Virus record (IMG/VR): IMGVR_UViG_3300022872_000001
Coordinates: 96,001-160,000 of that record
Strand: one strand, 5' to 3'
Length of the DNA: 64,000 nucleotides
Source: a virus
In this document: piece by piece, positions 1-64,000 of the stretch
Numbering within the stretch: the stretch's first letter is position 1
Layout: each line of letters opens with the position of its first letter
The notes under the pieces: model-generated
Database searches by the model: none
What the model saw: the letters and a program-made list of their open reading frames with translations, nothing else
Told to the model about the DNA's origin: nothing
Translations under genes and position numbers: made by a program

Positions 1-372
1 GATACAACGCATGAAGGTGAAGACGAGGCAGGTAATGATCATTATGATCCTGAGGAAGCCTTGGAAGCCGCAGCTGGACAGTTTACCAGCCAGTCTATGA
101 ATGCAGGATACCGTACACGTAAGCCTTTGTTATCGAGGGACTTCGGGAATTCGGCATCTATGGAATTCGGCAAAACAGGTAAGCCTAAATTTGTCCATAA
201 CGCTCGAATGAAGCAACGAGATATCAATGGTATGATTGCCAAGGTTTCAGCAAGGGCGGAGCGCGATCCAGAGTATGCTCGTGAATTGGCACACTTTAAT
301 AAGAAGCACGGCAAACCTGTAACTATGCCGTTCGCTAATGGGGGTGATGTGAAAGTTGGGAGGAAGCGTTAA
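1..372 (+). CDS. hypothetical protein, 5' end truncated by the window
   Basis: Frame 1 is open from base 1 (DTTHEGEDEAGNDHYDPEEALEAAAG...). Its stop TAA overlaps the next ATG (TAATG). Confidence 0.65.
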   Translation, partial: DTTHEGEDEAGNDHYDPEEALEAAAGQFTSQSMNAGYRTRKPLLSRDFGNSASMEFGKTGKPKFVHNARMKQRDINGMIAKVSARAERDPEYARELAHFNKKHGKPVTMPFANGGDVKVGRKR

Positions 373-623
373 TGTTTTCATATGTCGTTGCTCGCGTCAA
401 GCCAGAATCAGATTACCAATGGTACGTTTTCACTGGACCGAAACCTGTTAGTTTGGAGTTTAGAGGCAATCCTATTGTCATCCATAAAGGTGAACGCTTT
501 GGTGTGCGTAAGTCGTCCAACAATAAGGAGATCCGACTAGTTCGAGATAATGATATTACTCGGGTTCTAACGATCTCCTTAGACCAAGCTAAGAAATTAG
601 CTAAACAGGTAAAAGCGGAGTAA
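372..623 (+). CDS. hypothetical protein (83 aa)
   Basis: Coupled start and tight operon packing. No recognised motif. Confidence 0.75.
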   Translation: MFSYVVARVKPESDYQWYVFTGPKPVSLEFRGNPIVIHKGERFGVRKSSNNKEIRLVRDNDITRVLTISLDQAKKLAKQVKAE

Positions 624-625
624 TT

Positions 626-1090
626 ATGCCAACCAAAGTAAACGCCAAGATTGTAGGCAAGGATTTCTTCTTTGGGGTGAAATGGGATTCTTATACACCT
701 CAGGTTGAGGCACAGCTTACTAAAGATCTCATCGCCATGTCTACGCAAGCGCGTGGACTAAACTTCGTAATGGTGTGTGACTCGAACGAAGCTGATCGTT
801 TGTTAATCTCTATGAGAGTCAAGCGTATTACAGCATCCACCTTTGCCACAATGTGGATTATGTATCGTACTCAGGAAGAATCACATATTGAGATTCCTGA
901 GCATGCTGTAACGATTCTGGAACGGGATATGTCTATGGATGTGGCTGCTCCTGTAATTGATCCAGGAACTCATTCAGGTTACGCCCTGACGCCACAAGGA
1001 CGGGTTGCTCCGGATCGTATTGGAATAAATCGTCCTGCACCCAATTCTTCCGCAAAGCCGGATTATGCATTGATAATGCTCTGGAGCTGA
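626..1090 (+). CDS. hypothetical protein (154 aa)
   Basis: RBS-like GCGGAG upstream, 2 nt after the previous stop. No recognised motif. Confidence 0.75.
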   Translation: MPTKVNAKIVGKDFFFGVKWDSYTPQVEAQLTKDLIAMSTQARGLNFVMVCDSNEADRLLISMRVKRITASTFATMWIMYRTQEESHIEIPEHAVTILERDMSMDVAAPVIDPGTHSGYALTPQGRVAPDRIGINRPAPNSSAKPDYALIMLWS

Positions 1091-1305
1091 CACTCAATTT
1101 AATAGTGTTATGTATCATCTTCGATACGCTTGTCTAAGGGTTCATGCATGGGAAGGATGCATTGACGAGTGTATTTTCGGAACAGTTAATCAAGACCGCA
1201 GCGAAGGCTTTAGACTGTTCCGTCTTTTTATTCCCAGGAGTATGGCTTGATTCCTGAGGGTCCAATATCAGCCGTACTCCACGATCCTTTTCAAAAGGAA
1301 ACATC

Positions 1306-2334
1306 GTGTCGTCTTTAACAGATATCATCTCGCAAGCAAAACAAGGTGTGCAGCTCCAAGTTAAGGGAGCTCAGAATCAATTAACATCAGGTGTTACCGG
1401 TGCGGTTTCTAATGCCAAGAATAACATTGTTACTGGCATTACCACCATTAGTCACGCAGCTATAAGTGGTGGTATTAACGCCGTAGTAGGTGCCGCAGGT
1501 CAAGCTTTATTGGGTAACTTTAGTGGCGCAGCTACCACATTGGAAAGCGCAGGATCTAACCTAGTCAATACGGTATCTACGGTTACAGGTATAAGTTTTG
1601 GTTCCTCTTTATCAGATAATTCAGGTATCTCCTACTCCTCGCAGCCTTCTAGCAATGGTGGCGTTACACCGGGGGATCCTTTTGGCGGTATCAATGCTCG
1701 TCCTGATCCTGTATTAGCTTTCAATTGGTACACAGAATTACCTATGATCATTCCTGCCGCAGGTACCGCTGCATCCTTGCCGTGGTATTATGTTGAGGAA
1801 GTCAATCTTCCTCAACGTACTGTGGAAGTTCGTTCTATATTCAGGGAAGGTCGTAATAAACATTTCCCCGGATCCTACTCGATAGATCCTTTACGCTTAA
1901 CCATATACGCGGATATAAACAATAACGCCATTAGCTATATAGAAGCTTGGCGAGGATTGGTTCTTAATCCCACTACAAGTGCTAATGCTGCCTCCTATGG
2001 AGGTGGGTACGGTCAGGCATCCAAGTTCCAGAAGTCTATCAAGACCTTTGTTCTGGCAGCGGATAAAAGTACACTTGTGGAATTTGAGTATACCGAATGC
2101 TGGCCTATTTCAGTTGAATCTGTAAATTTAATATCTGGTAATACGGAACGTGTAGTATGGCATGTAGGTTTCTCCGTAGGCGATGTATTTGCTACCATTT
2201 ATAATCTAAGCAATTCTGCAAACTCAGGATTTCTTGGAACGTCTGGTGTAGTACCTACAATTCAACAAACGGTAGGTGCGGTATATTCCAGTCTTACTGG
2301 TGCAGCTACCAGTGCAATTAAGAGTTTGTTTTAA
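1306..2334 (+). CDS. tail-tube-fold baseplate protein (T4 gp54/gp19-like) with Gly/Ser-rich N-terminus
   Basis: YVEEVNLPQRTVEV..FREGRNKHFPGSY..LRLTIYAD....ISYIEAW and YTECWPISV match the gp19/gp54 tube-fold pattern. GTG start with AAAGGAA. Confidence 0.7.
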   Translation: MSSLTDIISQAKQGVQLQVKGAQNQLTSGVTGAVSNAKNNIVTGITTISHAAISGGINAVVGAAGQALLGNFSGAATTLESAGSNLVNTVSTVTGISFGSSLSDNSGISYSSQPSSNGGVTPGDPFGGINARPDPVLAFNWYTELPMIIPAAGTAASLPWYYVEEVNLPQRTVEVRSIFREGRNKHFPGSYSIDPLRLTIYADINNNAISYIEAWRGLVLNPTTSANAASYGGGYGQASKFQKSIKTFVLAADKSTLVEFEYTECWPISVESVNLISGNTERVVWHVGFSVGDVFATIYNLSNSANSGFLGTSGVVPTIQQTVGAVYSSLTGAATSAIKSLF

Positions 2335-2368
2335 TGGCTTAATTTCAGGAATCTGATCGAAGCCTAGC

Positions 2369-2376
2369 AGTAAATA
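2369..2376 (+). promoter_or_regulatory. AGTAAATA promoter-like motif
   Basis: 31 nt upstream of the ATG at 2408. The same 8-mer recurs at similar spacing before six other genes. Confidence 0.5.
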
Positions 2377-2407
2377 GTGTAGTTACCCCTAAACTCTGGA
2401 GCGTCGT

Positions 2408-3712
2408 ATGCCCAATCAGATTGACCCTAATAACCCACACGGTAAAGGGGAGTTTCATGCCTTCCCTGCAGCACGTGTGGCTAGTATAGAGCAGAAACAG
2501 CAAGAAACTGCTCCCTACATACCTCCCAACAGTCCTTCCAATCCAAAAAATATGAACAAACCTGGATTCATCCCGCAGTCTGCTTCGGAGAATCAGCGTA
2601 GGGCAATGAAGAACATTACCGACAGTGCTACGCCTCCTGCGCCTGTAGTTGTACAACCTCAAGTAGCGCAACAGATATCAAAGGAGTTGCCAGGGTTTTC
2701 AATGAACACCAAACCTTCGCAGGTCTCAAATGTAGGTACGGCAGGCACCTTTGATAATTATGCACAAGCTCCTGTTACCATTAAACCTCCGGTATCTCGT
2801 GCACAGGCACATGCGCATCAAGGCACTACGATTGACATGCCTGAACCTGGCTTACATCCTGAACAGGTTCCAATAGTAACACCGGGTTTCACGCGTCCTG
2901 TATCGAGCGCAGAAGCAATCAGTTTAGATCTTCCTTCGCGCTTCGCATATTATCCTTTCAAGGATTTATATGTTAAACCTTTTAGTAATCGGCATCTTGC
3001 CAAGTTGTCGAGGGCTAATGCGGAGAAGTCTTTCCTCCCTACGGTAGAAGCAGTATCATCCGTGCTTTCTACCTCGGAAGGTCACACCAATATAGCATTC
3101 AACCTGACAATTCCGGATTACTATTTTGTACTGTACTGGTTGCGTCAAAACTCCTATACGAAGTCTACCTTCACCCACACCACACACTGCACGGCTCAAA
3201 AGCATTTTGACATGATTGAGCGTGGTGAGAAGACGCTGGAATCTCTTAAGGTTCTTGAGGTGGTTAATCGTACTACCCTCCAGGTAAATATGCTGGATCA
3301 GATTCCTAATCCTGCGGTGTATACCATTACCGATCCTTACGCGACTCTGCGTCCAGCTTTGGTACGGGATATGCTTGAGATCTCGATGAGTCCTAATATC
3401 ATCGATCCTGAGTTTGAGTGGAATGCTGAGATGGCATCCTATCTTACCATCATAGCTCCTATGCCTGTATTCGACGATAAGGGCGGTATCATAGGAAGTG
3501 TAACACGCGAGTTAAATCTCGAAGAGCGTATTGAACGTATGGGTAATGAAGAGCTTTATAGTGCAGATGATGCATTCACTATCAAGCAATTCTCCAAGAC
3601 GTTGGATAAATACGGTGTGCAGGAATCAATCAAAGTTAGATGTAAGGAGTGCGGCGCTTCCTGGGACAGTAAAATGTCCCTTGAAGCCCATTCGTTTCTT
3701 TCCGCTGCATAA
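2408..3712 (+). CDS. baseplate hub assembly chaperone (T4 gp26-like) with Pro/Gln-rich N-terminal extension
   Basis: LDLPSRFAYYPFKDLYVKPF, LTIPDYYFVLYWLRQNSY and C-terminal CKECG, plus position before a gp51-like gene and a tape-measure-like gene. Confidence 0.7.
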   Translation: MPNQIDPNNPHGKGEFHAFPAARVASIEQKQQETAPYIPPNSPSNPKNMNKPGFIPQSASENQRRAMKNITDSATPPAPVVVQPQVAQQISKELPGFSMNTKPSQVSNVGTAGTFDNYAQAPVTIKPPVSRAQAHAHQGTTIDMPEPGLHPEQVPIVTPGFTRPVSSAEAISLDLPSRFAYYPFKDLYVKPFSNRHLAKLSRANAEKSFLPTVEAVSSVLSTSEGHTNIAFNLTIPDYYFVLYWLRQNSYTKSTFTHTTHCTAQKHFDMIERGEKTLESLKVLEVVNRTTLQVNMLDQIPNPAVYTITDPYATLRPALVRDMLEISMSPNIIDPEFEWNAEMASYLTIIAPMPVFDDKGGIIGSVTRELNLEERIERMGNEELYSADDAFTIKQFSKTLDKYGVQESIKVRCKECGASWDSKMSLEAHSFLSAA

Positions 3713-3713
3713 T

Positions 3714-3878
3714 ATGAACGAAGTAATGGATCGGCATGAGATCCTCGCGTCAGAATTTCATATATATCTGAACGAGGATACACCGATCCTTCATTTTATG
3801 CAGCTATCGGATCGTGCAAATGCGATTCGAGAAGAGAAGAGAAAAGCCGCGAAGGACGGCAAAACTTATATTGGGTAA
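3714..3878 (+). CDS. small baseplate assembly protein (T4 gp51-like, 54 aa)
   Basis: ATG lies 1 nt after the gp26-like stop. MNEVMDRHEILASEFHIYLNED fits the gp51 size and position. I prefer this start to the longer track ORF from 3531. Confidence 0.6.
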   Translation: MNEVMDRHEILASEFHIYLNEDTPILHFMQLSDRANAIREEKRKAAKDGKTYIG

Positions 3879-3917
3879 TTAGTAATCATCAAACGCGGAT
3901 ACGGCTAAAGGTTAATC

Positions 3918-5816
3918 ATGGCAAAGTTCAAAAGTGATACAGAATCAAAGAAATGGAAATCCCTTGAGGCGACCACTAGCACATCTTTCCACAAGATGTT
4001 GCAAGGTACAGCTACCGAATCGGATTTTAAATCTGTGTCAAAGATATTGGAACAACAGAGTGCTTTGGCCAAATCTGTGTTTGATGAAGGTGTAAAGTCT
4101 ATTGAAGCGACAGCAGATGAACTCCTGGATAAAGTGAACCAAGGTCGTATTGAGTCAGGTAAGCGTCCATTAACACAGCAGGCGCATAACAGACTGCATA
4201 AGAGTACCATGCAAGATGTCATGCGTAACTATGCTCCTGACATCATAGCCAGTCTTAAGGATATCATTGATGATAGGTTCGATGAGATAGCCCAAGGTAA
4301 TGTTGAGGCTATTACAAAGGGTTTTGATAAACTATCTGGTTATAGCCCTACACGTAAACCAGTAGATACTCCCTCCACCGACGATATAATTGCTTTGCAG
4401 GAAGCCGCAAGCGAGGATGCTGATAATAAGGATAACGCCAAATGGCCTGACCGATTAGCGGACATCAAGAAAGCCGTCGGGGATGCGGTAGAGAATTCGT
4501 TATTAGAAATAATAAAACGCGTTAAAGGTAATCAATCTAAACCGGGTATGCAGGAAACTTCGCCTGCGTTGGGTTATAGTCCAACTGCCCGGGCGAATGC
4601 GAATAATTGGGAATTGATGGACGCAGACGGCGGTAGTAGCGCAATGTCTCAGGCTACTGCTACCAGCCCTACTGTCCAGCTTACACCGAAGACGGAAGCT
4701 GCCATCTATGAAGCCACCGATGAGCAGAAAACGTTCATGGGTAGTATTCGAGATATGCTAGCCAACCTTGGTAACAAGGATAAAGAAAAGGATTCTCCTG
4801 AGGAAGAGGAGAAGAAAGCATCTTCGTGGCTTCGCAAAATGGGTTCTTGGATGAAGGATAAAATGCCATCCAAGAAAAGTAGAGGCACGATTATGTCTAT
4901 AATTAAAGGCATAGGCCAAGGTTTGTTCCTAGCTTTAACCGCACCTTCCCTAATTAAAGGTATTGCGGGAGCCGCAAAAGAATTTCTAACCTTAGATAAT
5001 CTTGAAAAAGTTATCAAGACCACGTGGGACACCATATATGGCATAGGTGGGTCCATAGTAAGCGGTATTTTGAAGGAATTCGGACTCAAAGGATCTCCAA
5101 ATCCTGATGTCAAGAAACCTGCCTTAGAAAGAATGGACACGCAAATATCTAATGCACAAACTAAGTTAAAGAGTGCGCAAGATGCCAAAGCCAAGGCAGG
5201 TGGTGACGAATCCAAATTGACTGATAGGCAACGTCAAGATCTAGCAGGTCTTCCTGAGTTTATCAAACGTTTACAGGCAGGTCGTACAGAGGAAGCAGCT
5301 AAGGAAAATAAGGGTAAACCGCCAGGTACAACCGCACCCTCTGCAAGTGCAGGAACCCTACCTGGTGGAGGAAGTGCCACGACTACCGTAGGTTCTTCAC
5401 CTGTAGCTAGTGCCAAGTCTGCAATTGTTCCGGCGGGTGCCTCTCCTACAGTACCGTCTCAATTAACAGCAGTCAATCAAACGGCCGTTACGGATTCTGG
5501 AGGCTATACCTATGACGCTGCCAGTGGTAAGATAGTAAAGTTGGATTCTCAAGCCAACCCTACCAATTCAACGGTAGGTGGAGATAACTACCTCAGAAGT
5601 TCTGGTAATACGACTGTTGCTCCCGCCACGAGTCCTACTACAGGTAAGGGTTTAACCGTTCCCGATCCTGCTTTACAGACGGCGCAGGCAGATACTACTC
5701 CATCTCGACCTGGTGGAGGTATGCAGTCATCTACAGCTATTACTCTTGCATCCTTCGGTATGCATGCAGGTGTGGATGATACGTTACAACTTATGAATGT
5801 AGGAGCAATTGCATGA
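3918..5816 (+). CDS. probable tape-measure protein (gp29-like)
   Basis: 632 aa, helical and charged N-half, one hydrophobic segment, Ser/Thr/Pro-rich C-half. Follows the gp26/gp51-like chaperones. Confidence 0.5.
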   Translation: MAKFKSDTESKKWKSLEATTSTSFHKMLQGTATESDFKSVSKILEQQSALAKSVFDEGVKSIEATADELLDKVNQGRIESGKRPLTQQAHNRLHKSTMQDVMRNYAPDIIASLKDIIDDRFDEIAQGNVEAITKGFDKLSGYSPTRKPVDTPSTDDIIALQEAASEDADNKDNAKWPDRLADIKKAVGDAVENSLLEIIKRVKGNQSKPGMQETSPALGYSPTARANANNWELMDADGGSSAMSQATATSPTVQLTPKTEAAIYEATDEQKTFMGSIRDMLANLGNKDKEKDSPEEEEKKASSWLRKMGSWMKDKMPSKKSRGTIMSIIKGIGQGLFLALTAPSLIKGIAGAAKEFLTLDNLEKVIKTTWDTIYGIGGSIVSGILKEFGLKGSPNPDVKKPALERMDTQISNAQTKLKSAQDAKAKAGGDESKLTDRQRQDLAGLPEFIKRLQAGRTEEAAKENKGKPPGTTAPSASAGTLPGGGSATTTVGSSPVASAKSAIVPAGASPTVPSQLTAVNQTAVTDSGGYTYDAASGKIVKLDSQANPTNSTVGGDNYLRSSGNTTVAPATSPTTGKGLTVPDPALQTAQADTTPSRPGGGMQSSTAITLASFGMHAGVDDTLQLMNVGAIA

Positions 5817-7237
5817 GTTATTCTCCAACTCGCGCGTTGTTACTTGTGCGGGATAAGGATCTTCCTGAAGAGAAAACTCAGATGGATCTAATCCATCATA
5901 TAACACAATCCGCAAGCCAAGACTCTGTGTTTAGTAGTCTGTCAGCCATAATAAAGGCACAGAGTAAAAGTAAAAAATCAGATGTTATTGCCAAAACTAT
6001 GTTATCCAACCTCATCAAGGTGCTAATCAAAAATAGTGCCTCCGATGAGGAAGATGATATAAAGGAAGGAATAGTACACCTGGTAAAACACGAGTTAGAA
6101 AAACTTGGTAAAAAAATAATTAAAACAGTGGTTAAAGAGGTGATTAAAAAGGCTTGGCGTATTGTTACCTGGGTTATAGAATTTGCGGTTAAGCTGACCA
6201 CGGAAGTAATACTTCCCATCATAGAAGGCATATTAGCTTTTGTGATAGCGAATCCTATCTTAGCATTAGCCGGTTTGGCATTGGGAGGTTTAGCTTGGTG
6301 GGCGTGGGATAAGTATTTGAAACCTACGATAAACGAACCTTTACCTCCAGGTCAGGTTACTGAAACATTCCTTCCAGGTACACAGACACAGCAACGAGCC
6401 ACCCAAAATGTAATTGGTACCCAGCCTATTGTTCCAACTACACAACCTGCGTATAGTCCTATAAAGATTGCGACGGAAAAATTGAAACCACAGAAAACTA
6501 CTTTTACAGGATTTGGTACAGATATCGACTCCTACATACGTGAGGCTGCCCAAATGTATGCCTTGCCTGAGGATGTTCTGAGAGGTTTCGTCAAGATGGA
6601 GGCAGGCTGGACAGGCGCTATGTCTCCCTCAGGCGCTATCGGTACTGGTCAGTTCATTGTATCTACTTGGAATAGTTTAGCCAAAACGCCGGCAGGTAAA
6701 GCGATCGGTATGGTTTCTATTACTATGGGAACGAACGGTACCTTTAGAACTGCACAGGATCCTCGATATAACATGAGGATCAATACATTGGCTACTGCAT
6801 TGCTGGCACGTTTGAATGCGGATATATTGGTGAAAAACAAATTACCTGTAACTGGTGAAAACCTGTATATGCTGCATAATATTGGACCAGGTATTATCAA
6901 CGTAATGCTAGGTCGTCCTGTTGCAGCTTCCACCATACAAGCCATGGAGCAGAATGGTATGAAGGCCGGTATGAGTCCTCAGGATTTTCTGGCTTATCAG
7001 AAGGCACGGTTCAATGCACAATACCAAATTGCCAATGCCACACCCTCTAATAACACGCAGTTGGCAGACACTTCCACTACCAATACTCCACTAACCGTGC
7101 CTGCACCACCGCCAAAGAAAACTGCGGTGGCTACTGCTCCCTCAAGTGCTCCCTCAGGAACCGTTGCTCAGGTATCTGGAGGAGAGAAGACCTTGGTAAA
7201 AGGCCAGGGGAACACTCTAATAGCTGTGAAAGCCTAA
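5813..7237 (+). CDS. tail-associated lytic transglycosylase (SLT/lysozyme-like) with transmembrane segment
   Basis: IREAAQMYALPEDVLRGFVKMEAG...SGAIGTGQFIVSTW (catalytic Glu and GAxGxxQ). Hydrophobic ILAFVIANPILALAGLALGGLAWWAW. ATGA overlap with the upstream gene. Confidence 0.75.
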   Translation: MSYSPTRALLLVRDKDLPEEKTQMDLIHHITQSASQDSVFSSLSAIIKAQSKSKKSDVIAKTMLSNLIKVLIKNSASDEEDDIKEGIVHLVKHELEKLGKKIIKTVVKEVIKKAWRIVTWVIEFAVKLTTEVILPIIEGILAFVIANPILALAGLALGGLAWWAWDKYLKPTINEPLPPGQVTETFLPGTQTQQRATQNVIGTQPIVPTTQPAYSPIKIATEKLKPQKTTFTGFGTDIDSYIREAAQMYALPEDVLRGFVKMEAGWTGAMSPSGAIGTGQFIVSTWNSLAKTPAGKAIGMVSITMGTNGTFRTAQDPRYNMRINTLATALLARLNADILVKNKLPVTGENLYMLHNIGPGIINVMLGRPVAASTIQAMEQNGMKAGMSPQDFLAYQKARFNAQYQIANATPSNNTQLADTSTTNTPLTVPAPPPKKTAVATAPSSAPSGTVAQVSGGEKTLVKGQGNTLIAVKA

Positions 7238-7238
7238 T

Positions 7239-7970
7239 ATGCCAGTCCTAAATTCTGATTATTTGGTGCGTATCATACAGACAGAGACCTCAACCGTGGT
7301 TACTGCTCCTATGCCAGAATCTTTCATGTTTGATTCTGCTGCAAGCTACGAAGCACCTTACGCTCAAGGTTTATTTGGTAACGGAGCTTTATCGCAATTA
7401 GCAAAACTTGGAGGCTTGCGATTAACCTCCCAAGCATTGACGGCTCAGGTATGGCAAGGATCAAATGATACTCAACTTAGTGTTGAATTAGAATTCCAGT
7501 CGGAAACAGATCCCTTGACAGAGGTACGCGATCCTATATTGGCTTTATTAAAGCTGGCGACGCCTTCGGTATTGAATGATCTTATTTTGTCACCGGGACC
7601 TCAATTAGACCTGGAGACCTTGAAAGCCGCAGCTAATGATGTGAGTACTACCGCTACGTCACTCCTAAATAACTCTTCAACGACTACCAATAATGGTGCT
7701 AATCAATCTAGTAGCACTACGAGTACATCGAGCACCAGCGCCACATCAAATAATACCTGGCGGAAGAAGATCAAAAATCAGGTAACTATTCAGATTGGTA
7801 ACTATGCCTATTTTGAATCCGTAGTGATTACAAATGTGCAGAAGACATACACCTCCCAGATTGATGTTTTAACTGGATGGCCTCAACACGCCCGGGTATC
7901 GGTTCAGTTTAAGCCTTTATTTATGCTGGTTCAATCTGATCTTGATAACATCTTTAAACATGCGAGGTGA
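7239..7970 (+). CDS. baseplate/tail-tube junction protein (gp48-like)
   Basis: Position between the lysozyme gene and the gp53-like gene. QVWQGSNDTQLSVELEF is a tube-like strand pattern. Confidence 0.5.
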   Translation: MPVLNSDYLVRIIQTETSTVVTAPMPESFMFDSAASYEAPYAQGLFGNGALSQLAKLGGLRLTSQALTAQVWQGSNDTQLSVELEFQSETDPLTEVRDPILALLKLATPSVLNDLILSPGPQLDLETLKAAANDVSTTATSLLNNSSTTTNNGANQSSSTTSTSSTSATSNNTWRKKIKNQVTIQIGNYAYFESVVITNVQKTYTSQIDVLTGWPQHARVSVQFKPLFMLVQSDLDNIFKHAR

Positions 7971-7973
7971 TTC

Positions 7974-8309
7974 ATGTCTACCGATTACGATTACTCCAAA
8001 TACACACCGTTGGATAGCACAGGTATTGACTATGATGTTTTTAAGTCTGCCTATAAGAATATCCGATTTGCCTTGCCTACCGCACAGAAACATTCCGTTA
8101 CCGATGCCGATATGGCTAATCTCCCAGGTATTAGTTACCTGTATTATGGGGATGTTTCATTGTGGCGTATCATTCTGTACTTCAATGGTTTGACAGATGC
8201 TTTGCAGGATGTTTATCCAGGTATGACGCTTAATATTGCCGCTAAGTCCGATATCATTAACTACGTATCTAAGCAGCAAAATAATAGCCCAATGAATATT
8301 ATTATTTAA
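7974..8309 (+). CDS. LysM-like baseplate wedge protein (gp53/P2 gpX-like)
   Basis: LPGISYLYYGDVSLWRIILYFNGLTDALQDVYPGMTLNI is the classic gp53/LysM signature. Confidence 0.75.
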   Translation: MSTDYDYSKYTPLDSTGIDYDVFKSAYKNIRFALPTAQKHSVTDADMANLPGISYLYYGDVSLWRIILYFNGLTDALQDVYPGMTLNIAAKSDIINYVSKQQNNSPMNIII

Positions 8310-8317
8310 TAGGCGCA

Positions 8318-9442
8318 GTGATGTCATACATTATACAAAACAAGATTGAGATTTCGATCTTCATCGACGGCAATGAGTATCCATTATCCACAATTAACTC
8401 CCTGAACTTTTTACATATGGGAGCTAGTGCTGCGATGGATTTTCCAACCTGCTGTTTCCAGATTGTAGATCAATCCCGTACCATAGACAGTATGGGATTA
8501 CAGGATGGTATACCCTTAAGAATTGTCGTTAGGTCAGGTCAGTCGAACTCACAGACATTTAATTTCCGTAAATTCAATCACCTTAAAGACTCCAGCGGCC
8601 CTTTCGCAGTTTATACCATCGATGGCTACTACGATTCTCCTTTATGGTTCACCGGGACAACCAATCAGAATATTCGGAGTACCTCGGGTGGGATTCTGTC
8701 TACGATTGCTAGCCAATGCGGATTAAATTACGACGGAGTGGACACAAATGATTCCCAATTGTGGACACCTCAAAATAAGAAGTGGAGGCAGTTCGCAAAA
8801 GAAACAACCATGAATGCCTACGTGGACGATACTTCTTGCATGTGTTCTGCTCTTGACTTCAGTGGCACCTTGCGTTTCAAGGATATAAATAATCTCCCTG
8901 ACGCTACACAAAAGATTATTGCTTATCAATATTCCACAGATGCAATAACAGCCGTAGCTTTTCAGAATAAGGCAGGTTCAGGTTTCAATAATTCCGTTAC
9001 TGGGTATTCGAACACCCGTGTTAGTCAGTCCATAACGGCCGATCAAACCTACACCACGATTAATCAATTGCAATTCGAATCTGACTCTCGCGCACCCTTA
9101 TACAATACTGCGGTTCGGGATAAAGCTAAGAATGGCCCTGTTAGATTCTCACCAATCGATGTAGGTAATAATCATCCTAATTATGAAAGAGCCTCTTATC
9201 AGAATAATCGATATAGGAATCTGTTTTCAATGGGATTGGAAATCCTAATCCCTCAACAAACGCAGTTCCAATTATTTGATAAGATTAATTTCTCTGTTCA
9301 GAAAGAGGATACCTCTCAAGATACCTCGGCCTCCGGTGAGTACACTATATCAGGTCGAGCTATCTATGTACAAGGTTCCAATTATGCGGAGAAGCTCCAA
9401 GTGATTCGTCATGGAACAAATGAAACTTATGTGGAGGGCTAG
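8318..9442 (+). CDS. baseplate hub protein (gp27/P2 gpD-like)
   Basis: 374 aa, between the gp53-like and gp5-like genes. C-terminal SGEYTISGRAIYV. Alternative ATG start at 8321. Confidence 0.65.
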   Translation: MMSYIIQNKIEISIFIDGNEYPLSTINSLNFLHMGASAAMDFPTCCFQIVDQSRTIDSMGLQDGIPLRIVVRSGQSNSQTFNFRKFNHLKDSSGPFAVYTIDGYYDSPLWFTGTTNQNIRSTSGGILSTIASQCGLNYDGVDTNDSQLWTPQNKKWRQFAKETTMNAYVDDTSCMCSALDFSGTLRFKDINNLPDATQKIIAYQYSTDAITAVAFQNKAGSGFNNSVTGYSNTRVSQSITADQTYTTINQLQFESDSRAPLYNTAVRDKAKNGPVRFSPIDVGNNHPNYERASYQNNRYRNLFSMGLEILIPQQTQFQLFDKINFSVQKEDTSQDTSASGEYTISGRAIYVQGSNYAEKLQVIRHGTNETYVEG

Positions 9443-10057
9443 ATGAGCCTACAAAGTGCTAACGATAAGATGAGCGAGGCTATTGATGATAGCCAAGAGA
9501 AGAATTATATCCTAGGTACTGTGACCGAAAATGCAGATCCTTTAGGTATAAATCGCATCCAGGTATCTGCACCCGGCCTCTTTGATCCTTCCCAAGGTGA
9601 GCAGCCCTGGATTGCTCCTCATCCATATTCTCCTTTTGGACAAGGTCCTAACTATGGAGTGTACGGCACCCCTGCAAAGGGATCTATCGTTAAGGTTAGG
9701 TTACAAGATAACGATGTAAACCAGGCTAACTACGAAGCTTCCGCCTATTTAGCTGCGAATGCTAATCCTATATTTGCTTCACCTTCCATATACGGCTATC
9801 AGGATCCTAAAGGTAATAAGTTAGTGGTGAACCTAGAAACCGGTGACTGGACCTGGACGCATAACTCAGGATATATTCTGGCCTATAGTTCGTCAGGTGT
9901 AACTGTTACAGCTCCTTCCAATGTAACGGAAAACATAACTGGAAATCTCCAGTTCAACGTTACGGGAAACGTAGATATAAACTCCACAGGAGGTAATGTA
10001 AATGTTGCTGCCACAGGTGCGGTGGTTATTACAGGTACAACCATTAGTTTGAATTGA
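9443..10057 (+). CDS. central spike protein (gp5/gpV OB-fold plus beta-helix)
   Basis: ILGTVTENADPLGINRIQVSAPGL...PWIAP; P.KGSIVKVRLQDND; C-terminal VxGNxxxxVxG repeats. Confidence 0.8.
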   Translation: MSLQSANDKMSEAIDDSQEKNYILGTVTENADPLGINRIQVSAPGLFDPSQGEQPWIAPHPYSPFGQGPNYGVYGTPAKGSIVKVRLQDNDVNQANYEASAYLAANANPIFASPSIYGYQDPKGNKLVVNLETGDWTWTHNSGYILAYSSSGVTVTAPSNVTENITGNLQFNVTGNVDINSTGGNVNVAATGAVVITGTTISLN

Positions 10058-10064
10058 GGTTACT

Positions 10065-10364
10065 ATGTCTGGTATTGGCGGAATAGGATCTATGGGAATC
10101 GGCACATGCCCGTGCCATAAGACTCCACAGAATTACATAACCACCTTAATTACAGGAGCACCTACTGTCCTTGTTAATGGTACAGGCGCAGGTCAGGTAG
10201 GTTCCATAGGGGTATCGTCCTGCGGGCACCCTACGGTAGCTATCACAGGGTCGTCCACAGTTTTTGCAGATGGAGAACCTGTACATAGGGTGGGCGATAC
10301 GGGAGTCAATTGCGGACAATACGTATTAATCGAAGGTAGTCCTAACGTAACGAATTCATTGTGA
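10065..10364 (+). CDS. PAAR-like spike tip (gp5.4)
   Basis: GTCPCH, GAPTVLVNG, CGH, GSSTVFADGEPVHRVGD. Directly follows the spike gene. Confidence 0.85.
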   Translation: MSGIGGIGSMGIGTCPCHKTPQNYITTLITGAPTVLVNGTGAGQVGSIGVSSCGHPTVAITGSSTVFADGEPVHRVGDTGVNCGQYVLIEGSPNVTNSL

Positions 10365-10371
10365 GTATTAA

Positions 10372-11004
10372 ATGGTAAATGCAAATTCAGTAATTCCTAT
10401 ATGGCTCAATACTTTCAATCCAGCCTTCTACACAGCCATAACGAATCAGGAGGACTGGTCATATACCAATGTAGGTGTAAGCGCGTGGCAACCTTTATTC
10501 CAGCAACTTGCCAATGCTTTAAGTGCCTACAAAACCTTTGATCGCTCGGCTGAGGTACAAAATTTTATGTTTAATGCATACAGCTATGTTGCATTAGACG
10601 TCCAGTTTGGAACAGGTAGTTCCTTACTCCCTTCATTTAACGCGACCAGTGTATATAGCCTTGCAGGATTTATGGCTGCATCTATCTCACGTCCAGTAAA
10701 TTACTACAACGATCTGGTTTTTCCAATTCCACCAGATACTGCCTATACCTCTGCCCTTATGGCCGCAGACGTAGCCACGGTGACGGCGGCACCTGCTTCG
10801 GAGACAGCAAATATAACAGCCTTGGTCGATGACGCACACTCTACCGTTCAATCGTGGACTAATGCAGGATTATGGGACGCACCTGTATCTACAGGGGTTC
10901 CTGTAACCAGACCTTACATGAAAAATGAATTCTTTATTACGCTAAACTGGAAGTTTGCAATCGAAGCTTTAGGCATCGGTTATCCAATTCCTCCAGGAGT
11001 TTAG
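10372..11004 (+). CDS. hypothetical baseplate-region protein (210 aa)
   Basis: In-operon ORF between the PAAR-like and gp25-like genes. No recognised motif. Confidence 0.7.
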   Translation: MVNANSVIPIWLNTFNPAFYTAITNQEDWSYTNVGVSAWQPLFQQLANALSAYKTFDRSAEVQNFMFNAYSYVALDVQFGTGSSLLPSFNATSVYSLAGFMAASISRPVNYYNDLVFPIPPDTAYTSALMAADVATVTAAPASETANITALVDDAHSTVQSWTNAGLWDAPVSTGVPVTRPYMKNEFFITLNWKFAIEALGIGYPIPPGV

Positions 11005-11013
11005 GAGACATAA

Positions 11014-11436
11014 ATGGCAGCAGCAACCGCGTACCAAATATCTACAGCAGGAGCTACCTGGATTGACGTGAACACTGACGTTACTCAAAATACGTTACCT
11101 GATCGTTTACCTGATACATTGGCGATCACTCGGTGCTCCTTGATTAATCTTTTCAATTGCCCCATAGGTTCGCGTGGCCGAATATTCCAGCCTACGTATG
11201 GTTCAATGTGGTACCAATTCCTACAAGAACCTATTGATGATATAACAGCCGGGAACATGCGTATTGCCATGATTCAAGCAATATCGAAATGGGAGCCACG
11301 CATTACCTTGGATTATTCAAATACCTCCATTACGCCGGATTTAACGATTCCAGGTTACGTGGTTAAAATATCGGGCACCGATTCCACATCAGGTGACGTT
11401 GTATCTATGCAGTTCACACAAGACCTCTCCTCGTAA
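11014..11436 (+). CDS. baseplate wedge protein gp25-like
   Basis: LFNCPIGSRGRIFQPTYGS...LQEPID...AISKWEPRITL. Confidence 0.85.
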   Translation: MAAATAYQISTAGATWIDVNTDVTQNTLPDRLPDTLAITRCSLINLFNCPIGSRGRIFQPTYGSMWYQFLQEPIDDITAGNMRIAMIQAISKWEPRITLDYSNTSITPDLTIPGYVVKISGTDSTSGDVVSMQFTQDLSS

Positions 11437-11444
11437 GGATTATT

Positions 11445-13193
11445 ATGGCAGATGAAATTCTAACTCTTTCGGATGTGACCGCAGACTTCTCGCAGTTCGT
11501 CACGCAGATGGAGAATGCACTTAACACCACAGGTACATGGAAAGGTAATCTTACTACTCAGACTTCGCAAGCTATCATTGAATTGGTCTCTACGGTAGGT
11601 ACTTTTGCACAAGGTAAGATTCTTCGTGTGTACGAAAATGCTTTCGCAGAGACTGCACAATCTGATTCAGCTATCCTTGCCAATACGCAGATGCAAGGTA
11701 TTCGGATGGCGCGTAAATTACCTGCAGGTATTACAGCTTCTATCCTGTCTACCTTGAATGTTACGGTTCCGCCTTTAACTCAGTTCCTTGTAGCTTCAAC
11801 CTACTACTTCACTCGTGAACAAATTACTCTGAGTGCTAATGTAGCTCAGAACATCACCTTGTTCCAGGGACAAATGACGGTAATCAGTACCTCAGGTTTA
11901 GGTACTGATTCACAAACCTTTGAATCCCAAGAAGATACCTTTACTGTAAGCGACCAGGACGTACAGGTATCCCTAAATGGTACAGTTCTGCCTAAGGCGC
12001 TAGGGGACCTTTGGAACTTCCGTGGAAAATCAGGCTATTCTGATCTGACGACAGCGGATGGTCGTTTGCTTTTAGTATTTGGTTCTACCGTATTCGGTAC
12101 CATACCAGGTGTCAATGACACGGTACAAATTAGTTATCCAGTTACCATAGGTGAAGCATCGAATAACCAAACGTTACTGGGTAAACCTATTTCTGTATCA
12201 GGTTACAGCACTATTTCAGGAACGGTCACATCCAATCCCTCGGGAGGAGGTGATGAAAAGCCAGTATTGGCTTATAAGAATTTGTCGTCTGGTGCGTTTG
12301 GCACCTACCTATCCGCAGTTACCCCTTCTCAATACAAGACTCTAGTTGGTGTCTACCCCGGTATTATTGATGCGTGCACTCAGGCACAACGCGAAATTAA
12401 TCCGGCTGCCGTAGAATGGATGAACATTATCCGGGTATCTGGTTTAACTGCGACACCTTGGACACAGCAGCAGAAGTTGGATTTTTGTGTCTACATGCAA
12501 ACAGTAACAATGTACTCTGGACGTTTCATCTGGACAGATGCGATTGCCATACCTCGGGACGTTTCCATTAATGTGTATTGCTTTAATACAGCAACCCTTT
12601 CAGAAGTGGAGTCCTTGGTAGAAGCCGAAATCACCGCAATGTTCGCACCTCAGCAGGGAATCCTGCAAACTAATTTCTACGAGTCTGATCTGATCGAAGC
12701 CGCGCGTATAGCAAGTAACGGTGCCATGTCTTATGCCATTGTTATCGCACCTACTTATCCCATGATCGTCACTGCACCTGAATCTCCCGTACCTACCTAC
12801 ACCTTGATTCCAGGGGGAGGTGTTCTTGGTGAGTATCAGTATGCATACGGCATATCTACAGTAAATACCGCAGGAGAAGAGGGACCTCCCGTTAATTGGG
12901 TAACTCCTCAGGTGGTTAGCACAACCAACTCCTACGCGATTCAAATCACCTGGCCAGAGGTAGATGGAACAGCTACGTATCATATATGGGGGCGCAAACC
13001 AGGCGCTATCGGTTTGCTGGCTTCCGTTGTAGCAGGTAGTCCTTTGACTTTTACAGATGATGGTTCGATTACTCCTACCGGTACTCCTCCCAATCTGTTG
13101 TCTGAGGTACCTATCCGATACAATTCGTTGAATTCTTTAACCGTTACTGCCTACTTCTCAGAACGCCAACAGCGCATTTCTACTTCTTCCTAA
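11445..13193 (+). CDS. baseplate wedge protein gp6/baseplate-J-like with an FN3-like insertion near the C-terminus
   Basis: AFAETAQSDSAI, GGGDEKPVLAYKN and AVTPSQYK gp6 motifs. Follows the gp25-like gene. Confidence 0.8.
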   Translation: MADEILTLSDVTADFSQFVTQMENALNTTGTWKGNLTTQTSQAIIELVSTVGTFAQGKILRVYENAFAETAQSDSAILANTQMQGIRMARKLPAGITASILSTLNVTVPPLTQFLVASTYYFTREQITLSANVAQNITLFQGQMTVISTSGLGTDSQTFESQEDTFTVSDQDVQVSLNGTVLPKALGDLWNFRGKSGYSDLTTADGRLLLVFGSTVFGTIPGVNDTVQISYPVTIGEASNNQTLLGKPISVSGYSTISGTVTSNPSGGGDEKPVLAYKNLSSGAFGTYLSAVTPSQYKTLVGVYPGIIDACTQAQREINPAAVEWMNIIRVSGLTATPWTQQQKLDFCVYMQTVTMYSGRFIWTDAIAIPRDVSINVYCFNTATLSEVESLVEAEITAMFAPQQGILQTNFYESDLIEAARIASNGAMSYAIVIAPTYPMIVTAPESPVPTYTLIPGGGVLGEYQYAYGISTVNTAGEEGPPVNWVTPQVVSTTNSYAIQITWPEVDGTATYHIWGRKPGAIGLLASVVAGSPLTFTDDGSITPTGTPPNLLSEVPIRYNSLNSLTVTAYFSERQQRISTSS

Positions 13194-13207
13194 TATGGAG
13201 CACTACA

Positions 13208-14401
13208 ATGGCTGATGCTTACATCGAGCAGGTACGCTTAGGATATAAGGTCCCTCGTTCTGTTCTCTTGCCCCCATATATGTCTCAAAATCCATATTTT
13301 ATGGATTTGATGAACTCTATAGATACGGTATTTTCGACACAAGTGGATGCTAAGATCGATATCTTAGCCAACATACGTAATATGTGGGTTTCAAGTCCTG
13401 CGGTAGAGCAGATTATTGTAAACCAGGAATTGATTCCCTTCTCAGCTTGGCCTCAACCTGAACGCGCCATCTTATCCAAACAGACAAATCTTTTAGGTAT
13501 GAACTTCCAAAATGCGGGAGTTCTTTCTAATGATGCGTATCAACAGGTTAGCCGTAATGTAGGCTGCTATTGGTTTCAAAAGGGCACTCAGGCTTTCATT
13601 GAGTTTATCAATTATTGCCTAGGTACCAACCTTGTTGTCGTTAGTTTATGGACGGAGGATTACGTTACCTTCGTGCCGGAGGCTGACGCAGGAACGCCTA
13701 TATGGGAAGGTGGACCGTGGTACCCTACCACACATGTGCAGATACAAAGCTTCGGAGGTTTCCAGGGATTGGATTTGGTAACGTTGAATTCATTCTTTTA
13801 TGAGATTGCAAATTATAATCTCGTACTCTACTCCATTGATGCTGCATTTGATATGTACGTAGTAGATGTTATCGAACCTAACCACACTACATTGGACGTG
13901 GTTGCCATAGGTTTGTATGGGATCAATTCCTTGGTAATGAGCACAGAGTTTAGATATGGGGCTAATGCGCCTCCCTTCCAAAGCATTTCTCCTGCTATAC
14001 CAACGCAATACAGTGCAATAGGTGCACCTGTAGACTTTAGTGATGCCTATTTATTGGCTGATCCCTCATCCTTCATTTCAGATGAATCAGGAAATAAATA
14101 CGCAGTTTATAGCGTTGCAGACCAGGCGATAACGGTAAGTGATTCATTACCCACCCAACTAATGGGACCTGCATCTGATACCGGAAACTATACGGTTCTT
14201 TATGGTCCTGTCGAATGGGTGGGAATACCAGGGTCATCGAGGTCAGCAGCTCGTATTCCTGTTTATTCAACAGGTACCCCTACCGTGACCTCTGTAGACA
14301 CGATAAGCACACGAATGATAGGACACACAAGGTCAAATATTTTGGTTAATCCCAAAGGTTTTGCAGAAATATCCCCTGGTAAATTTACTCCCTATTGGTA
14401 G
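13208..14401 (+). CDS. baseplate wedge protein gp7/P2 gpI-like
   Basis: YWFQKGTQAFIEFINYCLG resembles the gpI KGT motif. Follows the gp6-like gene. Confidence 0.65.
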   Translation: MADAYIEQVRLGYKVPRSVLLPPYMSQNPYFMDLMNSIDTVFSTQVDAKIDILANIRNMWVSSPAVEQIIVNQELIPFSAWPQPERAILSKQTNLLGMNFQNAGVLSNDAYQQVSRNVGCYWFQKGTQAFIEFINYCLGTNLVVVSLWTEDYVTFVPEADAGTPIWEGGPWYPTTHVQIQSFGGFQGLDLVTLNSFFYEIANYNLVLYSIDAAFDMYVVDVIEPNHTTLDVVAIGLYGINSLVMSTEFRYGANAPPFQSISPAIPTQYSAIGAPVDFSDAYLLADPSSFISDESGNKYAVYSVADQAITVSDSLPTQLMGPASDTGNYTVLYGPVEWVGIPGSSRSAARIPVYSTGTPTVTSVDTISTRMIGHTRSNILVNPKGFAEISPGKFTPYW

Positions 14402-14409
14402 GAATAATA

Positions 14410-15510
14410 ATGACAGCAAATATCAATCCTCTTAAGTATGATGCAACCTCGAACACTCACATGCCATTGGCTACGGGAGATACCATTCTTCCTGCGGTAG
14501 TCCCCTTATCTGCACGGGATAGCAACCAGATCAAAATACTAACGGATGGTTTGTACGTAGGTCCTATACCTGCGTTACCTATCTATTACGTAGCCAATGA
14601 AGGCTCGGATATAACTACCAATGGTAGTGAAACATCTCCCATGAAAACATTGGATTACGCACTCCAACAAATTGTCGCTCAGTCCTTGCATGGGGATAGG
14701 ATAGAAGGTGTAGTTACCATTGCATTGAAGGCTGGTGAAACCTTTGCTCTGAATAACAGCTATACCGTGGCTGGCAAATTGCGCATCGCATTCTACGGTG
14801 ACACGAATTATGGGGATTTTAATAGCACTATCGTAGGTACAGGTGCCTACCCCTATAACATGATCGATCTGGCACGTCCGGTAATTTCCAATGTGGTCAC
14901 AACCTCTGTGCCTGAAGGCGCTACGGGATTACGTCTGGTTGATACTGGTACGGTAATCCTGACAGGTATTAAGATTAATTTCCCTGCGGCTCCTATACCG
15001 AATCCTCAGTTGACCGCATACGGCAATTTATGCGATTTTGTCACAGCCACTCCTTATAGCAAAGCCACATTAATCTTGGAAGGCATGATTGCCAACATGA
15101 CGGATGTCGCCGCAGTATACGGTTTAGCAGGTGTGCATGCTCGCGCATCGCTGAATTTAATGCAATACGCATCACAGTTCCAAGTGCTTGGGATCATTGC
15201 CAACGCATCTGCTCCTGTGGCTAACTTACCACCTCGTCCTTACATGCTCAAGATGTATGGTGATTATCCAGGGGCTAATCAGCAAGCAGGCGCCCTGTCA
15301 CCTACGACAGCTAATAGCTCTTCAGGTTCTGGTTTGATGTATCTGAATTGGACAGAGACACAGGCACAGTATGTAACATCAACCGCTACGAATCAGGCAT
15401 CGTACCCTATCAATTTTGATGTGAACTACGGTTTACGGAACTACATCACTAATATTATTCGGGATATGCAAAGCCGCCCTCTCAACGTTATTGCTTCGAT
15501 GCTGTTTTAA
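14410..15510 (+). CDS. tail/baseplate-associated structural protein
   Basis: ATG at 14410 after GGAATAATA. IYYVANEGSDITTNGSETSPMKTL is a beta-helix-entry-like motif. Confidence 0.6.
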   Translation: MTANINPLKYDATSNTHMPLATGDTILPAVVPLSARDSNQIKILTDGLYVGPIPALPIYYVANEGSDITTNGSETSPMKTLDYALQQIVAQSLHGDRIEGVVTIALKAGETFALNNSYTVAGKLRIAFYGDTNYGDFNSTIVGTGAYPYNMIDLARPVISNVVTTSVPEGATGLRLVDTGTVILTGIKINFPAAPIPNPQLTAYGNLCDFVTATPYSKATLILEGMIANMTDVAAVYGLAGVHARASLNLMQYASQFQVLGIIANASAPVANLPPRPYMLKMYGDYPGANQQAGALSPTTANSSSGSGLMYLNWTETQAQYVTSTATNQASYPINFDVNYGLRNYITNIIRDMQSRPLNVIASMLF

Positions 15511-15525
15511 TTAAAAGGATTATTC

Positions 15526-17133
15526 ATGGCCGCAACACCCTTATTTTTAGCCACGGACGTAGGCTTAGCTGCTGCAAGTGTTGCAACCCCTACCGGACCG
15601 TTTGTAGAGATTGTAGCCTTCAAAATTGGTTCTGCCTACGGATACAGTCCAAGTCGCAGTGATACAGGCCTTAATGGGGCTACCCTGTACTCAGGGGTTC
15701 CCATCTCCTATCAGAATATTGGAGATAATACGATCAACATTATCCTCCAAATTCCGCCTGAGGCAGGCCCCTTTGATTTTGGTGAGGTAGGTGTTTATCT
15801 GCCTAATGATGTTATGTTTGGTAAGGCAGTATTCGATACCTTGCAGACGAAATTCTCATCATTAGGTACCAATCTTCTATCTACCTATACCTTCAACTGT
15901 TTGATCAAGTTGGAGCAATCGACTGCAATCTTCCAGATTACTACTGCATCTGGAATTCCTCCAGCAATTTGGGATGTGTACGCTTGGTCGGATGTTTATC
16001 CTCCAGGAGTATCCGCTAATCCAGATACCCCTGCAATATTGATACATGAATTGGATGTATTAAATAACTCGACACTGCTGCATAAAGCAAACGATGATAA
16101 ATGGACTTTGGGAACCAACTATGCGCGCTATGGTGAGCGTGCCGTGGTATCAGGTACAACGTCATCCGTGCAATTCGCCCAATCCCAATTCCCTGCGTCC
16201 CCGGTTAATTCGGTAAATAACCAATTCGTTCTGGAGTTTTCGGATGGCTTCTATCGCTCAGTCTCTAGCGTAGTTGTTGCCGGTTCAAATTATCAATTCA
16301 ATCTGAACCCGGCTCCTTTGCTGTCCTTGCCTACAGCAGGCGATATCGTAATGCTGCACAATAACAACGGTTATAGCTTCACTGCATTAACCGATGTGCC
16401 ATTAGCTACTCAAACCATTCAAGGGATTGCTGAGTTCTCGCATGGTTTACAAATAGTTAGTCCTGGGATAATTGCTGTTAATGGTTTGAATCATGACGCA
16501 CCTAACACTGGACGGTTATTAACGAGTTCAGATGACCTTAACACAGCCACACTGGCATCAGGTATATACACGGTAACAGGAGGTCAAGGGTACCCTGGTA
16601 ATTATCCTCCAATCGGTGCCTTACCCGGGGTCATTCACAATTCCAATACTCAGTCGGTATCAGGTAACGGATCGATTGTCCAGACCTGGTACCCCACAGG
16701 TACAGGGGGAGGGGATGGATCAGGTACAGGGGGTCAGCCTGTATATTTCAGAACATTGATTAGCGCAGGTAGTTGGAGTGCGTGGTTTCCTTTCACGATG
16801 CCGGGTAAGGTAGGTACAGGTGGTACTCGAACAGCTATTTTCTCTGGATTGGTTCAAAACTATTCCTATACCAATCCTCATACATCCCCAGGATTTTACT
16901 CATTTGCTATCAGCAGTCTATCCTCATCTGGCGGTAATACCTCAACTAATGCCATTCAGGGAGATTTGTATATAAATGGATTAGGTATTACCTTATTGGA
17001 TGATCATAGTGGCAATGGTTCACACGCTGATACTGTATGCTGCGTGGCGTACCCTGGTGAGAGTATGTACATAAATACGACAACGTACTTTGGATATCCC
17101 TGCTATCTCAACGTTACCGAAACACTTATTTAA
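15526..17133 (+). CDS. baseplate-anchored tail fibre (P2 gpH-like N-terminus, knob-like C-half)
   Basis: ATDVGLAAA...AFKIGSAYGY...GPFDFGEVGVY N-terminal anchor; DLNTATLASGIY...VYFRTLISAGSWSAW knob motif. Confidence 0.8.
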   Translation: MAATPLFLATDVGLAAASVATPTGPFVEIVAFKIGSAYGYSPSRSDTGLNGATLYSGVPISYQNIGDNTINIILQIPPEAGPFDFGEVGVYLPNDVMFGKAVFDTLQTKFSSLGTNLLSTYTFNCLIKLEQSTAIFQITTASGIPPAIWDVYAWSDVYPPGVSANPDTPAILIHELDVLNNSTLLHKANDDKWTLGTNYARYGERAVVSGTTSSVQFAQSQFPASPVNSVNNQFVLEFSDGFYRSVSSVVVAGSNYQFNLNPAPLLSLPTAGDIVMLHNNNGYSFTALTDVPLATQTIQGIAEFSHGLQIVSPGIIAVNGLNHDAPNTGRLLTSSDDLNTATLASGIYTVTGGQGYPGNYPPIGALPGVIHNSNTQSVSGNGSIVQTWYPTGTGGGDGSGTGGQPVYFRTLISAGSWSAWFPFTMPGKVGTGGTRTAIFSGLVQNYSYTNPHTSPGFYSFAISSLSSSGGNTSTNAIQGDLYINGLGITLLDDHSGNGSHADTVCCVAYPGESMYINTTTYFGYPCYLNVTETLI

Positions 17134-17142
17134 GGAACAGTA

Positions 17143-17730
17143 ATGACAGATCAATCAACTGAGGTAACGTCGGAAGTTACAACACCGAAGTATTTTCGGT
17201 ATAAGTACAATGCATTTTTTGTATTCACGGCAGCTATGGAAGCTACCGATAATACCACGGTAGTTGAGGGTACTTCGTTATGGGCTCCATATCCTGCTGC
17301 TACTGGTATGGATTCCTATTTCACAGGACACGGCTGGATTCAACTCAAGGCTTTTAGTCTCCTAACCGATGAAGTGTTCCTGTCGGCTAATACAGCATTG
17401 GCTGAATTGGATTTACAGAAAGGATTGGCAACCCTACAAGGTGCATATCCTGATGTTGAGGTGTCTACGTGGCCACGTCAAGAAGCAGATGCCATAGCCT
17501 ACCTAGCGGGTAGTCCGGCAACGGCATTCCTTTCTACTCTGGCTGCTTCAACCGGAGAGACAGTAGTTACCCTAGCTCCTAAGATTGTAGCTAAGGCTAA
17601 TGCCTACAACACACAATACGCAAACCTCTTGGGTGTCTACAAGACTGCTATTACCAACGTTACCGTTAGTGATACTTTGAAACAAAAGGTTCTCGGTAAT
17701 ATCCAATACCTACGCCATTTATTCAATTGA
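17143..17730 (+). CDS. tail fibre assembly chaperone
   Basis: YPDVEVSTWPRQEADA..Y...LSTLAASTGETVVTLAPKIVAKANAY is typical of Tfa-like chaperones. Follows the fibre gene. Confidence 0.75.
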   Translation: MTDQSTEVTSEVTTPKYFRYKYNAFFVFTAAMEATDNTTVVEGTSLWAPYPAATGMDSYFTGHGWIQLKAFSLLTDEVFLSANTALAELDLQKGLATLQGAYPDVEVSTWPRQEADAIAYLAGSPATAFLSTLAASTGETVVTLAPKIVAKANAYNTQYANLLGVYKTAITNVTVSDTLKQKVLGNIQYLRHLFN

Positions 17731-17732
17731 TC

Positions 17733-18251
17733 ATGAAACATAAACTCCAAGCCTCTATCGAGTATCCGGCAATCTGGGACGCCGAGCGTGGTATGTATGT
17801 ATGGGCTATTCCAGATAGTAAATCTATGTTATCCCTAACAGGGCTATTGGCTAACGCGCCTTTCAAAACTAAGGACGGTACGGAGTTACACTGCACTATC
17901 CTGCATTGTAAACCAGGAACTACTCTTCCGGACTATCGATCAATCACACTTCCTGAGGATAAACCTCGGTACGGTTCTGTAGTTGGCGTTCTCCATTGGA
18001 TCGATCACAAGCAACGCGATATCTTTGTATTTGATATTAAGTCAGATGACTTAAGCGAGGTTCATGATCAATTGGTATCCGTAGGTTTTCAACACTCGCA
18101 TCCTGACTTCAATCCTCATATGTCCATAGGCAAAGAACTGGAATTAGATACAGCACAGCGTATTTGGTTTAAAACCATGAATGAGAAATTGAATAACACT
18201 CCTATTGAAATTACTTTCAATTCAGAGTTATACGCAACTTCCTTAGAGTAG
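17733..18251 (+). CDS. acb1: 2H phosphoesterase, T4 57B/Acb1-like (candidate anti-CBASS nuclease)
   Basis: Two HxT/S motifs (LHCTIL and FNPHMSIG). The spacing and W...VFDIKSDDL..VH..L..VG..H...FNPH segment parallel T4 57B. Confidence 0.65.
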   Translation: MKHKLQASIEYPAIWDAERGMYVWAIPDSKSMLSLTGLLANAPFKTKDGTELHCTILHCKPGTTLPDYRSITLPEDKPRYGSVVGVLHWIDHKQRDIFVFDIKSDDLSEVHDQLVSVGFQHSHPDFNPHMSIGKELELDTAQRIWFKTMNEKLNNTPIEITFNSELYATSLE

Positions 18252-18260
18252 GTAGACGTG

Positions 18261-18300
18261 AAAAAGCCCGGTTATCTTAATTGATAACCGGGCTTTTTTT
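18261..18300. terminator. bidirectional rho-independent terminator
   Basis: AAAAAGCCCGGTTATC-ttaatt-GATAACCGGGCTTTTTTT between convergent genes. Confidence 0.9.
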
Positions 18301-18330
18301 TGGCTATACCTAAACTGGAACTAATTCCAA

Positions 18331-19251
18331 TTAGGCATATGTACCTTCATCCAGGGACAATTCTGGAATGTCTGCTGCAACCAAAGCACGGAAGGTTGGA
18401 TCAGCAGCCGAGCCACTACCTGGACCGGCAAACACAGTGTTAGCTGTTTGTGTAGCCAAGGAAACGGCCAGGGTTCCTGAAGTAGTGATTGGCGAACCAG
18501 TCACAGACAAGAACGATGGCACCGACATCGCCACCGAAGTAACCGAGCCAGTTCCCAGACCTGAAATCAACGCTTCAACTTGACCCAGATTGGTAGCTTC
18601 ACCGCTGGTAGTAGCAGTCGCAACAGTAAGTGGAACGCTGAAGGTAGTTGCACCTGCAACAGTACCACCTGTGGTCAGATCCAAGGCGTTGACATCACTG
18701 GAGGTCAGAACAACGGCACCAACCTGACCATTAACGCTTGACACCGCATTTTGAGCTTGCAAGCGCTCGTATGCTGTACCGTCCGACAGGACCCAGTCAC
18801 CAACTGCCAGTGTCAGACCTTGTTGGGTACCTGCTGCTGAAACAACCCAGTAGTTACCCTTGTTGGTAGTAGCTGCTGGCAAGGCCGGCGTATTGGTTGC
18901 GGCATTGTAAGTACCTTGGTAATCTAGTGCACCCAAAACAGCAGGTGGCAGATTACTTGTGGAGATCAAACCATTGACATCCAACGGAGCAACACCGTAG
19001 GTACCAATATCAGCAGCACCCAGAGTAATCGAGGTACCTGTCTTGCTGTTAATCGATTGAACCGCAGTACCTGCAGCAACTACAGCAGCAGCCGATGCGA
19101 TGGTATCAATAGCACCTGTACTGTCTTGGATAAAAATCTTCTTATCCGCAGTATTGATTGCAATCTGACCAACGCCCAATTGCAGAGCTGTTGGAACTGC
19201 ACCAGGTACAGCAGACCGCATGTGAATGAGTTTATTGCTAGTTAATGCCAT
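18331..19251 (-). CDS. fibre protein with T4 gp37-like N-terminal docking domain and gp36-like C-terminal DEGTY motif
   Basis: MRSAVPGAVPTALQLGVGQIAINTADKKIFIQD; SVNGQVGAVVL repeats; ends LDEGTYA. Confidence 0.75.
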   Translation of the reverse strand: MALTSNKLIHMRSAVPGAVPTALQLGVGQIAINTADKKIFIQDSTGAIDTIASAAAVVAAGTAVQSINSKTGTSITLGAADIGTYGVAPLDVNGLISTSNLPPAVLGALDYQGTYNAATNTPALPAATTNKGNYWVVSAAGTQQGLTLAVGDWVLSDGTAYERLQAQNAVSSVNGQVGAVVLTSSDVNALDLTTGGTVAGATTFSVPLTVATATTSGEATNLGQVEALISGLGTGSVTSVAMSVPSFLSVTGSPITTSGTLAVSLATQTANTVFAGPGSGSAADPTFRALVAADIPELSLDEGTYA

Positions 19252-19280
19252 AATGATGCTCCTAAATTAAGAAAAAGAAA

Positions 19281-19610
19281 TTAGGCATAAGTGCCTTCAT
19301 CCGTGAACCCACCTACTACTTGCCATGCTCCGTCACTACGCACATAGCCATTACCATCTATCGGAGCTTCCGGAATACCACCACCTGACGTATCTGCAAC
19401 CCAGGTAACAAGATCCGATTGAAGTACATACGTTATTCCCGTATCTACCGCCCGTGCCGCCATACCTGCCTCTAATCGCAAAGGTGATATGGAGGCTAAT
19501 TCAGATTGAGATGCAACAGATATCCAACCACCCTTCCCGTATTCAGCATGGTGCGTCGGGAATGATCCATTATTTATGGGTACAAGATCACTAATAATTT
19601 CAATAGACAT
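19281..19610 (-). CDS. short fibre adaptor with fibritin-foldon-like motif and C-terminal DEGTY
   Basis: GGIPEAPIDGNGYVRSDGAW versus the T4 foldon [20 protein letters not shown]. Ends FTDEGTYA. Confidence 0.75.
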   Translation of the reverse strand: MSIEIISDLVPINNGSFPTHHAEYGKGGWISVASQSELASISPLRLEAGMAARAVDTGITYVLQSDLVTWVADTSGGGIPEAPIDGNGYVRSDGAWQVVGGFTDEGTYA

Positions 19611-19619
19611 GATCGCCTC

Positions 19620-20318
19620 TTATGCGTCCGTTACGGTTACATCTATCGCCCCCAACCCAGCATTATCAGATTCATACACATAGTAATTAAATGTTCCTTG
19701 TGGCGTAATTACGGGAACATCACCCTTGAGTACAAAGCCTCCAGTAAATCCATTAACTGCAAAATTGGATAAACCAAAGCTGTCTGGATAGCAGTAATAA
19801 ACCTTTTGACCATTCCCGGCTGTGGCAGAGAAGGAACGGTTCTTCACTCCCTGAACTGCGGTCAATGAGAGAACGAAGGCACTGTTATAAACTGAGGGAG
19901 GAGTCGCAGATCCATAATAGAAAGATTCAGCATAAAGATCATTCTGAACCTTCACTGTATAAATCTGAATTCGTGCCCTGTTGCTTGTGGTATTGGCCAA
20001 TACAAAACTAGCCAACGTCGAATCATATACAAGCATTTTGCTGATATTGATAACTACAAAATTACCATTTGCATCCGTGCCATTTAGAGTCAATGGCTCA
20101 CTTGTGGTAATAACCAAAGTGTTAATGGTTTCATTTGGATTCGAATGATATATACCATTAGCAATTAAATCTACGCTCTCTTTTACCGTAATCGAATTGT
20201 CTGCTACGTAGAGTGAATTCGCAGTTCCCATCGATTGCTGCAATTGATTAACACCTCTGGACACTTCCAGTTTCACACGCATGGAAGCACTGGGATATAC
20301 TGGAGCCGTGATAGCCAT
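19620..20318 (-). CDS. virion structural protein (two beta-sandwich-like modules)
   Basis: C-terminal YYCYPDSFG..FAVNGFTGGF....YYVYESDNAGLG module. Co-located with fibre genes. Confidence 0.6.
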   Translation of the reverse strand: MAITAPVYPSASMRVKLEVSRGVNQLQQSMGTANSLYVADNSITVKESVDLIANGIYHSNPNETINTLVITTSEPLTLNGTDANGNFVVINISKMLVYDSTLASFVLANTTSNRARIQIYTVKVQNDLYAESFYYGSATPPSVYNSAFVLSLTAVQGVKNRSFSATAGNGQKVYYCYPDSFGLSNFAVNGFTGGFVLKGDVPVITPQGTFNYYVYESDNAGLGAIDVTVTDA

Positions 20319-20524
20319 TACCGCTTCCTTTTGATAAAATGTTCATACTCATTTCTGCAGGCTGGATCACAAAAATTACGATCCGTAAGAGGCTCCTCAC
20401 ATTTATGGTTATAACAAAAACCTTTAAACCTGAGCCCGCCTTTAGCTGCTTCGAGTCGTACCAATTCAACATACAATTCTGTTTGTTTTTCGGCCAACTC
20501 TGAGCCTGCATCAATTACGTCCAT
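20318..20524 (-). CDS. small TraR/DksA-like C4 zinc-finger protein
   Basis: MDVIDAGSELAE N-terminus plus CYNHKC...FCDPAC. GGAG lies 9 nt before the ATG at 20524 (the track starts at 20539). Confidence 0.55.
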   Translation of the reverse strand: MDVIDAGSELAEKQTELYVELVRLEAAKGGLRFKGFCYNHKCEEPLTDRNFCDPACRNEYEHFIKRKR

Positions 20525-20559
20525 TGAGTATTTCTCCATTCGAAAATTTAGATTGTTAA

Positions 20560-20862
20560 TTACTTCTCGCCATAAGCCTTATGCAATGCATCCTTGGCGC
20601 CTTCAAGTCTTGATTTATCCGCATCTGAGAGATTCTCACCTCCCCGATTTATGTAAAAATTGAGACGAGACATAGCTTGTTTGAGATCCTTAGATTTAGC
20701 CTTTAAGCCACTAGCAATGGAAGATGCTGACCCATTCCAGAAACCTTCGGGGAAATCTCCTTTTTCTGCTGGAGTCTTTTTGTCTTCCTTCTTCTGAACA
20801 GGTGCAATCCATTTGTCACCCGCAGCTTTAATACGGGTCATTGCTTCGATTTTGAATATCAT
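20560..20862 (-). CDS. DUF3175-like protein with FKIEAMTRIKAA leader
   Basis: AMSRLNFYINRGGENL....LEGAKDAL matches the DUF3175 pattern SAMSMLxFYINRAGKNL. Confidence 0.65.
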   Translation of the reverse strand: MIFKIEAMTRIKAAGDKWIAPVQKKEDKKTPAEKGDFPEGFWNGSASSIASGLKAKSKDLKQAMSRLNFYINRGGENLSDADKSRLEGAKDALHKAYGEK

Positions 20863-20913
20863 AAGAACCTCTACTGTGTCATAAAATTGCGGGGATTGGT
20901 TTACACATAATTC

Positions 20914-21483
20914 TCAAATTAAACCAATTGATATGCCTTGTCCTGAATAAGGTGCGAAGAAGGTCGTATTGGCTAGGAAGTATGTTTGTGTTCCATCCCC
21001 ATAGTCATATTGGTATGTTAAAACCGACGAGTCTATAAGGGTAGACCCACTATAAATTCCAATAGAACGTCCGTTAAATACCCCATCTCCGTATGCAGAC
21101 CGAGTAATCCAGCATGTTTCTATGACGGTTACATATCCACTGTCAGGGTCACCTGTAGTTTCGGTGTAACTATACAAAGCGTTGGTTGTATAGCCTCCAA
21201 TTGAAGCTCCTGCTAGAGATCCGAACGTTTGATCTGAATAAGGAGGTCCGTCGAAGCCTCCTCCGTCACTGAATCCGTATGCAGCACCTCCACCATAGTT
21301 TTGAACGGATAGAGTGTTCAAAGTAAGGTACGATTTTCCTAGGAGACTCAGGATCGAGATCGCACCTGACGATATGCCGGCTAGGTTACGAACTGAAGTG
21401 TCATTGAGGGACATAGGGAGCCCTACCTGTGCCTCTGTGGCAATCTGTGACATGCTTAACGGAGGGCTTGCTGGTAGTGTCAT
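20914..21483 (-). CDS. gp38-like fibre-tip adhesin
   Basis: MTLPASPPLSMSQIATE..MSLNDTSVRNLAGISSGAISILSLLGKS attachment motif, then a Gly/aromatic-rich variable region. Confidence 0.65.
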   Translation of the reverse strand: MTLPASPPLSMSQIATEAQVGLPMSLNDTSVRNLAGISSGAISILSLLGKSYLTLNTLSVQNYGGGAAYGFSDGGGFDGPPYSDQTFGSLAGASIGGYTTNALYSYTETTGDPDSGYVTVIETCWITRSAYGDGVFNGRSIGIYSGSTLIDSSVLTYQYDYGDGTQTYFLANTTFFAPYSGQGISIGLI

Positions 21484-21485
21484 TA

Positions 21486-21794
21486 CTATTCTCCTACAGG
21501 TGCAGGGCCTTGGGCTTCAGCTAGACAATGGCCTTTACCAAAGAGAAAATCAATAAACTTGGAAGCAGGAACTGCCCAGGCTTTACCTGCAATCAAAGCT
21601 AATCCTGTGCGCCGAGAAATGGTTTGTTGAGGAGGTCCACCAAAGCCTGAATTCCCACACTCATCAATGGCTATTGCCATGGATAGTGCGCGTGTTTCCG
21701 AACCAAATAGCGCCTGTAATAGCATCAATATGGATAGGATAGGCAAAACTAACATACAGAATATCCATAACAAAACCAGTCGATATCTACTCAT
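21486..21794 (-). CDS. hypothetical membrane protein
   Basis: N-terminal TM segment. D..GNSGFGGPPQQTISRRTG...IDFLFGKGHC is a pattern I recall from phage tail/lysis regions. Confidence 0.7.
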   Translation of the reverse strand: MSRYRLVLLWIFCMLVLPILSILMLLQALFGSETRALSMAIAIDECGNSGFGGPPQQTISRRTGLALIAGKAWAVPASKFIDFLFGKGHCLAEAQGPAPVGE

Positions 21795-21817
21795 ACGTTT
21801 CTCCTTGAGATAAAAGA

Positions 21818-21851
21818 ATTCGCCATGTTAAAATAAATTAACATGGCGAAT
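21818..21851 (-). terminator. hairpin, probable terminator
   Basis: ATTCGCCATGTTAA-aataaa-TTAACATGGCGAAT, followed on the - strand by TCTTTTA. Confidence 0.7.
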
Positions 21852-21863
21852 ATTTATTAAAGA

Positions 21864-22316
21864 TCAGGTACTCGGTGTAGCAACCACGGTAGGCCAAGTG
21901 AAGGCGGGTATCATTGCCACAGCCTGGGCAGGTGTAGGCATAGGATTGGTACCTGCATTGACCGTAGCCAAATAGGCATAGCATGCAGCCCAGGTCAAGG
22001 ACATCCAAATCTGGAGGGCGTTACCTTCAAGACGAAACTTCTCGCACAAGGCAAAGTTAGGATCGGTGGAAGCAACTACCGCGGCAGGCGCAGCGTAGGC
22101 GCAGGCTGACTTGATATCGTCGTAACCATGGGATTGCGCCATTGTATCAAGAGCAGCTTGAATCTCTGTTTGCACGGAGGCTATTGCTGCGGCAGGATTG
22201 AGAACCCAGGCACCATTAGTCCAAACATAGTCCGTACCTGGGCGAGTTGGAACTTGCAGATCATTACCTACTTGATCGCCTTCGTAGTAGTTGCCATTGC
22301 TGTCGATATAACCCAT
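21864..22316 (-). CDS. tail fibre assembly chaperone-like protein
   Basis: PTRPGTDYVW..GAWVL; LDTMAQSHGYDDIKSACAYA; C-terminal MIPAFTWP. Terminates the LamG array. Confidence 0.7.
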   Translation of the reverse strand: MGYIDSNGNYYEGDQVGNDLQVPTRPGTDYVWTNGAWVLNPAAAIASVQTEIQAALDTMAQSHGYDDIKSACAYAAPAAVVASTDPNFALCEKFRLEGNALQIWMSLTWAACYAYLATVNAGTNPMPTPAQAVAMIPAFTWPTVVATPST

Positions 22317-22343
22317 TTGTTACTCCTTAAAAATTGAATGAAA

Positions 22344-23876
22344 TTAGAAATTACGGTTAACGTTTATAGCTAATTGTCCAGATGTTATGGTAGTACCTGA
22401 TACCGTGGTGGTAGATTGATTCGTTATCATGGAACTTATTACCGCTACTGCTGAGGTATTTCTCGATATGCCTGAAGTAGAATTGTAGGGCCATGCTCCG
22501 TTGTACGTCTGGGAGTTTTCATACCAAGGATAGTTAACGGCTGTTCGAACCATGAGTTTGGTATTGTAAAACTCTATAGGTAATCCGAGATTATGGCTAA
22601 ACGTGTATGTCGTACTCGCCGCAAATGTGGTTGGATTAGCTACGCTACTATACTTGCCGTTTAAGGCATAATTAACTACCGAGGAGACCGCGGCGGCTCC
22701 AGTAACCGCTTGCCCTACGTAGGTGCGATTCTTCGCAGTAAACGTTGGATTAGTTCCCGATACGGTAGACGCTGCACTAACCTGGTACATCGTCATTTGA
22801 GGAATACTAAACCAGTCACTCGCATATCCTTGAGTAGCCACATTAGATAAGGTTGTTTGCGGCGTGAATGTTATTCCAGCAGGGTGTTTGCAGTAAGGAA
22901 GGAATTCAAAACCTTGGATTGAGCCAGAGAAAAAGTTGGAAGGTGTAGTTACTGAATTTGCTCCTACACTTATATTGGAAACGGGACAAATGATACTAGT
23001 GCTGGTTATCGTTAAAGCTGAATCAGCTACGCCATTCAGATAGGTGTAATACTTACCTGTTACGGCATCATAGGTGAGCTCTAGGTCATAGGTTGTTCCA
23101 TTAACCAGCGTAGAAGTGCCAACTACCGCATTTGCAATATCCCAAGAAGAACCTGTTGAACTCAGGTAAAGATCTAATTTGCTTGATGATATGTATAACG
23201 TAGCTCCGTATCCTGTAAAATACCCTGCGTTGAATATGGTAGAAGTAGTACCTACCGCGGTTGGTATGAACTTGCAACGCAAAGTCCAACCTGCACTACC
23301 TAAAGTTGTGAATGCAGCAGAGCGTATATAGGAGGTCGTACCGTTAAACACTCCCATGTAAGTACCAGCAATTGCTGGACTGGAGTTACTAAAAGTTACC
23401 GCTGTATTAATCCATGAATTACCAAAGTCATCCAAGTTGGTATTGTTCAATGACAGGCAGGATTGGGCTGCCATATTATACGCATAGCCATACTGCGGTA
23501 ATGCCAACGAGGATCCCCAGGTAACCGAGGTAGCGCTTACCCAATCCTGAGATACAAACGATAGGTTAGTAGCCGGCAAAGTAACTGCGCCTGCAACGTC
23601 CGCACTCAGGGTGGCGATATAGTCCTGAACTCCAGCTGCGAAGGCTGTCTTCATTGGGACCGTGGTCGCCGCCAGATTAAGCGTTAACCCTGTACCTGCA
23701 CTCAACATGTTGGCATAGCCTGAATTATTAACAGCACCATACTGGACTGTCTGTCTAACCTGAGGAGCATTCTGCCCGCTAACCATACCGTTAGCATCAA
23801 ATACTAGTGATGCAGTACCATTAACTAGCAAACTTCCTTGAGTGGAACTCGGTGATAAAGTGACCGTCATTATCAT
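22344..23876 (-). CDS. LamG/concanavalin-like receptor-binding fibre paralogue 5 (core X, tip P)
   Basis: LNNTNLDDFGNSW..GVFNGTTSYI..WTLRC..IQGFEFLPYC. Tip YSSVANPTTFAAS...VNRNF. Confidence 0.75.
   Translation of the reverse strand: MIMTVTLSPSSTQGSLLVNGTASLVFDANGMVSGQNAPQVRQTVQYGAVNNSGYANMLSAGTGLTLNLAATTVPMKTAFAAGVQDYIATLSADVAGAVTLPATNLSFVSQDWVSATSVTWGSSLALPQYGYAYNMAAQSCLSLNNTNLDDFGNSWINTAVTFSNSSPAIAGTYMGVFNGTTSYIRSAAFTTLGSAGWTLRCKFIPTAVGTTSTIFNAGYFTGYGATLYISSSKLDLYLSSTGSSWDIANAVVGTSTLVNGTTYDLELTYDAVTGKYYTYLNGVADSALTITSTSIICPVSNISVGANSVTTPSNFFSGSIQGFEFLPYCKHPAGITFTPQTTLSNVATQGYASDWFSIPQMTMYQVSAASTVSGTNPTFTAKNRTYVGQAVTGAAAVSSVVNYALNGKYSSVANPTTFAASTTYTFSHNLGLPIEFYNTKLMVRTAVNYPWYENSQTYNGAWPYNSTSGISRNTSAVAVISSMITNQSTTTVSGTTITSGQLAINVNRNF
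22411..22562. repeat. 152-bp identical direct repeat, copy 1 (copy 2 at 23965-24116)
   Basis: Base-by-base identity read by eye between the 3' ends of LamG paralogues 5 and 4. Confidence 0.9.
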
Positions 23877-23891
23877 TACTCCCTGTGATTC

Positions 23892-25484
23892 CTAAAAATT
23901 ACGGTTGACTATGAAAGCAAATTGACCAGACGTACCGTTAGCGGTACTCGGGCTTAGGGATGTTGTAGATTGATTCGTTATCATGGAACTTATTACCGCT
24001 ACTGCTGAGGTATTTCTCGATATGCCTGAAGTAGAATTGTAGGGCCATGCTCCGTTGTACGTCTGGGAGTTTTCATACCAAGGATAGTTAACGGCTGTTC
24101 GAACCATGAGTTTGGTGTTGTAGCACTCTATAGGGACACCAAGATTGTGATTGTTGGAATATGTCGTGGACGCCGCAAATGTAGTTGGATTAGCAACGCT
24201 GCTATACGTACCATTGTAAGCATAACTGGTAAGACCTGTGAGGCTGCCAGTTCCTGTAGTCGCCTCGGCTACATAAACACGGTTCTTTGCTGTAAAGGTA
24301 GGATTCACTCCAGCAGCTACTGATGCTCCACTAATCTGGTACATGGTCATCAATGGAATCGAGAAGAAATCCGAAGCGTAGCCAGGTGTGCCTATGTTAG
24401 GGGCTTGTGTAGGAACCGCATATCCTACCCCATTGGGATTTTGGCAATAGGGCAGATACTCAAACTTATCTATGTAACCTGTAAAGAAGTAATTGGTGCT
24501 TTGAACTGTACCTCCTCCAATTTGCACCTTATTGAATCCCGACGCTACCTTGGACGCAGAGGTTGTAGAGGCTTCCTGAACACCGTTGACATATAAACGA
24601 TAAATTCCTGCCACTATGTCGTAGGTAAGTTCTACAAAATACCAGGTGCTAATTGTAGGTGTGGTTACTCCCTGAACGTTACTTGCTATATCCGCAGATG
24701 TTCCTGTAGAAGACAGATTGTAACTAAACTTGAGTGTTCCACTTATGTTTGAGAGGCACAGGGAAGCGCCGTATCCTGAACTAGTGGTAGCGGTAACAAT
24801 GGGAGTCGCATTACCAGACGTAGGCAACACTGTTGAGTACACCCAGGCTCTTAAAGACCATCCGGCCGGACCTAAGGTGGTGAATGAAGTGCTTGATATA
24901 TAATCACTGGAACCGTTTAAGGCATTAGAAGTACCTGCCCCACCTAAGGCTCCTGTACCAAACTTAAACTGGTTCGTCTGAACCTTAGCTCCACCATTAG
25001 CTATCCATGTATTTCCAAAATCATCTAGGAATGTAGTAGAACCTGAGGAACCTCCAAACTGGAGAACAGATTGGTTATTTTGTTGATAGCTATATCCGTA
25101 TTGAGGTTGAGCAAGGGTTGATGACCAAGTAACTGAGGTATTATTCACCCAGTCTTGGGTTACGTAAGACAAATTGTTTGCAGGAAGGGTTACGACGTTT
25201 TTTGTGTCTGCACTCAAGGTTGATACGTAGTCCCGTAGTCCTGCTGCAAAATTCGTCCGCATAGGAGTGGAGGTAGCTAGTAGACTTAAAGCCAAACCAG
25301 TTCCTACTACAAGAGGATTGGCGTACCCTAAGTTACTTGTTACTCCACTCTGCACCGTCTGCCGTAGCAAGGGTGCATTTAGTCCATTAACCACGCCATT
25401 GGCATCGAATACAACGGAATCAACTCCGTTAACCTGCACGCTGCCTTGCGTGCCATTAGGTTTGGCATATACTGCAAGGGTCAT
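23892..25484 (-). CDS. LamG-like receptor-binding fibre paralogue 4 (core Y, tip P)
   Basis: VLQFGGSSGSTTFLDDFGNTW..GAKVQTNQFKFGTGALGG..LNGSSDYI. Tip shared with paralogue 5. Confidence 0.75.
   Translation of the reverse strand: MTLAVYAKPNGTQGSVQVNGVDSVVFDANGVVNGLNAPLLRQTVQSGVTSNLGYANPLVVGTGLALSLLATSTPMRTNFAAGLRDYVSTLSADTKNVVTLPANNLSYVTQDWVNNTSVTWSSTLAQPQYGYSYQQNNQSVLQFGGSSGSTTFLDDFGNTWIANGGAKVQTNQFKFGTGALGGAGTSNALNGSSDYISSTSFTTLGPAGWSLRAWVYSTVLPTSGNATPIVTATTSSGYGASLCLSNISGTLKFSYNLSSTGTSADIASNVQGVTTPTISTWYFVELTYDIVAGIYRLYVNGVQEASTTSASKVASGFNKVQIGGGTVQSTNYFFTGYIDKFEYLPYCQNPNGVGYAVPTQAPNIGTPGYASDFFSIPLMTMYQISGASVAAGVNPTFTAKNRVYVAEATTGTGSLTGLTSYAYNGTYSSVANPTTFAASTTYSNNHNLGVPIECYNTKLMVRTAVNYPWYENSQTYNGAWPYNSTSGISRNTSAVAVISSMITNQSTTSLSPSTANGTSGQFAFIVNRNF
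23965..24116. repeat. 152-bp identical direct repeat, copy 2
   Basis: Identical to 22411-22562. Confidence 0.9.
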
Positions 25485-26110
25485 GGTAAGTACTCCTTAA
25501 TTGTAATGCGTGATGACATAAGTCCTCCTAACAGCAAGGAACCTCCGCTCCCATTAAGGTACGTTGTTCCTGCGGCTGTAGACCCGGCCCTAACTTTGAA
25601 TGTGGTTGCAGTAATTGTCCCTGCTACCATTAAATGTTTAAACGCAAGTTCGGTAATATTCCCTGAGGTGTAGTAACTCATACCACCTGCTAATCCATTG
25701 GCATTCGCATCTTGAAACAAGGCAGCAACGAAGGAAGCACTACCTAAGGATGAATTAGACAGGAATAACGCAACATCAATCTCTAATGTCGAACTAGCAT
25801 TCGTAGGCGTTATGGCTTGAGATAAAAATTGAATACCTGACGTATTTTGAGGAACCCCTGAACTAGCAAAGGTGGTTGTTCCCGTTTGCAAAGTTCCTAC
25901 CGTAGTGCTTACTACTTGAGCAATTAGGTTGGCACCTACAATTTTCATAGCGCCTGACGCAGGTACGGTAAAAATATCTTGAGTGGTTGAACCGTAATTA
26001 CCTCTCGATAACTTCATCGTCCCGTTTGCGGCAGCACTGGCAAGAACAAAATTCTGTGAGGCAGTTACGCTATCCCCGAGTTGAACCTGTGTTATGGTTG
26101 CACCTGCCAT
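25481..26110 (-). CDS. short fibre/lectin-like paralogue B (209 aa)
   Basis: MAGATITQVQLGDSVTASQNFVL...AITPTNASSTLEI...ITIKEYLP. Paralogue of 26125-26754. Confidence 0.75.
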   Translation of the reverse strand: MAGATITQVQLGDSVTASQNFVLASAAANGTMKLSRGNYGSTTQDIFTVPASGAMKIVGANLIAQVVSTTVGTLQTGTTTFASSGVPQNTSGIQFLSQAITPTNASSTLEIDVALFLSNSSLGSASFVAALFQDANANGLAGGMSYYTSGNITELAFKHLMVAGTITATTFKVRAGSTAAGTTYLNGSGGSLLLGGLMSSRITIKEYLP

Positions 26111-26124
26111 TAAAATTCCTTAGG

Positions 26125-26754
26125 TTACGGTAAATACTCCCGAATTATCATACTGGACATAGGCGCAGTCCCACCGAATAAAACAGCTCCACTGGCGCCA
26201 TTGAATGAGGTAGTACCTGCGGCATTACCACCCGCATTAACAGTAAAGGTCAGTGCACTGGTTGTACCTGCTACCATCCAATATTTTAAGGCTAATTGAA
26301 CTGCACCACTCGTACTTGCTTGATACTCGGCTGCGGCTGTCAGTGCATTCGAATTACCTGATACAAACAAAGCTGCACTTATGTGATTCGCCGCAGTATT
26401 CGATAAAAGCAGATAGCATTCAATCTCCAAGATTGAGGACGCATTGGTTGGAGTAATTGCCAACGACATATATTGATTACCTGTAGATGTCGTAGGTAAG
26501 GCTGCTATAGGCATTGTTGTTGTACCTGTAGCCTGCGCACTATATGCCTGACGCACAGCCTGTGCCATTAGGTTAGCACCTACAATCTTGGCTGTGCCTG
26601 ATACCGGAACGGTAATTATATCCTGTGTGGTAGCTCCAAAATTACCACGTGATAACTTCATCGTTCCGTCAGCCGAAGCGCTGGTAAGCACAAAATTCTG
26701 TGATGCGGTTACGCTGTCACCAAGTTGTAATTGGGTAATTGTTGTCCCAGCCAT
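26125..26754 (-). CDS. short fibre/lectin-like paralogue A (209 aa)
   Basis: MAGTTITQLQLGDSVTASQNFVL...AITPTNASSILEI...IIREYLP. Confidence 0.75.
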   Translation of the reverse strand: MAGTTITQLQLGDSVTASQNFVLTSASADGTMKLSRGNFGATTQDIITVPVSGTAKIVGANLMAQAVRQAYSAQATGTTTMPIAALPTTSTGNQYMSLAITPTNASSILEIECYLLLSNTAANHISAALFVSGNSNALTAAAEYQASTSGAVQLALKYWMVAGTTSALTFTVNAGGNAAGTTSFNGASGAVLFGGTAPMSSMIIREYLP

Positions 26755-26798
26755 TAGAAGCTCCTTCGTGTTTTGATTCTAAAAAATCCTGAGGTGAT
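26752..26798. repeat. 47-bp identical repeat spanning the stop/start junction (other copy 28284-28330)
   Basis: cattagaagctccttcgtgttttgattctaaaaaatcctgaggtgat occurs at both sites. Confidence 0.85.
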
Positions 26799-28286
26799 GG
26801 CAGCATTTGCCGTACTGTACCCTACGTTGGTAGCGAAACCTACCGAGCTTGAATTACGTGTTGATACTCCACCGTAGTATCCATAGTTTGCAAAGGCTGA
26901 TTGCGTCGCTATACGCTCATTGGTTCCATTTATATCGTCAGCTAATGTGGAATCCATATTCCACATAGTCGTGCCTAAATTATGCGATTTGGCATATACT
27001 GTACTAGCTGCTACCGCAAATAATCCAGAGTCATACCTGCCATTTAAGGCATAATTCACTACACTTGAAATTGCACTTGACGAAGTTACAGCTTCACCTA
27101 TGTAAACACGGTTCTTTGCAGTAAAGGTTGGAGTAGTACCCGCTCCTGTTGAAGCTCCTGACACCTGGTACATAGTCATTTGAGGAATACTAAAGAAATC
27201 TGCTGCATATCCTTGAGTAGCGACGTTTGGTGCGGCTGTAGGCACTGTATATGTGGTACCTGCAGGATGTTGGCAATAAGGGAGGTATTCAAACTTATCT
27301 ATGTAACCTGAGAAAAAGTTGCCTACAGTAGTAGCACTTCCTATTGACCATACGGGAACTGGACAAATCTTGGAGGAACTGGTAACCGTATAATCAAGCA
27401 CTCCATTTAAATATCCAAAATATTTTCCAGCCACAGGATCATAGGTAATTTCGATGAAGTTCCAAGTACCTGCGGTAAGTGTGGCAGTACCTGTACCTGC
27501 ACTTGCGATATCCCAACTAGTTGCGGTACTAGATAGGTAGTAACTCATCTTACTGGAAGCGATACCTACTGCGGCTCCATAGCCTGACGCTGATTGACCT
27601 GCCATTAAAATAGTTTGAAATGTGGCACTAGATACAGCTACAGGATTAAACCAACACCGCAGGGACCAACCACCCTGTCCTAAGGACGTAAAACTACTGG
27701 AACTTATATAGTCGCTAGAACCATTTAAAACATTGCTGGTACCTGCTCCCCCTAAAGCACCTGTACCGAATTTGAAAGAAGTAGTTTGAACTTTCGCACT
27801 TCCATGGGCAGTCCATGTATTCCCAAAATCATCTAGGAAAGTGGTGCTCCCTGCTGAACCCCCGAACTGAAGAACCGATTGTTGATTCTGAATATAGCTG
27901 TAACCATACTGAGGCTGAGCAAGGGTCGATGACCAAGTAACCGCACTAGGATTTACATAATCCTGACTAATGAAGGAAGTATTGCTCGCAGGAAGGGTTA
28001 CGACGCTCGCTACATCTGAAGTTAAAGTCGCTATGTAATCCTTAACTCCCAATGCAAACGCGGTCCTAACTGGAACAGTAGTAGCTGCCAGATTTATGGC
28101 TAGTCCTGTACCTGCACTTAGCATATTGGCATAGCCTGAACTATTGGTAGCGCCTGTTTGCACAGCCTGGCGTGCTCCCAAAACCATACCTGTTGTTATA
28201 CCGCCTACATTAAAAGACACGGAGTTCACACCGTTGGCTTGCAGACCTCCACCTCCTCCCGGATTCGATCCTACTAAAATGCTCAT
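26754..28286 (-). CDS. LamG-like receptor-binding fibre paralogue 3 (core Y, tip Q)
   Basis: Core as in paralogue 4. Tip YDSGLFAVAASTVYAKSHNLG...IKTRRSF. Confidence 0.75.
   Translation of the reverse strand: MSILVGSNPGGGGGLQANGVNSVSFNVGGITTGMVLGARQAVQTGATNSSGYANMLSAGTGLAINLAATTVPVRTAFALGVKDYIATLTSDVASVVTLPASNTSFISQDYVNPSAVTWSSTLAQPQYGYSYIQNQQSVLQFGGSAGSTTFLDDFGNTWTAHGSAKVQTTSFKFGTGALGGAGTSNVLNGSSDYISSSSFTSLGQGGWSLRCWFNPVAVSSATFQTILMAGQSASGYGAAVGIASSKMSYYLSSTATSWDIASAGTGTATLTAGTWNFIEITYDPVAGKYFGYLNGVLDYTVTSSSKICPVPVWSIGSATTVGNFFSGYIDKFEYLPYCQHPAGTTYTVPTAAPNVATQGYAADFFSIPQMTMYQVSGASTGAGTTPTFTAKNRVYIGEAVTSSSAISSVVNYALNGRYDSGLFAVAASTVYAKSHNLGTTMWNMDSTLADDINGTNERIATQSAFANYGYYGGVSTRNSSSVGFATNVGYSTANAAITSGFFRIKTRRSF
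26994..27050. repeat. 57-bp identical repeat (other copy 28526-28582)
   Basis: Encodes ALNGRYDSGLFAVAASTVY in paralogues 2 and 3 with no synonymous differences. Confidence 0.85.
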
Positions 28287-29836
28287 TAGAAGCTCCTTCG
28301 TGTTTTGATTCTAAAAAATCCTGAGGTGATAGCTGCGCTTGCAGTACTTACACCTACGTTGGTAGAGAATCCTAAACTAAATTGATTGCGAGATGCTGTA
28401 GCTCCATAATATCCATAGCTGCTACCTGAAATCTGAGTAGGGACCCGTTCATTGGTTCCACTAACATCATCAGCAATTGTAGGATCAATTGTGTACTGCA
28501 CTGTTCCTATATTATGTGTCTTGCTATATACTGTACTAGCTGCTACCGCAAATAATCCAGAGTCATACCTGCCATTTAAGGCGTAATTCACAACCGACGA
28601 TATGCCTGTAACACCTGCCGTTGTTTCTCCCACATAAACACGGTTCTTTGCTGTAAAGGTTGGATTAGTTCCTGATACACCAGACGCGCTTGATACTTGG
28701 TACATAGTCATCAATGGAATGCTAAACCAGTCACTGGCGTATCCCTGAGTAGCTACGTTAGGAGCTTGAGTTGGTACTGCGTAACCTACTCCGTTAGGAT
28801 GTTGGCAATAAGGCAGATACTCAAACTTATCTATGTAACCTGTAAAGAATCCCGCAGGTGTTGTACCGCCCTGTGCACCAACACATAAGGACGTGATAGG
28901 ACATATTACACTTGATGAGGTAGCTGAGGTTAATTGTGTGCCATTGACATAAAGACGATATACTCCTGCTACTGCATCGAATGTAAATTCAACAAAATAC
29001 CAAGTACCAACTACAGGAACCAAAGCCGCGGTAATCCCAGAAGCAATATCCCAGGACGTACCAGTACTGGACGCCCATGCTGAAAATGAATAAGTGCCAG
29101 CATTGTTGTAAACGCCAAATTCTACGCCGTACTTAGCATCATTGCATGCCCCAACTACAGTCGATAAAAATGTAGAAGCAGGAAGAACAGTTGGATTAAC
29201 CCATGCTCTTAAAGACCAACCAGTTTTACCTAGTGAGGTAAAACTGGTGCTCTTCAAATAATCACTGGAACCGTTTAAGGCATTGCTAGTTCCTCCACCA
29301 CCTAAAGCTCCAGTACCAAATTTAACCTGGTTAGTCTGGACTTTAGCTCCGCCTTGTGCTACCCATGTATTTCCAAAGTCATCTAGGAATGTAGTAGAAC
29401 CTGCCGAACCTCCAAATTGAAGGACAGATTGGCTGTTCTGCACATACAAGTATCCATACTGAGGTTGGGCTAGAGTGGAATTCCAGGTAACCGAGGTAGG
29501 GCTAACGTAATCTTGAGATATGAAAGACAAGGCACTAGCAGGCACACTAACCACGCTACTGGTATCGCTACTAAGAGTAGACACGTAATCTTGAACTCCA
29601 GCTGCGAATGCCGTCTTCATTGGGACCGTGGTGGCAGCAAGGTTGAGTGCCAATCCAGAACCTGATGAAAGCATGGAAGCATATCCACCTGTAGTAGAAC
29701 CTGATTGGACGGTTTGTCTAACACCTAACGTAAAACCACTCGTAATTCCTGAGGCATCAAATACTACTGCTGGCGTATCATTCACCTGCAGCGTTCCAGT
29801 TAACCCTGAGGAATCCGCTACTATTGTTGTAATCAT
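28286..29836 (-). CDS. LamG-like receptor-binding fibre paralogue 2 (core Y, tip Q)
   Basis: Same architecture. TAATG overlap on both sides. Confidence 0.75.
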   Translation of the reverse strand: MITTIVADSSGLTGTLQVNDTPAVVFDASGITSGFTLGVRQTVQSGSTTGGYASMLSSGSGLALNLAATTVPMKTAFAAGVQDYVSTLSSDTSSVVSVPASALSFISQDYVSPTSVTWNSTLAQPQYGYLYVQNSQSVLQFGGSAGSTTFLDDFGNTWVAQGGAKVQTNQVKFGTGALGGGGTSNALNGSSDYLKSTSFTSLGKTGWSLRAWVNPTVLPASTFLSTVVGACNDAKYGVEFGVYNNAGTYSFSAWASSTGTSWDIASGITAALVPVVGTWYFVEFTFDAVAGVYRLYVNGTQLTSATSSSVICPITSLCVGAQGGTTPAGFFTGYIDKFEYLPYCQHPNGVGYAVPTQAPNVATQGYASDWFSIPLMTMYQVSSASGVSGTNPTFTAKNRVYVGETTAGVTGISSVVNYALNGRYDSGLFAVAASTVYSKTHNIGTVQYTIDPTIADDVSGTNERVPTQISGSSYGYYGATASRNQFSLGFSTNVGVSTASAAITSGFFRIKTRRSF

Positions 29837-31341
29837 TAAAAACTCCTTCGGGTACGTACTCTATAAAATCCTGTAGTTGCGCTTGCATTAGCAGTTGAAA
29901 TACCTGGAGCGGTACTTCCTGAAATAACAGATACCTGGTTTCGTGTAGCTGTTCCTCCTGAATACCCATAACCTGTAAAACTATTTGAAGTAGCTACTCT
30001 CTCATTAGTTCCATTGATATCATCTGCAAAACTTATATCTACCGCGTATTGAGATGTTCCAATATTATGGGTTTTGCTATAGGTTATATTACCAGCAGCA
30101 ACTGCAAATAAGCCTGAATCGTATCTTCCATTCAAAGCATAATTCACGACCGAGGAAACTGAGGAGGTTCCTGTTACTGCCTCACCTACATACACTCTAT
30201 TCTTGGGAGTGAATACAGGATTTACACCTACACCTACCGAAGGTCCAGACACCTGATACATCTGCATGTTTGGTATCGAGAAGAAATCCGAAGCGTAACC
30301 AGACGTACCTGCCTTCGATAAGGCCGTTTGCGGTGTGAACGTCACTCCGTTCGGATGTTTGCAGTAAGGAAGGAATTCGAATCCCTGAATCGATCCTGCC
30401 CAGAATTGACCAAAGGCAGTGGTAGCCCCTATAGCAAGTGTCGTAATCGGGCAAAGAATACTCGCGCTGGTAATGGTCAAATTACTTTCGGCAACACCGT
30501 TAACATAGACAAAATATTTACCTGCTACGGCATCGTATGTTACCTCAAGATCATAAGCCGTACCATTAACAAATGTGGTATTACCTGCCACCCCATTAGC
30601 TATATCAAATGAAGTTCCTGTACTGGATAAAGCAAAAGAAATTTTACTAGAAACGAAGTTCACTACCAGACCGTAGTTTGCGGCATTGGCAAAATAAAAC
30701 AGACTGGAGGTTGTCGCAATGGAGGTCGGAATAAACTTGCAACGAACTGTCCAACTAGCCTTACCTAAACTGGTTATAGCTGTTGACTTCATATACGAAC
30801 TGGTACCGTTGAAGACACCCATATACGTTCCAGCTATAGCTGGTGAGGTATTGCTAAAGGTTACTGCATTGTTGGTCCAGGTATTACCAAAGTCATCCAA
30901 GTTGGTATTATTTAAATCCAGTTTAGCTTGAGCGGCTTGGTTGAAAGAATAACCATACTGAGGTTGAGCAAGAGTAGAATTCCACGCCACAGACGCCGAA
31001 CTCACCCAGTCCTGAGATACGAAGGATAGATTCGAGGCCGGTAGCGTCACCACACCTGCGGTATCGGCTGTCAGTGTAGCTATGAAGTCTTGGACACCTG
31101 CAGCAAATGTGGTGCGCATATTAACAGAAGTAGCCGCCAAATTCACAGCTAATCCTGTTCCTGCACTTAACATGCCTGAGTAGCCAGCAGAAGTTATGGC
31201 TCCATATTGGACTGTATTTCTGGTATTGGTTAGACTATACCCACTTGTAATTCCATTGGCGTCGAATACTAAGGAATCGACACCTCCGACTTGTAACGAG
31301 CCACTTAAGCCTGTGGCATTAGAAACTAGTGCTACAGTCAT
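29836..31341 (-). CDS. LamG-like receptor-binding fibre paralogue 1 (core X, tip Q)
   Basis: LDLNNTNLDDFGNTW..PAIAGTYMGVFNGTSSY core as in paralogue 5. Tip as in paralogues 2 and 3. Confidence 0.75.
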   Translation of the reverse strand: MTVALVSNATGLSGSLQVGGVDSLVFDANGITSGYSLTNTRNTVQYGAITSAGYSGMLSAGTGLAVNLAATSVNMRTTFAAGVQDFIATLTADTAGVVTLPASNLSFVSQDWVSSASVAWNSTLAQPQYGYSFNQAAQAKLDLNNTNLDDFGNTWTNNAVTFSNTSPAIAGTYMGVFNGTSSYMKSTAITSLGKASWTVRCKFIPTSIATTSSLFYFANAANYGLVVNFVSSKISFALSSTGTSFDIANGVAGNTTFVNGTAYDLEVTYDAVAGKYFVYVNGVAESNLTITSASILCPITTLAIGATTAFGQFWAGSIQGFEFLPYCKHPNGVTFTPQTALSKAGTSGYASDFFSIPNMQMYQVSGPSVGVGVNPVFTPKNRVYVGEAVTGTSSVSSVVNYALNGRYDSGLFAVAAGNITYSKTHNIGTSQYAVDISFADDINGTNERVATSNSFTGYGYSGGTATRNQVSVISGSTAPGISTANASATTGFYRVRTRRSF

Positions 31342-31350
31342 AATTTTTCC

Positions 31351-33006
31351 TTAGACGATTACCCAACGCGAACCTGTAGGTATAGTAACGGTTATTCCAT
31401 TTGCTACCGCAATAGGTCCAGCCGATACCGCGTTTTTATTAGTTGTTATGGCGTAGCTTATGCTCACGGTTTCTGCATTCTCGTAGAACACGTCACTGCC
31501 TGTCCCACCACTGGCTCCACCTGTACCTGAAGGAGTTACCCATGCAAGAGATGTACCATTCCAAGTCAACGCTGTACCAGCAGTAGTTGGTGCGGTAACA
31601 AAACCGGTAACACCCGTTCCTGTTTGGTAGTTCACCTGATTAGCTGCACCACCTGCGACCGCAGTAGCTAATGCCGCAGTTCCTCCAATACTCAAACTAG
31701 CGGCTGTGCCGGTCGCATTGGTTAATACAACGGCAGACGGCGTACCTAGATTAGGTGTGGTCAAACTTGGTGATGTATTAAGAACAACAGAACCTGTACC
31801 TGTTGACGTAGTTGTTCCTGTACCACCATTGGCTACAGCTAGAGTGCCCCCAAGGGTTATGGTACCTGATCCAGTAATAGGACCGCCTGTGGTAGTTAAA
31901 CCTGTAGTACCTCCGGACACTGCAACCGAGGTAACGCTACCTGTACCTTCCGCAACCCATGCAAATGCTGAACCACTCCAAGACAACAACGTATTTGCTG
32001 TACCCGGTGCAGGAACAAAACCTGTTACACCTGCACCCGTTTGGTAATTGATTTGATTTGCGGTTCCACCAGCCACGGATGTAGCTAAAGCGGCTGTTCC
32101 TCCAATACTCAAGCTACCTGCGGTACCTGTTAAACCTGTACCTGCCCCTGTGAAACTTCCACCAGTTATCAAACCAGAAGCAGCAGCAGTGGTAAGTGAA
32201 ACTAAGGAAGTAATGTCTGAGTTAGCACCGGATGCTGCCGCACCCAGGCTAGTACGCGCACCTGCCGAAGTTGTTGCATTCGTACCCCCATTAGCCAATG
32301 GTAAAACGCCAGTCACACCTGTGGTGAGCGGTAAACCTGTGGCATTGGTAAGTGTAGCTGCGGAAGGAACACCTAGATTCGGAGTGGTTAAAGATGGGGA
32401 GGTACTGAGCACCACAGAACCTGTACCTGTAGATGTCGTAGTACCTGTACCACCATTAGCAACTGCCAGCGTACCGCTAAGCGTAATAGTTCCTGCACCT
32501 GTGATAGGTCCACCTGATGTGGTCAAACCTGTGGTACCCCCAGATACAGCAACGGAAGTTACGGTACCTGAACCTGAAGGAGATGTCCAAACAAAGGCTG
32601 TACCATTCCATGTAAGTATTGTATTGGAAGAACTTGGTGCAGCTATGAAACCTGTAGTACCTGAACCTGTTTGGTAATTTATCTCGTTGGCAGCACCTCC
32701 AGCAATAGCTGCTGCTGTGCCTCCTACATTCAAGCTACCTGCAGTACCTGTCAAGCCCGTTCCGGCACCCGTAAAACTGCCAGCAGTAATAGTGCCAGAC
32801 GCAGTTGCGGATACCAAAGAAGCCAATGATGTGATGTCGGTATTGGCACCAGGTTTGGCACCTATCTGTTTAACCGATCCACTATGATCTTTGGAAAACA
32901 GAATTTGATCAGCTAAGTTGACTGCCAATTGACCTTCTGCCAGCTGACCTGCTGTAGGCACAGTCCCCGAGGTATTTGATCTTAAGTTCTGTATGATGTT
33001 AGCCAT
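31351..33006 (-). CDS. repetitive fibre shaft with gp37-like N-terminal docking domain and C-terminal hub motif
   Basis: LRSNTSGTVPTAGQLAEGQLAVNLADQILFSKD. 3x GGxANxINYQTG..TGF..AP..LxWxG and 2x VTSVAVSGGTTGLTT..GPIT repeats. Ends DVFYEN..YAITTNKNAVSAGPI..GSRWVIV. Confidence 0.8.
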   Translation of the reverse strand: MANIIQNLRSNTSGTVPTAGQLAEGQLAVNLADQILFSKDHSGSVKQIGAKPGANTDITSLASLVSATASGTITAGSFTGAGTGLTGTAGSLNVGGTAAAIAGGAANEINYQTGSGTTGFIAAPSSSNTILTWNGTAFVWTSPSGSGTVTSVAVSGGTTGLTTSGGPITGAGTITLSGTLAVANGGTGTTTSTGTGSVVLSTSPSLTTPNLGVPSAATLTNATGLPLTTGVTGVLPLANGGTNATTSAGARTSLGAAASGANSDITSLVSLTTAAASGLITGGSFTGAGTGLTGTAGSLSIGGTAALATSVAGGTANQINYQTGAGVTGFVPAPGTANTLLSWSGSAFAWVAEGTGSVTSVAVSGGTTGLTTTGGPITGSGTITLGGTLAVANGGTGTTTSTGTGSVVLNTSPSLTTPNLGTPSAVVLTNATGTAASLSIGGTAALATAVAGGAANQVNYQTGTGVTGFVTAPTTAGTALTWNGTSLAWVTPSGTGGASGGTGSDVFYENAETVSISYAITTNKNAVSAGPIAVANGITVTIPTGSRWVIV

Positions 33007-33046
33007 GTAAAATCCTATTGGTTATTTATTCTCACAATTCTTTAAA

Positions 33047-33556
33047 CTACGAGTAGGTACCTGAATCCAATTCAAGATCCTGAACGTCAAACTGGATGTT
33101 GCCTGCCGTGGTAGTTACTCCAATACCGTTACCACCTGTCAATGCCACGACTCCAGTTTGTGCATTTAAGGCTGAAACTCCTGCCCCAGGAGAACTAGAA
33201 ATAATTTGTACTCCATAAACAGCAGTACCTACCGTCAAGACAGAACCTGACTGTAATACACCGTTCTTAAAAACGATATTATCAGATGGTAGAGTTACAG
33301 GAGTAATTACACCGTAGTACACAGCCAAGTCGTATCCCCGTATGATCGCTCGGGATACCTCAATCTCAGGTAAGGCAAACCGCCAACTATTTCCGTCATA
33401 TACATACAGGCCGGGAGAACGTGCTCCCTCTGTTTGGGATAATATTACTGCCTCACTTGCTGACGCACTAAGAACAGATAAGGACGTAACAGCAGGAGCA
33501 TTAAAGGGACCTGAAAAACCATTTTGATAAATGGTTAACGGAAAGGAGAATGACAT
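33047..33556 (-). CDS. fibre adaptor ending in gp36-like DSGTY motif
   Basis: ALNAQTGVVALT repeat. Ends LELDSGTYS. Immediately upstream of a gp37-like gene. Confidence 0.65.
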   Translation of the reverse strand: MSFSFPLTIYQNGFSGPFNAPAVTSLSVLSASASEAVILSQTEGARSPGLYVYDGNSWRFALPEIEVSRAIIRGYDLAVYYGVITPVTLPSDNIVFKNGVLQSGSVLTVGTAVYGVQIISSSPGAGVSALNAQTGVVALTGGNGIGVTTTAGNIQFDVQDLELDSGTYS

Positions 33557-33558
33557 GG

Positions 33559-34209
33559 CTATTCCTTGAATATATTTTGGGCTTTATGCAGTACCTCAAG
33601 ACGTTCAGGTACTGTAGAGGGAGAACCATTTATAGTAGTAGTCATCGCAGTGAATTGGTCTGCATCAGCAACCGCATTGAAGTGATGCGTATTCCAGAAC
33701 CAACCTGCCGTTAACCAACGAGTTTCAAAATCTGTACCAACTAAGGCAGGATTTGTGTAAAGAAGGTAATCCGAAAATAATGCCTGAGATGCCGCCTTAT
33801 AATTATCTGCGAAGGTAAGATTGAAAGCGCCTTGACCGCGATATTTCCAACCATCCCCCGAGGCTACATTTCCATTACCATAGCGATTGGCATATATCAT
33901 GTTGGCAAGCTTCTCTGGATTATTGATGTAATCAGGAGCGTAGGCTTTTTCGGTATTGCTCTGATCCATGGTGAAGTGGGTAGGCCAAACTTCAGGTAAA
34001 CGTTCCGCCGTTCTGTAGTTCAGGTTCTCTTCCCATTTTGTGTAACCTTCTGTCTCGAAATATGATTGAGACATGAAGTAACATAACCGACGCACGTTAG
34101 TTATGTCGAATCGAATCAACATCGGATTCAGTGTTGCTACCGCTGAATCCAAGCTTGTTGTCGGGATCGCGGAAGCAAATTGTTTTAGCTGTTGAGCTGT
34201 CACTACCAT
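33559..34209 (-). CDS. endolysin, glycoside hydrolase family 19
   Basis: FMSQSYFETEG..EENLNY; ANMIYANRYGNG..GDGWKYRGQG..LTFADNY; AGWFW. Confidence 0.9.
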   Translation of the reverse strand: MVVTAQQLKQFASAIPTTSLDSAVATLNPMLIRFDITNVRRLCYFMSQSYFETEGYTKWEENLNYRTAERLPEVWPTHFTMDQSNTEKAYAPDYINNPEKLANMIYANRYGNGNVASGDGWKYRGQGAFNLTFADNYKAASQALFSDYLLYTNPALVGTDFETRWLTAGWFWNTHHFNAVADADQFTAMTTTINGSPSTVPERLEVLHKAQNIFKE

Positions 34210-34624
34210 CTGGAACTCCTATTACGGATAAGGTTGCTAACGTAAATCGTTGACTTGAGGATTTGATTGGATTCACTTCATAATTGACATTAACAACCAC
34301 GTTATAATTCCCAACCGGAAGGTTGTGATAGGTCAAAACAGAATAGGTATCCTGATGACGTTTTAAAAACAAAGCAGGCGTTACCATTATCAATTGACCA
34401 TCTGTATCTATGGTCGTTGAATATACATAAAACGCCTCGTTAGTAATCTTACTTAATTGAGGAACGCGGATTACAGATGATTGACCGTAGGTTTGCGTTA
34501 CCACGGCTATAGGCTGAATGCCTTCTAAGCTAGTTGGAGATTCCTGAGCCCAATATAACGCCAACATAACAGATGACGCGGATAAGGTGGCTCCCAGTCC
34601 TAGCAGGATCTTCCCTAAGTGCAT
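34097..34624 (-). CDS. membrane-anchored Ig-like protein, lysis-cassette paralogue 2
   Basis: N-terminal TM. LPVGNYNVVVNVNYEVNPIKSSSQRFTLATLSV. The 3' end overlaps the endolysin start by 113 nt. Confidence 0.65.
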   Translation of the reverse strand: MHLGKILLGLGATLSASSVMLALYWAQESPTSLEGIQPIAVVTQTYGQSSVIRVPQLSKITNEAFYVYSTTIDTDGQLIMVTPALFLKRHQDTYSVLTYHNLPVGNYNVVVNVNYEVNPIKSSSQRFTLATLSVIGVPDGSDSSTAKTICFRDPDNKLGFSGSNTESDVDSIRHN

Positions 34625-34632
34625 GAAATCTC

Positions 34633-35133
34633 CTAATTAGTTTTTGTCCCTACGCTTATATGAGCTAAATCGAATTGAACCGAATTTGTCTGAATTGGAT
34701 TCCCAAGGTACCTAACGTAAGCTACCAAAGAATATTCTCCTGGAATAATCGTGTCCGGTAATTTGACATTTACCGTATCTAGTTTCAGGTCGTCCTTGTC
34801 CACAACGGTCTGAGGATATCGGTAGGCGAGATTACCTGCCATGTCCATCAATTGTAAATTGTAAATTACCTTGGGTCCGGAAACCCGCATACTAATCTTT
34901 GGTTCAAGCTTGGTAGAAGAGCCTTGCTCCAGATTTACCCAACTAGTATGTGGGGCAGACACTCTAACATTGGACGCTGGCTGGACAGACCAAGCTATAG
35001 TGGATATTACCAACGTAGGAACTGCAACTAAGGAACACACTGCAAAAATTGAATCAACAGTAGCCTTGTATTTAAGGTACACGGCACTTTGTAGTGCGAT
35101 CTTTATTTTCGCAGGTAAGAGGATATTAAACAT
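34633..35133 (-). CDS. membrane-anchored Ig-like protein, lysis-cassette paralogue 1
   Basis: TM near residues 29-48. IIPGEYSLVAYVRYLGNPIQTNSVQFDLAHISV. Confidence 0.65.
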   Translation of the reverse strand: MFNILLPAKIKIALQSAVYLKYKATVDSIFAVCSLVAVPTLVISTIAWSVQPASNVRVSAPHTSWVNLEQGSSTKLEPKISMRVSGPKVIYNLQLMDMAGNLAYRYPQTVVDKDDLKLDTVNVKLPDTIIPGEYSLVAYVRYLGNPIQTNSVQFDLAHISVGTKTN

Positions 35134-35134
35134 A

Positions 35135-35518
35135 TTAGTGCTCCGGGTTTTCAGACATAGTAGATTTTTCGACTATTGGCTGTACCGCTGGAAGCGAGGT
35201 AGGCTCCTGTGGTACTGCTGGCTGTTGTAATCCCGGAAACTTGGTTCGCAAGAAATTCTCGAACTCCACCCAGGCCCGATTACCCATTAATCCCGATACT
35301 GCAATTATGAACGGTAGTAATGTGGAATCGATGTTACCCCATTTGCAAATCCAGAAGGTCATCACACCAGTAAAACCTGAGGTGATAATTTCTATTAATG
35401 CTCTACCTATAACAAATTTCTGCATACTATTCAGGTACTTAACAAGACCTGCACAGGCTGCTACGGCTATTACCCACACGTAGGTAACTAGTGGATAGCC
35501 AAAGGCCTCTTTTTCCAT
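35135..35518 (-). CDS. holin, LydA-like (3 TM)
   Basis: YVWVIAVAACAGLVKY; EIITSGFTGVMTFWIC; IIAVSGLMGNRA. Confidence 0.8.
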   Translation of the reverse strand: MEKEAFGYPLVTYVWVIAVAACAGLVKYLNSMQKFVIGRALIEIITSGFTGVMTFWICKWGNIDSTLLPFIIAVSGLMGNRAWVEFENFLRTKFPGLQQPAVPQEPTSLPAVQPIVEKSTMSENPEH

Positions 35519-35601
35519 TAACAGGACTCCTATAAGTTTTGTACCGCTTATTCATAAGCTCTGCACTTGTATAAAATTTGATAGTAAGCTATTGCGTACT
35601 T

Positions 35602-35609
35602 AGTAAATA
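35602..35609 (+). promoter_or_regulatory. AGTAAATA promoter-like motif
   Basis: 21 nt upstream of the ATG at 35631, in a divergent intergenic region. Confidence 0.5.
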
Positions 35610-35630
35610 AGGTGTGAAAAGGAGCTTTAT

Positions 35631-35963
35631 ATGAATAACAAACCACCAACCTGCATCATTTTTCATGGTGTAGCTATGTCGGATAAGGCGAATCTTGTGT
35701 CGGCTGATCCAAGAGGTTTAGCTCTATACGTGGATATGTGTGCACGGAATAATTTGTCAATACCTGTAACTGCCGATAAATTCAAATTCAATGTGGAAAC
35801 CGAGGTCAATGAAGCCTTTAAATCGGTTAAACATAAATACAAAATCCTTCTGCACGATTGCCAACAAGATGAGGAACTTATATCCTTTGAGGACTATTTG
35901 ATTCACATGCATCTGATAGTGGATGTCGAACAAAATGATTATTACTCTTTCAGGATTAACTAA
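35631..35963 (+). CDS. hypothetical protein (110 aa)
   Basis: AAGGAG RBS. TAATG-coupled to the exonuclease gene. Confidence 0.7.
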   Translation: MNNKPPTCIIFHGVAMSDKANLVSADPRGLALYVDMCARNNLSIPVTADKFKFNVETEVNEAFKSVKHKYKILLHDCQQDEELISFEDYLIHMHLIVDVEQNDYYSFRIN

Positions 35964-36826
35964 TGCGTAAAACGTTGCTGTTTGTGGATGGGAATTTTTA
36001 CATGAACCGAGCCTGGCACGTTATTCATACCGAAAATTCCATTGGGCGCGCACTAGGCGCCCTGATGACCTCAATGATATGCCGCGATGCCATAACGGTA
36101 AAAGCAACTCATGTTATCGTAGGTTTCGATGGTATGAGTTTTCGATACGACATTTATGATGATTACAAACACTCCAGAAAGAAAAAGACAAAGGGTAAAT
36201 CCAAGTCGGATGAAACCACTAAGGAGATTTATACCTACATGAAAGATGTCCAGATGTACATAGGTGATGCAGGAATTCCTTTCGTGCATCCTCCCAAGCA
36301 TGAGGCAGATGATGTCGGTGCAGTCTGTGCTGCTATGGGATCAAAAGACCTGCGAGTGGTTATAGCCACTAAGGATAAGGATTCAATTCAACTCCTTAAT
36401 CCTAATGTGGTTATGTATAATTCAAACATCAAGTATCCTAAAAACCCGTATACGCTGGCTGATATCGCCATTAGTAAGTACGGAGTCGAGTCTCACCAAA
36501 TGGTAGATTACCAAACGCTGGTGGGAGATAAGGGAGATGATGTTCCAACCTTGTTAGGTCCTGCCAAGGTCAAAAAGATATTAGCCAAATATGGATCAAT
36601 CCGAAACTGGTATAAGAAGGGACCGCGCGGCGGCAAGAGATGGCTGACGGAACACAGTGAGGAGATTTTACGGAATCGTAAATTGGTACAACTCATCGAT
36701 GACTGCATTGAGATTGATATAAACGATCTAAAAGTACCAAGGCTGACGAAGAAGGTTCAATCCTTCCCGTCAGCTTGGCACGATTACCAATCCTTTCTGT
36801 ATCCCAAAAGCCGAGGTCTCTTTTAA
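35963..36826 (+). CDS. 5'-3' exonuclease / flap endonuclease (PolA N-terminal, T5 D15-like)
   Basis: LLFVDGN; VGFDG..FRYDIYDDYKHSR; HEADD; TKDKD; LVGDKGDDVP. Confidence 0.9.
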   Translation: MRKTLLFVDGNFYMNRAWHVIHTENSIGRALGALMTSMICRDAITVKATHVIVGFDGMSFRYDIYDDYKHSRKKKTKGKSKSDETTKEIYTYMKDVQMYIGDAGIPFVHPPKHEADDVGAVCAAMGSKDLRVVIATKDKDSIQLLNPNVVMYNSNIKYPKNPYTLADIAISKYGVESHQMVDYQTLVGDKGDDVPTLLGPAKVKKILAKYGSIRNWYKKGPRGGKRWLTEHSEEILRNRKLVQLIDDCIEIDINDLKVPRLTKKVQSFPSAWHDYQSFLYPKSRGLF

Positions 36827-37248
36827 GCGGTAGTGCTTGTAGACGCTGCCGGCGTGGCTATAACTGCAGGTGCTACTGGAGGCGTGGATGCCGCAGTAAC
36901 TTCTGCCACCGTAGTTCCTGTAATCGATAGAGGGCGTGCTGTGGGTGCGGAGTCTAAGGCATCCAGTTTAGCCCTTAAATCGGACTTCCACTTATAGGTA
37001 AGCACAATGGAATCCAGAAGAGGTACCAGCTTTTGTGCATACCAATCCGCAAAGGACAAATACGGATTACTATCGGTGAACACTGGCGTTTCATAGGTAT
37101 ACAACATAGAATTGCTTACAATGTTGCTACCTCTCTGCGCCTGCAGTGTGAATTGAACAGCCGTAACATAATCCGAATTACCATTCAATGTCGTGGTATA
37201 CGGAGTTACTCCTGTATAGGTAAAAGTTACATCATCCGTTGCTGCCAT
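36823..37248 (-). CDS. fibre-associated small protein (probable chaperone)
   Basis: Follows the S74 fibre gene with a 17-nt overlap. TFTYTG...DYVTAVQFTL N-terminal pattern. Confidence 0.6.
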   Translation of the reverse strand: MAATDDVTFTYTGVTPYTTTLNGNSDYVTAVQFTLQAQRGSNIVSNSMLYTYETPVFTDSNPYLSFADWYAQKLVPLLDSIVLTYKWKSDLRAKLDALDSAPTARPLSITGTTVAEVTAASTPPVAPAVIATPAASTSTTA

Positions 37249-40033
37249 TATCTTCTCCTTGTCGATTAAGTTTTGCTGTCAATCTGCGGACAACATCTTC
37301 CAGAATTTGTAAACGCGCTACAGCTTCTTGCAACGCCGCGCCTAATATGGCAGTGTGCGCTTCATTAACGATTGCCAGTTTACCATCTTCCCGTTCCATA
37401 ACAGCTTCGGGCACTTGCGCCTGCAATGCTTGCGCACTTGTTCCTGCCCTGCGTAGTTTGGTATCATCATCAATCAGTTCATAGGTAAAGTATTTCAAAT
37501 TCATTACCTTACGAATAGCATTGGTCAACGAACCTAATTTATGTTTCATTCTCATATCTGACAGCGCGGTAGCATTGGTAAAGTATCCATTGCCTCCGGT
37601 ATCTACATAAGCCGGTGTACCTCCTGCGCCGTTACCAAAGTACGTGTTTCCCCCTGATGTAAGATTCAGGTACAAACCATTACCTCCCGCCGCACTCAAT
37701 TGGAGATTCGTGGTTGAATGAACCGTAGGTGATTGGATTCCTGTGAATACTGCGGCACCTGCACTACTTACGGATGCTACAGACCCGCCTGCCCCATTGC
37801 CGATGGAAACACCTCCAGTACCCGACGTGTAGTTCAGGAGTAAGGCATTGGCTCCCGTGCTACGTACTTCCATGGTTGTTGTACCTGTCAGAACGCCTGC
37901 AACGGCAGCATTAACGTCAGCTTGTGTCAAGGTTACTGCACCGTACCGGGTGTTGAATGTCAGAACCTGATTCTGAGTCCATTTGTGCCACAAGCCACCG
38001 ATGGATACGGCAAGATCACCTACCGCCCAAGATGTGATTCCATCCAAAGCTGTTGTACCTGCGGTAGCTACTCTATAGATGCGACCTTCCGCCGTTACCT
38101 GAATAGTTATATTGCCTGAGGCATTTGGGTTAGGCGCGTCACACTGAATCTCACCTGTAGCAAGCAGAGATTGATTCGGGAAATCCTCAGCATGGGCTAG
38201 AGTAACTACGTTGGTATTGGCATTCCAGGTACCTGCTAACTCCAAAGTACCAATAGAGTTTTGACCTACAGGCAATCGACCATACAAATAATTGTACGTA
38301 GACGTTGAGGAGCTGCCTGAATTCGCGGTCAACTCACCTGGGATATTTCCAGGTGTACCTATTTCTAGAGCAGAGAAAGCCCCCACATCGGAAGCCACCA
38401 GAACCACGTTGCCGGTAGAGTCAGGACTCTTACCTGCTACTGTTACGATATCTGTGGACAATACTCCAAGACCAGTTATCTGTAAACCTCCTCCTACCTG
38501 TACCGCACCTGGCATAGTGGTAGTTGCTAAAGCAGGTGTGCCTCCAATCAGATTCCAAGAACCCCATACACCTGAGGTGTATGTACGCCAAAAGCCAGAG
38601 GTCGATCCCATAAAGCGCTGCACAAGATCACCACCTGTTGTTCCTGCTATCATTGGAATAATTTCCAATGTACCGTAGGTAGCGGGTGCATTAGCCATAG
38701 CACCTGTACCTGAGTTGGTAAAGAACAAACCTGACGTTTGGAAAGTATTCAAATCCGAACCAGACGGAATAGCCTGAGGATCAACCAGACCGATGCTTCC
38801 AGGATTCGTTACGTTACCTGAGGAGTCAGGACTCAATCCACCTACAGTTTTCACTGGAGGGAAACCTAAATCAAGAACTCCTGCATTGCTGGTAAGGTTT
38901 CCTGTTAATGGTAATTTGACTCCACCCAAGGTAGTCGTTGATGCCATAGGCAACGTATAGGCGGCAGGTGTGTTGATCAAATCTGTATAGCTACCCGTTT
39001 GAGCCACGGTAGCTAAACCTGGTATATTGGAAGCAGTAAGAACCACCACACCTGTGTCACCATTTATGGAAGTAACCACACCAGCCATAACTGCATCGAA
39101 GGATAAAACACCTGTGTTATCAACAGATAAACCATTACCTACAATCACTCCTCCAATTAAGGTTGTGGTCGCAGGACGTAATATAACATTTGACGATGAT
39201 AAAGGCTGGCGCTTGAATACGGTGAAGGTATCACCTACAGCAGGTGTAACTGCCATCATGGTTGCGAAACTTAAGGTGGCCAACCCTCCACCCGTAACTA
39301 CAGTTTTTATGTAACGACATATGGAATAATTAACCCCTGAGGTGAATTCCAGGATCAATTCCCCAAAGTAATCGGGATCCATATCTGTGGTATATTGGGA
39401 TAACGCAATGGTTACGGATTGCGAATCAAATCCTACCACAGTGCCTACCGTTTGATTAATATAGGCATAGCAATCGAACGACCACAAACCGTTACGATCG
39501 GTGAAAGCTAACATAGGTGTTTGCGAACCAGACGCAGATTGAACCACGTAGGCATTAGGCGTAGCCTCTGCCGATTGAGGCAGAACATCTGGAGATTGGA
39601 TAACTGCCAAACGGAATTGGTTATTTGATTCCCCAATATCCATCCACATTTCATAGTTGGTATCTACTATTGACAAGTAAATATCGAGACGAACACTGTT
39701 ACCAGGATCAACACTGGTTAATGCCAGTTTCTGTATTAAGGTAGAGGAGCATCCTATGGCAAACAATTCTCCATTGGTCATGTAGAGACCGAACTCACCC
39801 CAGGCAAAAGGGCCGACGCTATAATCCATATAGCAGCCGTATTTAATCACATTCGCATTAACTGCAACAGGTGAGGACGGTGCACCCGAAAATAAAAGGC
39901 TGCCGTGAATATCAGTATCTGTCGGTTCTGGGGTATAATTATAACCACTCCCAATCTTGAAAAGGGATAAGGCAATAGGACCAGTAGCTGCCTGAAGAGC
40001 TGCAACTCCAAGATCGGTAATTTGGACATTCAT
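37232..40033 (-). CDS. long tail fibre with P2 gpH-like anchor, knob domain and C-terminal peptidase S74 intramolecular chaperone
   Basis: ATG at 40033 with AAGGAG. ITDLGVAAL..FKIGSGY..GPFAWGEFGLY; LSDMRMKH..AGTSAQALQAQVPEAV..LQEAVARL. Confidence 0.85.
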   Translation of the reverse strand: MNVQITDLGVAALQAATGPIALSLFKIGSGYNYTPEPTDTDIHGSLLFSGAPSSPVAVNANVIKYGCYMDYSVGPFAWGEFGLYMTNGELFAIGCSSTLIQKLALTSVDPGNSVRLDIYLSIVDTNYEMWMDIGESNNQFRLAVIQSPDVLPQSAEATPNAYVVQSASGSQTPMLAFTDRNGLWSFDCYAYINQTVGTVVGFDSQSVTIALSQYTTDMDPDYFGELILEFTSGVNYSICRYIKTVVTGGGLATLSFATMMAVTPAVGDTFTVFKRQPLSSSNVILRPATTTLIGGVIVGNGLSVDNTGVLSFDAVMAGVVTSINGDTGVVVLTASNIPGLATVAQTGSYTDLINTPAAYTLPMASTTTLGGVKLPLTGNLTSNAGVLDLGFPPVKTVGGLSPDSSGNVTNPGSIGLVDPQAIPSGSDLNTFQTSGLFFTNSGTGAMANAPATYGTLEIIPMIAGTTGGDLVQRFMGSTSGFWRTYTSGVWGSWNLIGGTPALATTTMPGAVQVGGGLQITGLGVLSTDIVTVAGKSPDSTGNVVLVASDVGAFSALEIGTPGNIPGELTANSGSSSTSTYNYLYGRLPVGQNSIGTLELAGTWNANTNVVTLAHAEDFPNQSLLATGEIQCDAPNPNASGNITIQVTAEGRIYRVATAGTTALDGITSWAVGDLAVSIGGLWHKWTQNQVLTFNTRYGAVTLTQADVNAAVAGVLTGTTTMEVRSTGANALLLNYTSGTGGVSIGNGAGGSVASVSSAGAAVFTGIQSPTVHSTTNLQLSAAGGNGLYLNLTSGGNTYFGNGAGGTPAYVDTGGNGYFTNATALSDMRMKHKLGSLTNAIRKVMNLKYFTYELIDDDTKLRRAGTSAQALQAQVPEAVMEREDGKLAIVNEAHTAILGAALQEAVARLQILEDVVRRLTAKLNRQGEDNGSNG

Positions 40034-40090
40034 CTGGAAATGCTCCTTGTTGTGAATTTCATACGTACACATTAAATTAGAAGAGTGCTA

Positions 40091-40978
40091 ATGGCAAAGA
40101 AAACTAAAGTTCAAGATCCTAGAGTCACATCCGTGATCTCAGAACTAGGTAAGGTGTACTCGGATGGACTAAAATCTCTCCATACGTCCAAAGGTGATTT
40201 ATCGCGTATGAGGTATCTACGCCCATCCCAACTTCCGTTCTGTCCTATAAACTTCTTCACCATAAATGCTAGCCAAGGCCCCTTGCGTATTCAGGATATG
40301 GAGTCTGCATTCTATACATCTATAGGTACAACCGTTCATACAGTAGTTCAAAAGTACCTTAGCCACTCTGGTAAATTTCTAGCGCGTTGGACGTGTAAGC
40401 AGTGTGGTAAGGTGCGCAAGATATCGATGAATAATCAGTGTTGCGACTTCACTATGGAGTATGATGAGGTTCTGATACGGCATAAGGGAGTGGTAGGTCA
40501 CATAGACGCTATCTACCGAGACAAGTACGGGGATTATTGGATTCTGGATTTCAAAACTACCTCAGTAGCCTCTGCTTTGGCTAAATCCCGCAACCCAGGT
40601 ATCTCCTATGAAGAGCAAATTGAGACCTATGCCTACTACGTAAGAGAGCAATATGGCATTACTGTTAAGGGTGTATTGCTCATGTTCATCAAACGGGATA
40701 GCCCAAAAGCTCCTATTATGTTCGGTCGCGTTCTTAAGGATATAGACTTCGATGTAGTTGCTAAGCGCATTAAGAAATATAAGAAGATGCACCATGAAGT
40801 TTTGCATATCGAAACCTTGAAGGAAGCAAAACAACTTTTGAAGAAGTATGGTAAATGTAATAACCCTATGTGTGATACGTGTGGTTCATATCGTTCATAT
40901 GAGGATGCATTTATCAATGCCTACCACAGAGGGAAAAGCATGAAATACCTACCTCTGATAAACGTTGCAAGTAAATAA
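40091..40978 (+). CDS. Cas4-like PD-(D/E)XK exonuclease (solo)
   Basis: RPSQLPFCP, GTTVH, GHIDAI, WILDFKT, QIETY, and C-terminal CNNPMCDTC Fe-S-type cysteines. Confidence 0.8.
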   Translation: MAKKTKVQDPRVTSVISELGKVYSDGLKSLHTSKGDLSRMRYLRPSQLPFCPINFFTINASQGPLRIQDMESAFYTSIGTTVHTVVQKYLSHSGKFLARWTCKQCGKVRKISMNNQCCDFTMEYDEVLIRHKGVVGHIDAIYRDKYGDYWILDFKTTSVASALAKSRNPGISYEEQIETYAYYVREQYGITVKGVLLMFIKRDSPKAPIMFGRVLKDIDFDVVAKRIKKYKKMHHEVLHIETLKEAKQLLKKYGKCNNPMCDTCGSYRSYEDAFINAYHRGKSMKYLPLINVASK

Positions 40979-40986
40979 GGGATACA
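40970..40986 (+). promoter_or_regulatory. AGTAAATA-AG-GGATACA promoter-like motif
   Basis: Overlaps the Cas4-like stop. The 8-mer ends 27 nt before the ATG at 41005. Confidence 0.55.
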
Positions 40987-41004
40987 TTAACCCAAGGAGC
41001 ATTT

Positions 41005-41337
41005 ATGTTATACGACCTTCCAGATAATAAAGGGACTATTGATCCTGAAGCAATTGACTACATTAGTGGTCTTGAATACAAAGCCTGCCATCCTAGAGAT
41101 GGTAGTGGTTTGGAGCTTTCATTGTCATTCCGCGTTGTTATGGCTAACGGGTACGTTATCGTATTCGGTCGCCGCGTTACCAAGAGTTTGGCTGATGATG
41201 TACATGGGTATAATCATTACTTCACTAACCCGGGTCTTCAATCGGAATCGGAAGATGAAATGAGGGATGCGTATGAGGAAATTCTCGGCGAGTTTCGGAA
41301 CGCTATAAAGAGTAAATGGGAGGTTACACATGGCTAA
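41005..41337 (+). CDS. hypothetical protein (110 aa)
   Basis: AAGGAG RBS, in operon. Confidence 0.7.
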   Translation: MLYDLPDNKGTIDPEAIDYISGLEYKACHPRDGSGLELSLSFRVVMANGYVIVFGRRVTKSLADDVHGYNHYFTNPGLQSESEDEMRDAYEEILGEFRNAIKSKWEVTHG

Positions 41338-41545
41338 GGTAAAAGAAATCTCCGTCACAGTATCGAAGACCTTTCAATTCAAACAGTTTGAACCATCCCA
41401 TGTATCAATCACCGAGACCTTAACCCTGGCTCCAGAGGACGATAAGGATGAGGTGAAGAAGAAAAGTTATAAACGTTGTAGCGACACGGTAAACGAATTG
41501 CTTCTCAAAGAAGGTAAGCGTTACCAAGAAAAGAAAGGTAAATGA
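41330..41545 (+). CDS. hypothetical protein (71 aa)
   Basis: GGAGG RBS. Overlaps its neighbours in the operon. Confidence 0.7.
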   Translation: MAKVKEISVTVSKTFQFKQFEPSHVSITETLTLAPEDDKDEVKKKSYKRCSDTVNELLLKEGKRYQEKKGK

Positions 41546-42192
41546 TGGTTGAAGAAAATGCATTGCACAGGAAGTACAGGCCTCAGGTATTAGAAAAGTT
41601 AATCGGTCATGAGGCAGCGGTAACACGTATGCAAGGTATGGTGGAGTCTGGTAAGATTCCAAACGCATTACTGATTACAGGCCCGTCTGGAGTAGGCAAG
41701 ACAACGTTCGCCCGAGCCATTCACCATGCAATCAATGGTTTGAAGAATCACCAAGATTATCTGGAAGTCAACGCGGGTTCGGAACGTACTATTGATGACG
41801 TACGGAGCTGGATTCAAACATCCAAGTTTCGTCCGCAAGGTAAGCGCAGAATCTTGTTAATCGATGAAGCGCAGGGGTTACTTAGTAATGCCCAAGCTAC
41901 AGATTGTTTTTCTGGCGACACTGCTGTCCTAACAGATAAAGGAGATCTCACAATGAAAGAGATTCATGAGATTACCGATAAAGGCGAGACAATTAAAGTT
42001 GCGTCTTTTAATCACAAAACTCAAAAAACGGAATTCAAAGCTGTGGTTGCTTCCCGTAAAAAGGAAAATGCCAAACCTATGGTGAATATAGGTTTGGCAA
42101 GATGTACAGAAGACCATCCTGTGTGGGATTCGGGAATAGCATGTTATGTAGATGCTAAAGATGTAACCTCTATGTTGACTATCAAAGATTAA
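41542..42192 (+). CDS. dnaX: clamp loader AAA+ subunit (DnaX/RFC-like), N-extein fused to split-intein N-half
   Basis: LHRKYRPQ..LIGH, GPSGVGKTT (Walker A), LIDEAQ (Walker B), then CFSGDTAVLT (intein block A) and CTEDHP (block B). Confidence 0.9.
   Translation: MMVEENALHRKYRPQVLEKLIGHEAAVTRMQGMVESGKIPNALLITGPSGVGKTTFARAIHHAINGLKNHQDYLEVNAGSERTIDDVRSWIQTSKFRPQGKRRILLIDEAQGLLSNAQATDCFSGDTAVLTDKGDLTMKEIHEITDKGETIKVASFNHKTQKTEFKAVVASRKKENAKPMVNIGLARCTEDHPVWDSGIACYVDAKDVTSMLTIKD
41905..42189 (+). mobile_element. split intein N-half (95 aa)
   Basis: Begins with C1 at 41905, contains TxxH, and ends at a TAA with no C-terminal splicing motif. Confidence 0.9.
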
Positions 42193-42604
42193 AATCTTTT
42201 TCACCTGCTAGGAAGCCAGAGTGTAGTCTTCCTAGCCTTTTATAGTCATTTTCCCAGACGTAGATTACATTATATCCTAATTGATTTAAGGTTAATAATC
42301 GGTGCATTGTCTTTTTATACGCCTCTTTTTTAATTGGATAATTTTTAGGATTACCGTGAAAGTAGTCTCCTAAAAATTCAAATACTGTTCTTGTTTCTTT
42401 GTGGTATCCATCTAACCTTATTTTCTTTCCGTTTAATTCAAGGGTCTTTTCTTTGGATCCGTGTCTTCCTTTGATACACACGCCATAGTATTCTTGTAAT
42501 TCATTTATCCAAGCAAAACCTATAGAAGACCTGTCCTGCTTTACCTGTAGTCCTCGTCCAGTCGCATACTTGTAAATATAGTTGTTAGTAGATTTTAATT
42601 TCAT
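42182..42604 (-). CDS. free-standing Vsr/DUF559-like (EDxHD-type) homing endonuclease between the intein halves
   Basis: IRLDGY..VFEFLGDYFHGNP...VIYVWENDY. AAGGA RBS. Antisense to the host gene. Confidence 0.8.
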   Translation of the reverse strand: MKLKSTNNYIYKYATGRGLQVKQDRSSIGFAWINELQEYYGVCIKGRHGSKEKTLELNGKKIRLDGYHKETRTVFEFLGDYFHGNPKNYPIKKEAYKKTMHRLLTLNQLGYNVIYVWENDYKRLGRLHSGFLAGEKDFNL

Positions 42605-42641
42605 CTTAAATCCTTTTAATTAAGCGTTAGCTACGTAACTC

Positions 42642-42773
42642 ATGAAAACTTATCCGCATAAAATTAAGGTAGAAAAAACTACCCCTGAAGAGGTCGTTTA
42701 TGACCTACAGATTGAAGACAATGAGAATTTCTTTGTAAAGGTGGAAGATGGTAGATACGGATTGGTGCATAAT
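42642..42773 (+). mobile_element. split intein C-half (44 aa)
   Basis: Blocks F and G ending in His-Asn, followed by Cys+1 at 42774. Confidence 0.9.
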
Positions 42774-43529
42774 TGTTTGCTGAAGCCTTTGGAAGAACCT
42801 AGTCCGTCTACTTTATGGATTCTGTGTTCCATGGATCCGGCTAAGTTCAAAGTTGGTAAAGGTATTGCAATCGCAAAACGTTGTACTCAGATTGTTCTTG
42901 AACCTCACACGTCGGCTGATCTGTTGAAACAAGCACGGCGTATCGCCAAAGGTGAAGGAATGAATTACGTCCTGGATGAAGAGAATAAATTACTCAAATC
43001 CGTGAGCCGTAATTGTGAAGGTGACATGCGTACCTTGGCAAACATAATGCAGGCAATGCAACAGTATTACGATGGCATCAAAGGGAAGAAACCAAAGATG
43101 CTATCCAAGGAACACATTGGTGAGGTCATTAATTCCACTACCTCCTCAGATGAGGAACACGCCGTTAAGATTCTTACGGCTATCTACGCAGGTTCCTTTG
43201 CAGAGGCACAGAAGGCAATTCTGAATATTCAGGATCCCTTCCAAGCTATCCAAAAGATGATGTGGACTAATGGTTACGTTATGAACGATAAGGTTCTTAA
43301 TGGAGCCAGACATCCTAAGGTATGGGGTAGCGCTGCAGGTAAGATGTTGAAAGATAACCTAGCAGCCATCAAACCAGAAGTTCAATTAGGCGCTCTAGCT
43401 ATTACCAATGAAGCCTTGGTTGATCTTAAGGCAGCAGTTATGGCAACCGCAGTAGATATTCCTTTGTTGATATCTGCCCGTGTTTTCCGTTTGATTAAAA
43501 CAATTCAACTGACGTACCCAAAGAAGTAA
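42642..43529 (+). CDS. dnaX: split-intein C-half fused to clamp loader C-extein
   Basis: VYDLQIEDNENFFV..LVHN|CLLKPLEEP (DnaX ALLKTLEEP motif), later CEGDMRTLAN (sensor 2). In-frame TAA at 42636-42638, two codons before the ATG. Confidence 0.9.
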   Translation: MKTYPHKIKVEKTTPEEVVYDLQIEDNENFFVKVEDGRYGLVHNCLLKPLEEPSPSTLWILCSMDPAKFKVGKGIAIAKRCTQIVLEPHTSADLLKQARRIAKGEGMNYVLDEENKLLKSVSRNCEGDMRTLANIMQAMQQYYDGIKGKKPKMLSKEHIGEVINSTTSSDEEHAVKILTAIYAGSFAEAQKAILNIQDPFQAIQKMMWTNGYVMNDKVLNGARHPKVWGSAAGKMLKDNLAAIKPEVQLGALAITNEALVDLKAAVMATAVDIPLLISARVFRLIKTIQLTYPKK

Positions 43530-43544
43530 TAAAGGAGTAAACCC

Positions 43545-43736
43545 ATGCAGTTCGTTCGATTTCAAGATGGACTAGTGGTCATAGATTTCACGGATGTAAA
43601 TATTCAAGCCAATGTGCGTATAGCTGAATGCGAGGTAGGTGACACCCGCTATGTGGGTTTAATTCCACAAGAATGCATACCCGGAACAGGTCATTGGATC
43701 TGTAGTTACTCATCTTACGAATTGATTGGAAGTTAA
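43545..43736 (+). CDS. hypothetical protein (63 aa)
   Basis: AAGGAG RBS, in operon. Confidence 0.65.
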   Translation: MQFVRFQDGLVVIDFTDVNIQANVRIAECEVGDTRYVGLIPQECIPGTGHWICSYSSYELIGS

Positions 43737-44177
43737 ATGGAACATGTACAAGTACCAGAGGGATCCGTATCAATCCCACTCAAGGCAGGTGAACCCGAAG
43801 GACCTCAGGTTATCATACCTAACTTCGATATGTCGAAAGTGAATGTTACCAAAGTTGTTTTGCAAATGAAGCATCCTGTCCAGGTGAAACCAAACGGAAC
43901 TCGGAAGCAACGGCGTACCATCCTTAAACCTTTCATGCTACGCTGGATAGGTACACTGGATACAGTAGCTGAACTGAAAACCAAGATGAGCAAGGCTAAG
44001 GCCGGTGATGTATATTACGTCAGGGAGGCAAAGCTGAACTACTTCTGGCATCCTCATCCTACGGAATACATGTCAGCCTTTTTAGGTGTGACTTTGCGAC
44101 CTACTGTGGATAATGGTGCTATCAAATCCTGTGAAGTAACCGTTCATATGGATGCTAAAATAGGAGTTGATAGCTAA
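43737..44177 (+). CDS. hypothetical protein (146 aa)
   Basis: Starts immediately after the previous stop. Confidence 0.65.
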   Translation: MEHVQVPEGSVSIPLKAGEPEGPQVIIPNFDMSKVNVTKVVLQMKHPVQVKPNGTRKQRRTILKPFMLRWIGTLDTVAELKTKMSKAKAGDVYYVREAKLNYFWHPHPTEYMSAFLGVTLRPTVDNGAIKSCEVTVHMDAKIGVDS

Positions 44178-44541
44178 CATGACAGCCAGTATCGAAGGTC
44201 TTTACGTAGGTTCTACCACTTTCAAGATTTTCGGAGAGATTCCGCCTGATAGGTTTGAGCAGGTAAGAGAGTTAGCTTCCTTGATAGGTGCGGAGTGTGG
44301 TAAATTCCTAAAACTAGACCCTCGGACGCGTTCCCATGTAGCCAAGGAAGCCAGTGATTATCTCAAAAGGATTCACTGGCTTCCTTTGCTTGTAACGTGT
44401 GACGAGGTTAATAATCTGGTTAGCTACAAGGTGGAGAGGCGCATTGCTCCGCGTACCTTGAACATTGATATCATGTTCGAATACAATTGCCATTTGTCAA
44501 TATCCTATTCTCAAAGAGCAGATATTCACAAAAGCAATTGA
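44167..44541 (+). CDS. hypothetical protein (124 aa)
   Basis: AGGAG upstream and fills the gap before the SbcC-like gene. Start codon uncertain. Confidence 0.6.
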   Translation: MIANMTASIEGLYVGSTTFKIFGEIPPDRFEQVRELASLIGAECGKFLKLDPRTRSHVAKEASDYLKRIHWLPLLVTCDEVNNLVSYKVERRIAPRTLNIDIMFEYNCHLSISYSQRADIHKSN

Positions 44542-44563
44542 TGGATTTAAACACGGAAATAAG

Positions 44564-46852
44564 ATGAATATCTTTAAGTCCCTTCGGTTGAAAAATACCG
44601 GACCTTTCAAACAGCAAACATTTAATTTCAAACCTGGTTTATCGGTTATTTACGGATTGAATAAGTCCAACGCCCGCCAGTCAACTAATGCAAACGGTGC
44701 TGGTAAGAGTTTTTTCTTTAGCCAAATATCGGAAATTCTCCATGACTCTCCTGTTGTTGGTGAGAAGGCTGACAGAATTAAAAAGGGCGAACGTACTCTA
44801 ACCTTCGACATCAAGGGCAAGGAAGTAGCGGTAACCCGCAAGAACACGAAACTCCTGGTTAGTGTGGATGGCAAGCCTAAAAAGTTTCGTACTCAAGCAA
44901 TCTGCAAATCCTGGGTTAAGAAGTACGTACCTTTGACGGCAGAGGACTTCAATACCTATGTCCATATTGATGCCCGTATTCCTCATCCGTTGGTTATGGG
45001 TACTACGACCGATCGTCGGCGTTTCTTCTCTTCTTTCTTCTCTTTGGATAAGCTTGATATAGAGCGTAAACTATTCCAAGCTGAATTGTCCAAGCTATCT
45101 AAGGTACGCGCGGCCTACCGTGAATTAAAGAATGAATATAAAATCACGATTGAGGATGGTGTAGGTAAGGACGAATATCAGGCAATGAAGGAAAAAGAGG
45201 AATTACTCACCACCAAGCTGCGTAAGTTATCCAAACAGAATGATAAGTTGCAGGAGATTGCATCTATCATTACCTTCTACGAAGCAGCGGAAGATTCCAT
45301 TAAGCGCTTAATGGATATGGTGGGAGACGAACTTACCGTAGACTCCTTCGAGAAGAAATTTGAAGATGTAAAATGGGACTACGCTAAGGATACGAAGGAC
45401 TTGGAAGAGGCATTGGAATATGAGGAGTACCTTAGGGATAATAGAACTTATCTTAAGAAGTATGAATCCCTCTCTAAGGGAACGCGTAAGCTACTGGTTG
45501 AATTAGGCTATCGAAAATCTCTAAAGAAGGTAGAGAAATCCGTAGAGCGGCTAGATGAGATTAATTCAGCCTTGCATCTATTAAAAGATACCTTAAAGAA
45601 AACCAAAGCAAACAAACCTGATAAGGTTGAAGACCTTGGATATGATCGGCGTGAGATATTAGCTAAGTTAGATTCTCTAGCTCACCAGAAAGAACATATA
45701 GAGAAATTCAAGGAAGGTGTATGTGACACATGTGGGCAATCTGTAAAGGTAAGAGATCCAAAAGAGATCCAAAAAAGGATAGCAAAACTTAAGGATCGCC
45801 TAGAGAAAGCCCAAGCGTACACGGATTACAAAAATGATCTTATCGAGTATAAGCAGGCTAAAAAGGTTATCGATAATTGCAAAAGTGAGATCGAAAAGCT
45901 GGAAGAGGAAGCTGAACCTCTGCGCAAATATGAATCCATGTACAAGGAACTACGTGGTATGCCGGAGAAGCCTGCTAAGTTCGAAGGTAAGAAATTAGAG
46001 GTTAAGGTTAAGCAGCGCATGGTAGACGAAGACAAGGATCGCCTGCACCTTCTCAAGTTCCTTAAGCCAAACATCGAGTTGATTATCGATTACTTTGCTC
46101 TAACTAAGGAGCAGATTCAGTCAGCTAAGGATGCATCTGTCCTGCAAAGGAAGATTGAATCCATCAATGAAAAACTTTCGAGTCTCCGAGGTAAATTAGA
46201 GGTACAGAAAGCGATTCGTCAAAGAGCCAAACGGTTGAAGGCACGTTTGGTTGAGATGAAGGAGCAGCTAAAGGACGAAGTACCTTGGAAACTTCTGGTA
46301 GATGCATATAGCGAGAAGGGCGTTAAGAAATTAGCCATTCAGGCAGTCAGCCATCGATTAATGGAGATTGTGAATCGGTATGCTAAGTTGGTGTTCCCAG
46401 AGGACTATACGTTCTCCGTGGAATGGACAGCATCCCAACTGAATTTGTTGGTACACCGTAAGTATGGTAAAAGGATAGAGGTATCAGACGTGCGTAAGCT
46501 GTCTGGAGCGGAATCCAAAATCTTCACGTTGATTATGATTCTGGCTTTGCTAACGTTCGTACCGGAACGCAAACGTTCATCTTTGATGATCTGTGATGAG
46601 CCGACGGCTAATTTTTCTCCAGAGACAACCAAGGCATTTTCGGAGCTACTTCCAATTCTGAATAAGCTAATACCAACCATAATTATCATTACACCACGCA
46701 CAGGTGAACGTTACGAGAACGCTACCAACTTTACCGTCGTTAAAGAAAACGGTTATTCCAAATTAGAAAAAGGACACCCCAGTGAAATCACACGTAATAC
46801 AGGCGTACGGAGTTCCCGGAGAAAGCCCGCAGAATCTCTCATGGGCGCTTGA
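44564..46852 (+). CDS. sbcC: SbcC/Rad50/gp46-like recombination ATPase
   Basis: NGAGKS Walker A, coiled coil with CDTC zinc hook, LSGAE signature, ICDEP Walker B. ATG at 44564. Confidence 0.9.
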   Translation: MNIFKSLRLKNTGPFKQQTFNFKPGLSVIYGLNKSNARQSTNANGAGKSFFFSQISEILHDSPVVGEKADRIKKGERTLTFDIKGKEVAVTRKNTKLLVSVDGKPKKFRTQAICKSWVKKYVPLTAEDFNTYVHIDARIPHPLVMGTTTDRRRFFSSFFSLDKLDIERKLFQAELSKLSKVRAAYRELKNEYKITIEDGVGKDEYQAMKEKEELLTTKLRKLSKQNDKLQEIASIITFYEAAEDSIKRLMDMVGDELTVDSFEKKFEDVKWDYAKDTKDLEEALEYEEYLRDNRTYLKKYESLSKGTRKLLVELGYRKSLKKVEKSVERLDEINSALHLLKDTLKKTKANKPDKVEDLGYDRREILAKLDSLAHQKEHIEKFKEGVCDTCGQSVKVRDPKEIQKRIAKLKDRLEKAQAYTDYKNDLIEYKQAKKVIDNCKSEIEKLEEEAEPLRKYESMYKELRGMPEKPAKFEGKKLEVKVKQRMVDEDKDRLHLLKFLKPNIELIIDYFALTKEQIQSAKDASVLQRKIESINEKLSSLRGKLEVQKAIRQRAKRLKARLVEMKEQLKDEVPWKLLVDAYSEKGVKKLAIQAVSHRLMEIVNRYAKLVFPEDYTFSVEWTASQLNLLVHRKYGKRIEVSDVRKLSGAESKIFTLIMILALLTFVPERKRSSLMICDEPTANFSPETTKAFSELLPILNKLIPTIIIITPRTGERYENATNFTVVKENGYSKLEKGHPSEITRNTGVRSSRRKPAESLMGA

Positions 46853-47519
46853 GGCTTTAGGCATTTCTCACTCCCTTCATGGTGTAGGTCTTACCCGCCA
46901 TACTTTGCCTGAGATTAGGCATATATCTAAGGAACAACCTTATTGGGTTTGTATTCTTAACGGTATAGATGCTTTGCGCACGCCTATGCCTAAAAAACCT
47001 TATATTCTTTTCATCTGCGAGTCCTTCGCACGTTTGCAAACGTGCAATGTAGGTCTCCTACCCTTTTCGTCTTATGATAAGCCGTATTCTTGGAATCTTA
47101 CGGACGCTTTATTATACGCATCACATAATCCAATAAAAGATGGTTGGCAATTGGTAGAGAAGAAACCATCAATTGAGGACTATGTAAGCCAAGCGTCAAA
47201 ACCCTCTTTCCTGAATTTTATACAGACAGCACAGTATAAGATTACTCCCTATGCCCTGATGAAGGAAGTAGGTGCATTATGCATTAGCTATCTCAATGGT
47301 ACTACCTCCCAACGCGAGTTATTTCAACGTTTGAAGGCGAGCCATAAATTTGAGAGATTGTTAGCCATAATGAAGTTAGAAGGCTCCCTCAACCTGCGTA
47401 AGGCAGTTGCTCGATTCAAGGAAACACAGGATGTTGAATCGGTAGCTATGGAGTTTGGTGTGGAGCAATTCGAGATTACCTACGTAATTAAGTCAGGCGC
47501 TAAACATAAGGAAAAATAA
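46782..47519 (+). CDS. hypothetical protein, possibly a degenerate clamp-loader delta (HolA)-like subunit
   Basis: N-terminal IQAYGVPGESPQNL is weakly reminiscent of HolA AYLLLGNDPLL. GTG start inside the sbcC 3' end. Confidence 0.5.
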   Translation: MKSHVIQAYGVPGESPQNLSWALEALGISHSLHGVGLTRHTLPEIRHISKEQPYWVCILNGIDALRTPMPKKPYILFICESFARLQTCNVGLLPFSSYDKPYSWNLTDALLYASHNPIKDGWQLVEKKPSIEDYVSQASKPSFLNFIQTAQYKITPYALMKEVGALCISYLNGTTSQRELFQRLKASHKFERLLAIMKLEGSLNLRKAVARFKETQDVESVAMEFGVEQFEITYVIKSGAKHKEK

Positions 47520-47875
47520 TGGCAACGCGTTTAGTTGTTCAACAAATTAATCTGGAAGGTCTACAATATTTGGACATTCCGGATGGCGATCTAGTTTATG
47601 ACGGACGGGAATTTGGTGAACCTTCCAAAGTTAAATATGTGGCATTAGCAATGTCATCGGTCAATGGGGAAACACTGCCTTTCGTGGAACCCTCGACCAA
47701 TATTGCAGCCAACGCCTATATGCGATTGAATGTGGTTAGCCGGTCTACCGTGTCAGTTGCAACTCCCAATCCTGATCTGATCTTAATTGAAGACCCTGCA
47801 GAAGGTCAGTGCATGTGCGGTTTAACCTGCACAGGTACACGTCTTTCCTACGTTCAAGTTCTACCAGTTATCTAA
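47519..47875 (+). CDS. hypothetical protein, possibly structural (118 aa)
   Basis: TAATG coupling; beta-rich composition. Confidence 0.65.
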   Translation: MATRLVVQQINLEGLQYLDIPDGDLVYDGREFGEPSKVKYVALAMSSVNGETLPFVEPSTNIAANAYMRLNVVSRSTVSVATPNPDLILIEDPAEGQCMCGLTCTGTRLSYVQVLPVI

Positions 47876-47893
47876 TCATCTAAAAGAGGAAAT

Positions 47894-48703
47894 ATGAATA
47901 CTCAATTTGGCTTACCCTTACAGGAAGCATCTACACAAACCCTTCTGCCTATTATCTCCATGCCGCGTGGTATGTTGTATGGTTATTTTGTAATTGCAGA
48001 GACCACGTTCGCAGCAGGTAGTGTTCCTGCAACATTTGCCTTAAACGAAGGAGCCGTAAGCATTCAATCAGTCACTCCTCCCGTAGGTGTGAATGATGGC
48101 CACAACTACGGCGTTCCTCAATATGTGGCTGCCGTATATACCGAAGATCAGGCAAAGCTTGAACCGTACGGCGGGTACTCTGCCTTTATCGATATCAACG
48201 ACACAGGCAACTATGCTATGTGGTTGAATCCTTCCTATGCTCGGCAATTGCGGTCTGGTCGAGGTGTTCTTATCAATTCGTTGCTGGTTAATCCGGCTGC
48301 TTACGTCCCACCTGCCCCTGGCTCAGCTACACCACCTAACGTTACTAATGGTACGCAACGTTGGGCAGCCAACCTTACCGTTTCGATCAATCAATTGGGT
48401 TGCTCCTTCTTTGACTTCAATTGGATCCAAACGTTCCAAGCAGTAATGGCAAATACGGTGCCCTTCAATGATGCACAGCCCCTGTCGATTGAGATCGTTT
48501 CGAATCCTACTGGGGGTGCCTTCAAATCCACAATCGTAGGTGGGGATGGTCAGCAAGCAATGTCATCAGGTGCAGTTATCTTCTCTACTTGCCGTATCAT
48601 TCGTTTGCAGGATGTTACTGCTGGTGACTACGTGTTTACCTACAAGGTAACAGATACCAAAGGTCTGAGTTCTACCTGCACTCTCACTCTCACTGTGGTA
48701 TAA
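47894..48703 (+). CDS. probable virion protein with C-terminal Ig-like module
   Basis: GAGGA RBS. Ends AGDYVFTYKVTDTKGLSSTCTLTLTVV, an Ig-like strand pattern. Confidence 0.6.
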   Translation: MNTQFGLPLQEASTQTLLPIISMPRGMLYGYFVIAETTFAAGSVPATFALNEGAVSIQSVTPPVGVNDGHNYGVPQYVAAVYTEDQAKLEPYGGYSAFIDINDTGNYAMWLNPSYARQLRSGRGVLINSLLVNPAAYVPPAPGSATPPNVTNGTQRWAANLTVSINQLGCSFFDFNWIQTFQAVMANTVPFNDAQPLSIEIVSNPTGGAFKSTIVGGDGQQAMSSGAVIFSTCRIIRLQDVTAGDYVFTYKVTDTKGLSSTCTLTLTVV

Positions 48704-48717
48704 TTAGTATAAACCTA

Positions 48718-48747
48718 AGGGTGCATCGGTTAATTCAGGTGCACCCT
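48718..48747 (+). terminator. hairpin, possible terminator
   Basis: AGGGTGCA...TGCACCCT after the 47894-48703 gene. Weak U-tract. Confidence 0.5.
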
Positions 48748-48772
48748 ATCCTTACCTTTAAACCCTTTACCT

Positions 48773-48780
48773 AGTAAATA
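48773..48780 (+). promoter_or_regulatory. AGTAAATA promoter-like motif
   Basis: 37 nt upstream of the clamp ATG, just after a terminator-like hairpin. Confidence 0.55.
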
Positions 48781-48817
48781 GTAGCTGTAACCTTTCATTA
48801 ACTATAAGAGAATAACT

Positions 48818-49903
48818 ATGCAATTATCCTTGGAAGCCTCGGTAATCCACGAAGCCTTACGTGTTGTCATGAAGTTGGCCGCTCCTGTATCCGGTGCCGT
48901 TACCATTCAATCCGATGGTAAAGGTGTAACGATGCACTCTGCGTCAGATGTAAATCGGTGTTCATACAAATTACCAGCTACCGTCAAAGGTAAGGCTGGT
49001 GTTTTCGCTATTGCAGTTGACGCCTTAAGTGCAGCTACCAAAGGACGTAAAACTATTGAGATGATTTATGACAAGACGGTATTAACCATCAAGTCAGGAT
49101 CTTACTCGACCAAGTTGTCCACAGCAGATGCTCTTCAACTCGAATACGACGAGGAAAAGAAGAGTGACAAGATTAAGATCACAGGTGAACAGGCTGTATG
49201 GTTGAAGCAGGCTGTACAAAGTGTGGCTTTGAAACCAACCGCAATTTTGTCAGCATATATGCCTTTGTCTATCAAGCTAGCCAAGAAGGGTGCATTCATT
49301 GCTTGCTATGATACCCAGCATATGGCTTTCCTTACATCAAAGGAAATCGAAGGTGAAATGGATCTCACCTTGCCCTTGGATACGTTGCAGGCAGTTCTGG
49401 ATACATTCAATGCCTCCGCATTCAAGATGGAAATGTCCGCAGCTAACCTATACGTCACCAATGCACTGATTAACGTTGTTTTGGCTTTACCGCAGGCAGA
49501 AGAGAATGCTTTGACTGCGGAAGAGGTTCGTATGAAAGCCAAGGAGGCTTCGGATATCAACGGTAAGCAGATTGAAATTCCCAAGAAGGAAGTAATTGAG
49601 TTTATCGATAACGCCCGTTCCGTAATGACAAAGGAACGTGGAGAACTGAATATCTCCACAGAACCAGGTAAGGTGAAGTTCATGGTAACTACGGTGAACG
49701 GATCTTCCAAGGTTACAATCAAGGCCAATGTTAAGAAGGAAATCAAGATCGATATCGATTATGAATACTTCGAGGAAGCTATCCGCAAGTGTGAGGACTC
49801 GGTTATTATGAAGGTCGTAGGTCAGGACTTCATTATGTTCCAACAAAAGAAGGCAACAGTCCTGGTAGCCCTAAATCAAGGTACAGAGAAGGAAAAGGAA
49901 TGA
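48818..49903 (+). CDS. dnaN: sliding clamp, DNA polymerase III beta-like
   Basis: 361 aa, three-domain size. CYDTQHMAF corresponds to ATDGHRLA; IDIDYEYFEEAIRKC..VIM corresponds to FNxxYLLDAL. Clamp loader nearby. Confidence 0.7.
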   Translation: MQLSLEASVIHEALRVVMKLAAPVSGAVTIQSDGKGVTMHSASDVNRCSYKLPATVKGKAGVFAIAVDALSAATKGRKTIEMIYDKTVLTIKSGSYSTKLSTADALQLEYDEEKKSDKIKITGEQAVWLKQAVQSVALKPTAILSAYMPLSIKLAKKGAFIACYDTQHMAFLTSKEIEGEMDLTLPLDTLQAVLDTFNASAFKMEMSAANLYVTNALINVVLALPQAEENALTAEEVRMKAKEASDINGKQIEIPKKEVIEFIDNARSVMTKERGELNISTEPGKVKFMVTTVNGSSKVTIKANVKKEIKIDIDYEYFEEAIRKCEDSVIMKVVGQDFIMFQQKKATVLVALNQGTEKEKE

Positions 49904-50271
49904 GGATACCTGCTGATATATCTCGTGGCATTTTCTATTCCTTAAACGAAGGTTACGTATTGCTAAACCGAGATATGAAGCAGGGTATGAAACTTGTGGT
50001 TGGTGCGGAACTATCAATCAAATGCATGTTCCAGATTCGAAACCTTTTGTTTGAGGACGTGCGTGTAGGCTTCATCTTTACATCAGGTTTCGAGATTACT
50101 AATCGAGGCGGTTATTTATTGACCTTCTTAAAAGGTAAAAGCCCTGCTGAGGAATATGATGTCTTACTCAAGGATGACTTCATTGTTCTGTATGACTATC
50201 CAAATAGAGGTACCTTGGCAATTTCCCCTTTGGTGAGCGACGAAGTTTTAACCATTTTCCAGGAGCAATAA
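49900..50271 (+). CDS. hypothetical protein (123 aa)
   Basis: ATGA overlap, AAGGA RBS. Confidence 0.7.
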   Translation: MRIPADISRGIFYSLNEGYVLLNRDMKQGMKLVVGAELSIKCMFQIRNLLFEDVRVGFIFTSGFEITNRGGYLLTFLKGKSPAEEYDVLLKDDFIVLYDYPNRGTLAISPLVSDEVLTIFQEQ

Positions 50272-50321
50272 TATGTTCAAGTTACATCCTCACCAGCTCA
50301 AGTTGATGGACAGGAAAATAA

Positions 50322-50876
50322 ATGGCTGATAAGAAATTAAAAATAAGTAATCCCCGAAAACAGATCATGGGAGCCTTAAAGGAAGATTCTGACTTCAAAA
50401 AGTTCCGTAAGATCGTTAAAAGGGTCGAAGAACGTTTGAAGATTCAGGAATTCCTAAGTGAAGCTAAGGCATTGCACGCAGGACGTACCAGCCGTAAACT
50501 ACATGAGAGGAAGCAATTCAACCCCAGAGCCTTGATTGAAGCCTCCACCAAGGACCTCTCTATTCGCTCCCGTTTGGTAGAAATCAGAGTGAACGTTTCT
50601 GTTAATCTATCCAACCTTGAAGAGGCGATAGATGCCGTCAAGCGTTACATATCAACAGAGTTTTATGATGCTTTGTCGGAATACAAAACCGTAGATCTTA
50701 AGAAATCCTTAATCGATAGAGCAATTGCCAGACCTTTGGATATGATGAGTGACACCAAGAGTCTTATCGAAGTTCTGGATATTTTAATCCGCGATATAGA
50801 CCAAAGTAATTTCCACATGAAAACAATGATCGAAGCTTTGAAGCTCCTTGATGATTCGAAAGGTAAAACAATATGA
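50322..50876 (+). CDS. hypothetical helical protein (184 aa)
   Basis: Charged and helical; in the operon near the UvsW-like helicase. Confidence 0.7.
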   Translation: MADKKLKISNPRKQIMGALKEDSDFKKFRKIVKRVEERLKIQEFLSEAKALHAGRTSRKLHERKQFNPRALIEASTKDLSIRSRLVEIRVNVSVNLSNLEEAIDAVKRYISTEFYDALSEYKTVDLKKSLIDRAIARPLDMMSDTKSLIEVLDILIRDIDQSNFHMKTMIEALKLLDDSKGKTI

Positions 50877-51364
50877 CCGTTACTTCGTCTTCCCTGGTTA
50901 GTGCGATTAACCCTAAAGGGTACTCCTTGTCCCAATTATCACAAACCTTTGTTAAGGTTACAGGGGAACAGAATGGAATTCGCTATACAGGATTTATAAA
51001 TCCTCTTGATGATCCTTACAGCATGGCATTCGGATACACCACAGACCATTCGAATAGCGTGCCTACGATCACCACATTCGTTAACGGTACACCTGCAGAT
51101 GATACACAGGCTCTAATTCTTAACAAGTTCTATCAACTAATCGATAAGCAGAAGGTGTACATGCCTATTGCTTCATTTGAAAATGTGGAATGGAGTTTCG
51201 ATATTGACACTATGTGGAATGCATCTGCCATGTTTGAGGTATGGAATTCCAATATGACTTTTAAAGTTAATATGACCATTACTACCTTCACATCAATTCA
51301 ACACTTTATTGCAAGCAATAAGAGTTACTACAATGATGTTGTAATTGAGATTAGCACAAAGTAA
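50873..51364 (+). CDS. hypothetical protein (163 aa)
   Basis: ATGA overlap. Confidence 0.7.
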   Translation: MTVTSSSLVSAINPKGYSLSQLSQTFVKVTGEQNGIRYTGFINPLDDPYSMAFGYTTDHSNSVPTITTFVNGTPADDTQALILNKFYQLIDKQKVYMPIASFENVEWSFDIDTMWNASAMFEVWNSNMTFKVNMTITTFTSIQHFIASNKSYYNDVVIEISTK

Positions 51365-51377
51365 ATAAACGGATACA
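51360..51377 (+). promoter_or_regulatory. AGTAAATA-AAC-GGATACA promoter-like motif
   Basis: The 8-mer ends 33 nt before the helicase ATG. Confidence 0.55.
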
Positions 51378-51400
51378 CCGATAAACGCTCAGGGATCCAA

Positions 51401-52924
51401 ATGTCCGAATTAAAAGTTGTAGCTCGTGAAGCGTTCTTTATCAAAATAGAGGACATAGGTAAGAAGTTGAAAGATAAGATTATCGATCATTATACTTACC
51501 GCTTTTATGAGGAAAAAAGTTGTAAAGAATGTGAGTGGTTGATTGAGCGCCACAGTGATAATTGTGAGGACTGTGCCGCTTATAAAGGTGGCATTCAGAT
51601 GGCCAAGATTGAAAAGATAGGTGATACCAAATATCTATCTACACCTATAGGTGACAAAGCAGGATTAACCAAACTGCTCGAAAAGAAAGGCCATGAAGTA
51701 AAGCTCAGGAAGAAGCACAAGGATACTGACTTCAAACGACCTATCAAGTTCACAGGTACCCTAAAGCCAGATCAGAAGCAAGCAGTTAAGGCTATTTTCA
51801 AATACAAGATGGGTGTGGTGAAAGCTCCTCCGCGAAGTGGCAAGACCGTCCTATCTTCCGCAGCTGTTTGCATGATCGGTAAGAAAACAATCATTTTAGC
51901 CGCTCAGCACTCGTGGTTAGCCGGTTTCCGTGAGACCTTTCTAGGATCAAAGACCCAGAAGCCTTTAACCAATGCCAGAGAGAAACGAGTAGGTTACGCC
52001 CGCAAGTATGCAGATTTTCTCAAGTATGATGTATGTTTGGTTACTTACCAAACCTTCAATTCCGAAGGTGGTCAGAAACTACTCAAAAAGATTCGTGATC
52101 TATTCAACGTGTTGGTTGTTGATGAAGTCCACGGCGCGGCTGCGAACAAATACGCATATGCATTATCACGGTTAAACGTGGAGTACCGTATAGGATTATC
52201 AGGAACTCCTTCTCGGAAGGATGGCAGGATGATTCTTGCTTCCAACCTTATGGGTCCTATTATCCATGAATCAATTGTTAAACGTTTGAGGCCAACTATA
52301 CACCTGACGCGTACAGCTTACTCCAAGGCAGATACAAAGAGTAAAGCTAGGTCAGGCTGGTCATTGATGGTAGGTGCGTTGGAGAAGGACAAGAAGCGTA
52401 TTAAGTTGATTGCAAAATGGGCTTTGTATGATGTGAAGAATGGGCACATGGTGATGATCCCTTTCACACAGCAGAAGCCTATTGCCATGTGCATAGCCAA
52501 GATCAATGAAATGGCAGGGAGGAAGATAGCATATCCCTTCCATGGTAAGATCAGTAAAAATATGCGAGATGAGTATATTGATAAGGCTCGCAATTACAAA
52601 ATCAAAGTACTGGTAGGTAACGCCAAGATGATGAGTACCGGTATCAATATTCCGCGTGCATCTATGCTCTACGAAGTTACTTTATCATCAAATATGGAGA
52701 ATTGCGAGCAACGAATATCTCGTGTACTAACTCCCTATGACGGTAAACCTTCCCCGGGCGTTCGTATGTTCTTAGATGATACTGCGGTTCGCAAGCGTTG
52801 TTTTGCTAACGAATACTGGGGATGCATTCACAAGGTATTTAAACCCATAATTGCGGATAAGGACCTGACAGCCTTGAAGAGTTATTTTTCAGCGAAGAAG
52901 GTAATTAACCACTGGGAATTATAA
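51401..52924 (+). CDS. SF2 DNA helicase (UvsW/XPB-like)
   Basis: APPRSGKT, VVDEVH, GLSGTP, STGINIP, QRISRV. N-terminal CxxC...CxxC. Confidence 0.9.
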   Translation: MSELKVVAREAFFIKIEDIGKKLKDKIIDHYTYRFYEEKSCKECEWLIERHSDNCEDCAAYKGGIQMAKIEKIGDTKYLSTPIGDKAGLTKLLEKKGHEVKLRKKHKDTDFKRPIKFTGTLKPDQKQAVKAIFKYKMGVVKAPPRSGKTVLSSAAVCMIGKKTIILAAQHSWLAGFRETFLGSKTQKPLTNAREKRVGYARKYADFLKYDVCLVTYQTFNSEGGQKLLKKIRDLFNVLVVDEVHGAAANKYAYALSRLNVEYRIGLSGTPSRKDGRMILASNLMGPIIHESIVKRLRPTIHLTRTAYSKADTKSKARSGWSLMVGALEKDKKRIKLIAKWALYDVKNGHMVMIPFTQQKPIAMCIAKINEMAGRKIAYPFHGKISKNMRDEYIDKARNYKIKVLVGNAKMMSTGINIPRASMLYEVTLSSNMENCEQRISRVLTPYDGKPSPGVRMFLDDTAVRKRCFANEYWGCIHKVFKPIIADKDLTALKSYFSAKKVINHWEL

Positions 52925-52942
52925 TGCTGAATTGGAGTTCTA

Positions 52943-53674
52943 ATGAAAGAGCTTAAACCCTCTGATAAGAAACGCAAAGTAGATAAGAGTAGATTGAAGA
53001 AACCGAAACCAGCCAAGGTTGAGGAAGAATACGAGGAAGATGATAGGCCTATCTACCGATCCCCTACCGAAGATGACGATGCACCTGTAGGTAATCGAAA
53101 GATTGAGGTGAAGCAAACTCCTCTGGTTCGGGAGGTAGTACCGGGTCATGTGTTTCGGCAATCAGCTTTTAAATTCCAACCTTCTGCCTTTGGTTTGGAA
53201 TCGCAAAGACTTAATGAGCGCATCATAGAAGCCTCAGTACAAACTAATTCATTGAGTCTATTCCTAAAGGATCCAACCCGGGCTTTGGTGTATAGCGTTT
53301 CCGGTAATCCTGATGAGTCCAAGGCCCGATACTTTGCAGCTTACCTTGTGCAGGAACATATAAAGGCCATGGGGGAATATGCAAATGTAATCTGGTATCC
53401 TATGTATGGAGGTTATAGTAATCCTTTGATGGATAGATCCGATGATCTTGGCATGCCTTCAATGATTGTTTTAACCAACCTGACTCCTGTATCAACTCAA
53501 ATAAAGCTGGAGAAGGCGCGGGATATTCTGGCACGCTATGAGGATATACCTCGCATTGTGGTTAGTGCAGGTATGGATCCTCTATCATTCATGACCACTC
53601 GTTTGCATTCAGCTGTTAATGCGTTGGCGTATTTCAGCGAGTCCTTGGTTAAGATGAAAGTCCAAATTATTTAG
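52943..53674 (+). CDS. hypothetical protein, possibly an inactive P-loop/helicase-loader-like fold
   Basis: YSVSGNPDESKARYFAAYL sits where a Walker A loop plus helix would be, and MIVLTNL at the Walker B position. No intact GK[ST]. Confidence 0.55.
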   Translation: MKELKPSDKKRKVDKSRLKKPKPAKVEEEYEEDDRPIYRSPTEDDDAPVGNRKIEVKQTPLVREVVPGHVFRQSAFKFQPSAFGLESQRLNERIIEASVQTNSLSLFLKDPTRALVYSVSGNPDESKARYFAAYLVQEHIKAMGEYANVIWYPMYGGYSNPLMDRSDDLGMPSMIVLTNLTPVSTQIKLEKARDILARYEDIPRIVVSAGMDPLSFMTTRLHSAVNALAYFSESLVKMKVQII

Positions 53675-53681
53675 GAATGAA

Positions 53682-53906
53682 ATGCTGATTACTATTTCCC
53701 TGAGTACCATACTAGTCATGTTCTGGATAATTCTCGTACTGTGTATGTGGGCATTCCTTGGCACTAAGCTGTACCTAAAGCAAAGAAGGTGTTCGCATTT
53801 ACGGTACAGAGAGAATAGAGCGTGTGCAACTATATGCGTTAAGTGTGGTAAGAATCTAGGTTTTATTGGAAGTGTCCGACACCGTTGGGATGCAGAGGAA
53901 GAATAA
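53682..53906 (+). CDS. small membrane protein with Cys/His cluster (74 aa)
   Basis: N-terminal TM. CSH...CxxxCxxC. Confidence 0.65.
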   Translation: MLITISLSTILVMFWIILVLCMWAFLGTKLYLKQRRCSHLRYRENRACATICVKCGKNLGFIGSVRHRWDAEEE

Positions 53907-54071
53907 CATGACCAATGTCCCCAATGCCACGGTACAGGTATGCGGGCAATAGGTGGAGCTTGCATTCACGGTATTGCATGTCCTTGTCCAAAGTGTTCCT
54001 GTAGTTGTAGTACCGTACCTGACACCATTAAGATGTATGGAACTGTAACCTATGGTAATGTAAATATCTAG
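53907..54071 (+). pseudogene. Cys-rich zinc-finger reading frame continuing in frame after the TAA of the upstream gene
   Basis: HDQCPQCHGTG...CIHGIACPCPKCSCSC...VNI*, with no start codon before the CxxCxGxG motif. Confidence 0.5.
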
Positions 54072-54107
54072 GGCTAACGGTATCGTCCAAACTTTTAGAA
54101 AGAATCT

Positions 54108-54314
54108 ATGACTTTAAAAAGAGAAATAAGTGAGGCGGAGTTAGACGAGGCTGCTCGTAAGGCTCGGAACTTCATCACACTATCAGGTTCCTTAAACTAT
54201 ACATTGAACGAGGTCATGCGTTCCAACGAACCTGACGGAATATTCAATCTGCTGGGTTCCCTTTCAGATGCCGCAATCGCTGCGGTATTAAAAGAAATTC
54301 GAAACACACAATGA
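54108..54314 (+). CDS. hypothetical protein (68 aa)
   Basis: In operon. ATGA overlap with the next ORF. Confidence 0.65.
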   Translation: MTLKREISEAELDEAARKARNFITLSGSLNYTLNEVMRSNEPDGIFNLLGSLSDAAIAAVLKEIRNTQ

Positions 54315-54424
54315 AAAACGTATTCCTATTTATGGCATGGATAGTAGCTTTATTCGATCATTCAATAGCTGCGATTTTTATAAGCTTCTACGCAGCATGC
54401 ACAGTATTTGGAGAAACACCGTGA
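54311..54424 (+). CDS. small hydrophobic peptide (37 aa, below the track cutoff)
   Basis: MKNVFLFMAWIVALFDHSIAAIFISFYAACTVFGETP*. ATGA overlap upstream and GTGA overlap downstream. Confidence 0.6.
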   Translation: MKNVFLFMAWIVALFDHSIAAIFISFYAACTVFGETP

Positions 54425-54972
54425 ACGACATTAGCATAGATTTGGAAACGTTAGGTACACGCTATGATGCACCCATAGTGTCTATAGGAGCTCAAGTATT
54501 TGATCGGAACACTGGTGCTTTAGGTAAAAGCATCTACCTACCCATAGATATAGAATCGTCCCTTTTCTTCGGAAAGGTGGATGCAGCTACACTAAAATAT
54601 TGGATGCAACAGCCGGATAGTGTGAGGGCTATATTCAATTCTCCTACGTATGTACATATACACATTGCCTTAATTCAACTGACCGACCTTATCAAGGAAA
54701 CAGGCCCGGAGGTTAGAGTATGGGGTAATGGTGCAACGTTTGATATCACTATTCTGGAGCACTCCTATTCCAAGGGATTTATAAATCCTCCTTGGGAATT
54801 TCGGTTTATTCGGGATATGCGAACACTGGTTGAAACTGCCAAAGAATTTGGTTTTGATAAGAAGCAAATTCCTTTCGAAGGTGTACCTCATACTGCCTTA
54901 GACGATGCCAAACATCAGGCGAAGGTTATTGCACATTGCTGGCAATTGGTTACAGGAAGGACAAATGAATAA
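54421..54972 (+). CDS. DEDDh 3'-5' exonuclease (Rv2179c/exonuclease VIII N-terminal-like)
   Basis: ISIDLETLGT..PIVSIGA; VWGNGATFDITIL; RDMRTL; HTALDDAKHQA. GTG start with GGAG. Confidence 0.85.
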   Translation: MNDISIDLETLGTRYDAPIVSIGAQVFDRNTGALGKSIYLPIDIESSLFFGKVDAATLKYWMQQPDSVRAIFNSPTYVHIHIALIQLTDLIKETGPEVRVWGNGATFDITILEHSYSKGFINPPWEFRFIRDMRTLVETAKEFGFDKKQIPFEGVPHTALDDAKHQAKVIAHCWQLVTGRTNE

Positions 54973-54988
54973 CATACACAGAGGAATC

Positions 54989-55609
54989 ATGAAAACAATT
55001 GTAACCATTACAGGTCCTACCTGCTCAGGTAAGGATTATCTCTTACAATACTTCCTGTATATAGGGTACGCCAAGCTAGTGTCAGTAACGACGCGTCCTC
55101 CTCGTCCAGGGGAGGTAGAAGGGGAAAGCTACTACTTCATAGGCGAGGAAGAATTTGCCGAACTAAAATCCTCGCAAGCATTTAGTCAAACTGTCGAATT
55201 CTCTCAATACAACTATGGTGTAACGTATTCTGAGATTGAGAAGAAATTGGAGGCCCGTAATAATATAGCTTTCGTTATTGTAGAACCTGGCGGCGTTGAT
55301 CAGTACGCCAAGGTTTGCAAGGAATTAGGCTATGGTCATTTCAAGTTATTTGTAGATACCAAACAGGAAATAATTGAAGCACGTATGCAGGATCGGACGG
55401 TATCCCAACTATCCCAAAAGGAGTTATCGGATACCAAAATTGAAGGCATCCTTCGTAGGTATAAGGAAGTAATTACAGGTAAGGAGCGCGATTGGAATAA
55501 ACTACAGGACTGGGATTTAGTCCTAGATGGAACTATGCCTGGTTTCAAAAACCATACCTATTTTCTGAATGCTTACACTGGCACACAGCTATTGCAGGGT
55601 AGTAAATAA
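54989..55609 (+). CDS. gmk: guanylate kinase-like NMP kinase
   Basis: TGPTCSGKD; VSVTTRPPRPGEVEGESYYFI; YNYGVT. ATG at 54989 with GAGGA. Confidence 0.8.
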   Translation: MKTIVTITGPTCSGKDYLLQYFLYIGYAKLVSVTTRPPRPGEVEGESYYFIGEEEFAELKSSQAFSQTVEFSQYNYGVTYSEIEKKLEARNNIAFVIVEPGGVDQYAKVCKELGYGHFKLFVDTKQEIIEARMQDRTVSQLSQKELSDTKIEGILRRYKEVITGKERDWNKLQDWDLVLDGTMPGFKNHTYFLNAYTGTQLLQGSK

Positions 55610-55618
55610 CAGGATACA
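55601..55618 (+). promoter_or_regulatory. AGTAAATA-ACA-GGATACA promoter-like motif
   Basis: Overlaps the kinase stop. The 8-mer ends 30 nt before the DnaB ATG. Confidence 0.55.
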
Positions 55619-55638
55619 CAATCATTCAAGGATAACAA

Positions 55639-56997
55639 ATGGGAATGAAGGTAGTTAGCCCCAAAGCTGAACTTGCCGTACTTCGAGGCATGTGCAATCG
55701 TGATGCAAAGATTGCAGGTACTCTTATTCAAGGAATTGAAAAATCGTATTTCAATATACCTGAATCAATCGAGCTCTTCGAGTCAATTCATAGCTACATG
55801 GCGGACAACGGTTCGCCACCTACGTACAGATTACTGTTAGAAGATCCAGAACTAACGGATGAAGCCCGTTCACACATGCGGGATTCACAGCAGGTAATTA
55901 CGGATATTAAATCAGCAAATAAGGCTATCCGAGTTTTGGATATGTATCGCAAACGTCGCGGTATTGCCAATCTCGTTGAAACAGTTATTAGAGAAAGTTC
56001 GAAGCCTAAGTTTGACGCAGATGATGTGCTACATAAGGCTTCGGAAAGCATTGCGATCATGCGAACCAAAAGAGCAAATGATGATTCGTTCGTTCACTTT
56101 GGTAAGAATGACTCAAGCGAGAAATTAATTAAGTCAATTCTTTACGACGATAATTCTGACCAAATTATCCCTACAGGATTCAAGGCATTCGATGCTGAAT
56201 CAGGAGGATACGCGCGAGGTGCATTAGTAACAATTGGTGCTAATTCAGGTGGCGGTAAATCTGCTACTGCATCTCAATTAGCTATCAATCAAACAAGCAT
56301 GGGTTATAAGGTACTGTTGGTTCCCTTGGAAATGTCCAAATGGGAAATGACGGCACGTATTATGGCTAATGTCACGAAGACAAACTTGACCAATATCTTA
56401 ACTCAGCGTCTATCTACCAATGACCGAGATATTGTCTACAAGAAGATGCGCAAGTGGCGGAAGAACTGTAAAGCCAAGGGAGGGCGTTACACGATCTTTA
56501 AACCGCCTACTGATATGACGATTGAAGAGATCATGGCGTCGATCAGCGCCATCCAATGCGATGTGGTCATAATCGATTATATCTCATTATTGAAAGGCAC
56601 AGATGATGAGAATCAATGGCGTACACTCGGATCTGTGGCACGCTATGCCAAGATCAATGCAGAAAATATGAATAGAGTTAATGTCCTCCTGTGTCAGGTT
56701 TCGGATGAAGGTAAGATTCGTTACGCAGGTGCCATCAAGGAGCATAGCGCCAATTCTTGGATCTGGGTTGCAACTAAGGAAACCAAGGAACTAGGCATCA
56801 ATATTGTGGAGCAGCTTAAGTCACGTAATAGTAAGGCTTTCCCATTCAGACTGAAAACGAACCTGGAGTTCATGCGAATTAAGGATGCGCCTATGGACGA
56901 TTCATTGGGATCAGACCCTGAGGAAACTGCTAGTGGTAAAAAGAAGGGCAAGAAGGAAAAACAACTTAAGAATCTTGCCATGGAATCGGACGTCTAA
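55639..56997 (+). CDS. dnaB: replicative helicase DnaB-like
   Basis: IPTGFKAFD..GG..RGALVTIGANSGGGKS; LEMS; VIIDYISLL; AIKEHSA; QLKSRN. Confidence 0.9.
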   Translation: MGMKVVSPKAELAVLRGMCNRDAKIAGTLIQGIEKSYFNIPESIELFESIHSYMADNGSPPTYRLLLEDPELTDEARSHMRDSQQVITDIKSANKAIRVLDMYRKRRGIANLVETVIRESSKPKFDADDVLHKASESIAIMRTKRANDDSFVHFGKNDSSEKLIKSILYDDNSDQIIPTGFKAFDAESGGYARGALVTIGANSGGGKSATASQLAINQTSMGYKVLLVPLEMSKWEMTARIMANVTKTNLTNILTQRLSTNDRDIVYKKMRKWRKNCKAKGGRYTIFKPPTDMTIEEIMASISAIQCDVVIIDYISLLKGTDDENQWRTLGSVARYAKINAENMNRVNVLLCQVSDEGKIRYAGAIKEHSANSWIWVATKETKELGINIVEQLKSRNSKAFPFRLKTNLEFMRIKDAPMDDSLGSDPEETASGKKKGKKEKQLKNLAMESDV

Positions 56998-57006
56998 AGG
57001 AAAACT

Positions 57007-57690
57007 ATGACACAACTTATCTCGGCGGCGAACTCGAAGTTCACAGGAGGAGCGCTGTCGTACATGATCGAAACAATCTGGCCATCGATGTACTCGAAGC
57101 CTGCAAAGGCCGCGACCTTGGCGGATCGGCACACAAATGAGATATTCTTCATCATGCGTAAGGTGGTGCCGCAGGAGATTGGCATCGAACACGTGGTCGG
57201 CATTACGGGGTTCTTTCTTGATCTTACACAACCTAAGAATATTTATCTACGTTGGACAGGGATTATTCCTAGTGAACGTCGCAAGGGTGTGACTAAGGAT
57301 GCCATGGATATCTTAATCAAGAAACTTCGTATCGAATATCCTGCATATGAGTATCTGATTGAGTTAGTTCCGGACAACGAATATGGAAAAACCGTGGCTT
57401 TACCTTTCTTTTCTGCCTATGGTTTCAAACCACACACAGAGGAAGTTCCTAAAGGTGAGGACGATTCCTGGAATTGTATTCCCTACGCTTTTAGGTTGTG
57501 TGGATCTGAACTGGTAGTAAAAGACATTCACTATGGCATTAAAGCAGGGGATATAGTGGAATCCCCAGGTTGGTACCTTACTGAACTTATAGTTGTAGAC
57601 GTAAATTGGGCTTTAAAAGCAGCGGCAATCAAGTTAGGTAAACACGGATCTACTGTAGTATGGCCTGTTGAAAATTTGAGGAAGATTTAA
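57007..57690 (+). CDS. GNAT-like acetyltransferase with C-terminal SH3/KOW-like domain
   Basis: YLRWTGIIPSERRKGVTK (motif A); LPFFSAYGFK (motif B); C-terminal IKAGDIVE...VWPVENLRKI. Confidence 0.6.
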   Translation: MTQLISAANSKFTGGALSYMIETIWPSMYSKPAKAATLADRHTNEIFFIMRKVVPQEIGIEHVVGITGFFLDLTQPKNIYLRWTGIIPSERRKGVTKDAMDILIKKLRIEYPAYEYLIELVPDNEYGKTVALPFFSAYGFKPHTEEVPKGEDDSWNCIPYAFRLCGSELVVKDIHYGIKAGDIVESPGWYLTELIVVDVNWALKAAAIKLGKHGSTVVWPVENLRKI

Positions 57691-57691
57691 C

Positions 57692-58000
57692 GTGAAAATT
57701 TCCATCGATTTTGACGACACAATAACTCGTGATCCTGCCTTCTTTCTTGAGGTAGCCAAACTTGCCTTATCCGCAGGGCATCAACCTATGGTAGTAACGA
57801 TGCGTTATCCATGGGATACAGATGAGAGATTAGGTGACTTCTCCAATATTGGAATTCCTATCTACTATACTTCGCATAAAGCCAAGAAGGAGTATATGTT
57901 CAAACAAGGTATCAATATAGATGTATGGATGGATGATAATCCTGCCTTTATACTTATGGATGCCAAACTACAAACCCAACCAGAGGACTCAAATGAATAA
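57692..58000 (+). CDS. small HAD-superfamily phosphatase
   Basis: ISIDFDDTI, VVTMR, K, VWMDDNP. Confidence 0.8.
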   Translation: MKISIDFDDTITRDPAFFLEVAKLALSAGHQPMVVTMRYPWDTDERLGDFSNIGIPIYYTSHKAKKEYMFKQGINIDVWMDDNPAFILMDAKLQTQPEDSNE

Positions 58001-58373
58001 ATTTAGTAAACCTTCACCTGTAGCGGGTGAATTAAACAATACCGAATCAGAGAAGCAAGAAGCAAATTTCCGCGCAGCAATGACGCGGCACCACGCAGAA
58101 TGGGAAACAGTATATCCCAAGCGTACCGTTGATCTGTATCGGCATATGTTCGTGGAAGGTGTACGCGAAGGCATTAATAGCCTGACTAATGCGACACACT
58201 ACCACCCTACAATACTTACCAAGGAAGAACTACAGGCGAAGATCAAAGCGGGTACCTATATTGGGCCTGTAGTACATCATGATGGATTGGGAAATGTATT
58301 CGTAGGTAACTTAGAATGTGTACCAAGCAATCCAGAAGGTACGGTTGATGTCTTTCCAACCCAAAAGGCGTAA
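57993..58373 (+). CDS. hypothetical protein
   Basis: ATG at 57993 with GAGGA; overlaps the HAD stop. Confidence 0.65.
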   Translation: MNKFSKPSPVAGELNNTESEKQEANFRAAMTRHHAEWETVYPKRTVDLYRHMFVEGVREGINSLTNATHYHPTILTKEELQAKIKAGTYIGPVVHHDGLGNVFVGNLECVPSNPEGTVDVFPTQKA

Positions 58374-58400
58374 GGTTAGAATGTATATAAGGAGGAATTC

Positions 58401-58682
58401 ATGACACCCGCCATACAATATCCTGAAGGATTTGAGGTTCATCAACATACCTGCGTAACTACGATTGATCAATGTGCGCGTCTTATGTTGCGTAGAGCCC
58501 AGCAGTCATACAAGGTAGGTGCGATGAGTGCTTACATTGCTGAACGCAAAGCAGCCATAGCTCTGTTTCAAAACGCGGAACTGTGGGCTAACGTATTCAT
58601 CATAGCCTATACATGGCCTGACGATATCACCAAAGCAATCCTTGAGTTGGCTAAGGAAGATAACTTATCTATGTGGAAATGA
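58401..58682 (+). CDS. hypothetical protein (93 aa)
   Basis: AAGGAGG RBS. Confidence 0.7.
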   Translation: MTPAIQYPEGFEVHQHTCVTTIDQCARLMLRRAQQSYKVGAMSAYIAERKAAIALFQNAELWANVFIIAYTWPDDITKAILELAKEDNLSMWK

Positions 58683-59038
58683 ATATGCACTATCACGATG
58701 ACACTAGCATAGACCGAGCTATCATATCAGCTGAGTGTATGTCAGTATACAGGCAAAATAGATTTAGACGTATACCTGTTGGATCTATCGCTAAATGGAC
58801 GTGTTCATCAACTGGACACGTGCAGATCGGAGGTGTCTACGTGACGGCAACAGTGCATTTAGATAGGCCGCGTTCAGATAGAGAGCTTGTACAGGCTATG
58901 TTAGACGCGGAAGAGGAGATATTAAAAGATGCCCACAATCCACACATAGCCGAGTATCATGGATGGACATACATTAAGGAGATTAACATGCTGATATGGA
59001 ATTTCCTCGTTGTAGATTTACCAGACACGTGGAAATAG
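58673..59038 (+). CDS. hypothetical protein (121 aa)
   Basis: Last gene before the terminator. Start uncertain. Confidence 0.6.
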   Translation: MEMNMHYHDDTSIDRAIISAECMSVYRQNRFRRIPVGSIAKWTCSSTGHVQIGGVYVTATVHLDRPRSDRELVQAMLDAEEEILKDAHNPHIAEYHGWTYIKEINMLIWNFLVVDLPDTWK

Positions 59039-59042
59039 GAAG

Positions 59043-59074
59043 AGCCCCAGTATCTTTTGACAGATACTGGGGCT
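59043..59074. terminator. bidirectional terminator
   Basis: AGCCCCAGTATCT-tttgac-AGATACTGGGGCT followed by TTCTCTTT, between convergent blocks. Confidence 0.85.
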
Positions 59075-59108
59075 TTCTCTTTGCTGATGAGGATTTGTAA
59101 TCTACCTA

Positions 59109-59162
59109 CTACAGACTTTTCATTTTCTTCATGACTTCGCCGACTTCTTCGATTTTCATCAT
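59109..59162 (-). other. mini-ORF MMKIEEVGEVMKKMKSL* with strong RBS (possible remnant)
   Basis: TAAGGAGCC-ATGATGAAAATCGAA directly after the 59169 stop. Ends in TAG TAG. Confidence 0.35.
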
Positions 59163-59168
59163 GGCTCC

Positions 59169-59603
59169 TTAGATCAGCTTGTTGAGAGTCTTGATAAAAG
59201 CTTTGCAGTTATCAACAGTTACCTGCGCATCTTCCATTTCATACCCAACATTCTTCAAGATGAGCTTGGCTTCACTCGCCAAGTCTTTCTTGAACTTCAC
59301 AAAGCTCTGACCCGAAGCGTTGATGTCATCGCTGGTCTGGTCTTTGCCACCTTTGACATGCCCCAATAGACTGAGACCTCCGCTGCCTGGGCTCAGTGTC
59401 AGGTTACCTACAAACATATCATTGTCCCACTCGACCTCTTGATAGTCGCCGGGGTTTTCTTCAGCATGCTTCACCGCATCCCGTTTGACTTTCTTTGGGG
59501 CACCAAAGATCTTGGTGAGCCACTTCAAAGCTTCCCCTGCATCCACTTCATCAGCAGCTGTAACTTTGCGTGATTGAATACGCATTGCGGCTTCGATTTT
59601 CAT
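59169..59603 (-). CDS. hypothetical protein with MKIEAAMRIQS leader (candidate packaged/injected protein)
   Basis: AGGAG RBS. Leader shared with 60574-60798 and 20560-20862. Confidence 0.75.
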   Translation of the reverse strand: MKIEAAMRIQSRKVTAADEVDAGEALKWLTKIFGAPKKVKRDAVKHAEENPGDYQEVEWDNDMFVGNLTLSPGSGGLSLLGHVKGGKDQTSDDINASGQSFVKFKKDLASEAKLILKNVGYEMEDAQVTVDNCKAFIKTLNKLI

Positions 59604-59621
59604 ACCTACTCCTAGTTGTTA

Positions 59622-59648
59622 TGAGAAAAGAGGGAGCCGAAACTCCCT
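59622..59648 (-). terminator. UUCG-loop terminator
   Basis: - strand AGGGAGT-TTCG-GCTCCCT-CTTTTCTC after the 59656 gene. Confidence 0.85.
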
Positions 59649-59655
59649 CCTTCAA

Positions 59656-60429
59656 TTAAGCTACAGATTCGTGCTCGATCATGTCGATAACTTCCGCCAG
59701 ATATGTTGGGCTGTAACCAAACAACTGTTTGTAGTATTCAATCTGCTGGTTCTTATCTTCCCGCGAGATACCTGCCTTCACGATCTTATTGTGAACCGAA
59801 CGAGGTGTCTTGATACGGTGAATCGAAGCAACCTGGGAAGCCTGCACAATAGTAGGCTGGCGAGTAGCGAACGAAACTACACGCATCTTTTCAGGATTCG
59901 AAGCAACGCAGAAACCGTATTCCATATCGCCTGAGGTAGAAGCAAAAGCCACAAATTCATGGCGAGCCGCAGTAGCCAGAGAGATTTGATGAATCTTAGG
60001 AATGTCCGAACGATGGTTTGTGGAAGCTTCAATCAGGTCAGAAAGGTCTTCCTGACCCTTACGTGCCAGATAACGGCCAGCTGCGCCACTCTTAACCTCC
60101 CACAGAGTTTCATCCGAGTTATCCATAAGGATATTCGAACTCATCACCTTGTAGCCTGCACGCAGTTCGTTATCGTTCTTCACTGCACGGACAGGACGAT
60201 TGGAACGTAGGAAGCCAATAGCGACGCCTTCTTGGACGGTACGGAAGGAATTCTCAACCGGAGCAGCCAGGAACTTCATACGCTGGCACAGAGTATCCTG
60301 AATCTCCTGCTTATCGTAGTCACCTGTGAAAGCAAGGATCACACGAGCCAACTGAGGCCGGATCATCGAGTAATCGGTCATCGACATTGTGTTGGTGCTG
60401 ATATCCCGGGAATTAAATGCTTTAGTCAT
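59656..60429 (-). CDS. probable abundant virion/head protein (257 aa)
   Basis: GGAG-aaagta-ATG at 60429. Has its own terminator. Codon choice looks like highly expressed genes (qualitative). Confidence 0.7.
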   Translation of the reverse strand: MTKAFNSRDISTNTMSMTDYSMIRPQLARVILAFTGDYDKQEIQDTLCQRMKFLAAPVENSFRTVQEGVAIGFLRSNRPVRAVKNDNELRAGYKVMSSNILMDNSDETLWEVKSGAAGRYLARKGQEDLSDLIEASTNHRSDIPKIHQISLATAARHEFVAFASTSGDMEYGFCVASNPEKMRVVSFATRQPTIVQASQVASIHRIKTPRSVHNKIVKAGISREDKNQQIEYYKQLFGYSPTYLAEVIDMIEHESVA

Positions 60430-60573
60430 TACTTTCTCCAAAAGCGACAGTTTAAACAGATAGGAGTGAGAAAATGCCTACTCGATTGTAGGTCATTGAT
60501 AATATGAAATTGTTGGTTGTTACTTATACCTTGCCGATACCTGCGCTGATGTCTTTCAGCTCCGCCTAAAAAA

Positions 60574-60798
60574 TTAATACAGATTTTCAATTGCATTCAA
60601 AATCTTAAGACTGTCATCCCTTAACTGTTGTATAAAACGTTTTTGAGTAGAGTCATCCTCACTTTTCAAGGCTCTCGTTAAATCCGCAGTTACCTTTGCG
60701 GCGTTTTCGCTTGCACTTTTGAGAAATTTAACTTTTGGTTTTTCGTCTGAGGCCGTGACCTTGCACGACTGAATACGATTTGCTGCTTCGATCTTCAT
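60574..60798 (-). CDS. hypothetical protein with MKIEAANRIQS leader (74 aa)
   Basis: The first 19 aa are nearly identical to those of the 59169-59603 protein; the remainder is unrelated. Confidence 0.7.
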   Translation of the reverse strand: MKIEAANRIQSCKVTASDEKPKVKFLKSASENAAKVTADLTRALKSEDDSTQKRFIQQLRDDSLKILNAIENLY

Positions 60799-60887
60799 TT
60801 TGTTTCATTCGTTTGTTTGGATTCAATATGGAATTGAAAACTGTAAATTGAGAATTGTTACTACTGGTGAATCTTGAAAAGTGTAAA

Positions 60888-62163
60888 TCAGTTATTAATC
60901 CATTTGAGAATCTTATTCTTCATTTCCTGCTTTGCTCTCTTACCTGTGTGTAATTCCCAATCAGGTTTCTTAGGCGTTGAAAGGATAAAATGAGTAATAG
61001 ATCCTTTGCGCTCACCTTTAACCTTACTGCTATCCTTATTAGGACGCATTACTAATAGAAGAAAAAGGTAGCCCGCTTTCACTACAGCCTTACCTTTCGA
61101 TAATACCACTGGATCTACAGTTGTACCTTTTTCCAAGCCTGCCGTGTACGCACTCTTTACCTCTATATAAAGCTTTTGGTCATTGTGCCTAATACGTAAA
61201 TCTGGATAGTAATAGTGCTCTACCTTGTTTTGCGTATAAATAAAATTGCGCATCTTTTCACATACCAGATATTTTACAGGTATCCCCCATTTTAGGAGAT
61301 AGTGCATTGCCATATCCTCATATCCTTGTACCGAGAAGGTTTTTCCAAAAGCCTCCATGGAATACGTATGATGCAATTTCTTTATATGGGCGGCATAGTG
61401 TTCCGAATTTTGCATCGGATGCTCTACACCATAATTACGCAAATACGTATCCACCACACGCTTTCGGATAGTAGGGCTTGAACTTGCATTATCGAACCTG
61501 TATCTCTTTTGATTGGTATTTCTTGTCTTCTCTTTTAATACAAAGGACTGCATGGAGTTTTCTGCTCCGTATCTTTCCACCATGGTTATTTTGGCTTTCT
61601 TCATGGTTTCAGGATCCTGAAACGGTACCCTATACTTACCTTTGGTCCTGGCGAGTACGGTTTGTTCTTTTTTGCGTTTAACAAGGGAAGATTGGCTAGC
61701 GTTCCTGCGTAGTGTTTCGCATCTTAGCTTGAACTTTGGCGGATTGCGCCGGACGCCTGACACCCAATTTCTTAAGGTTGGTAGCTTCTACCTTCTTCCG
61801 AACCTTTGTGGATTGGGTAGGCCACTTACAGCCACGCCTTGCCAGATTAGTTGCTTCTTTCTTCGCACGAATTACGGGAGAATTCTGTACACAAGAGGTA
61901 GAGCAGTATTCCTTCCAACCTAAATCTAACCTGGCGAAACCCACAGGCCCCTTGCAGGTGACGCAGGTGGATCTTGCACTGGGATTAAGGTATTGGTATA
62001 GGTGCTCTGCCTTAATAACTGCAACCTTAAATTTCTCCTGTAATTTAACCAGAAGTTTTGGATTGTGCGCATCTAAGTATCCGTGAGGTCCGAAGTTCCG
62101 AGGTGCTGCCTCACGGATCTTAAGAATCTTCTTGTACAGCTTTTGTTTTTCTACCGTATTCAT
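60888..62163 (-). pseudogene. frameshifted free-standing PD-(D/E)XK homing-endonuclease-like gene (ORFs 61696-62163 and 60888-61763)
   Basis: N-part: CxxC fingers and TNLKKLGV repeats, stopping at QER*. C-part continues NASQS repeats in the +1 frame and carries YYPDLRI...YIEVKS. Confidence 0.7.
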
Positions 62164-62193
62164 AGTAAACTCCGTATTTGTTTCCTCATACGT

Positions 62194-62201
62194 TATTTAC
62201 T
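62194..62201 (-). promoter_or_regulatory. AGTAAATA promoter-like motif (- strand)
   Basis: 30 nt upstream of the ATG at 62163. Context CTAAGCAGTAAATA resembles CTAGCAGTAAATA at 2364-2376. Confidence 0.5.
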
Positions 62202-62213
62202 GCTTAGATAATG

Positions 62214-63040
62214 CTAAACTGAGTCCACCCAATCCGTATATTTGAACGTAATTGCCAGAGAAACGATGTTGGTACTCCCTCCGTCCATTGCGACCTCACC
62301 CATAGTCTGCGGATATAGACCAGACAGATTCACCGTACGGACTACCTCAGGTATATCATCATATACGACGATCTGGCCAGATACCTTGTATGCGGAAGAC
62401 AAGGTACCTGAATTATTACGCCATGACCGAATAGCTTCCATCCAGGCACCAAACTTCGCACGGGTACCCCAGTCATTTGTTTCCAGGAAACCCATTTGTA
62501 TGGAATGGGTATAAATCTTACGACCTGGGAACGGAACAGTTACACCATGCAAGGCTACGTCCAAATCCTCGAAGGCAGTACCTGGTAATTCAAGAGTCTG
62601 ACATTTGAAGGTCAGATCACGTGTATCACTAGAACCTGGAATAGCTGGCAGAAAAAGATCAAAATTCCCACTTATGTTCCGCATTAGTCGTTACACCAAT
62701 GCGCGCCTTTAGGCAGCTCTAGCTTTCACTAGAAGGTCAGACTATATCTTCACCCTGAGTAGCAGGGGCTTCCTATTTCCCGCCACTTGGCGGTACGGCT
62801 TGCGCCTAGTCGTTGAACCTTCCGCTGTTCGCGGCTTGGCTGCTGATTGCCCAATCCTAAAGTTTTTCAAACCTTCGCGCTCACCTATATTTCAAGGTCA
62901 CGCTGTGGTACTTATAGGCTCTAAGGGGTTTCCAGCAATTAAGGAAAATTTTACTGCATCATTACTAATGCAGGTCGCAGAATTTACGACTGTGCAGGAT
63001 CAGGTAAACTCTGAATATCAAAAATGCTAGATCGAGCCAT
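62214..63040 (-). CDS. tail tube protein (T4 gp19-like), spliced: exon 1 63040-62986, exon 2 62668-62214, 169 aa
   Basis: AGGAG RBS plus MARSSIFDIQSLPDPAQS. Splicing gives T|GG = Trp and PDPAQSWNFDLFLP. Exon 2 has KCQTLELPG, FPGRKIY and LYPQTMGEV tube motifs. Confidence 0.85.
62669..62985 (-). ncRNA. group I self-splicing intron (IA-like, 317 nt, no internal ORF)
   Basis: P AAUUGCUGGAAA (62940-62929), Q AAUCAGCAGCC (62848-62838), R GGUUCAACGACUA (62819-62807), S AAGAUAUAGUC (62750-62740). P1 with U.G pair, P10 match to exon 2, terminal G. Confidence 0.92.
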
Positions 63041-63052
63041 ACTAGAACTCCT

Positions 63053-64000
63053 TTAATTAGTTAATATATTCTGAATAAAATTGTTCACACAGCCTCTAAT
63101 GCTACTGGGTTTTTCCAGATACCAATTAGAAGCTAGGAAGAGAAACGCATCTTGTTTCTTCCTTTTGATGTGAATAATCCAACGTACTTTGTTACCACTG
63201 TCGCAGGCAATTTGGGCCTTCCTTCTATTGGTTTTTAGATCGCCTTCACCACGCCCTCCTATGTCAGTTTTACCCCGTCCCATAAATGTCCAAGGGCTTT
63301 TGCATTCAATAAACGTATCTAAGGAATGTATATAGAAATCCGGAAATGTACGCATTTCGGAAAATGCGTAGTCTGGGAAATCTTCACTAAATTCCGTAGA
63401 TATATCTTTAGCCCCATATTTTGCTACCAGCCTTTTCAAGACTTCCATAGCAGACAAACCTTGAACTTTATACTTACGACCTTCTAGTGTAATCTCGTAT
63501 ATGTGCCGAGATTTACTCATTGCCTTGAGGAAGAATTTCGGAATCTGCATGGCGTAAGCTTCTCCATACACACGTTTCAAGGTCTCTTGGCCTTTAGCGC
63601 GTATGCTTGAATTACTTAGTAAATAATCAGTACCGTATTTCTTTCTATTTGTAGAGCGCACTTTAGACAAAATCTTTTCTTGCCAGTTATCTCCATATTT
63701 CCGTTGCAAGGTTACCCGTCGCTTTTCTATCGATGCAGGACGTTGCATACCATTAGTAATTCCTTCGCTAGCCATTAATTTGGCAGCACGTTTACCGCAG
63801 ATGTCCCGCTTAGGATCTTTCCACGCGATCTTATTTTTCTCGCTAATATGCGCTCTTTTGAGATCTGATACTTTCTTTGCATGGCTTATACCGCAATTAG
63901 AGCAGGTGCAAACTTTAGAATAAGCAAATTGCTCTTTACATATAACGCAAAATCTACTTTCGATGGCGGCTGAAACGTGGCGACTAAACCCACCAAGCAT
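63053..64000 (-). CDS. free-standing PD-(D/E)XK homing-endonuclease-like protein (probably 5'-truncated by the window)
   Basis: CxxC fingers, KKYG/RVYG repeats, FPDFYI...FIECKS. Its stop abuts the tail-tube RBS. Confidence 0.75.
   Translation of the reverse strand: MLGGFSRHVSAAIESRFCVICKEQFAYSKVCTCSNCGISHAKKVSDLKRAHISEKNKIAWKDPKRDICGKRAAKLMASEGITNGMQRPASIEKRRVTLQRKYGDNWQEKILSKVRSTNRKKYGTDYLLSNSSIRAKGQETLKRVYGEAYAMQIPKFFLKAMSKSRHIYEITLEGRKYKVQGLSAMEVLKRLVAKYGAKDISTEFSEDFPDYAFSEMRTFPDFYIHSLDTFIECKSPWTFMGRGKTDIGGRGEGDLKTNRRKAQIACDSGNKVRWIIHIKRKKQDAFLFLASNWYLEKPSSIRGCVNNFIQNILTN

Follow-up and report, generated by a model that had tools for sequence, protein, structure and literature searches.

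The closest described counterpart of the fibre proteins reported here is the joint between gp36 and gp37 of phage T4, where a gp36 trimer attaches to gp37 near its N-terminus (PMC3004832). The two genes occur in the same order as those described below, with gp36 ending in a D-x-G-x-Y sequence (SVQDFGYY) and gp37 beginning with the domain of interest. We refer to such a C-terminal motif as a plug and to a gp37-type N-terminal domain as a socket. In T4, gp36 has no socket and is held by gp35, and therefore T4 lacks a linking protein that carries both ends.

Two related phages encode such proteins. Achromobacter phage Motura gp151 (YP_009903836, annotated as 'minor tail protein') and Burkholderia phage BcepSaruman gp273 ('hypothetical protein') are orthologues of the 306-aa protein that is the main subject of this report. 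A distant relationship between Motura and the Lu11/PaBG group has been reported. Lu11 is among the hairy Myoviridae (phAPEC6, CBB, Y3, Lu11 and Dickeya JA/AD1), which are jumbo phages bearing thin flexible filaments whose proteins were not identified in the studies cited here (PMC7247149, PMC6143709).

Plug and socket genes of the contig

The window analysed is a stretch of 64,000 nucleotides from a 192-kb contig, which is an uncultured virus record with a completeness of 82% according to CheckV. The relevant features of the window are as follows.

18331..19251, minus strand: 306-aa protein with both ends (the candidate link); starts MALTSNKLIHMRSAVPGAVPTALQLGVGQIAINTADKKIF, ends SLDEGTYA
18334..18354, minus strand: plug of the link, L-D-E-G-T-Y-A-stop
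18364..18558, minus strand: fibre module of the link just before the plug, residues 232-296, GTVTSV...GSPITTSGT...FAGP...PTFRAL
18757..18939, minus strand: central beta-rich domain of the link, about residues 105-165, YQGTYNA...GDWVLSDGTAYERL; matches PHROG 31460 'tail protein' (E 1.8e-16)
19096..19230, minus strand: socket of the link, residues 8-52, gp37-type N-terminal domain (HMM E 8e-23)
19281..19610, minus strand: 109-aa candidate anchor or 'primer', with a conserved N-terminal part, a fibritin/foldon-like stretch and a plug; ends FTDEGTYA
19284..19304, minus strand: plug at the C-terminus of the 109-aa protein, T-D-E-G-T-Y-A-stop
19317..19403, minus strand: foldon-like stretch of the 109-aa protein, residues 70-98, GGIPEAPIDGNGYVRSDGAWQVV; weak Pfam Fibritin_C and tblastn matches
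19620..20318, minus strand: 232-aa protein encoded 5′ of the 109-aa gene; ends VTVTDA, without a plug
31351..33006, minus strand: 551-aa fibre with a socket only; starts MANIIQNLRSNTSGTVPTAGQLAEGQLAVNLADQILFSKD; socket at 32857-32994 (HMM E 4e-23)
33047..33556, minus strand: 169-aa candidate second anchor; plug L-D-S-G-T-Y-S at 33050-33070

Exactly three ORFs in the contig, those for the 109-, 306- and 169-aa proteins, have a D-x-G-T-Y-[A/S] C-terminus, and exactly two (306 and 551 aa) begin with a T4 gp37-type domain. These counts come from a regular-expression search of the 1115 ORFs of at least 40 aa, and a six-frame search with a socket HMM recovered the same two sockets, the next match having an E value of 1.3. 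Because the contig is approximately 82% complete, this census may miss genes. Each socket gene lies 3′ of a plug gene, with a gap of 29 nt between the 109- and 306-aa genes and of 40 nt between the 169- and 551-aa genes. Given about 216 real genes, both sockets would directly follow one of the three plug genes by chance about once in 10^4.

A preceding sequence-only reading of this DNA had reported these ORFs and motifs, the placement of a plug gene upstream of a socket gene at both sites, and the resemblance to the gp36 C-terminus and the gp37 N-terminus of T4, and all of this is borne out. It had also singled out the 306-aa protein as the only one with both ends. By both searches this is true within the contig, but it is false in general, since proteins of this kind are common elsewhere, including in Motura and BcepSaruman, and we reject the broader claim of uniqueness.

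Plug genes precede socket genes in many phages

Among relatives and 80 IMG/VR loci, 14 of 20 socket genes are preceded by a gene whose product ends in [D/N/S]-x-G-x-[Y/F/I], compared with a background of 42 plug-type endings among 3477 ORFs (1.2%) in fibre-rich loci. The plug is always at the extreme C-terminus of the upstream protein. The arrangement occurs in named myo-, sipho- and podophages, with upstream proteins ending in LDFGTF (Acinetobacter PhT2), QDFGLY (Shewanella Thanatos-1), MDGGVF (Colwellia 9A), VVGGTF (cyanosiphophage PSS2), and TIDGGAY and TIDGGSY (podophage Vibrio 172P1), and it is likewise present in BcepSaruman. The rule is not absolute, as no plug gene lies upstream of the socket genes in loci L007 and L071, in Synechococcus S-8S53 and in Vibrio vspsw1.

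In some natural single-chain proteins, a T-I-D-G-x-x sequence adjoins an internal socket. The only internal socket among the fetched loci is that of PSS2 gp086, and better examples of fusion came from the search of representative proteins, where '...TNKTIDGED' or '...YIDGNEP' stands right before the internal socket (P0121, P0122, P0123 and P0163). A full-text literature search for the motif strings returned nothing relevant.

Homology and predicted structure of the socket

A tblastn search with residues 1-53 of the 306-aa protein matched 243 phage records, most of them annotated as 'long tail fiber distal subunit'. Identity to the same domain in gp37 N-termini is 46-51% over 37 residues (E 1e-4 to 6e-3), and the pattern R-S-x3-G-x2-P...G-[E/Q]-[L/I]-A-[I/V]-N-x2-D is shared with the T4 protein. 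The socket also matches PHROG 19966 and 1699 (E 3e-3 for the 306-aa protein) as well as PHROG 29752. On these comparisons, the socket is a homologue of the domain with which T4 gp37 begins. The match begins at residue 5-9 in both the 306- and 551-aa proteins, and the family is large, with 21,592 representative clusters at E<=1e-3; in almost every one of the top 150, the match falls within residues 1-50. The plug-bearing proteins differ from T4 in this respect, as their bodies are not gp36 homologues; none of the 109-, 169- and 306-aa proteins matches the Pfam Phage_T4_gp36 family over its body at E<=0.1, and the terminal D-x-G-x-Y motif is all that they have in common with gp36. They are not members of the gp36 family, but by analogy would act as gp36 does at the joint.

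An AlphaFold2 monomer model of the 306-aa protein has pLDDT values of 83-89 over residues 11-55 and above 90 in the central domain. Foldseek and VIA searches with this model gave no match with E<=1e-3 or Z>=5, and the best structural match of the central domain, to the N-terminal part of Geobacillus virus E2 ORF18, is weak (Z 4.7). A search by sequence for a solved structure of the socket or the joint found none, and structural matches to the socket all have Z below 4; among these, a likeness of residues 5-63 to the collagen XV/XVIII trimerisation domain (Z 3.7-3.8) was judged too weak to use. Otherwise, comparison by sequence with solved structures gave only weak repeat matches, to the monocin protein FtbO (9j1l) and to the chain 8vbx described below. 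A prediction for three copies of link residues 1-66 together with three copies of link residues 232-306 scored 0.78, and a control with the socket chain replaced scored 0.77; the value reflects the partner's own trimer and counts neither for nor against docking.

Conservation of the 306-aa protein

Both ends of the 306-aa protein are kept in 19 orthologues of 46-67% identity. In the plug, D301, E302 and G303 are invariant, as are H10, S13, P20, G28, Q29, I30, N33, D36, F40 and I41 of the socket. The central domain recurs in tail-fibre and minor-tail proteins of many phages and was the only part matched when other jumbo phages were searched by tblastn. The GTVTSV/FAGP module is found in hundreds of proteins at 60-80% identity and is duplicated in Motura gp151. 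That protein, which is 43-45% identical to the 306-aa protein, and BcepSaruman gp273 share with it the socket, the central YQG...GDW domain, one or more GTVTSV/FAGP modules and the LDEGTY plug. The phages themselves are related, with major capsid protein identities of 59% to Motura and 69% to BcepSaruman.

Candidate anchors and the 551-aa fibre

Five orthologues of the 109-aa protein all retain D104, G106, Y108 and A109 of the plug region, and residues 70-98 resemble the foldon of T4 fibritin (wac), with matches that fall below threshold: the Pfam Fibritin_C (PF07921) profile reaches 15.9 bits where the curated cut-off is 21 (E 0.015), and with tblastn about 400 records match consistently but weakly, at E 4e-3 to 2e-2, near the C-terminus of a T4-like fibritin. 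A similar stretch stands ahead of the plug in BcepSaruman gp274 and in a 183-aa protein of locus L006, and a trimerising unit just before a joint makes sense. The 109-aa protein is short and has no long coiled coil, and it runs on into a plug, which is absent from fibritin. T4 also differs from the window in that the chain here would have either a foldon-like stub or a separate anchor domain as its base. The AlphaFold2 model of the 109-aa protein is of low confidence (mean pLDDT 57), and a search for longer relatives that could place its attachment site found none.

The 232-aa protein encoded just upstream has no Pfam, PHROG or Atlas family, the Atlas search having given unnamed viral clusters only. 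Its N-terminal half aligns with 183- and 184-aa plug-bearing anchors of relatives, in which the homologues end in VTDEGTI and VTDEGII, respectively; the Motura homologue ends in QMNEGQYS. The N-terminal domain of the 169-aa protein is common to a 911-aa protein of Motura, BcepSaruman gp274 and a 172-aa protein of locus L111.

The 551-aa protein comprises Gly/Thr/Ala-rich repeats and a C-terminal end domain ('...GSRWVIV'). It matches PHROG 19966 'long tail fiber distal subunit' (E 1.8e-8), and its repeat part is weakly similar to a chain of known structure, 'Tail fiber (gp47)' (8vbx, E 0.0015). We regard it as a candidate distal cap for both the link plug and the 169-aa plug.

Proteins with both ends act as middle links elsewhere

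Several phages encode a protein with both ends that sits between an anchor and one or two distal fibres carrying only a socket. Examples are Motura gp151 (216-aa anchor ending in NEGQYS, then gp151, then gp152 and gp153), BcepSaruman gp273 (gp274, gp273, gp272), Vibrio 172P1 gp20 and proteins of loci L004-L006 and L074, with two such sets in L006. This position suggests that the default role of a protein with both ends is that of a middle or extension link and not of a self-polymer, which the sequence-only reading had put forward as a possibility.

The window has the upstream part of this three-part chain, as the 109-aa plug gene (TDEGTYA) lies 29 nt before the link gene. The downstream part is not present, there being no distal gene with only a socket directly 3′ of the link gene. 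In Motura and BcepSaruman the link gene is directly followed by one or two such genes and the anchors carry N-E-G plugs, whereas in the clade of the window the link gene ends its operon, a separate 109-aa foldon anchor ends in D-E-G-T-Y-A, and the link gene shows a much stronger codon bias. Five independent contigs (the window, L003, L108, L109 and L110) have no distal gene after the link gene, and this leaves one plug unpaired; in at least two genomes of the clade, plugs outnumber sockets by one.

Fibres with only a socket do occur in this clade. In the window, the 551-aa gene lies 12 kb upstream of the link gene and behind its own 169-aa anchor gene, and the layout of L110 is the same. In L111, an anchor (LTEGTY), a 152-aa fibre with only a socket and the link adjoin one another, and L108 encodes a 301-aa fibre of this kind with no plug gene ahead. 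On sequence grounds, these arrangements support the joining of the link to a distal fibre.

Where distal genes are present, the plugs of anchors (N-E-G... or T-D-E-G-x-I) are systematically distinct from those of links ([L/I/M]-D-E-G-T-[Y/F]). Sockets likewise fall into two types, GQIA[IM]N in links and G[RK]LA.N..DER.YF in distal fibres. In the clade of the window, the plugs of the 109-aa anchor and of the link have one core in common, and both read DEGTYA in the window and in L110.

Codon use of the link gene

The sequence-only reading had described the codon use of the 306-aa gene as resembling that of abundant proteins, and this can now be put in figures. The gene ranks second of 216 for synonymous codon use like that of capsid, sheath and tube genes (z about +3), and is the most capsid-like of all non-reference genes in this genome. 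On the same scale the 109-aa gene ranks 191, the 169-aa gene 180 and the 551-aa gene 76. Scored against their own reference genes, the Motura link gene ranks 10 of 252 and that of BcepSaruman 85 of 313, both above every anchor and distal fibre scored in their chains, with the Motura ranks for the 216-aa anchor, gp152 and gp153 coming from a slightly different ORF set than that for gp151. With the weights of this genome, the link gene is top of its locus in seven of eight metagenomic relatives. Codon use so far above that of the anchor and the cap suggests a large stoichiometric excess of the link.

A proposed fibre architecture and its alternatives

The explanation that we favour, and consider reasonably probable, is a modular joint of the gp36/gp37 type combined with an extension link that is abundant and on which the 551-aa fibre probably sits. 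The 109/306-aa and 169/551-aa pairs would be segments of trimeric virion fibres, in which the last six or seven residues of the upstream protein, [L/T]-D-x-G-T-[Y/F]-(A/S), dock onto the socket of about 50 residues at the N-terminus of the next. Such docking is suggested by the analogy to T4 and by the occurrence of the same elements in split and fused gene architectures. The 109-aa protein would be a small fibritin-like trimeric stub consisting of a virion-binding N-terminus, the foldon-like stretch and the plug. For the 306-aa protein, the likeliest role is that of an extension link of unusual abundance; its predicted order is socket, short helix, small beta domain, common fibre module and plug. 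Most probably its plug carries the 551-aa protein, the only fibre with a socket alone, which could also sit directly on the 169-aa anchor, giving extended and short versions of one receptor-binding fibre. The link appears to be made in clear excess over its partners, making it plausible that there is more than one link per fibre or that there are many attachment sites. The assignment of each plug to a particular socket, the trimeric state and the positions of the anchors on the virion are all putative elements of this proposal.

Some observations fit this architecture poorly. A simple 1:1:1 fibre of three parts leaves the capsid-like codon use of the link gene alone unexplained. The shared DEGTYA core provides no motif cue for the link plug to prefer the 551-aa fibre over its own socket, some socket genes have no upstream plug gene, and a distal fibre gene may be missing from the incomplete contig. 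The first two points fit an alternative in which the link plug would dock on the socket of another link trimer, so that chains of variable length, with or without the 551-aa fibre as a cap, would grow from the 109-aa primer into long thin filaments (hairs or whiskers). Both ends are invariant and lie on one polypeptide, the link plug has no distal socket gene behind it in the five contigs and is in surplus in at least two genomes, and the link gene outranks those of its anchor and cap in codon use. Natural proteins with a covalent tandem of socket, linker and socket suggest that serial stacking is structurally viable, and the hairs of hairy myophages are of undescribed composition (PMC7247149, PMC6143709). 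We nevertheless consider self-polymerisation rather doubtful. Everywhere else, fibres with only a socket come after the protein with both ends, which is enough to explain the plug, and this genome encodes such a fibre. The systematic differences between anchor and link plugs and between link and distal sockets argue for ordered, specific joints, and codon bias measures expression rather than chain length. The proposed tie to hairy phages also found no support: neither sequence nor morphology was seen to connect this uncultured phage with them, and the only ones that a paper on phiMatilda, which is cultured and related to BcepSaruman, describes are 'very short tail fibers'. The earlier interpretation is in part supported. 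It stands in its pairing of genes, gp37 homology, codon use and the singularity of the 306-aa protein within the contig, but not in that singularity beyond the contig or in self-polymerisation as the default role.

It is also conceivable, and we think improbable, that the link is itself the distal receptor-binding end, with the central beta domain binding the host and D-E-G-T-Y-A capping or nucleating the last trimeric module. Its place as the last operon gene in five contigs would fit, as would a central domain that is a widespread fibre module modelled with high confidence. However, the plug is invariant across the 19 orthologues, some of which clearly serve a socket gene downstream, the clusters of L108, L110, L111 and the window also encode fibres with only a socket, and a structural cap would not explain the tight succession of plug and socket genes across phage families. 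Least credible, and in our view very improbable, is that the motifs are incidental to beta-rich fibre proteins and that their adjacency reflects ordinary clustering of fibre genes with no specific joint. Fibre genes do cluster, the motifs are short, and the socket genes that lack an upstream plug are consistent with coincidence. Against this stand the 70% frequency of plugs directly upstream of sockets compared with 1.2% of ORFs, their constant position at the extreme C-terminus, the fused proteins with the motif directly before an internal socket, and the established interaction of T4 gp36 with gp37 (PMC3004832).

If the plug and the gp37-type domain are the two halves of one joint, as in the architecture that we favour, the wiring of fibres could be read from sequence alone, with connections, order and the roles of anchor, link and tip all deducible. 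This would aid annotation and host-range prediction for a family of more than 20,000 protein clusters, mostly annotated as no more than 'hypothetical' or 'tail fiber', and receptor-binding tips could be swapped at a natural splice point. The implied excess of the link raises the question of whether some phage fibres are chains of repeated subunits, which bears on the hairs of jumbo phages. In the fullest form of chain growth, which we again think unlikely, a 109-aa foldon primer would receive link trimers head to tail, each by the same D-E-G-T-Y-A/socket joint, until a 551-aa terminator is added, and the [D/N]-x-G-x-[Y/F]-COOH/gp37-N joint would be a universal wiring code, legible in the sequence, of segmented fibres among myo-, sipho- and podophages. 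The length of a fibre would then depend on expression ratios instead of on one long gene, a new way to build phage filaments of variable length and a candidate basis for hairs.

Sequences flanking the link gene

A promoter search before the link gene found neither a AGTAAATA box nor a sigma-70-like promoter, and the only element seen 5′ of it is a weak 5-bp hairpin with a T-run over the end of the 109-aa gene. The link gene is the last of a minus-strand operon and has an AGGAG ribosome-binding site 7 nt before its ATG. On its 3′ side in the window lies a convergent Acb1-like gene.

Paired plugs and sockets in a late-type operon

The window carries a long late-type operon in which a plug (a C-terminal D-x-G-T-Y-type motif) precedes each socket (an N-terminal domain of about 50 residues of the T4 gp37 type).

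33559-34209 down to 18331, minus strand: the operon, from the endolysin gene to its end
31351-33006, minus strand: 551-aa fibre with a socket start that aligns with the T4 gp37 N-terminus
same operon, minus strand: 169-aa anchor, plug end LDSGTYS
same operon, minus strand: 109-aa anchor, plug end TDEGTYA
18331-19251, minus strand: 306-aa protein (the link), socket start and plug end LDEGTYA
19283-19296, minus strand: 5-bp hairpin and T-run, overlapping the last codons and stop of the 109-aa gene

Three genes of the operon (169, 109 and 306 aa) end in D-x-G-T-Y-[A/S], and both socket genes start 29-40 nt downstream of a plug gene. Across the 192,170-bp contig, an uncultured virus record rated 82% complete, no further plug was found by regular expression among 1115 ORFs and no third socket by HMM search (two at E 4e-23 and 8e-23, the next at E 1.3). 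In the T4 genome, gp36 ends in ...QDFGYY and the gene that follows is gp37, which has a socket-type start. The plug-before-socket arrangement and the T4 analogy of the sequence-only reading are both borne out by these comparisons, and the arrangement is far from chance. The hairpin and T-run lie just ahead of the ribosome-binding site of the link gene and are too weak to be called a terminator.

The closest named relatives of this phage are the jumbo phages BcepSaruman and Motura, whose major capsid proteins are 69% and 59% identical, and a baseplate cluster is present on the plus strand near the plug and socket genes. The socket is a homologue of the gp37 N-terminus: residues 1-53 of the link match 243 phage records by tblastn, mostly annotated as 'long tail fiber distal subunit', and there are also matches to PHROG long-tail-fibre families. 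No plug-bearing protein fits the gp36 family profile, and the likeness of these proteins to T4 gp36 is confined to the joint. Directly ahead of the plug in the 109-aa protein lies a foldon-like stretch, GGIPEAPIDGNGYVRSDGAWQVV, which resembles Pfam Fibritin_C at E 0.015, below the family's cut-off, and, weakly but consistently, about 400 fibritin genes by tblastn. In the link, a confidently modelled socket (pLDDT 83-89) leads into a short helix and a small beta domain (pLDDT above 90), the latter shared with many fibre or minor-tail proteins. A module of the form GTVTSV...FAGP...PTFRAL, which is very common, comes next, and the plug closes the protein.

Generality of the proposed joint

Loci were sampled blind to plugs, using link relatives found by exact protein look-up and 80 IMG/VR loci retrieved through the link's central domain. 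The upstream gene ends in [D/N/S]-x-G-x-[Y/F/I] for 14 of 20 socket genes, against a background of 42 among 3477 ORFs. Named phages of different families show the pattern, including BcepSaruman, Colwellia 9A (MDGGVF), cyanosiphophage PSS2 (VVGGTF) and the podophage Vibrio 172P1, which has two plugs in series (TIDGGAY, then TIDGGSY). In Acinetobacter PhT2 and Shewanella Thanatos-1, the gene ahead of the socket is a gp36 homologue ending in LDFGTF and QDFGLY, respectively. Exceptions are S-8S53, vspsw1 and the metagenomic loci L007 and L071.

When 1.84 billion representative proteins were searched with a socket profile, 21,592 clusters matched, almost always at residues 1-50. In the few proteins with a second, internal socket, the preceding residues (...TNKTIDGED, ...TISGNS, ...YIDGNEP or ...TIDANT) are the plug motif minus its terminal aromatic residue. 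Because the same junction is found both divided between two genes and joined within a single polypeptide, the classic argument is that plug and socket adjoin each other in the assembled fibre. In T4, trimeric gp36 attaches to the N-terminal part of gp37 (PMC3004832); searches by sequence brought up no atomic structure for this joint. Physical docking of plug and socket is a well-supported prediction for these proteins, given the comparative evidence and the T4 precedent.

Among the proteins retrieved (P0176, P0121, P0122, P0123 and P0163 being of note), one of 88 aa is a minimal coupler with little beyond a socket and a TIDGGTY plug. Several are single chains with two sockets separated by a short linker ending in TIDGxx. 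Two giant proteins of 5191 and 4014 aa have 9 and 20 partial socket matches, respectively.

Both-ended proteins, usually middle links

Every one of the 19 orthologues of the 306-aa protein has both ends, with D-E-G and ten socket positions invariant. In L004, L005, L006 (two sets), Motura and BcepSaruman, an anchor with a plug is followed by a both-ended protein and then by one or two fibres that have only a socket and whose C-termini are of the receptor-binding type. The same three-part layout is present in the unrelated phages L074 and Vibrio 172P1, and both-ended proteins are usually middle links. BcepSaruman has three sockets and three plugs. Motura has four sockets and three plugs in a full census, with a 216-aa anchor pairing with gp151 (its link orthologue) and then gp152 or gp153, and a 911-aa anchor pairing with a 409-aa fibre. 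In three-part genomes, anchor plugs read N-E-G... or T-D-E-G-x-I versus [L/I/M]-D-E-G-T-[Y/F] in links, and link sockets read GQIA[IM]N versus G[R/K]LA.N..DER.YF in distal fibres. These differences suggest that the joints are ordered and specific.

The layout is changed in the window, L003, L108, L109 and L110. Here, a 232/234-aa homologue of other clades' anchors, itself devoid of a plug, is followed by a separate 109/115-aa foldon-plus-plug protein, the link and the end of the operon. The anchor and link share the same plug core, with DEGTYA identical in the window and L110. These two also have a second pair, a 169/166-aa anchor and then a socket-only fibre, and plugs exceed sockets by one in each. 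L108 has a 301-aa socket-only fibre with no plug gene ahead of it, and in L111 an anchor, a socket-only fibre and a link lie side by side.

Codon use of the link

Every gene was scored for how near its synonymous choices come to those of the genes for major capsid protein, sheath and tube, all of confirmed identity. Of 216 genes the link comes second, ahead of every gene outside the reference set, at +0.109 per codon (mean -0.083, sd 0.065), confirming the abundant-protein codon use noted qualitatively from the sequence. Both the link and the capsid gene avoid ATA, GTA, TTA and GGA/GGG and favour CTG, GGT, GTT, CCA and TCG. In the same ranking, the 109-aa gene is 191st, the 169-aa gene 180th and the 551-aa gene 76th. 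With their own reference genes, the orthologues rank 10 of 252 in Motura (gp151) and 85 of 313 in BcepSaruman (gp273), above all anchors and distal fibres scored in their chains. For Motura, the 216-aa anchor, gp152 and gp153 were placed within an ORF set that differs slightly from the one used for gp151. In metagenomic relatives scored with the window's weights, the link tops its locus in 7 of 8 and exceeds every partner in 8 of 8. This capsid-like codon use suggests that the phage probably produces more of the link than of its partner proteins, which would fit more than one link per fibre or a large number of attachment sites.

Extension link or self-chaining filament

On balance, we favour the view that the 306-aa protein is an abundant extension link, and the simplest reading of the gene set is that it would extend the socket-only fibre. 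The sequence-only reading had proposed that it could chain to itself from the 109-aa protein, as a possible mechanism for the hairs of hairy jumbo phages. The motif places no bar on one link joining another, which may occur, and the one unpaired plug, the identical plug cores of anchor and link, and the link's codon bias all speak for head-to-tail homopolymerisation. We regard this as a live minority hypothesis that is rather unlikely to be correct. The tie to hairy morphology is unsupported. The phage is uncultured, and the cultured BcepSaruman relative phiMatilda is reported to have very short tail fibres. No protein has been assigned to the hairs of known hairy phages (PMC7247149, PMC6143709). 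Within the limited coverage of the literature searched, we found no account of both-ended links, nor of this C-terminal motif serving generally as partner to gp37-type domains.

Neighbouring genes and motifs

15526-17133, plus strand: 535-aa fibre with a P2-type tail-collar N-terminus, then a 195-aa candidate assembly protein
17727-18251, plus strand: 174-aa match to the anti-CBASS nuclease Acb1 (Pfam PF23474, E 8.8e-10; 2H phosphoesterase)
within 22344-31341, minus strand: five paralogues of about 500-530 aa each, immediately downstream of the 551-aa fibre
37232-40072, minus strand: 946-aa fibre with a P2-type tail-collar N-terminus and a gp37-like C-terminal part
2369, 35602, 40970 and 62194, among others: AGTAAATA sites, 10 in all
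G000:C1:161148-163484 and window 63053-64000, both minus strand: large homing-endonuclease-like ORFs between the tube and sheath genes

Identity among the five paralogues is 47-64%; a concanavalin-like Laminin_G_3 domain is present in at least one of them, and two paralogous 209-aa proteins are interspersed with the five. Relatives have Laminin_G_3 proteins of about 920 aa and 200-aa proteins in this neighbourhood. No genes of the genome are less capsid-like in codon use than these, and they may form an array of alternative receptor-binding proteins. Both P2-type fibres have clear Motura orthologues, and the phage therefore has at least four fibre systems. The Acb1-like gene and the link gene converge at their ends; L108 and L109 have the same neighbour, and L005 also has an Acb1 gene near its link.

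The motif AGTAAATA is enriched in the window (10 sites, 3.7 expected; no shuffle reached 10), and none of these sites lies ahead of the link gene. The homing-endonuclease-like ORFs, including one of 778 aa that matches PHROG 3339 (E 7e-79), fall at the end of the codon-use axis opposite to the capsid gene.
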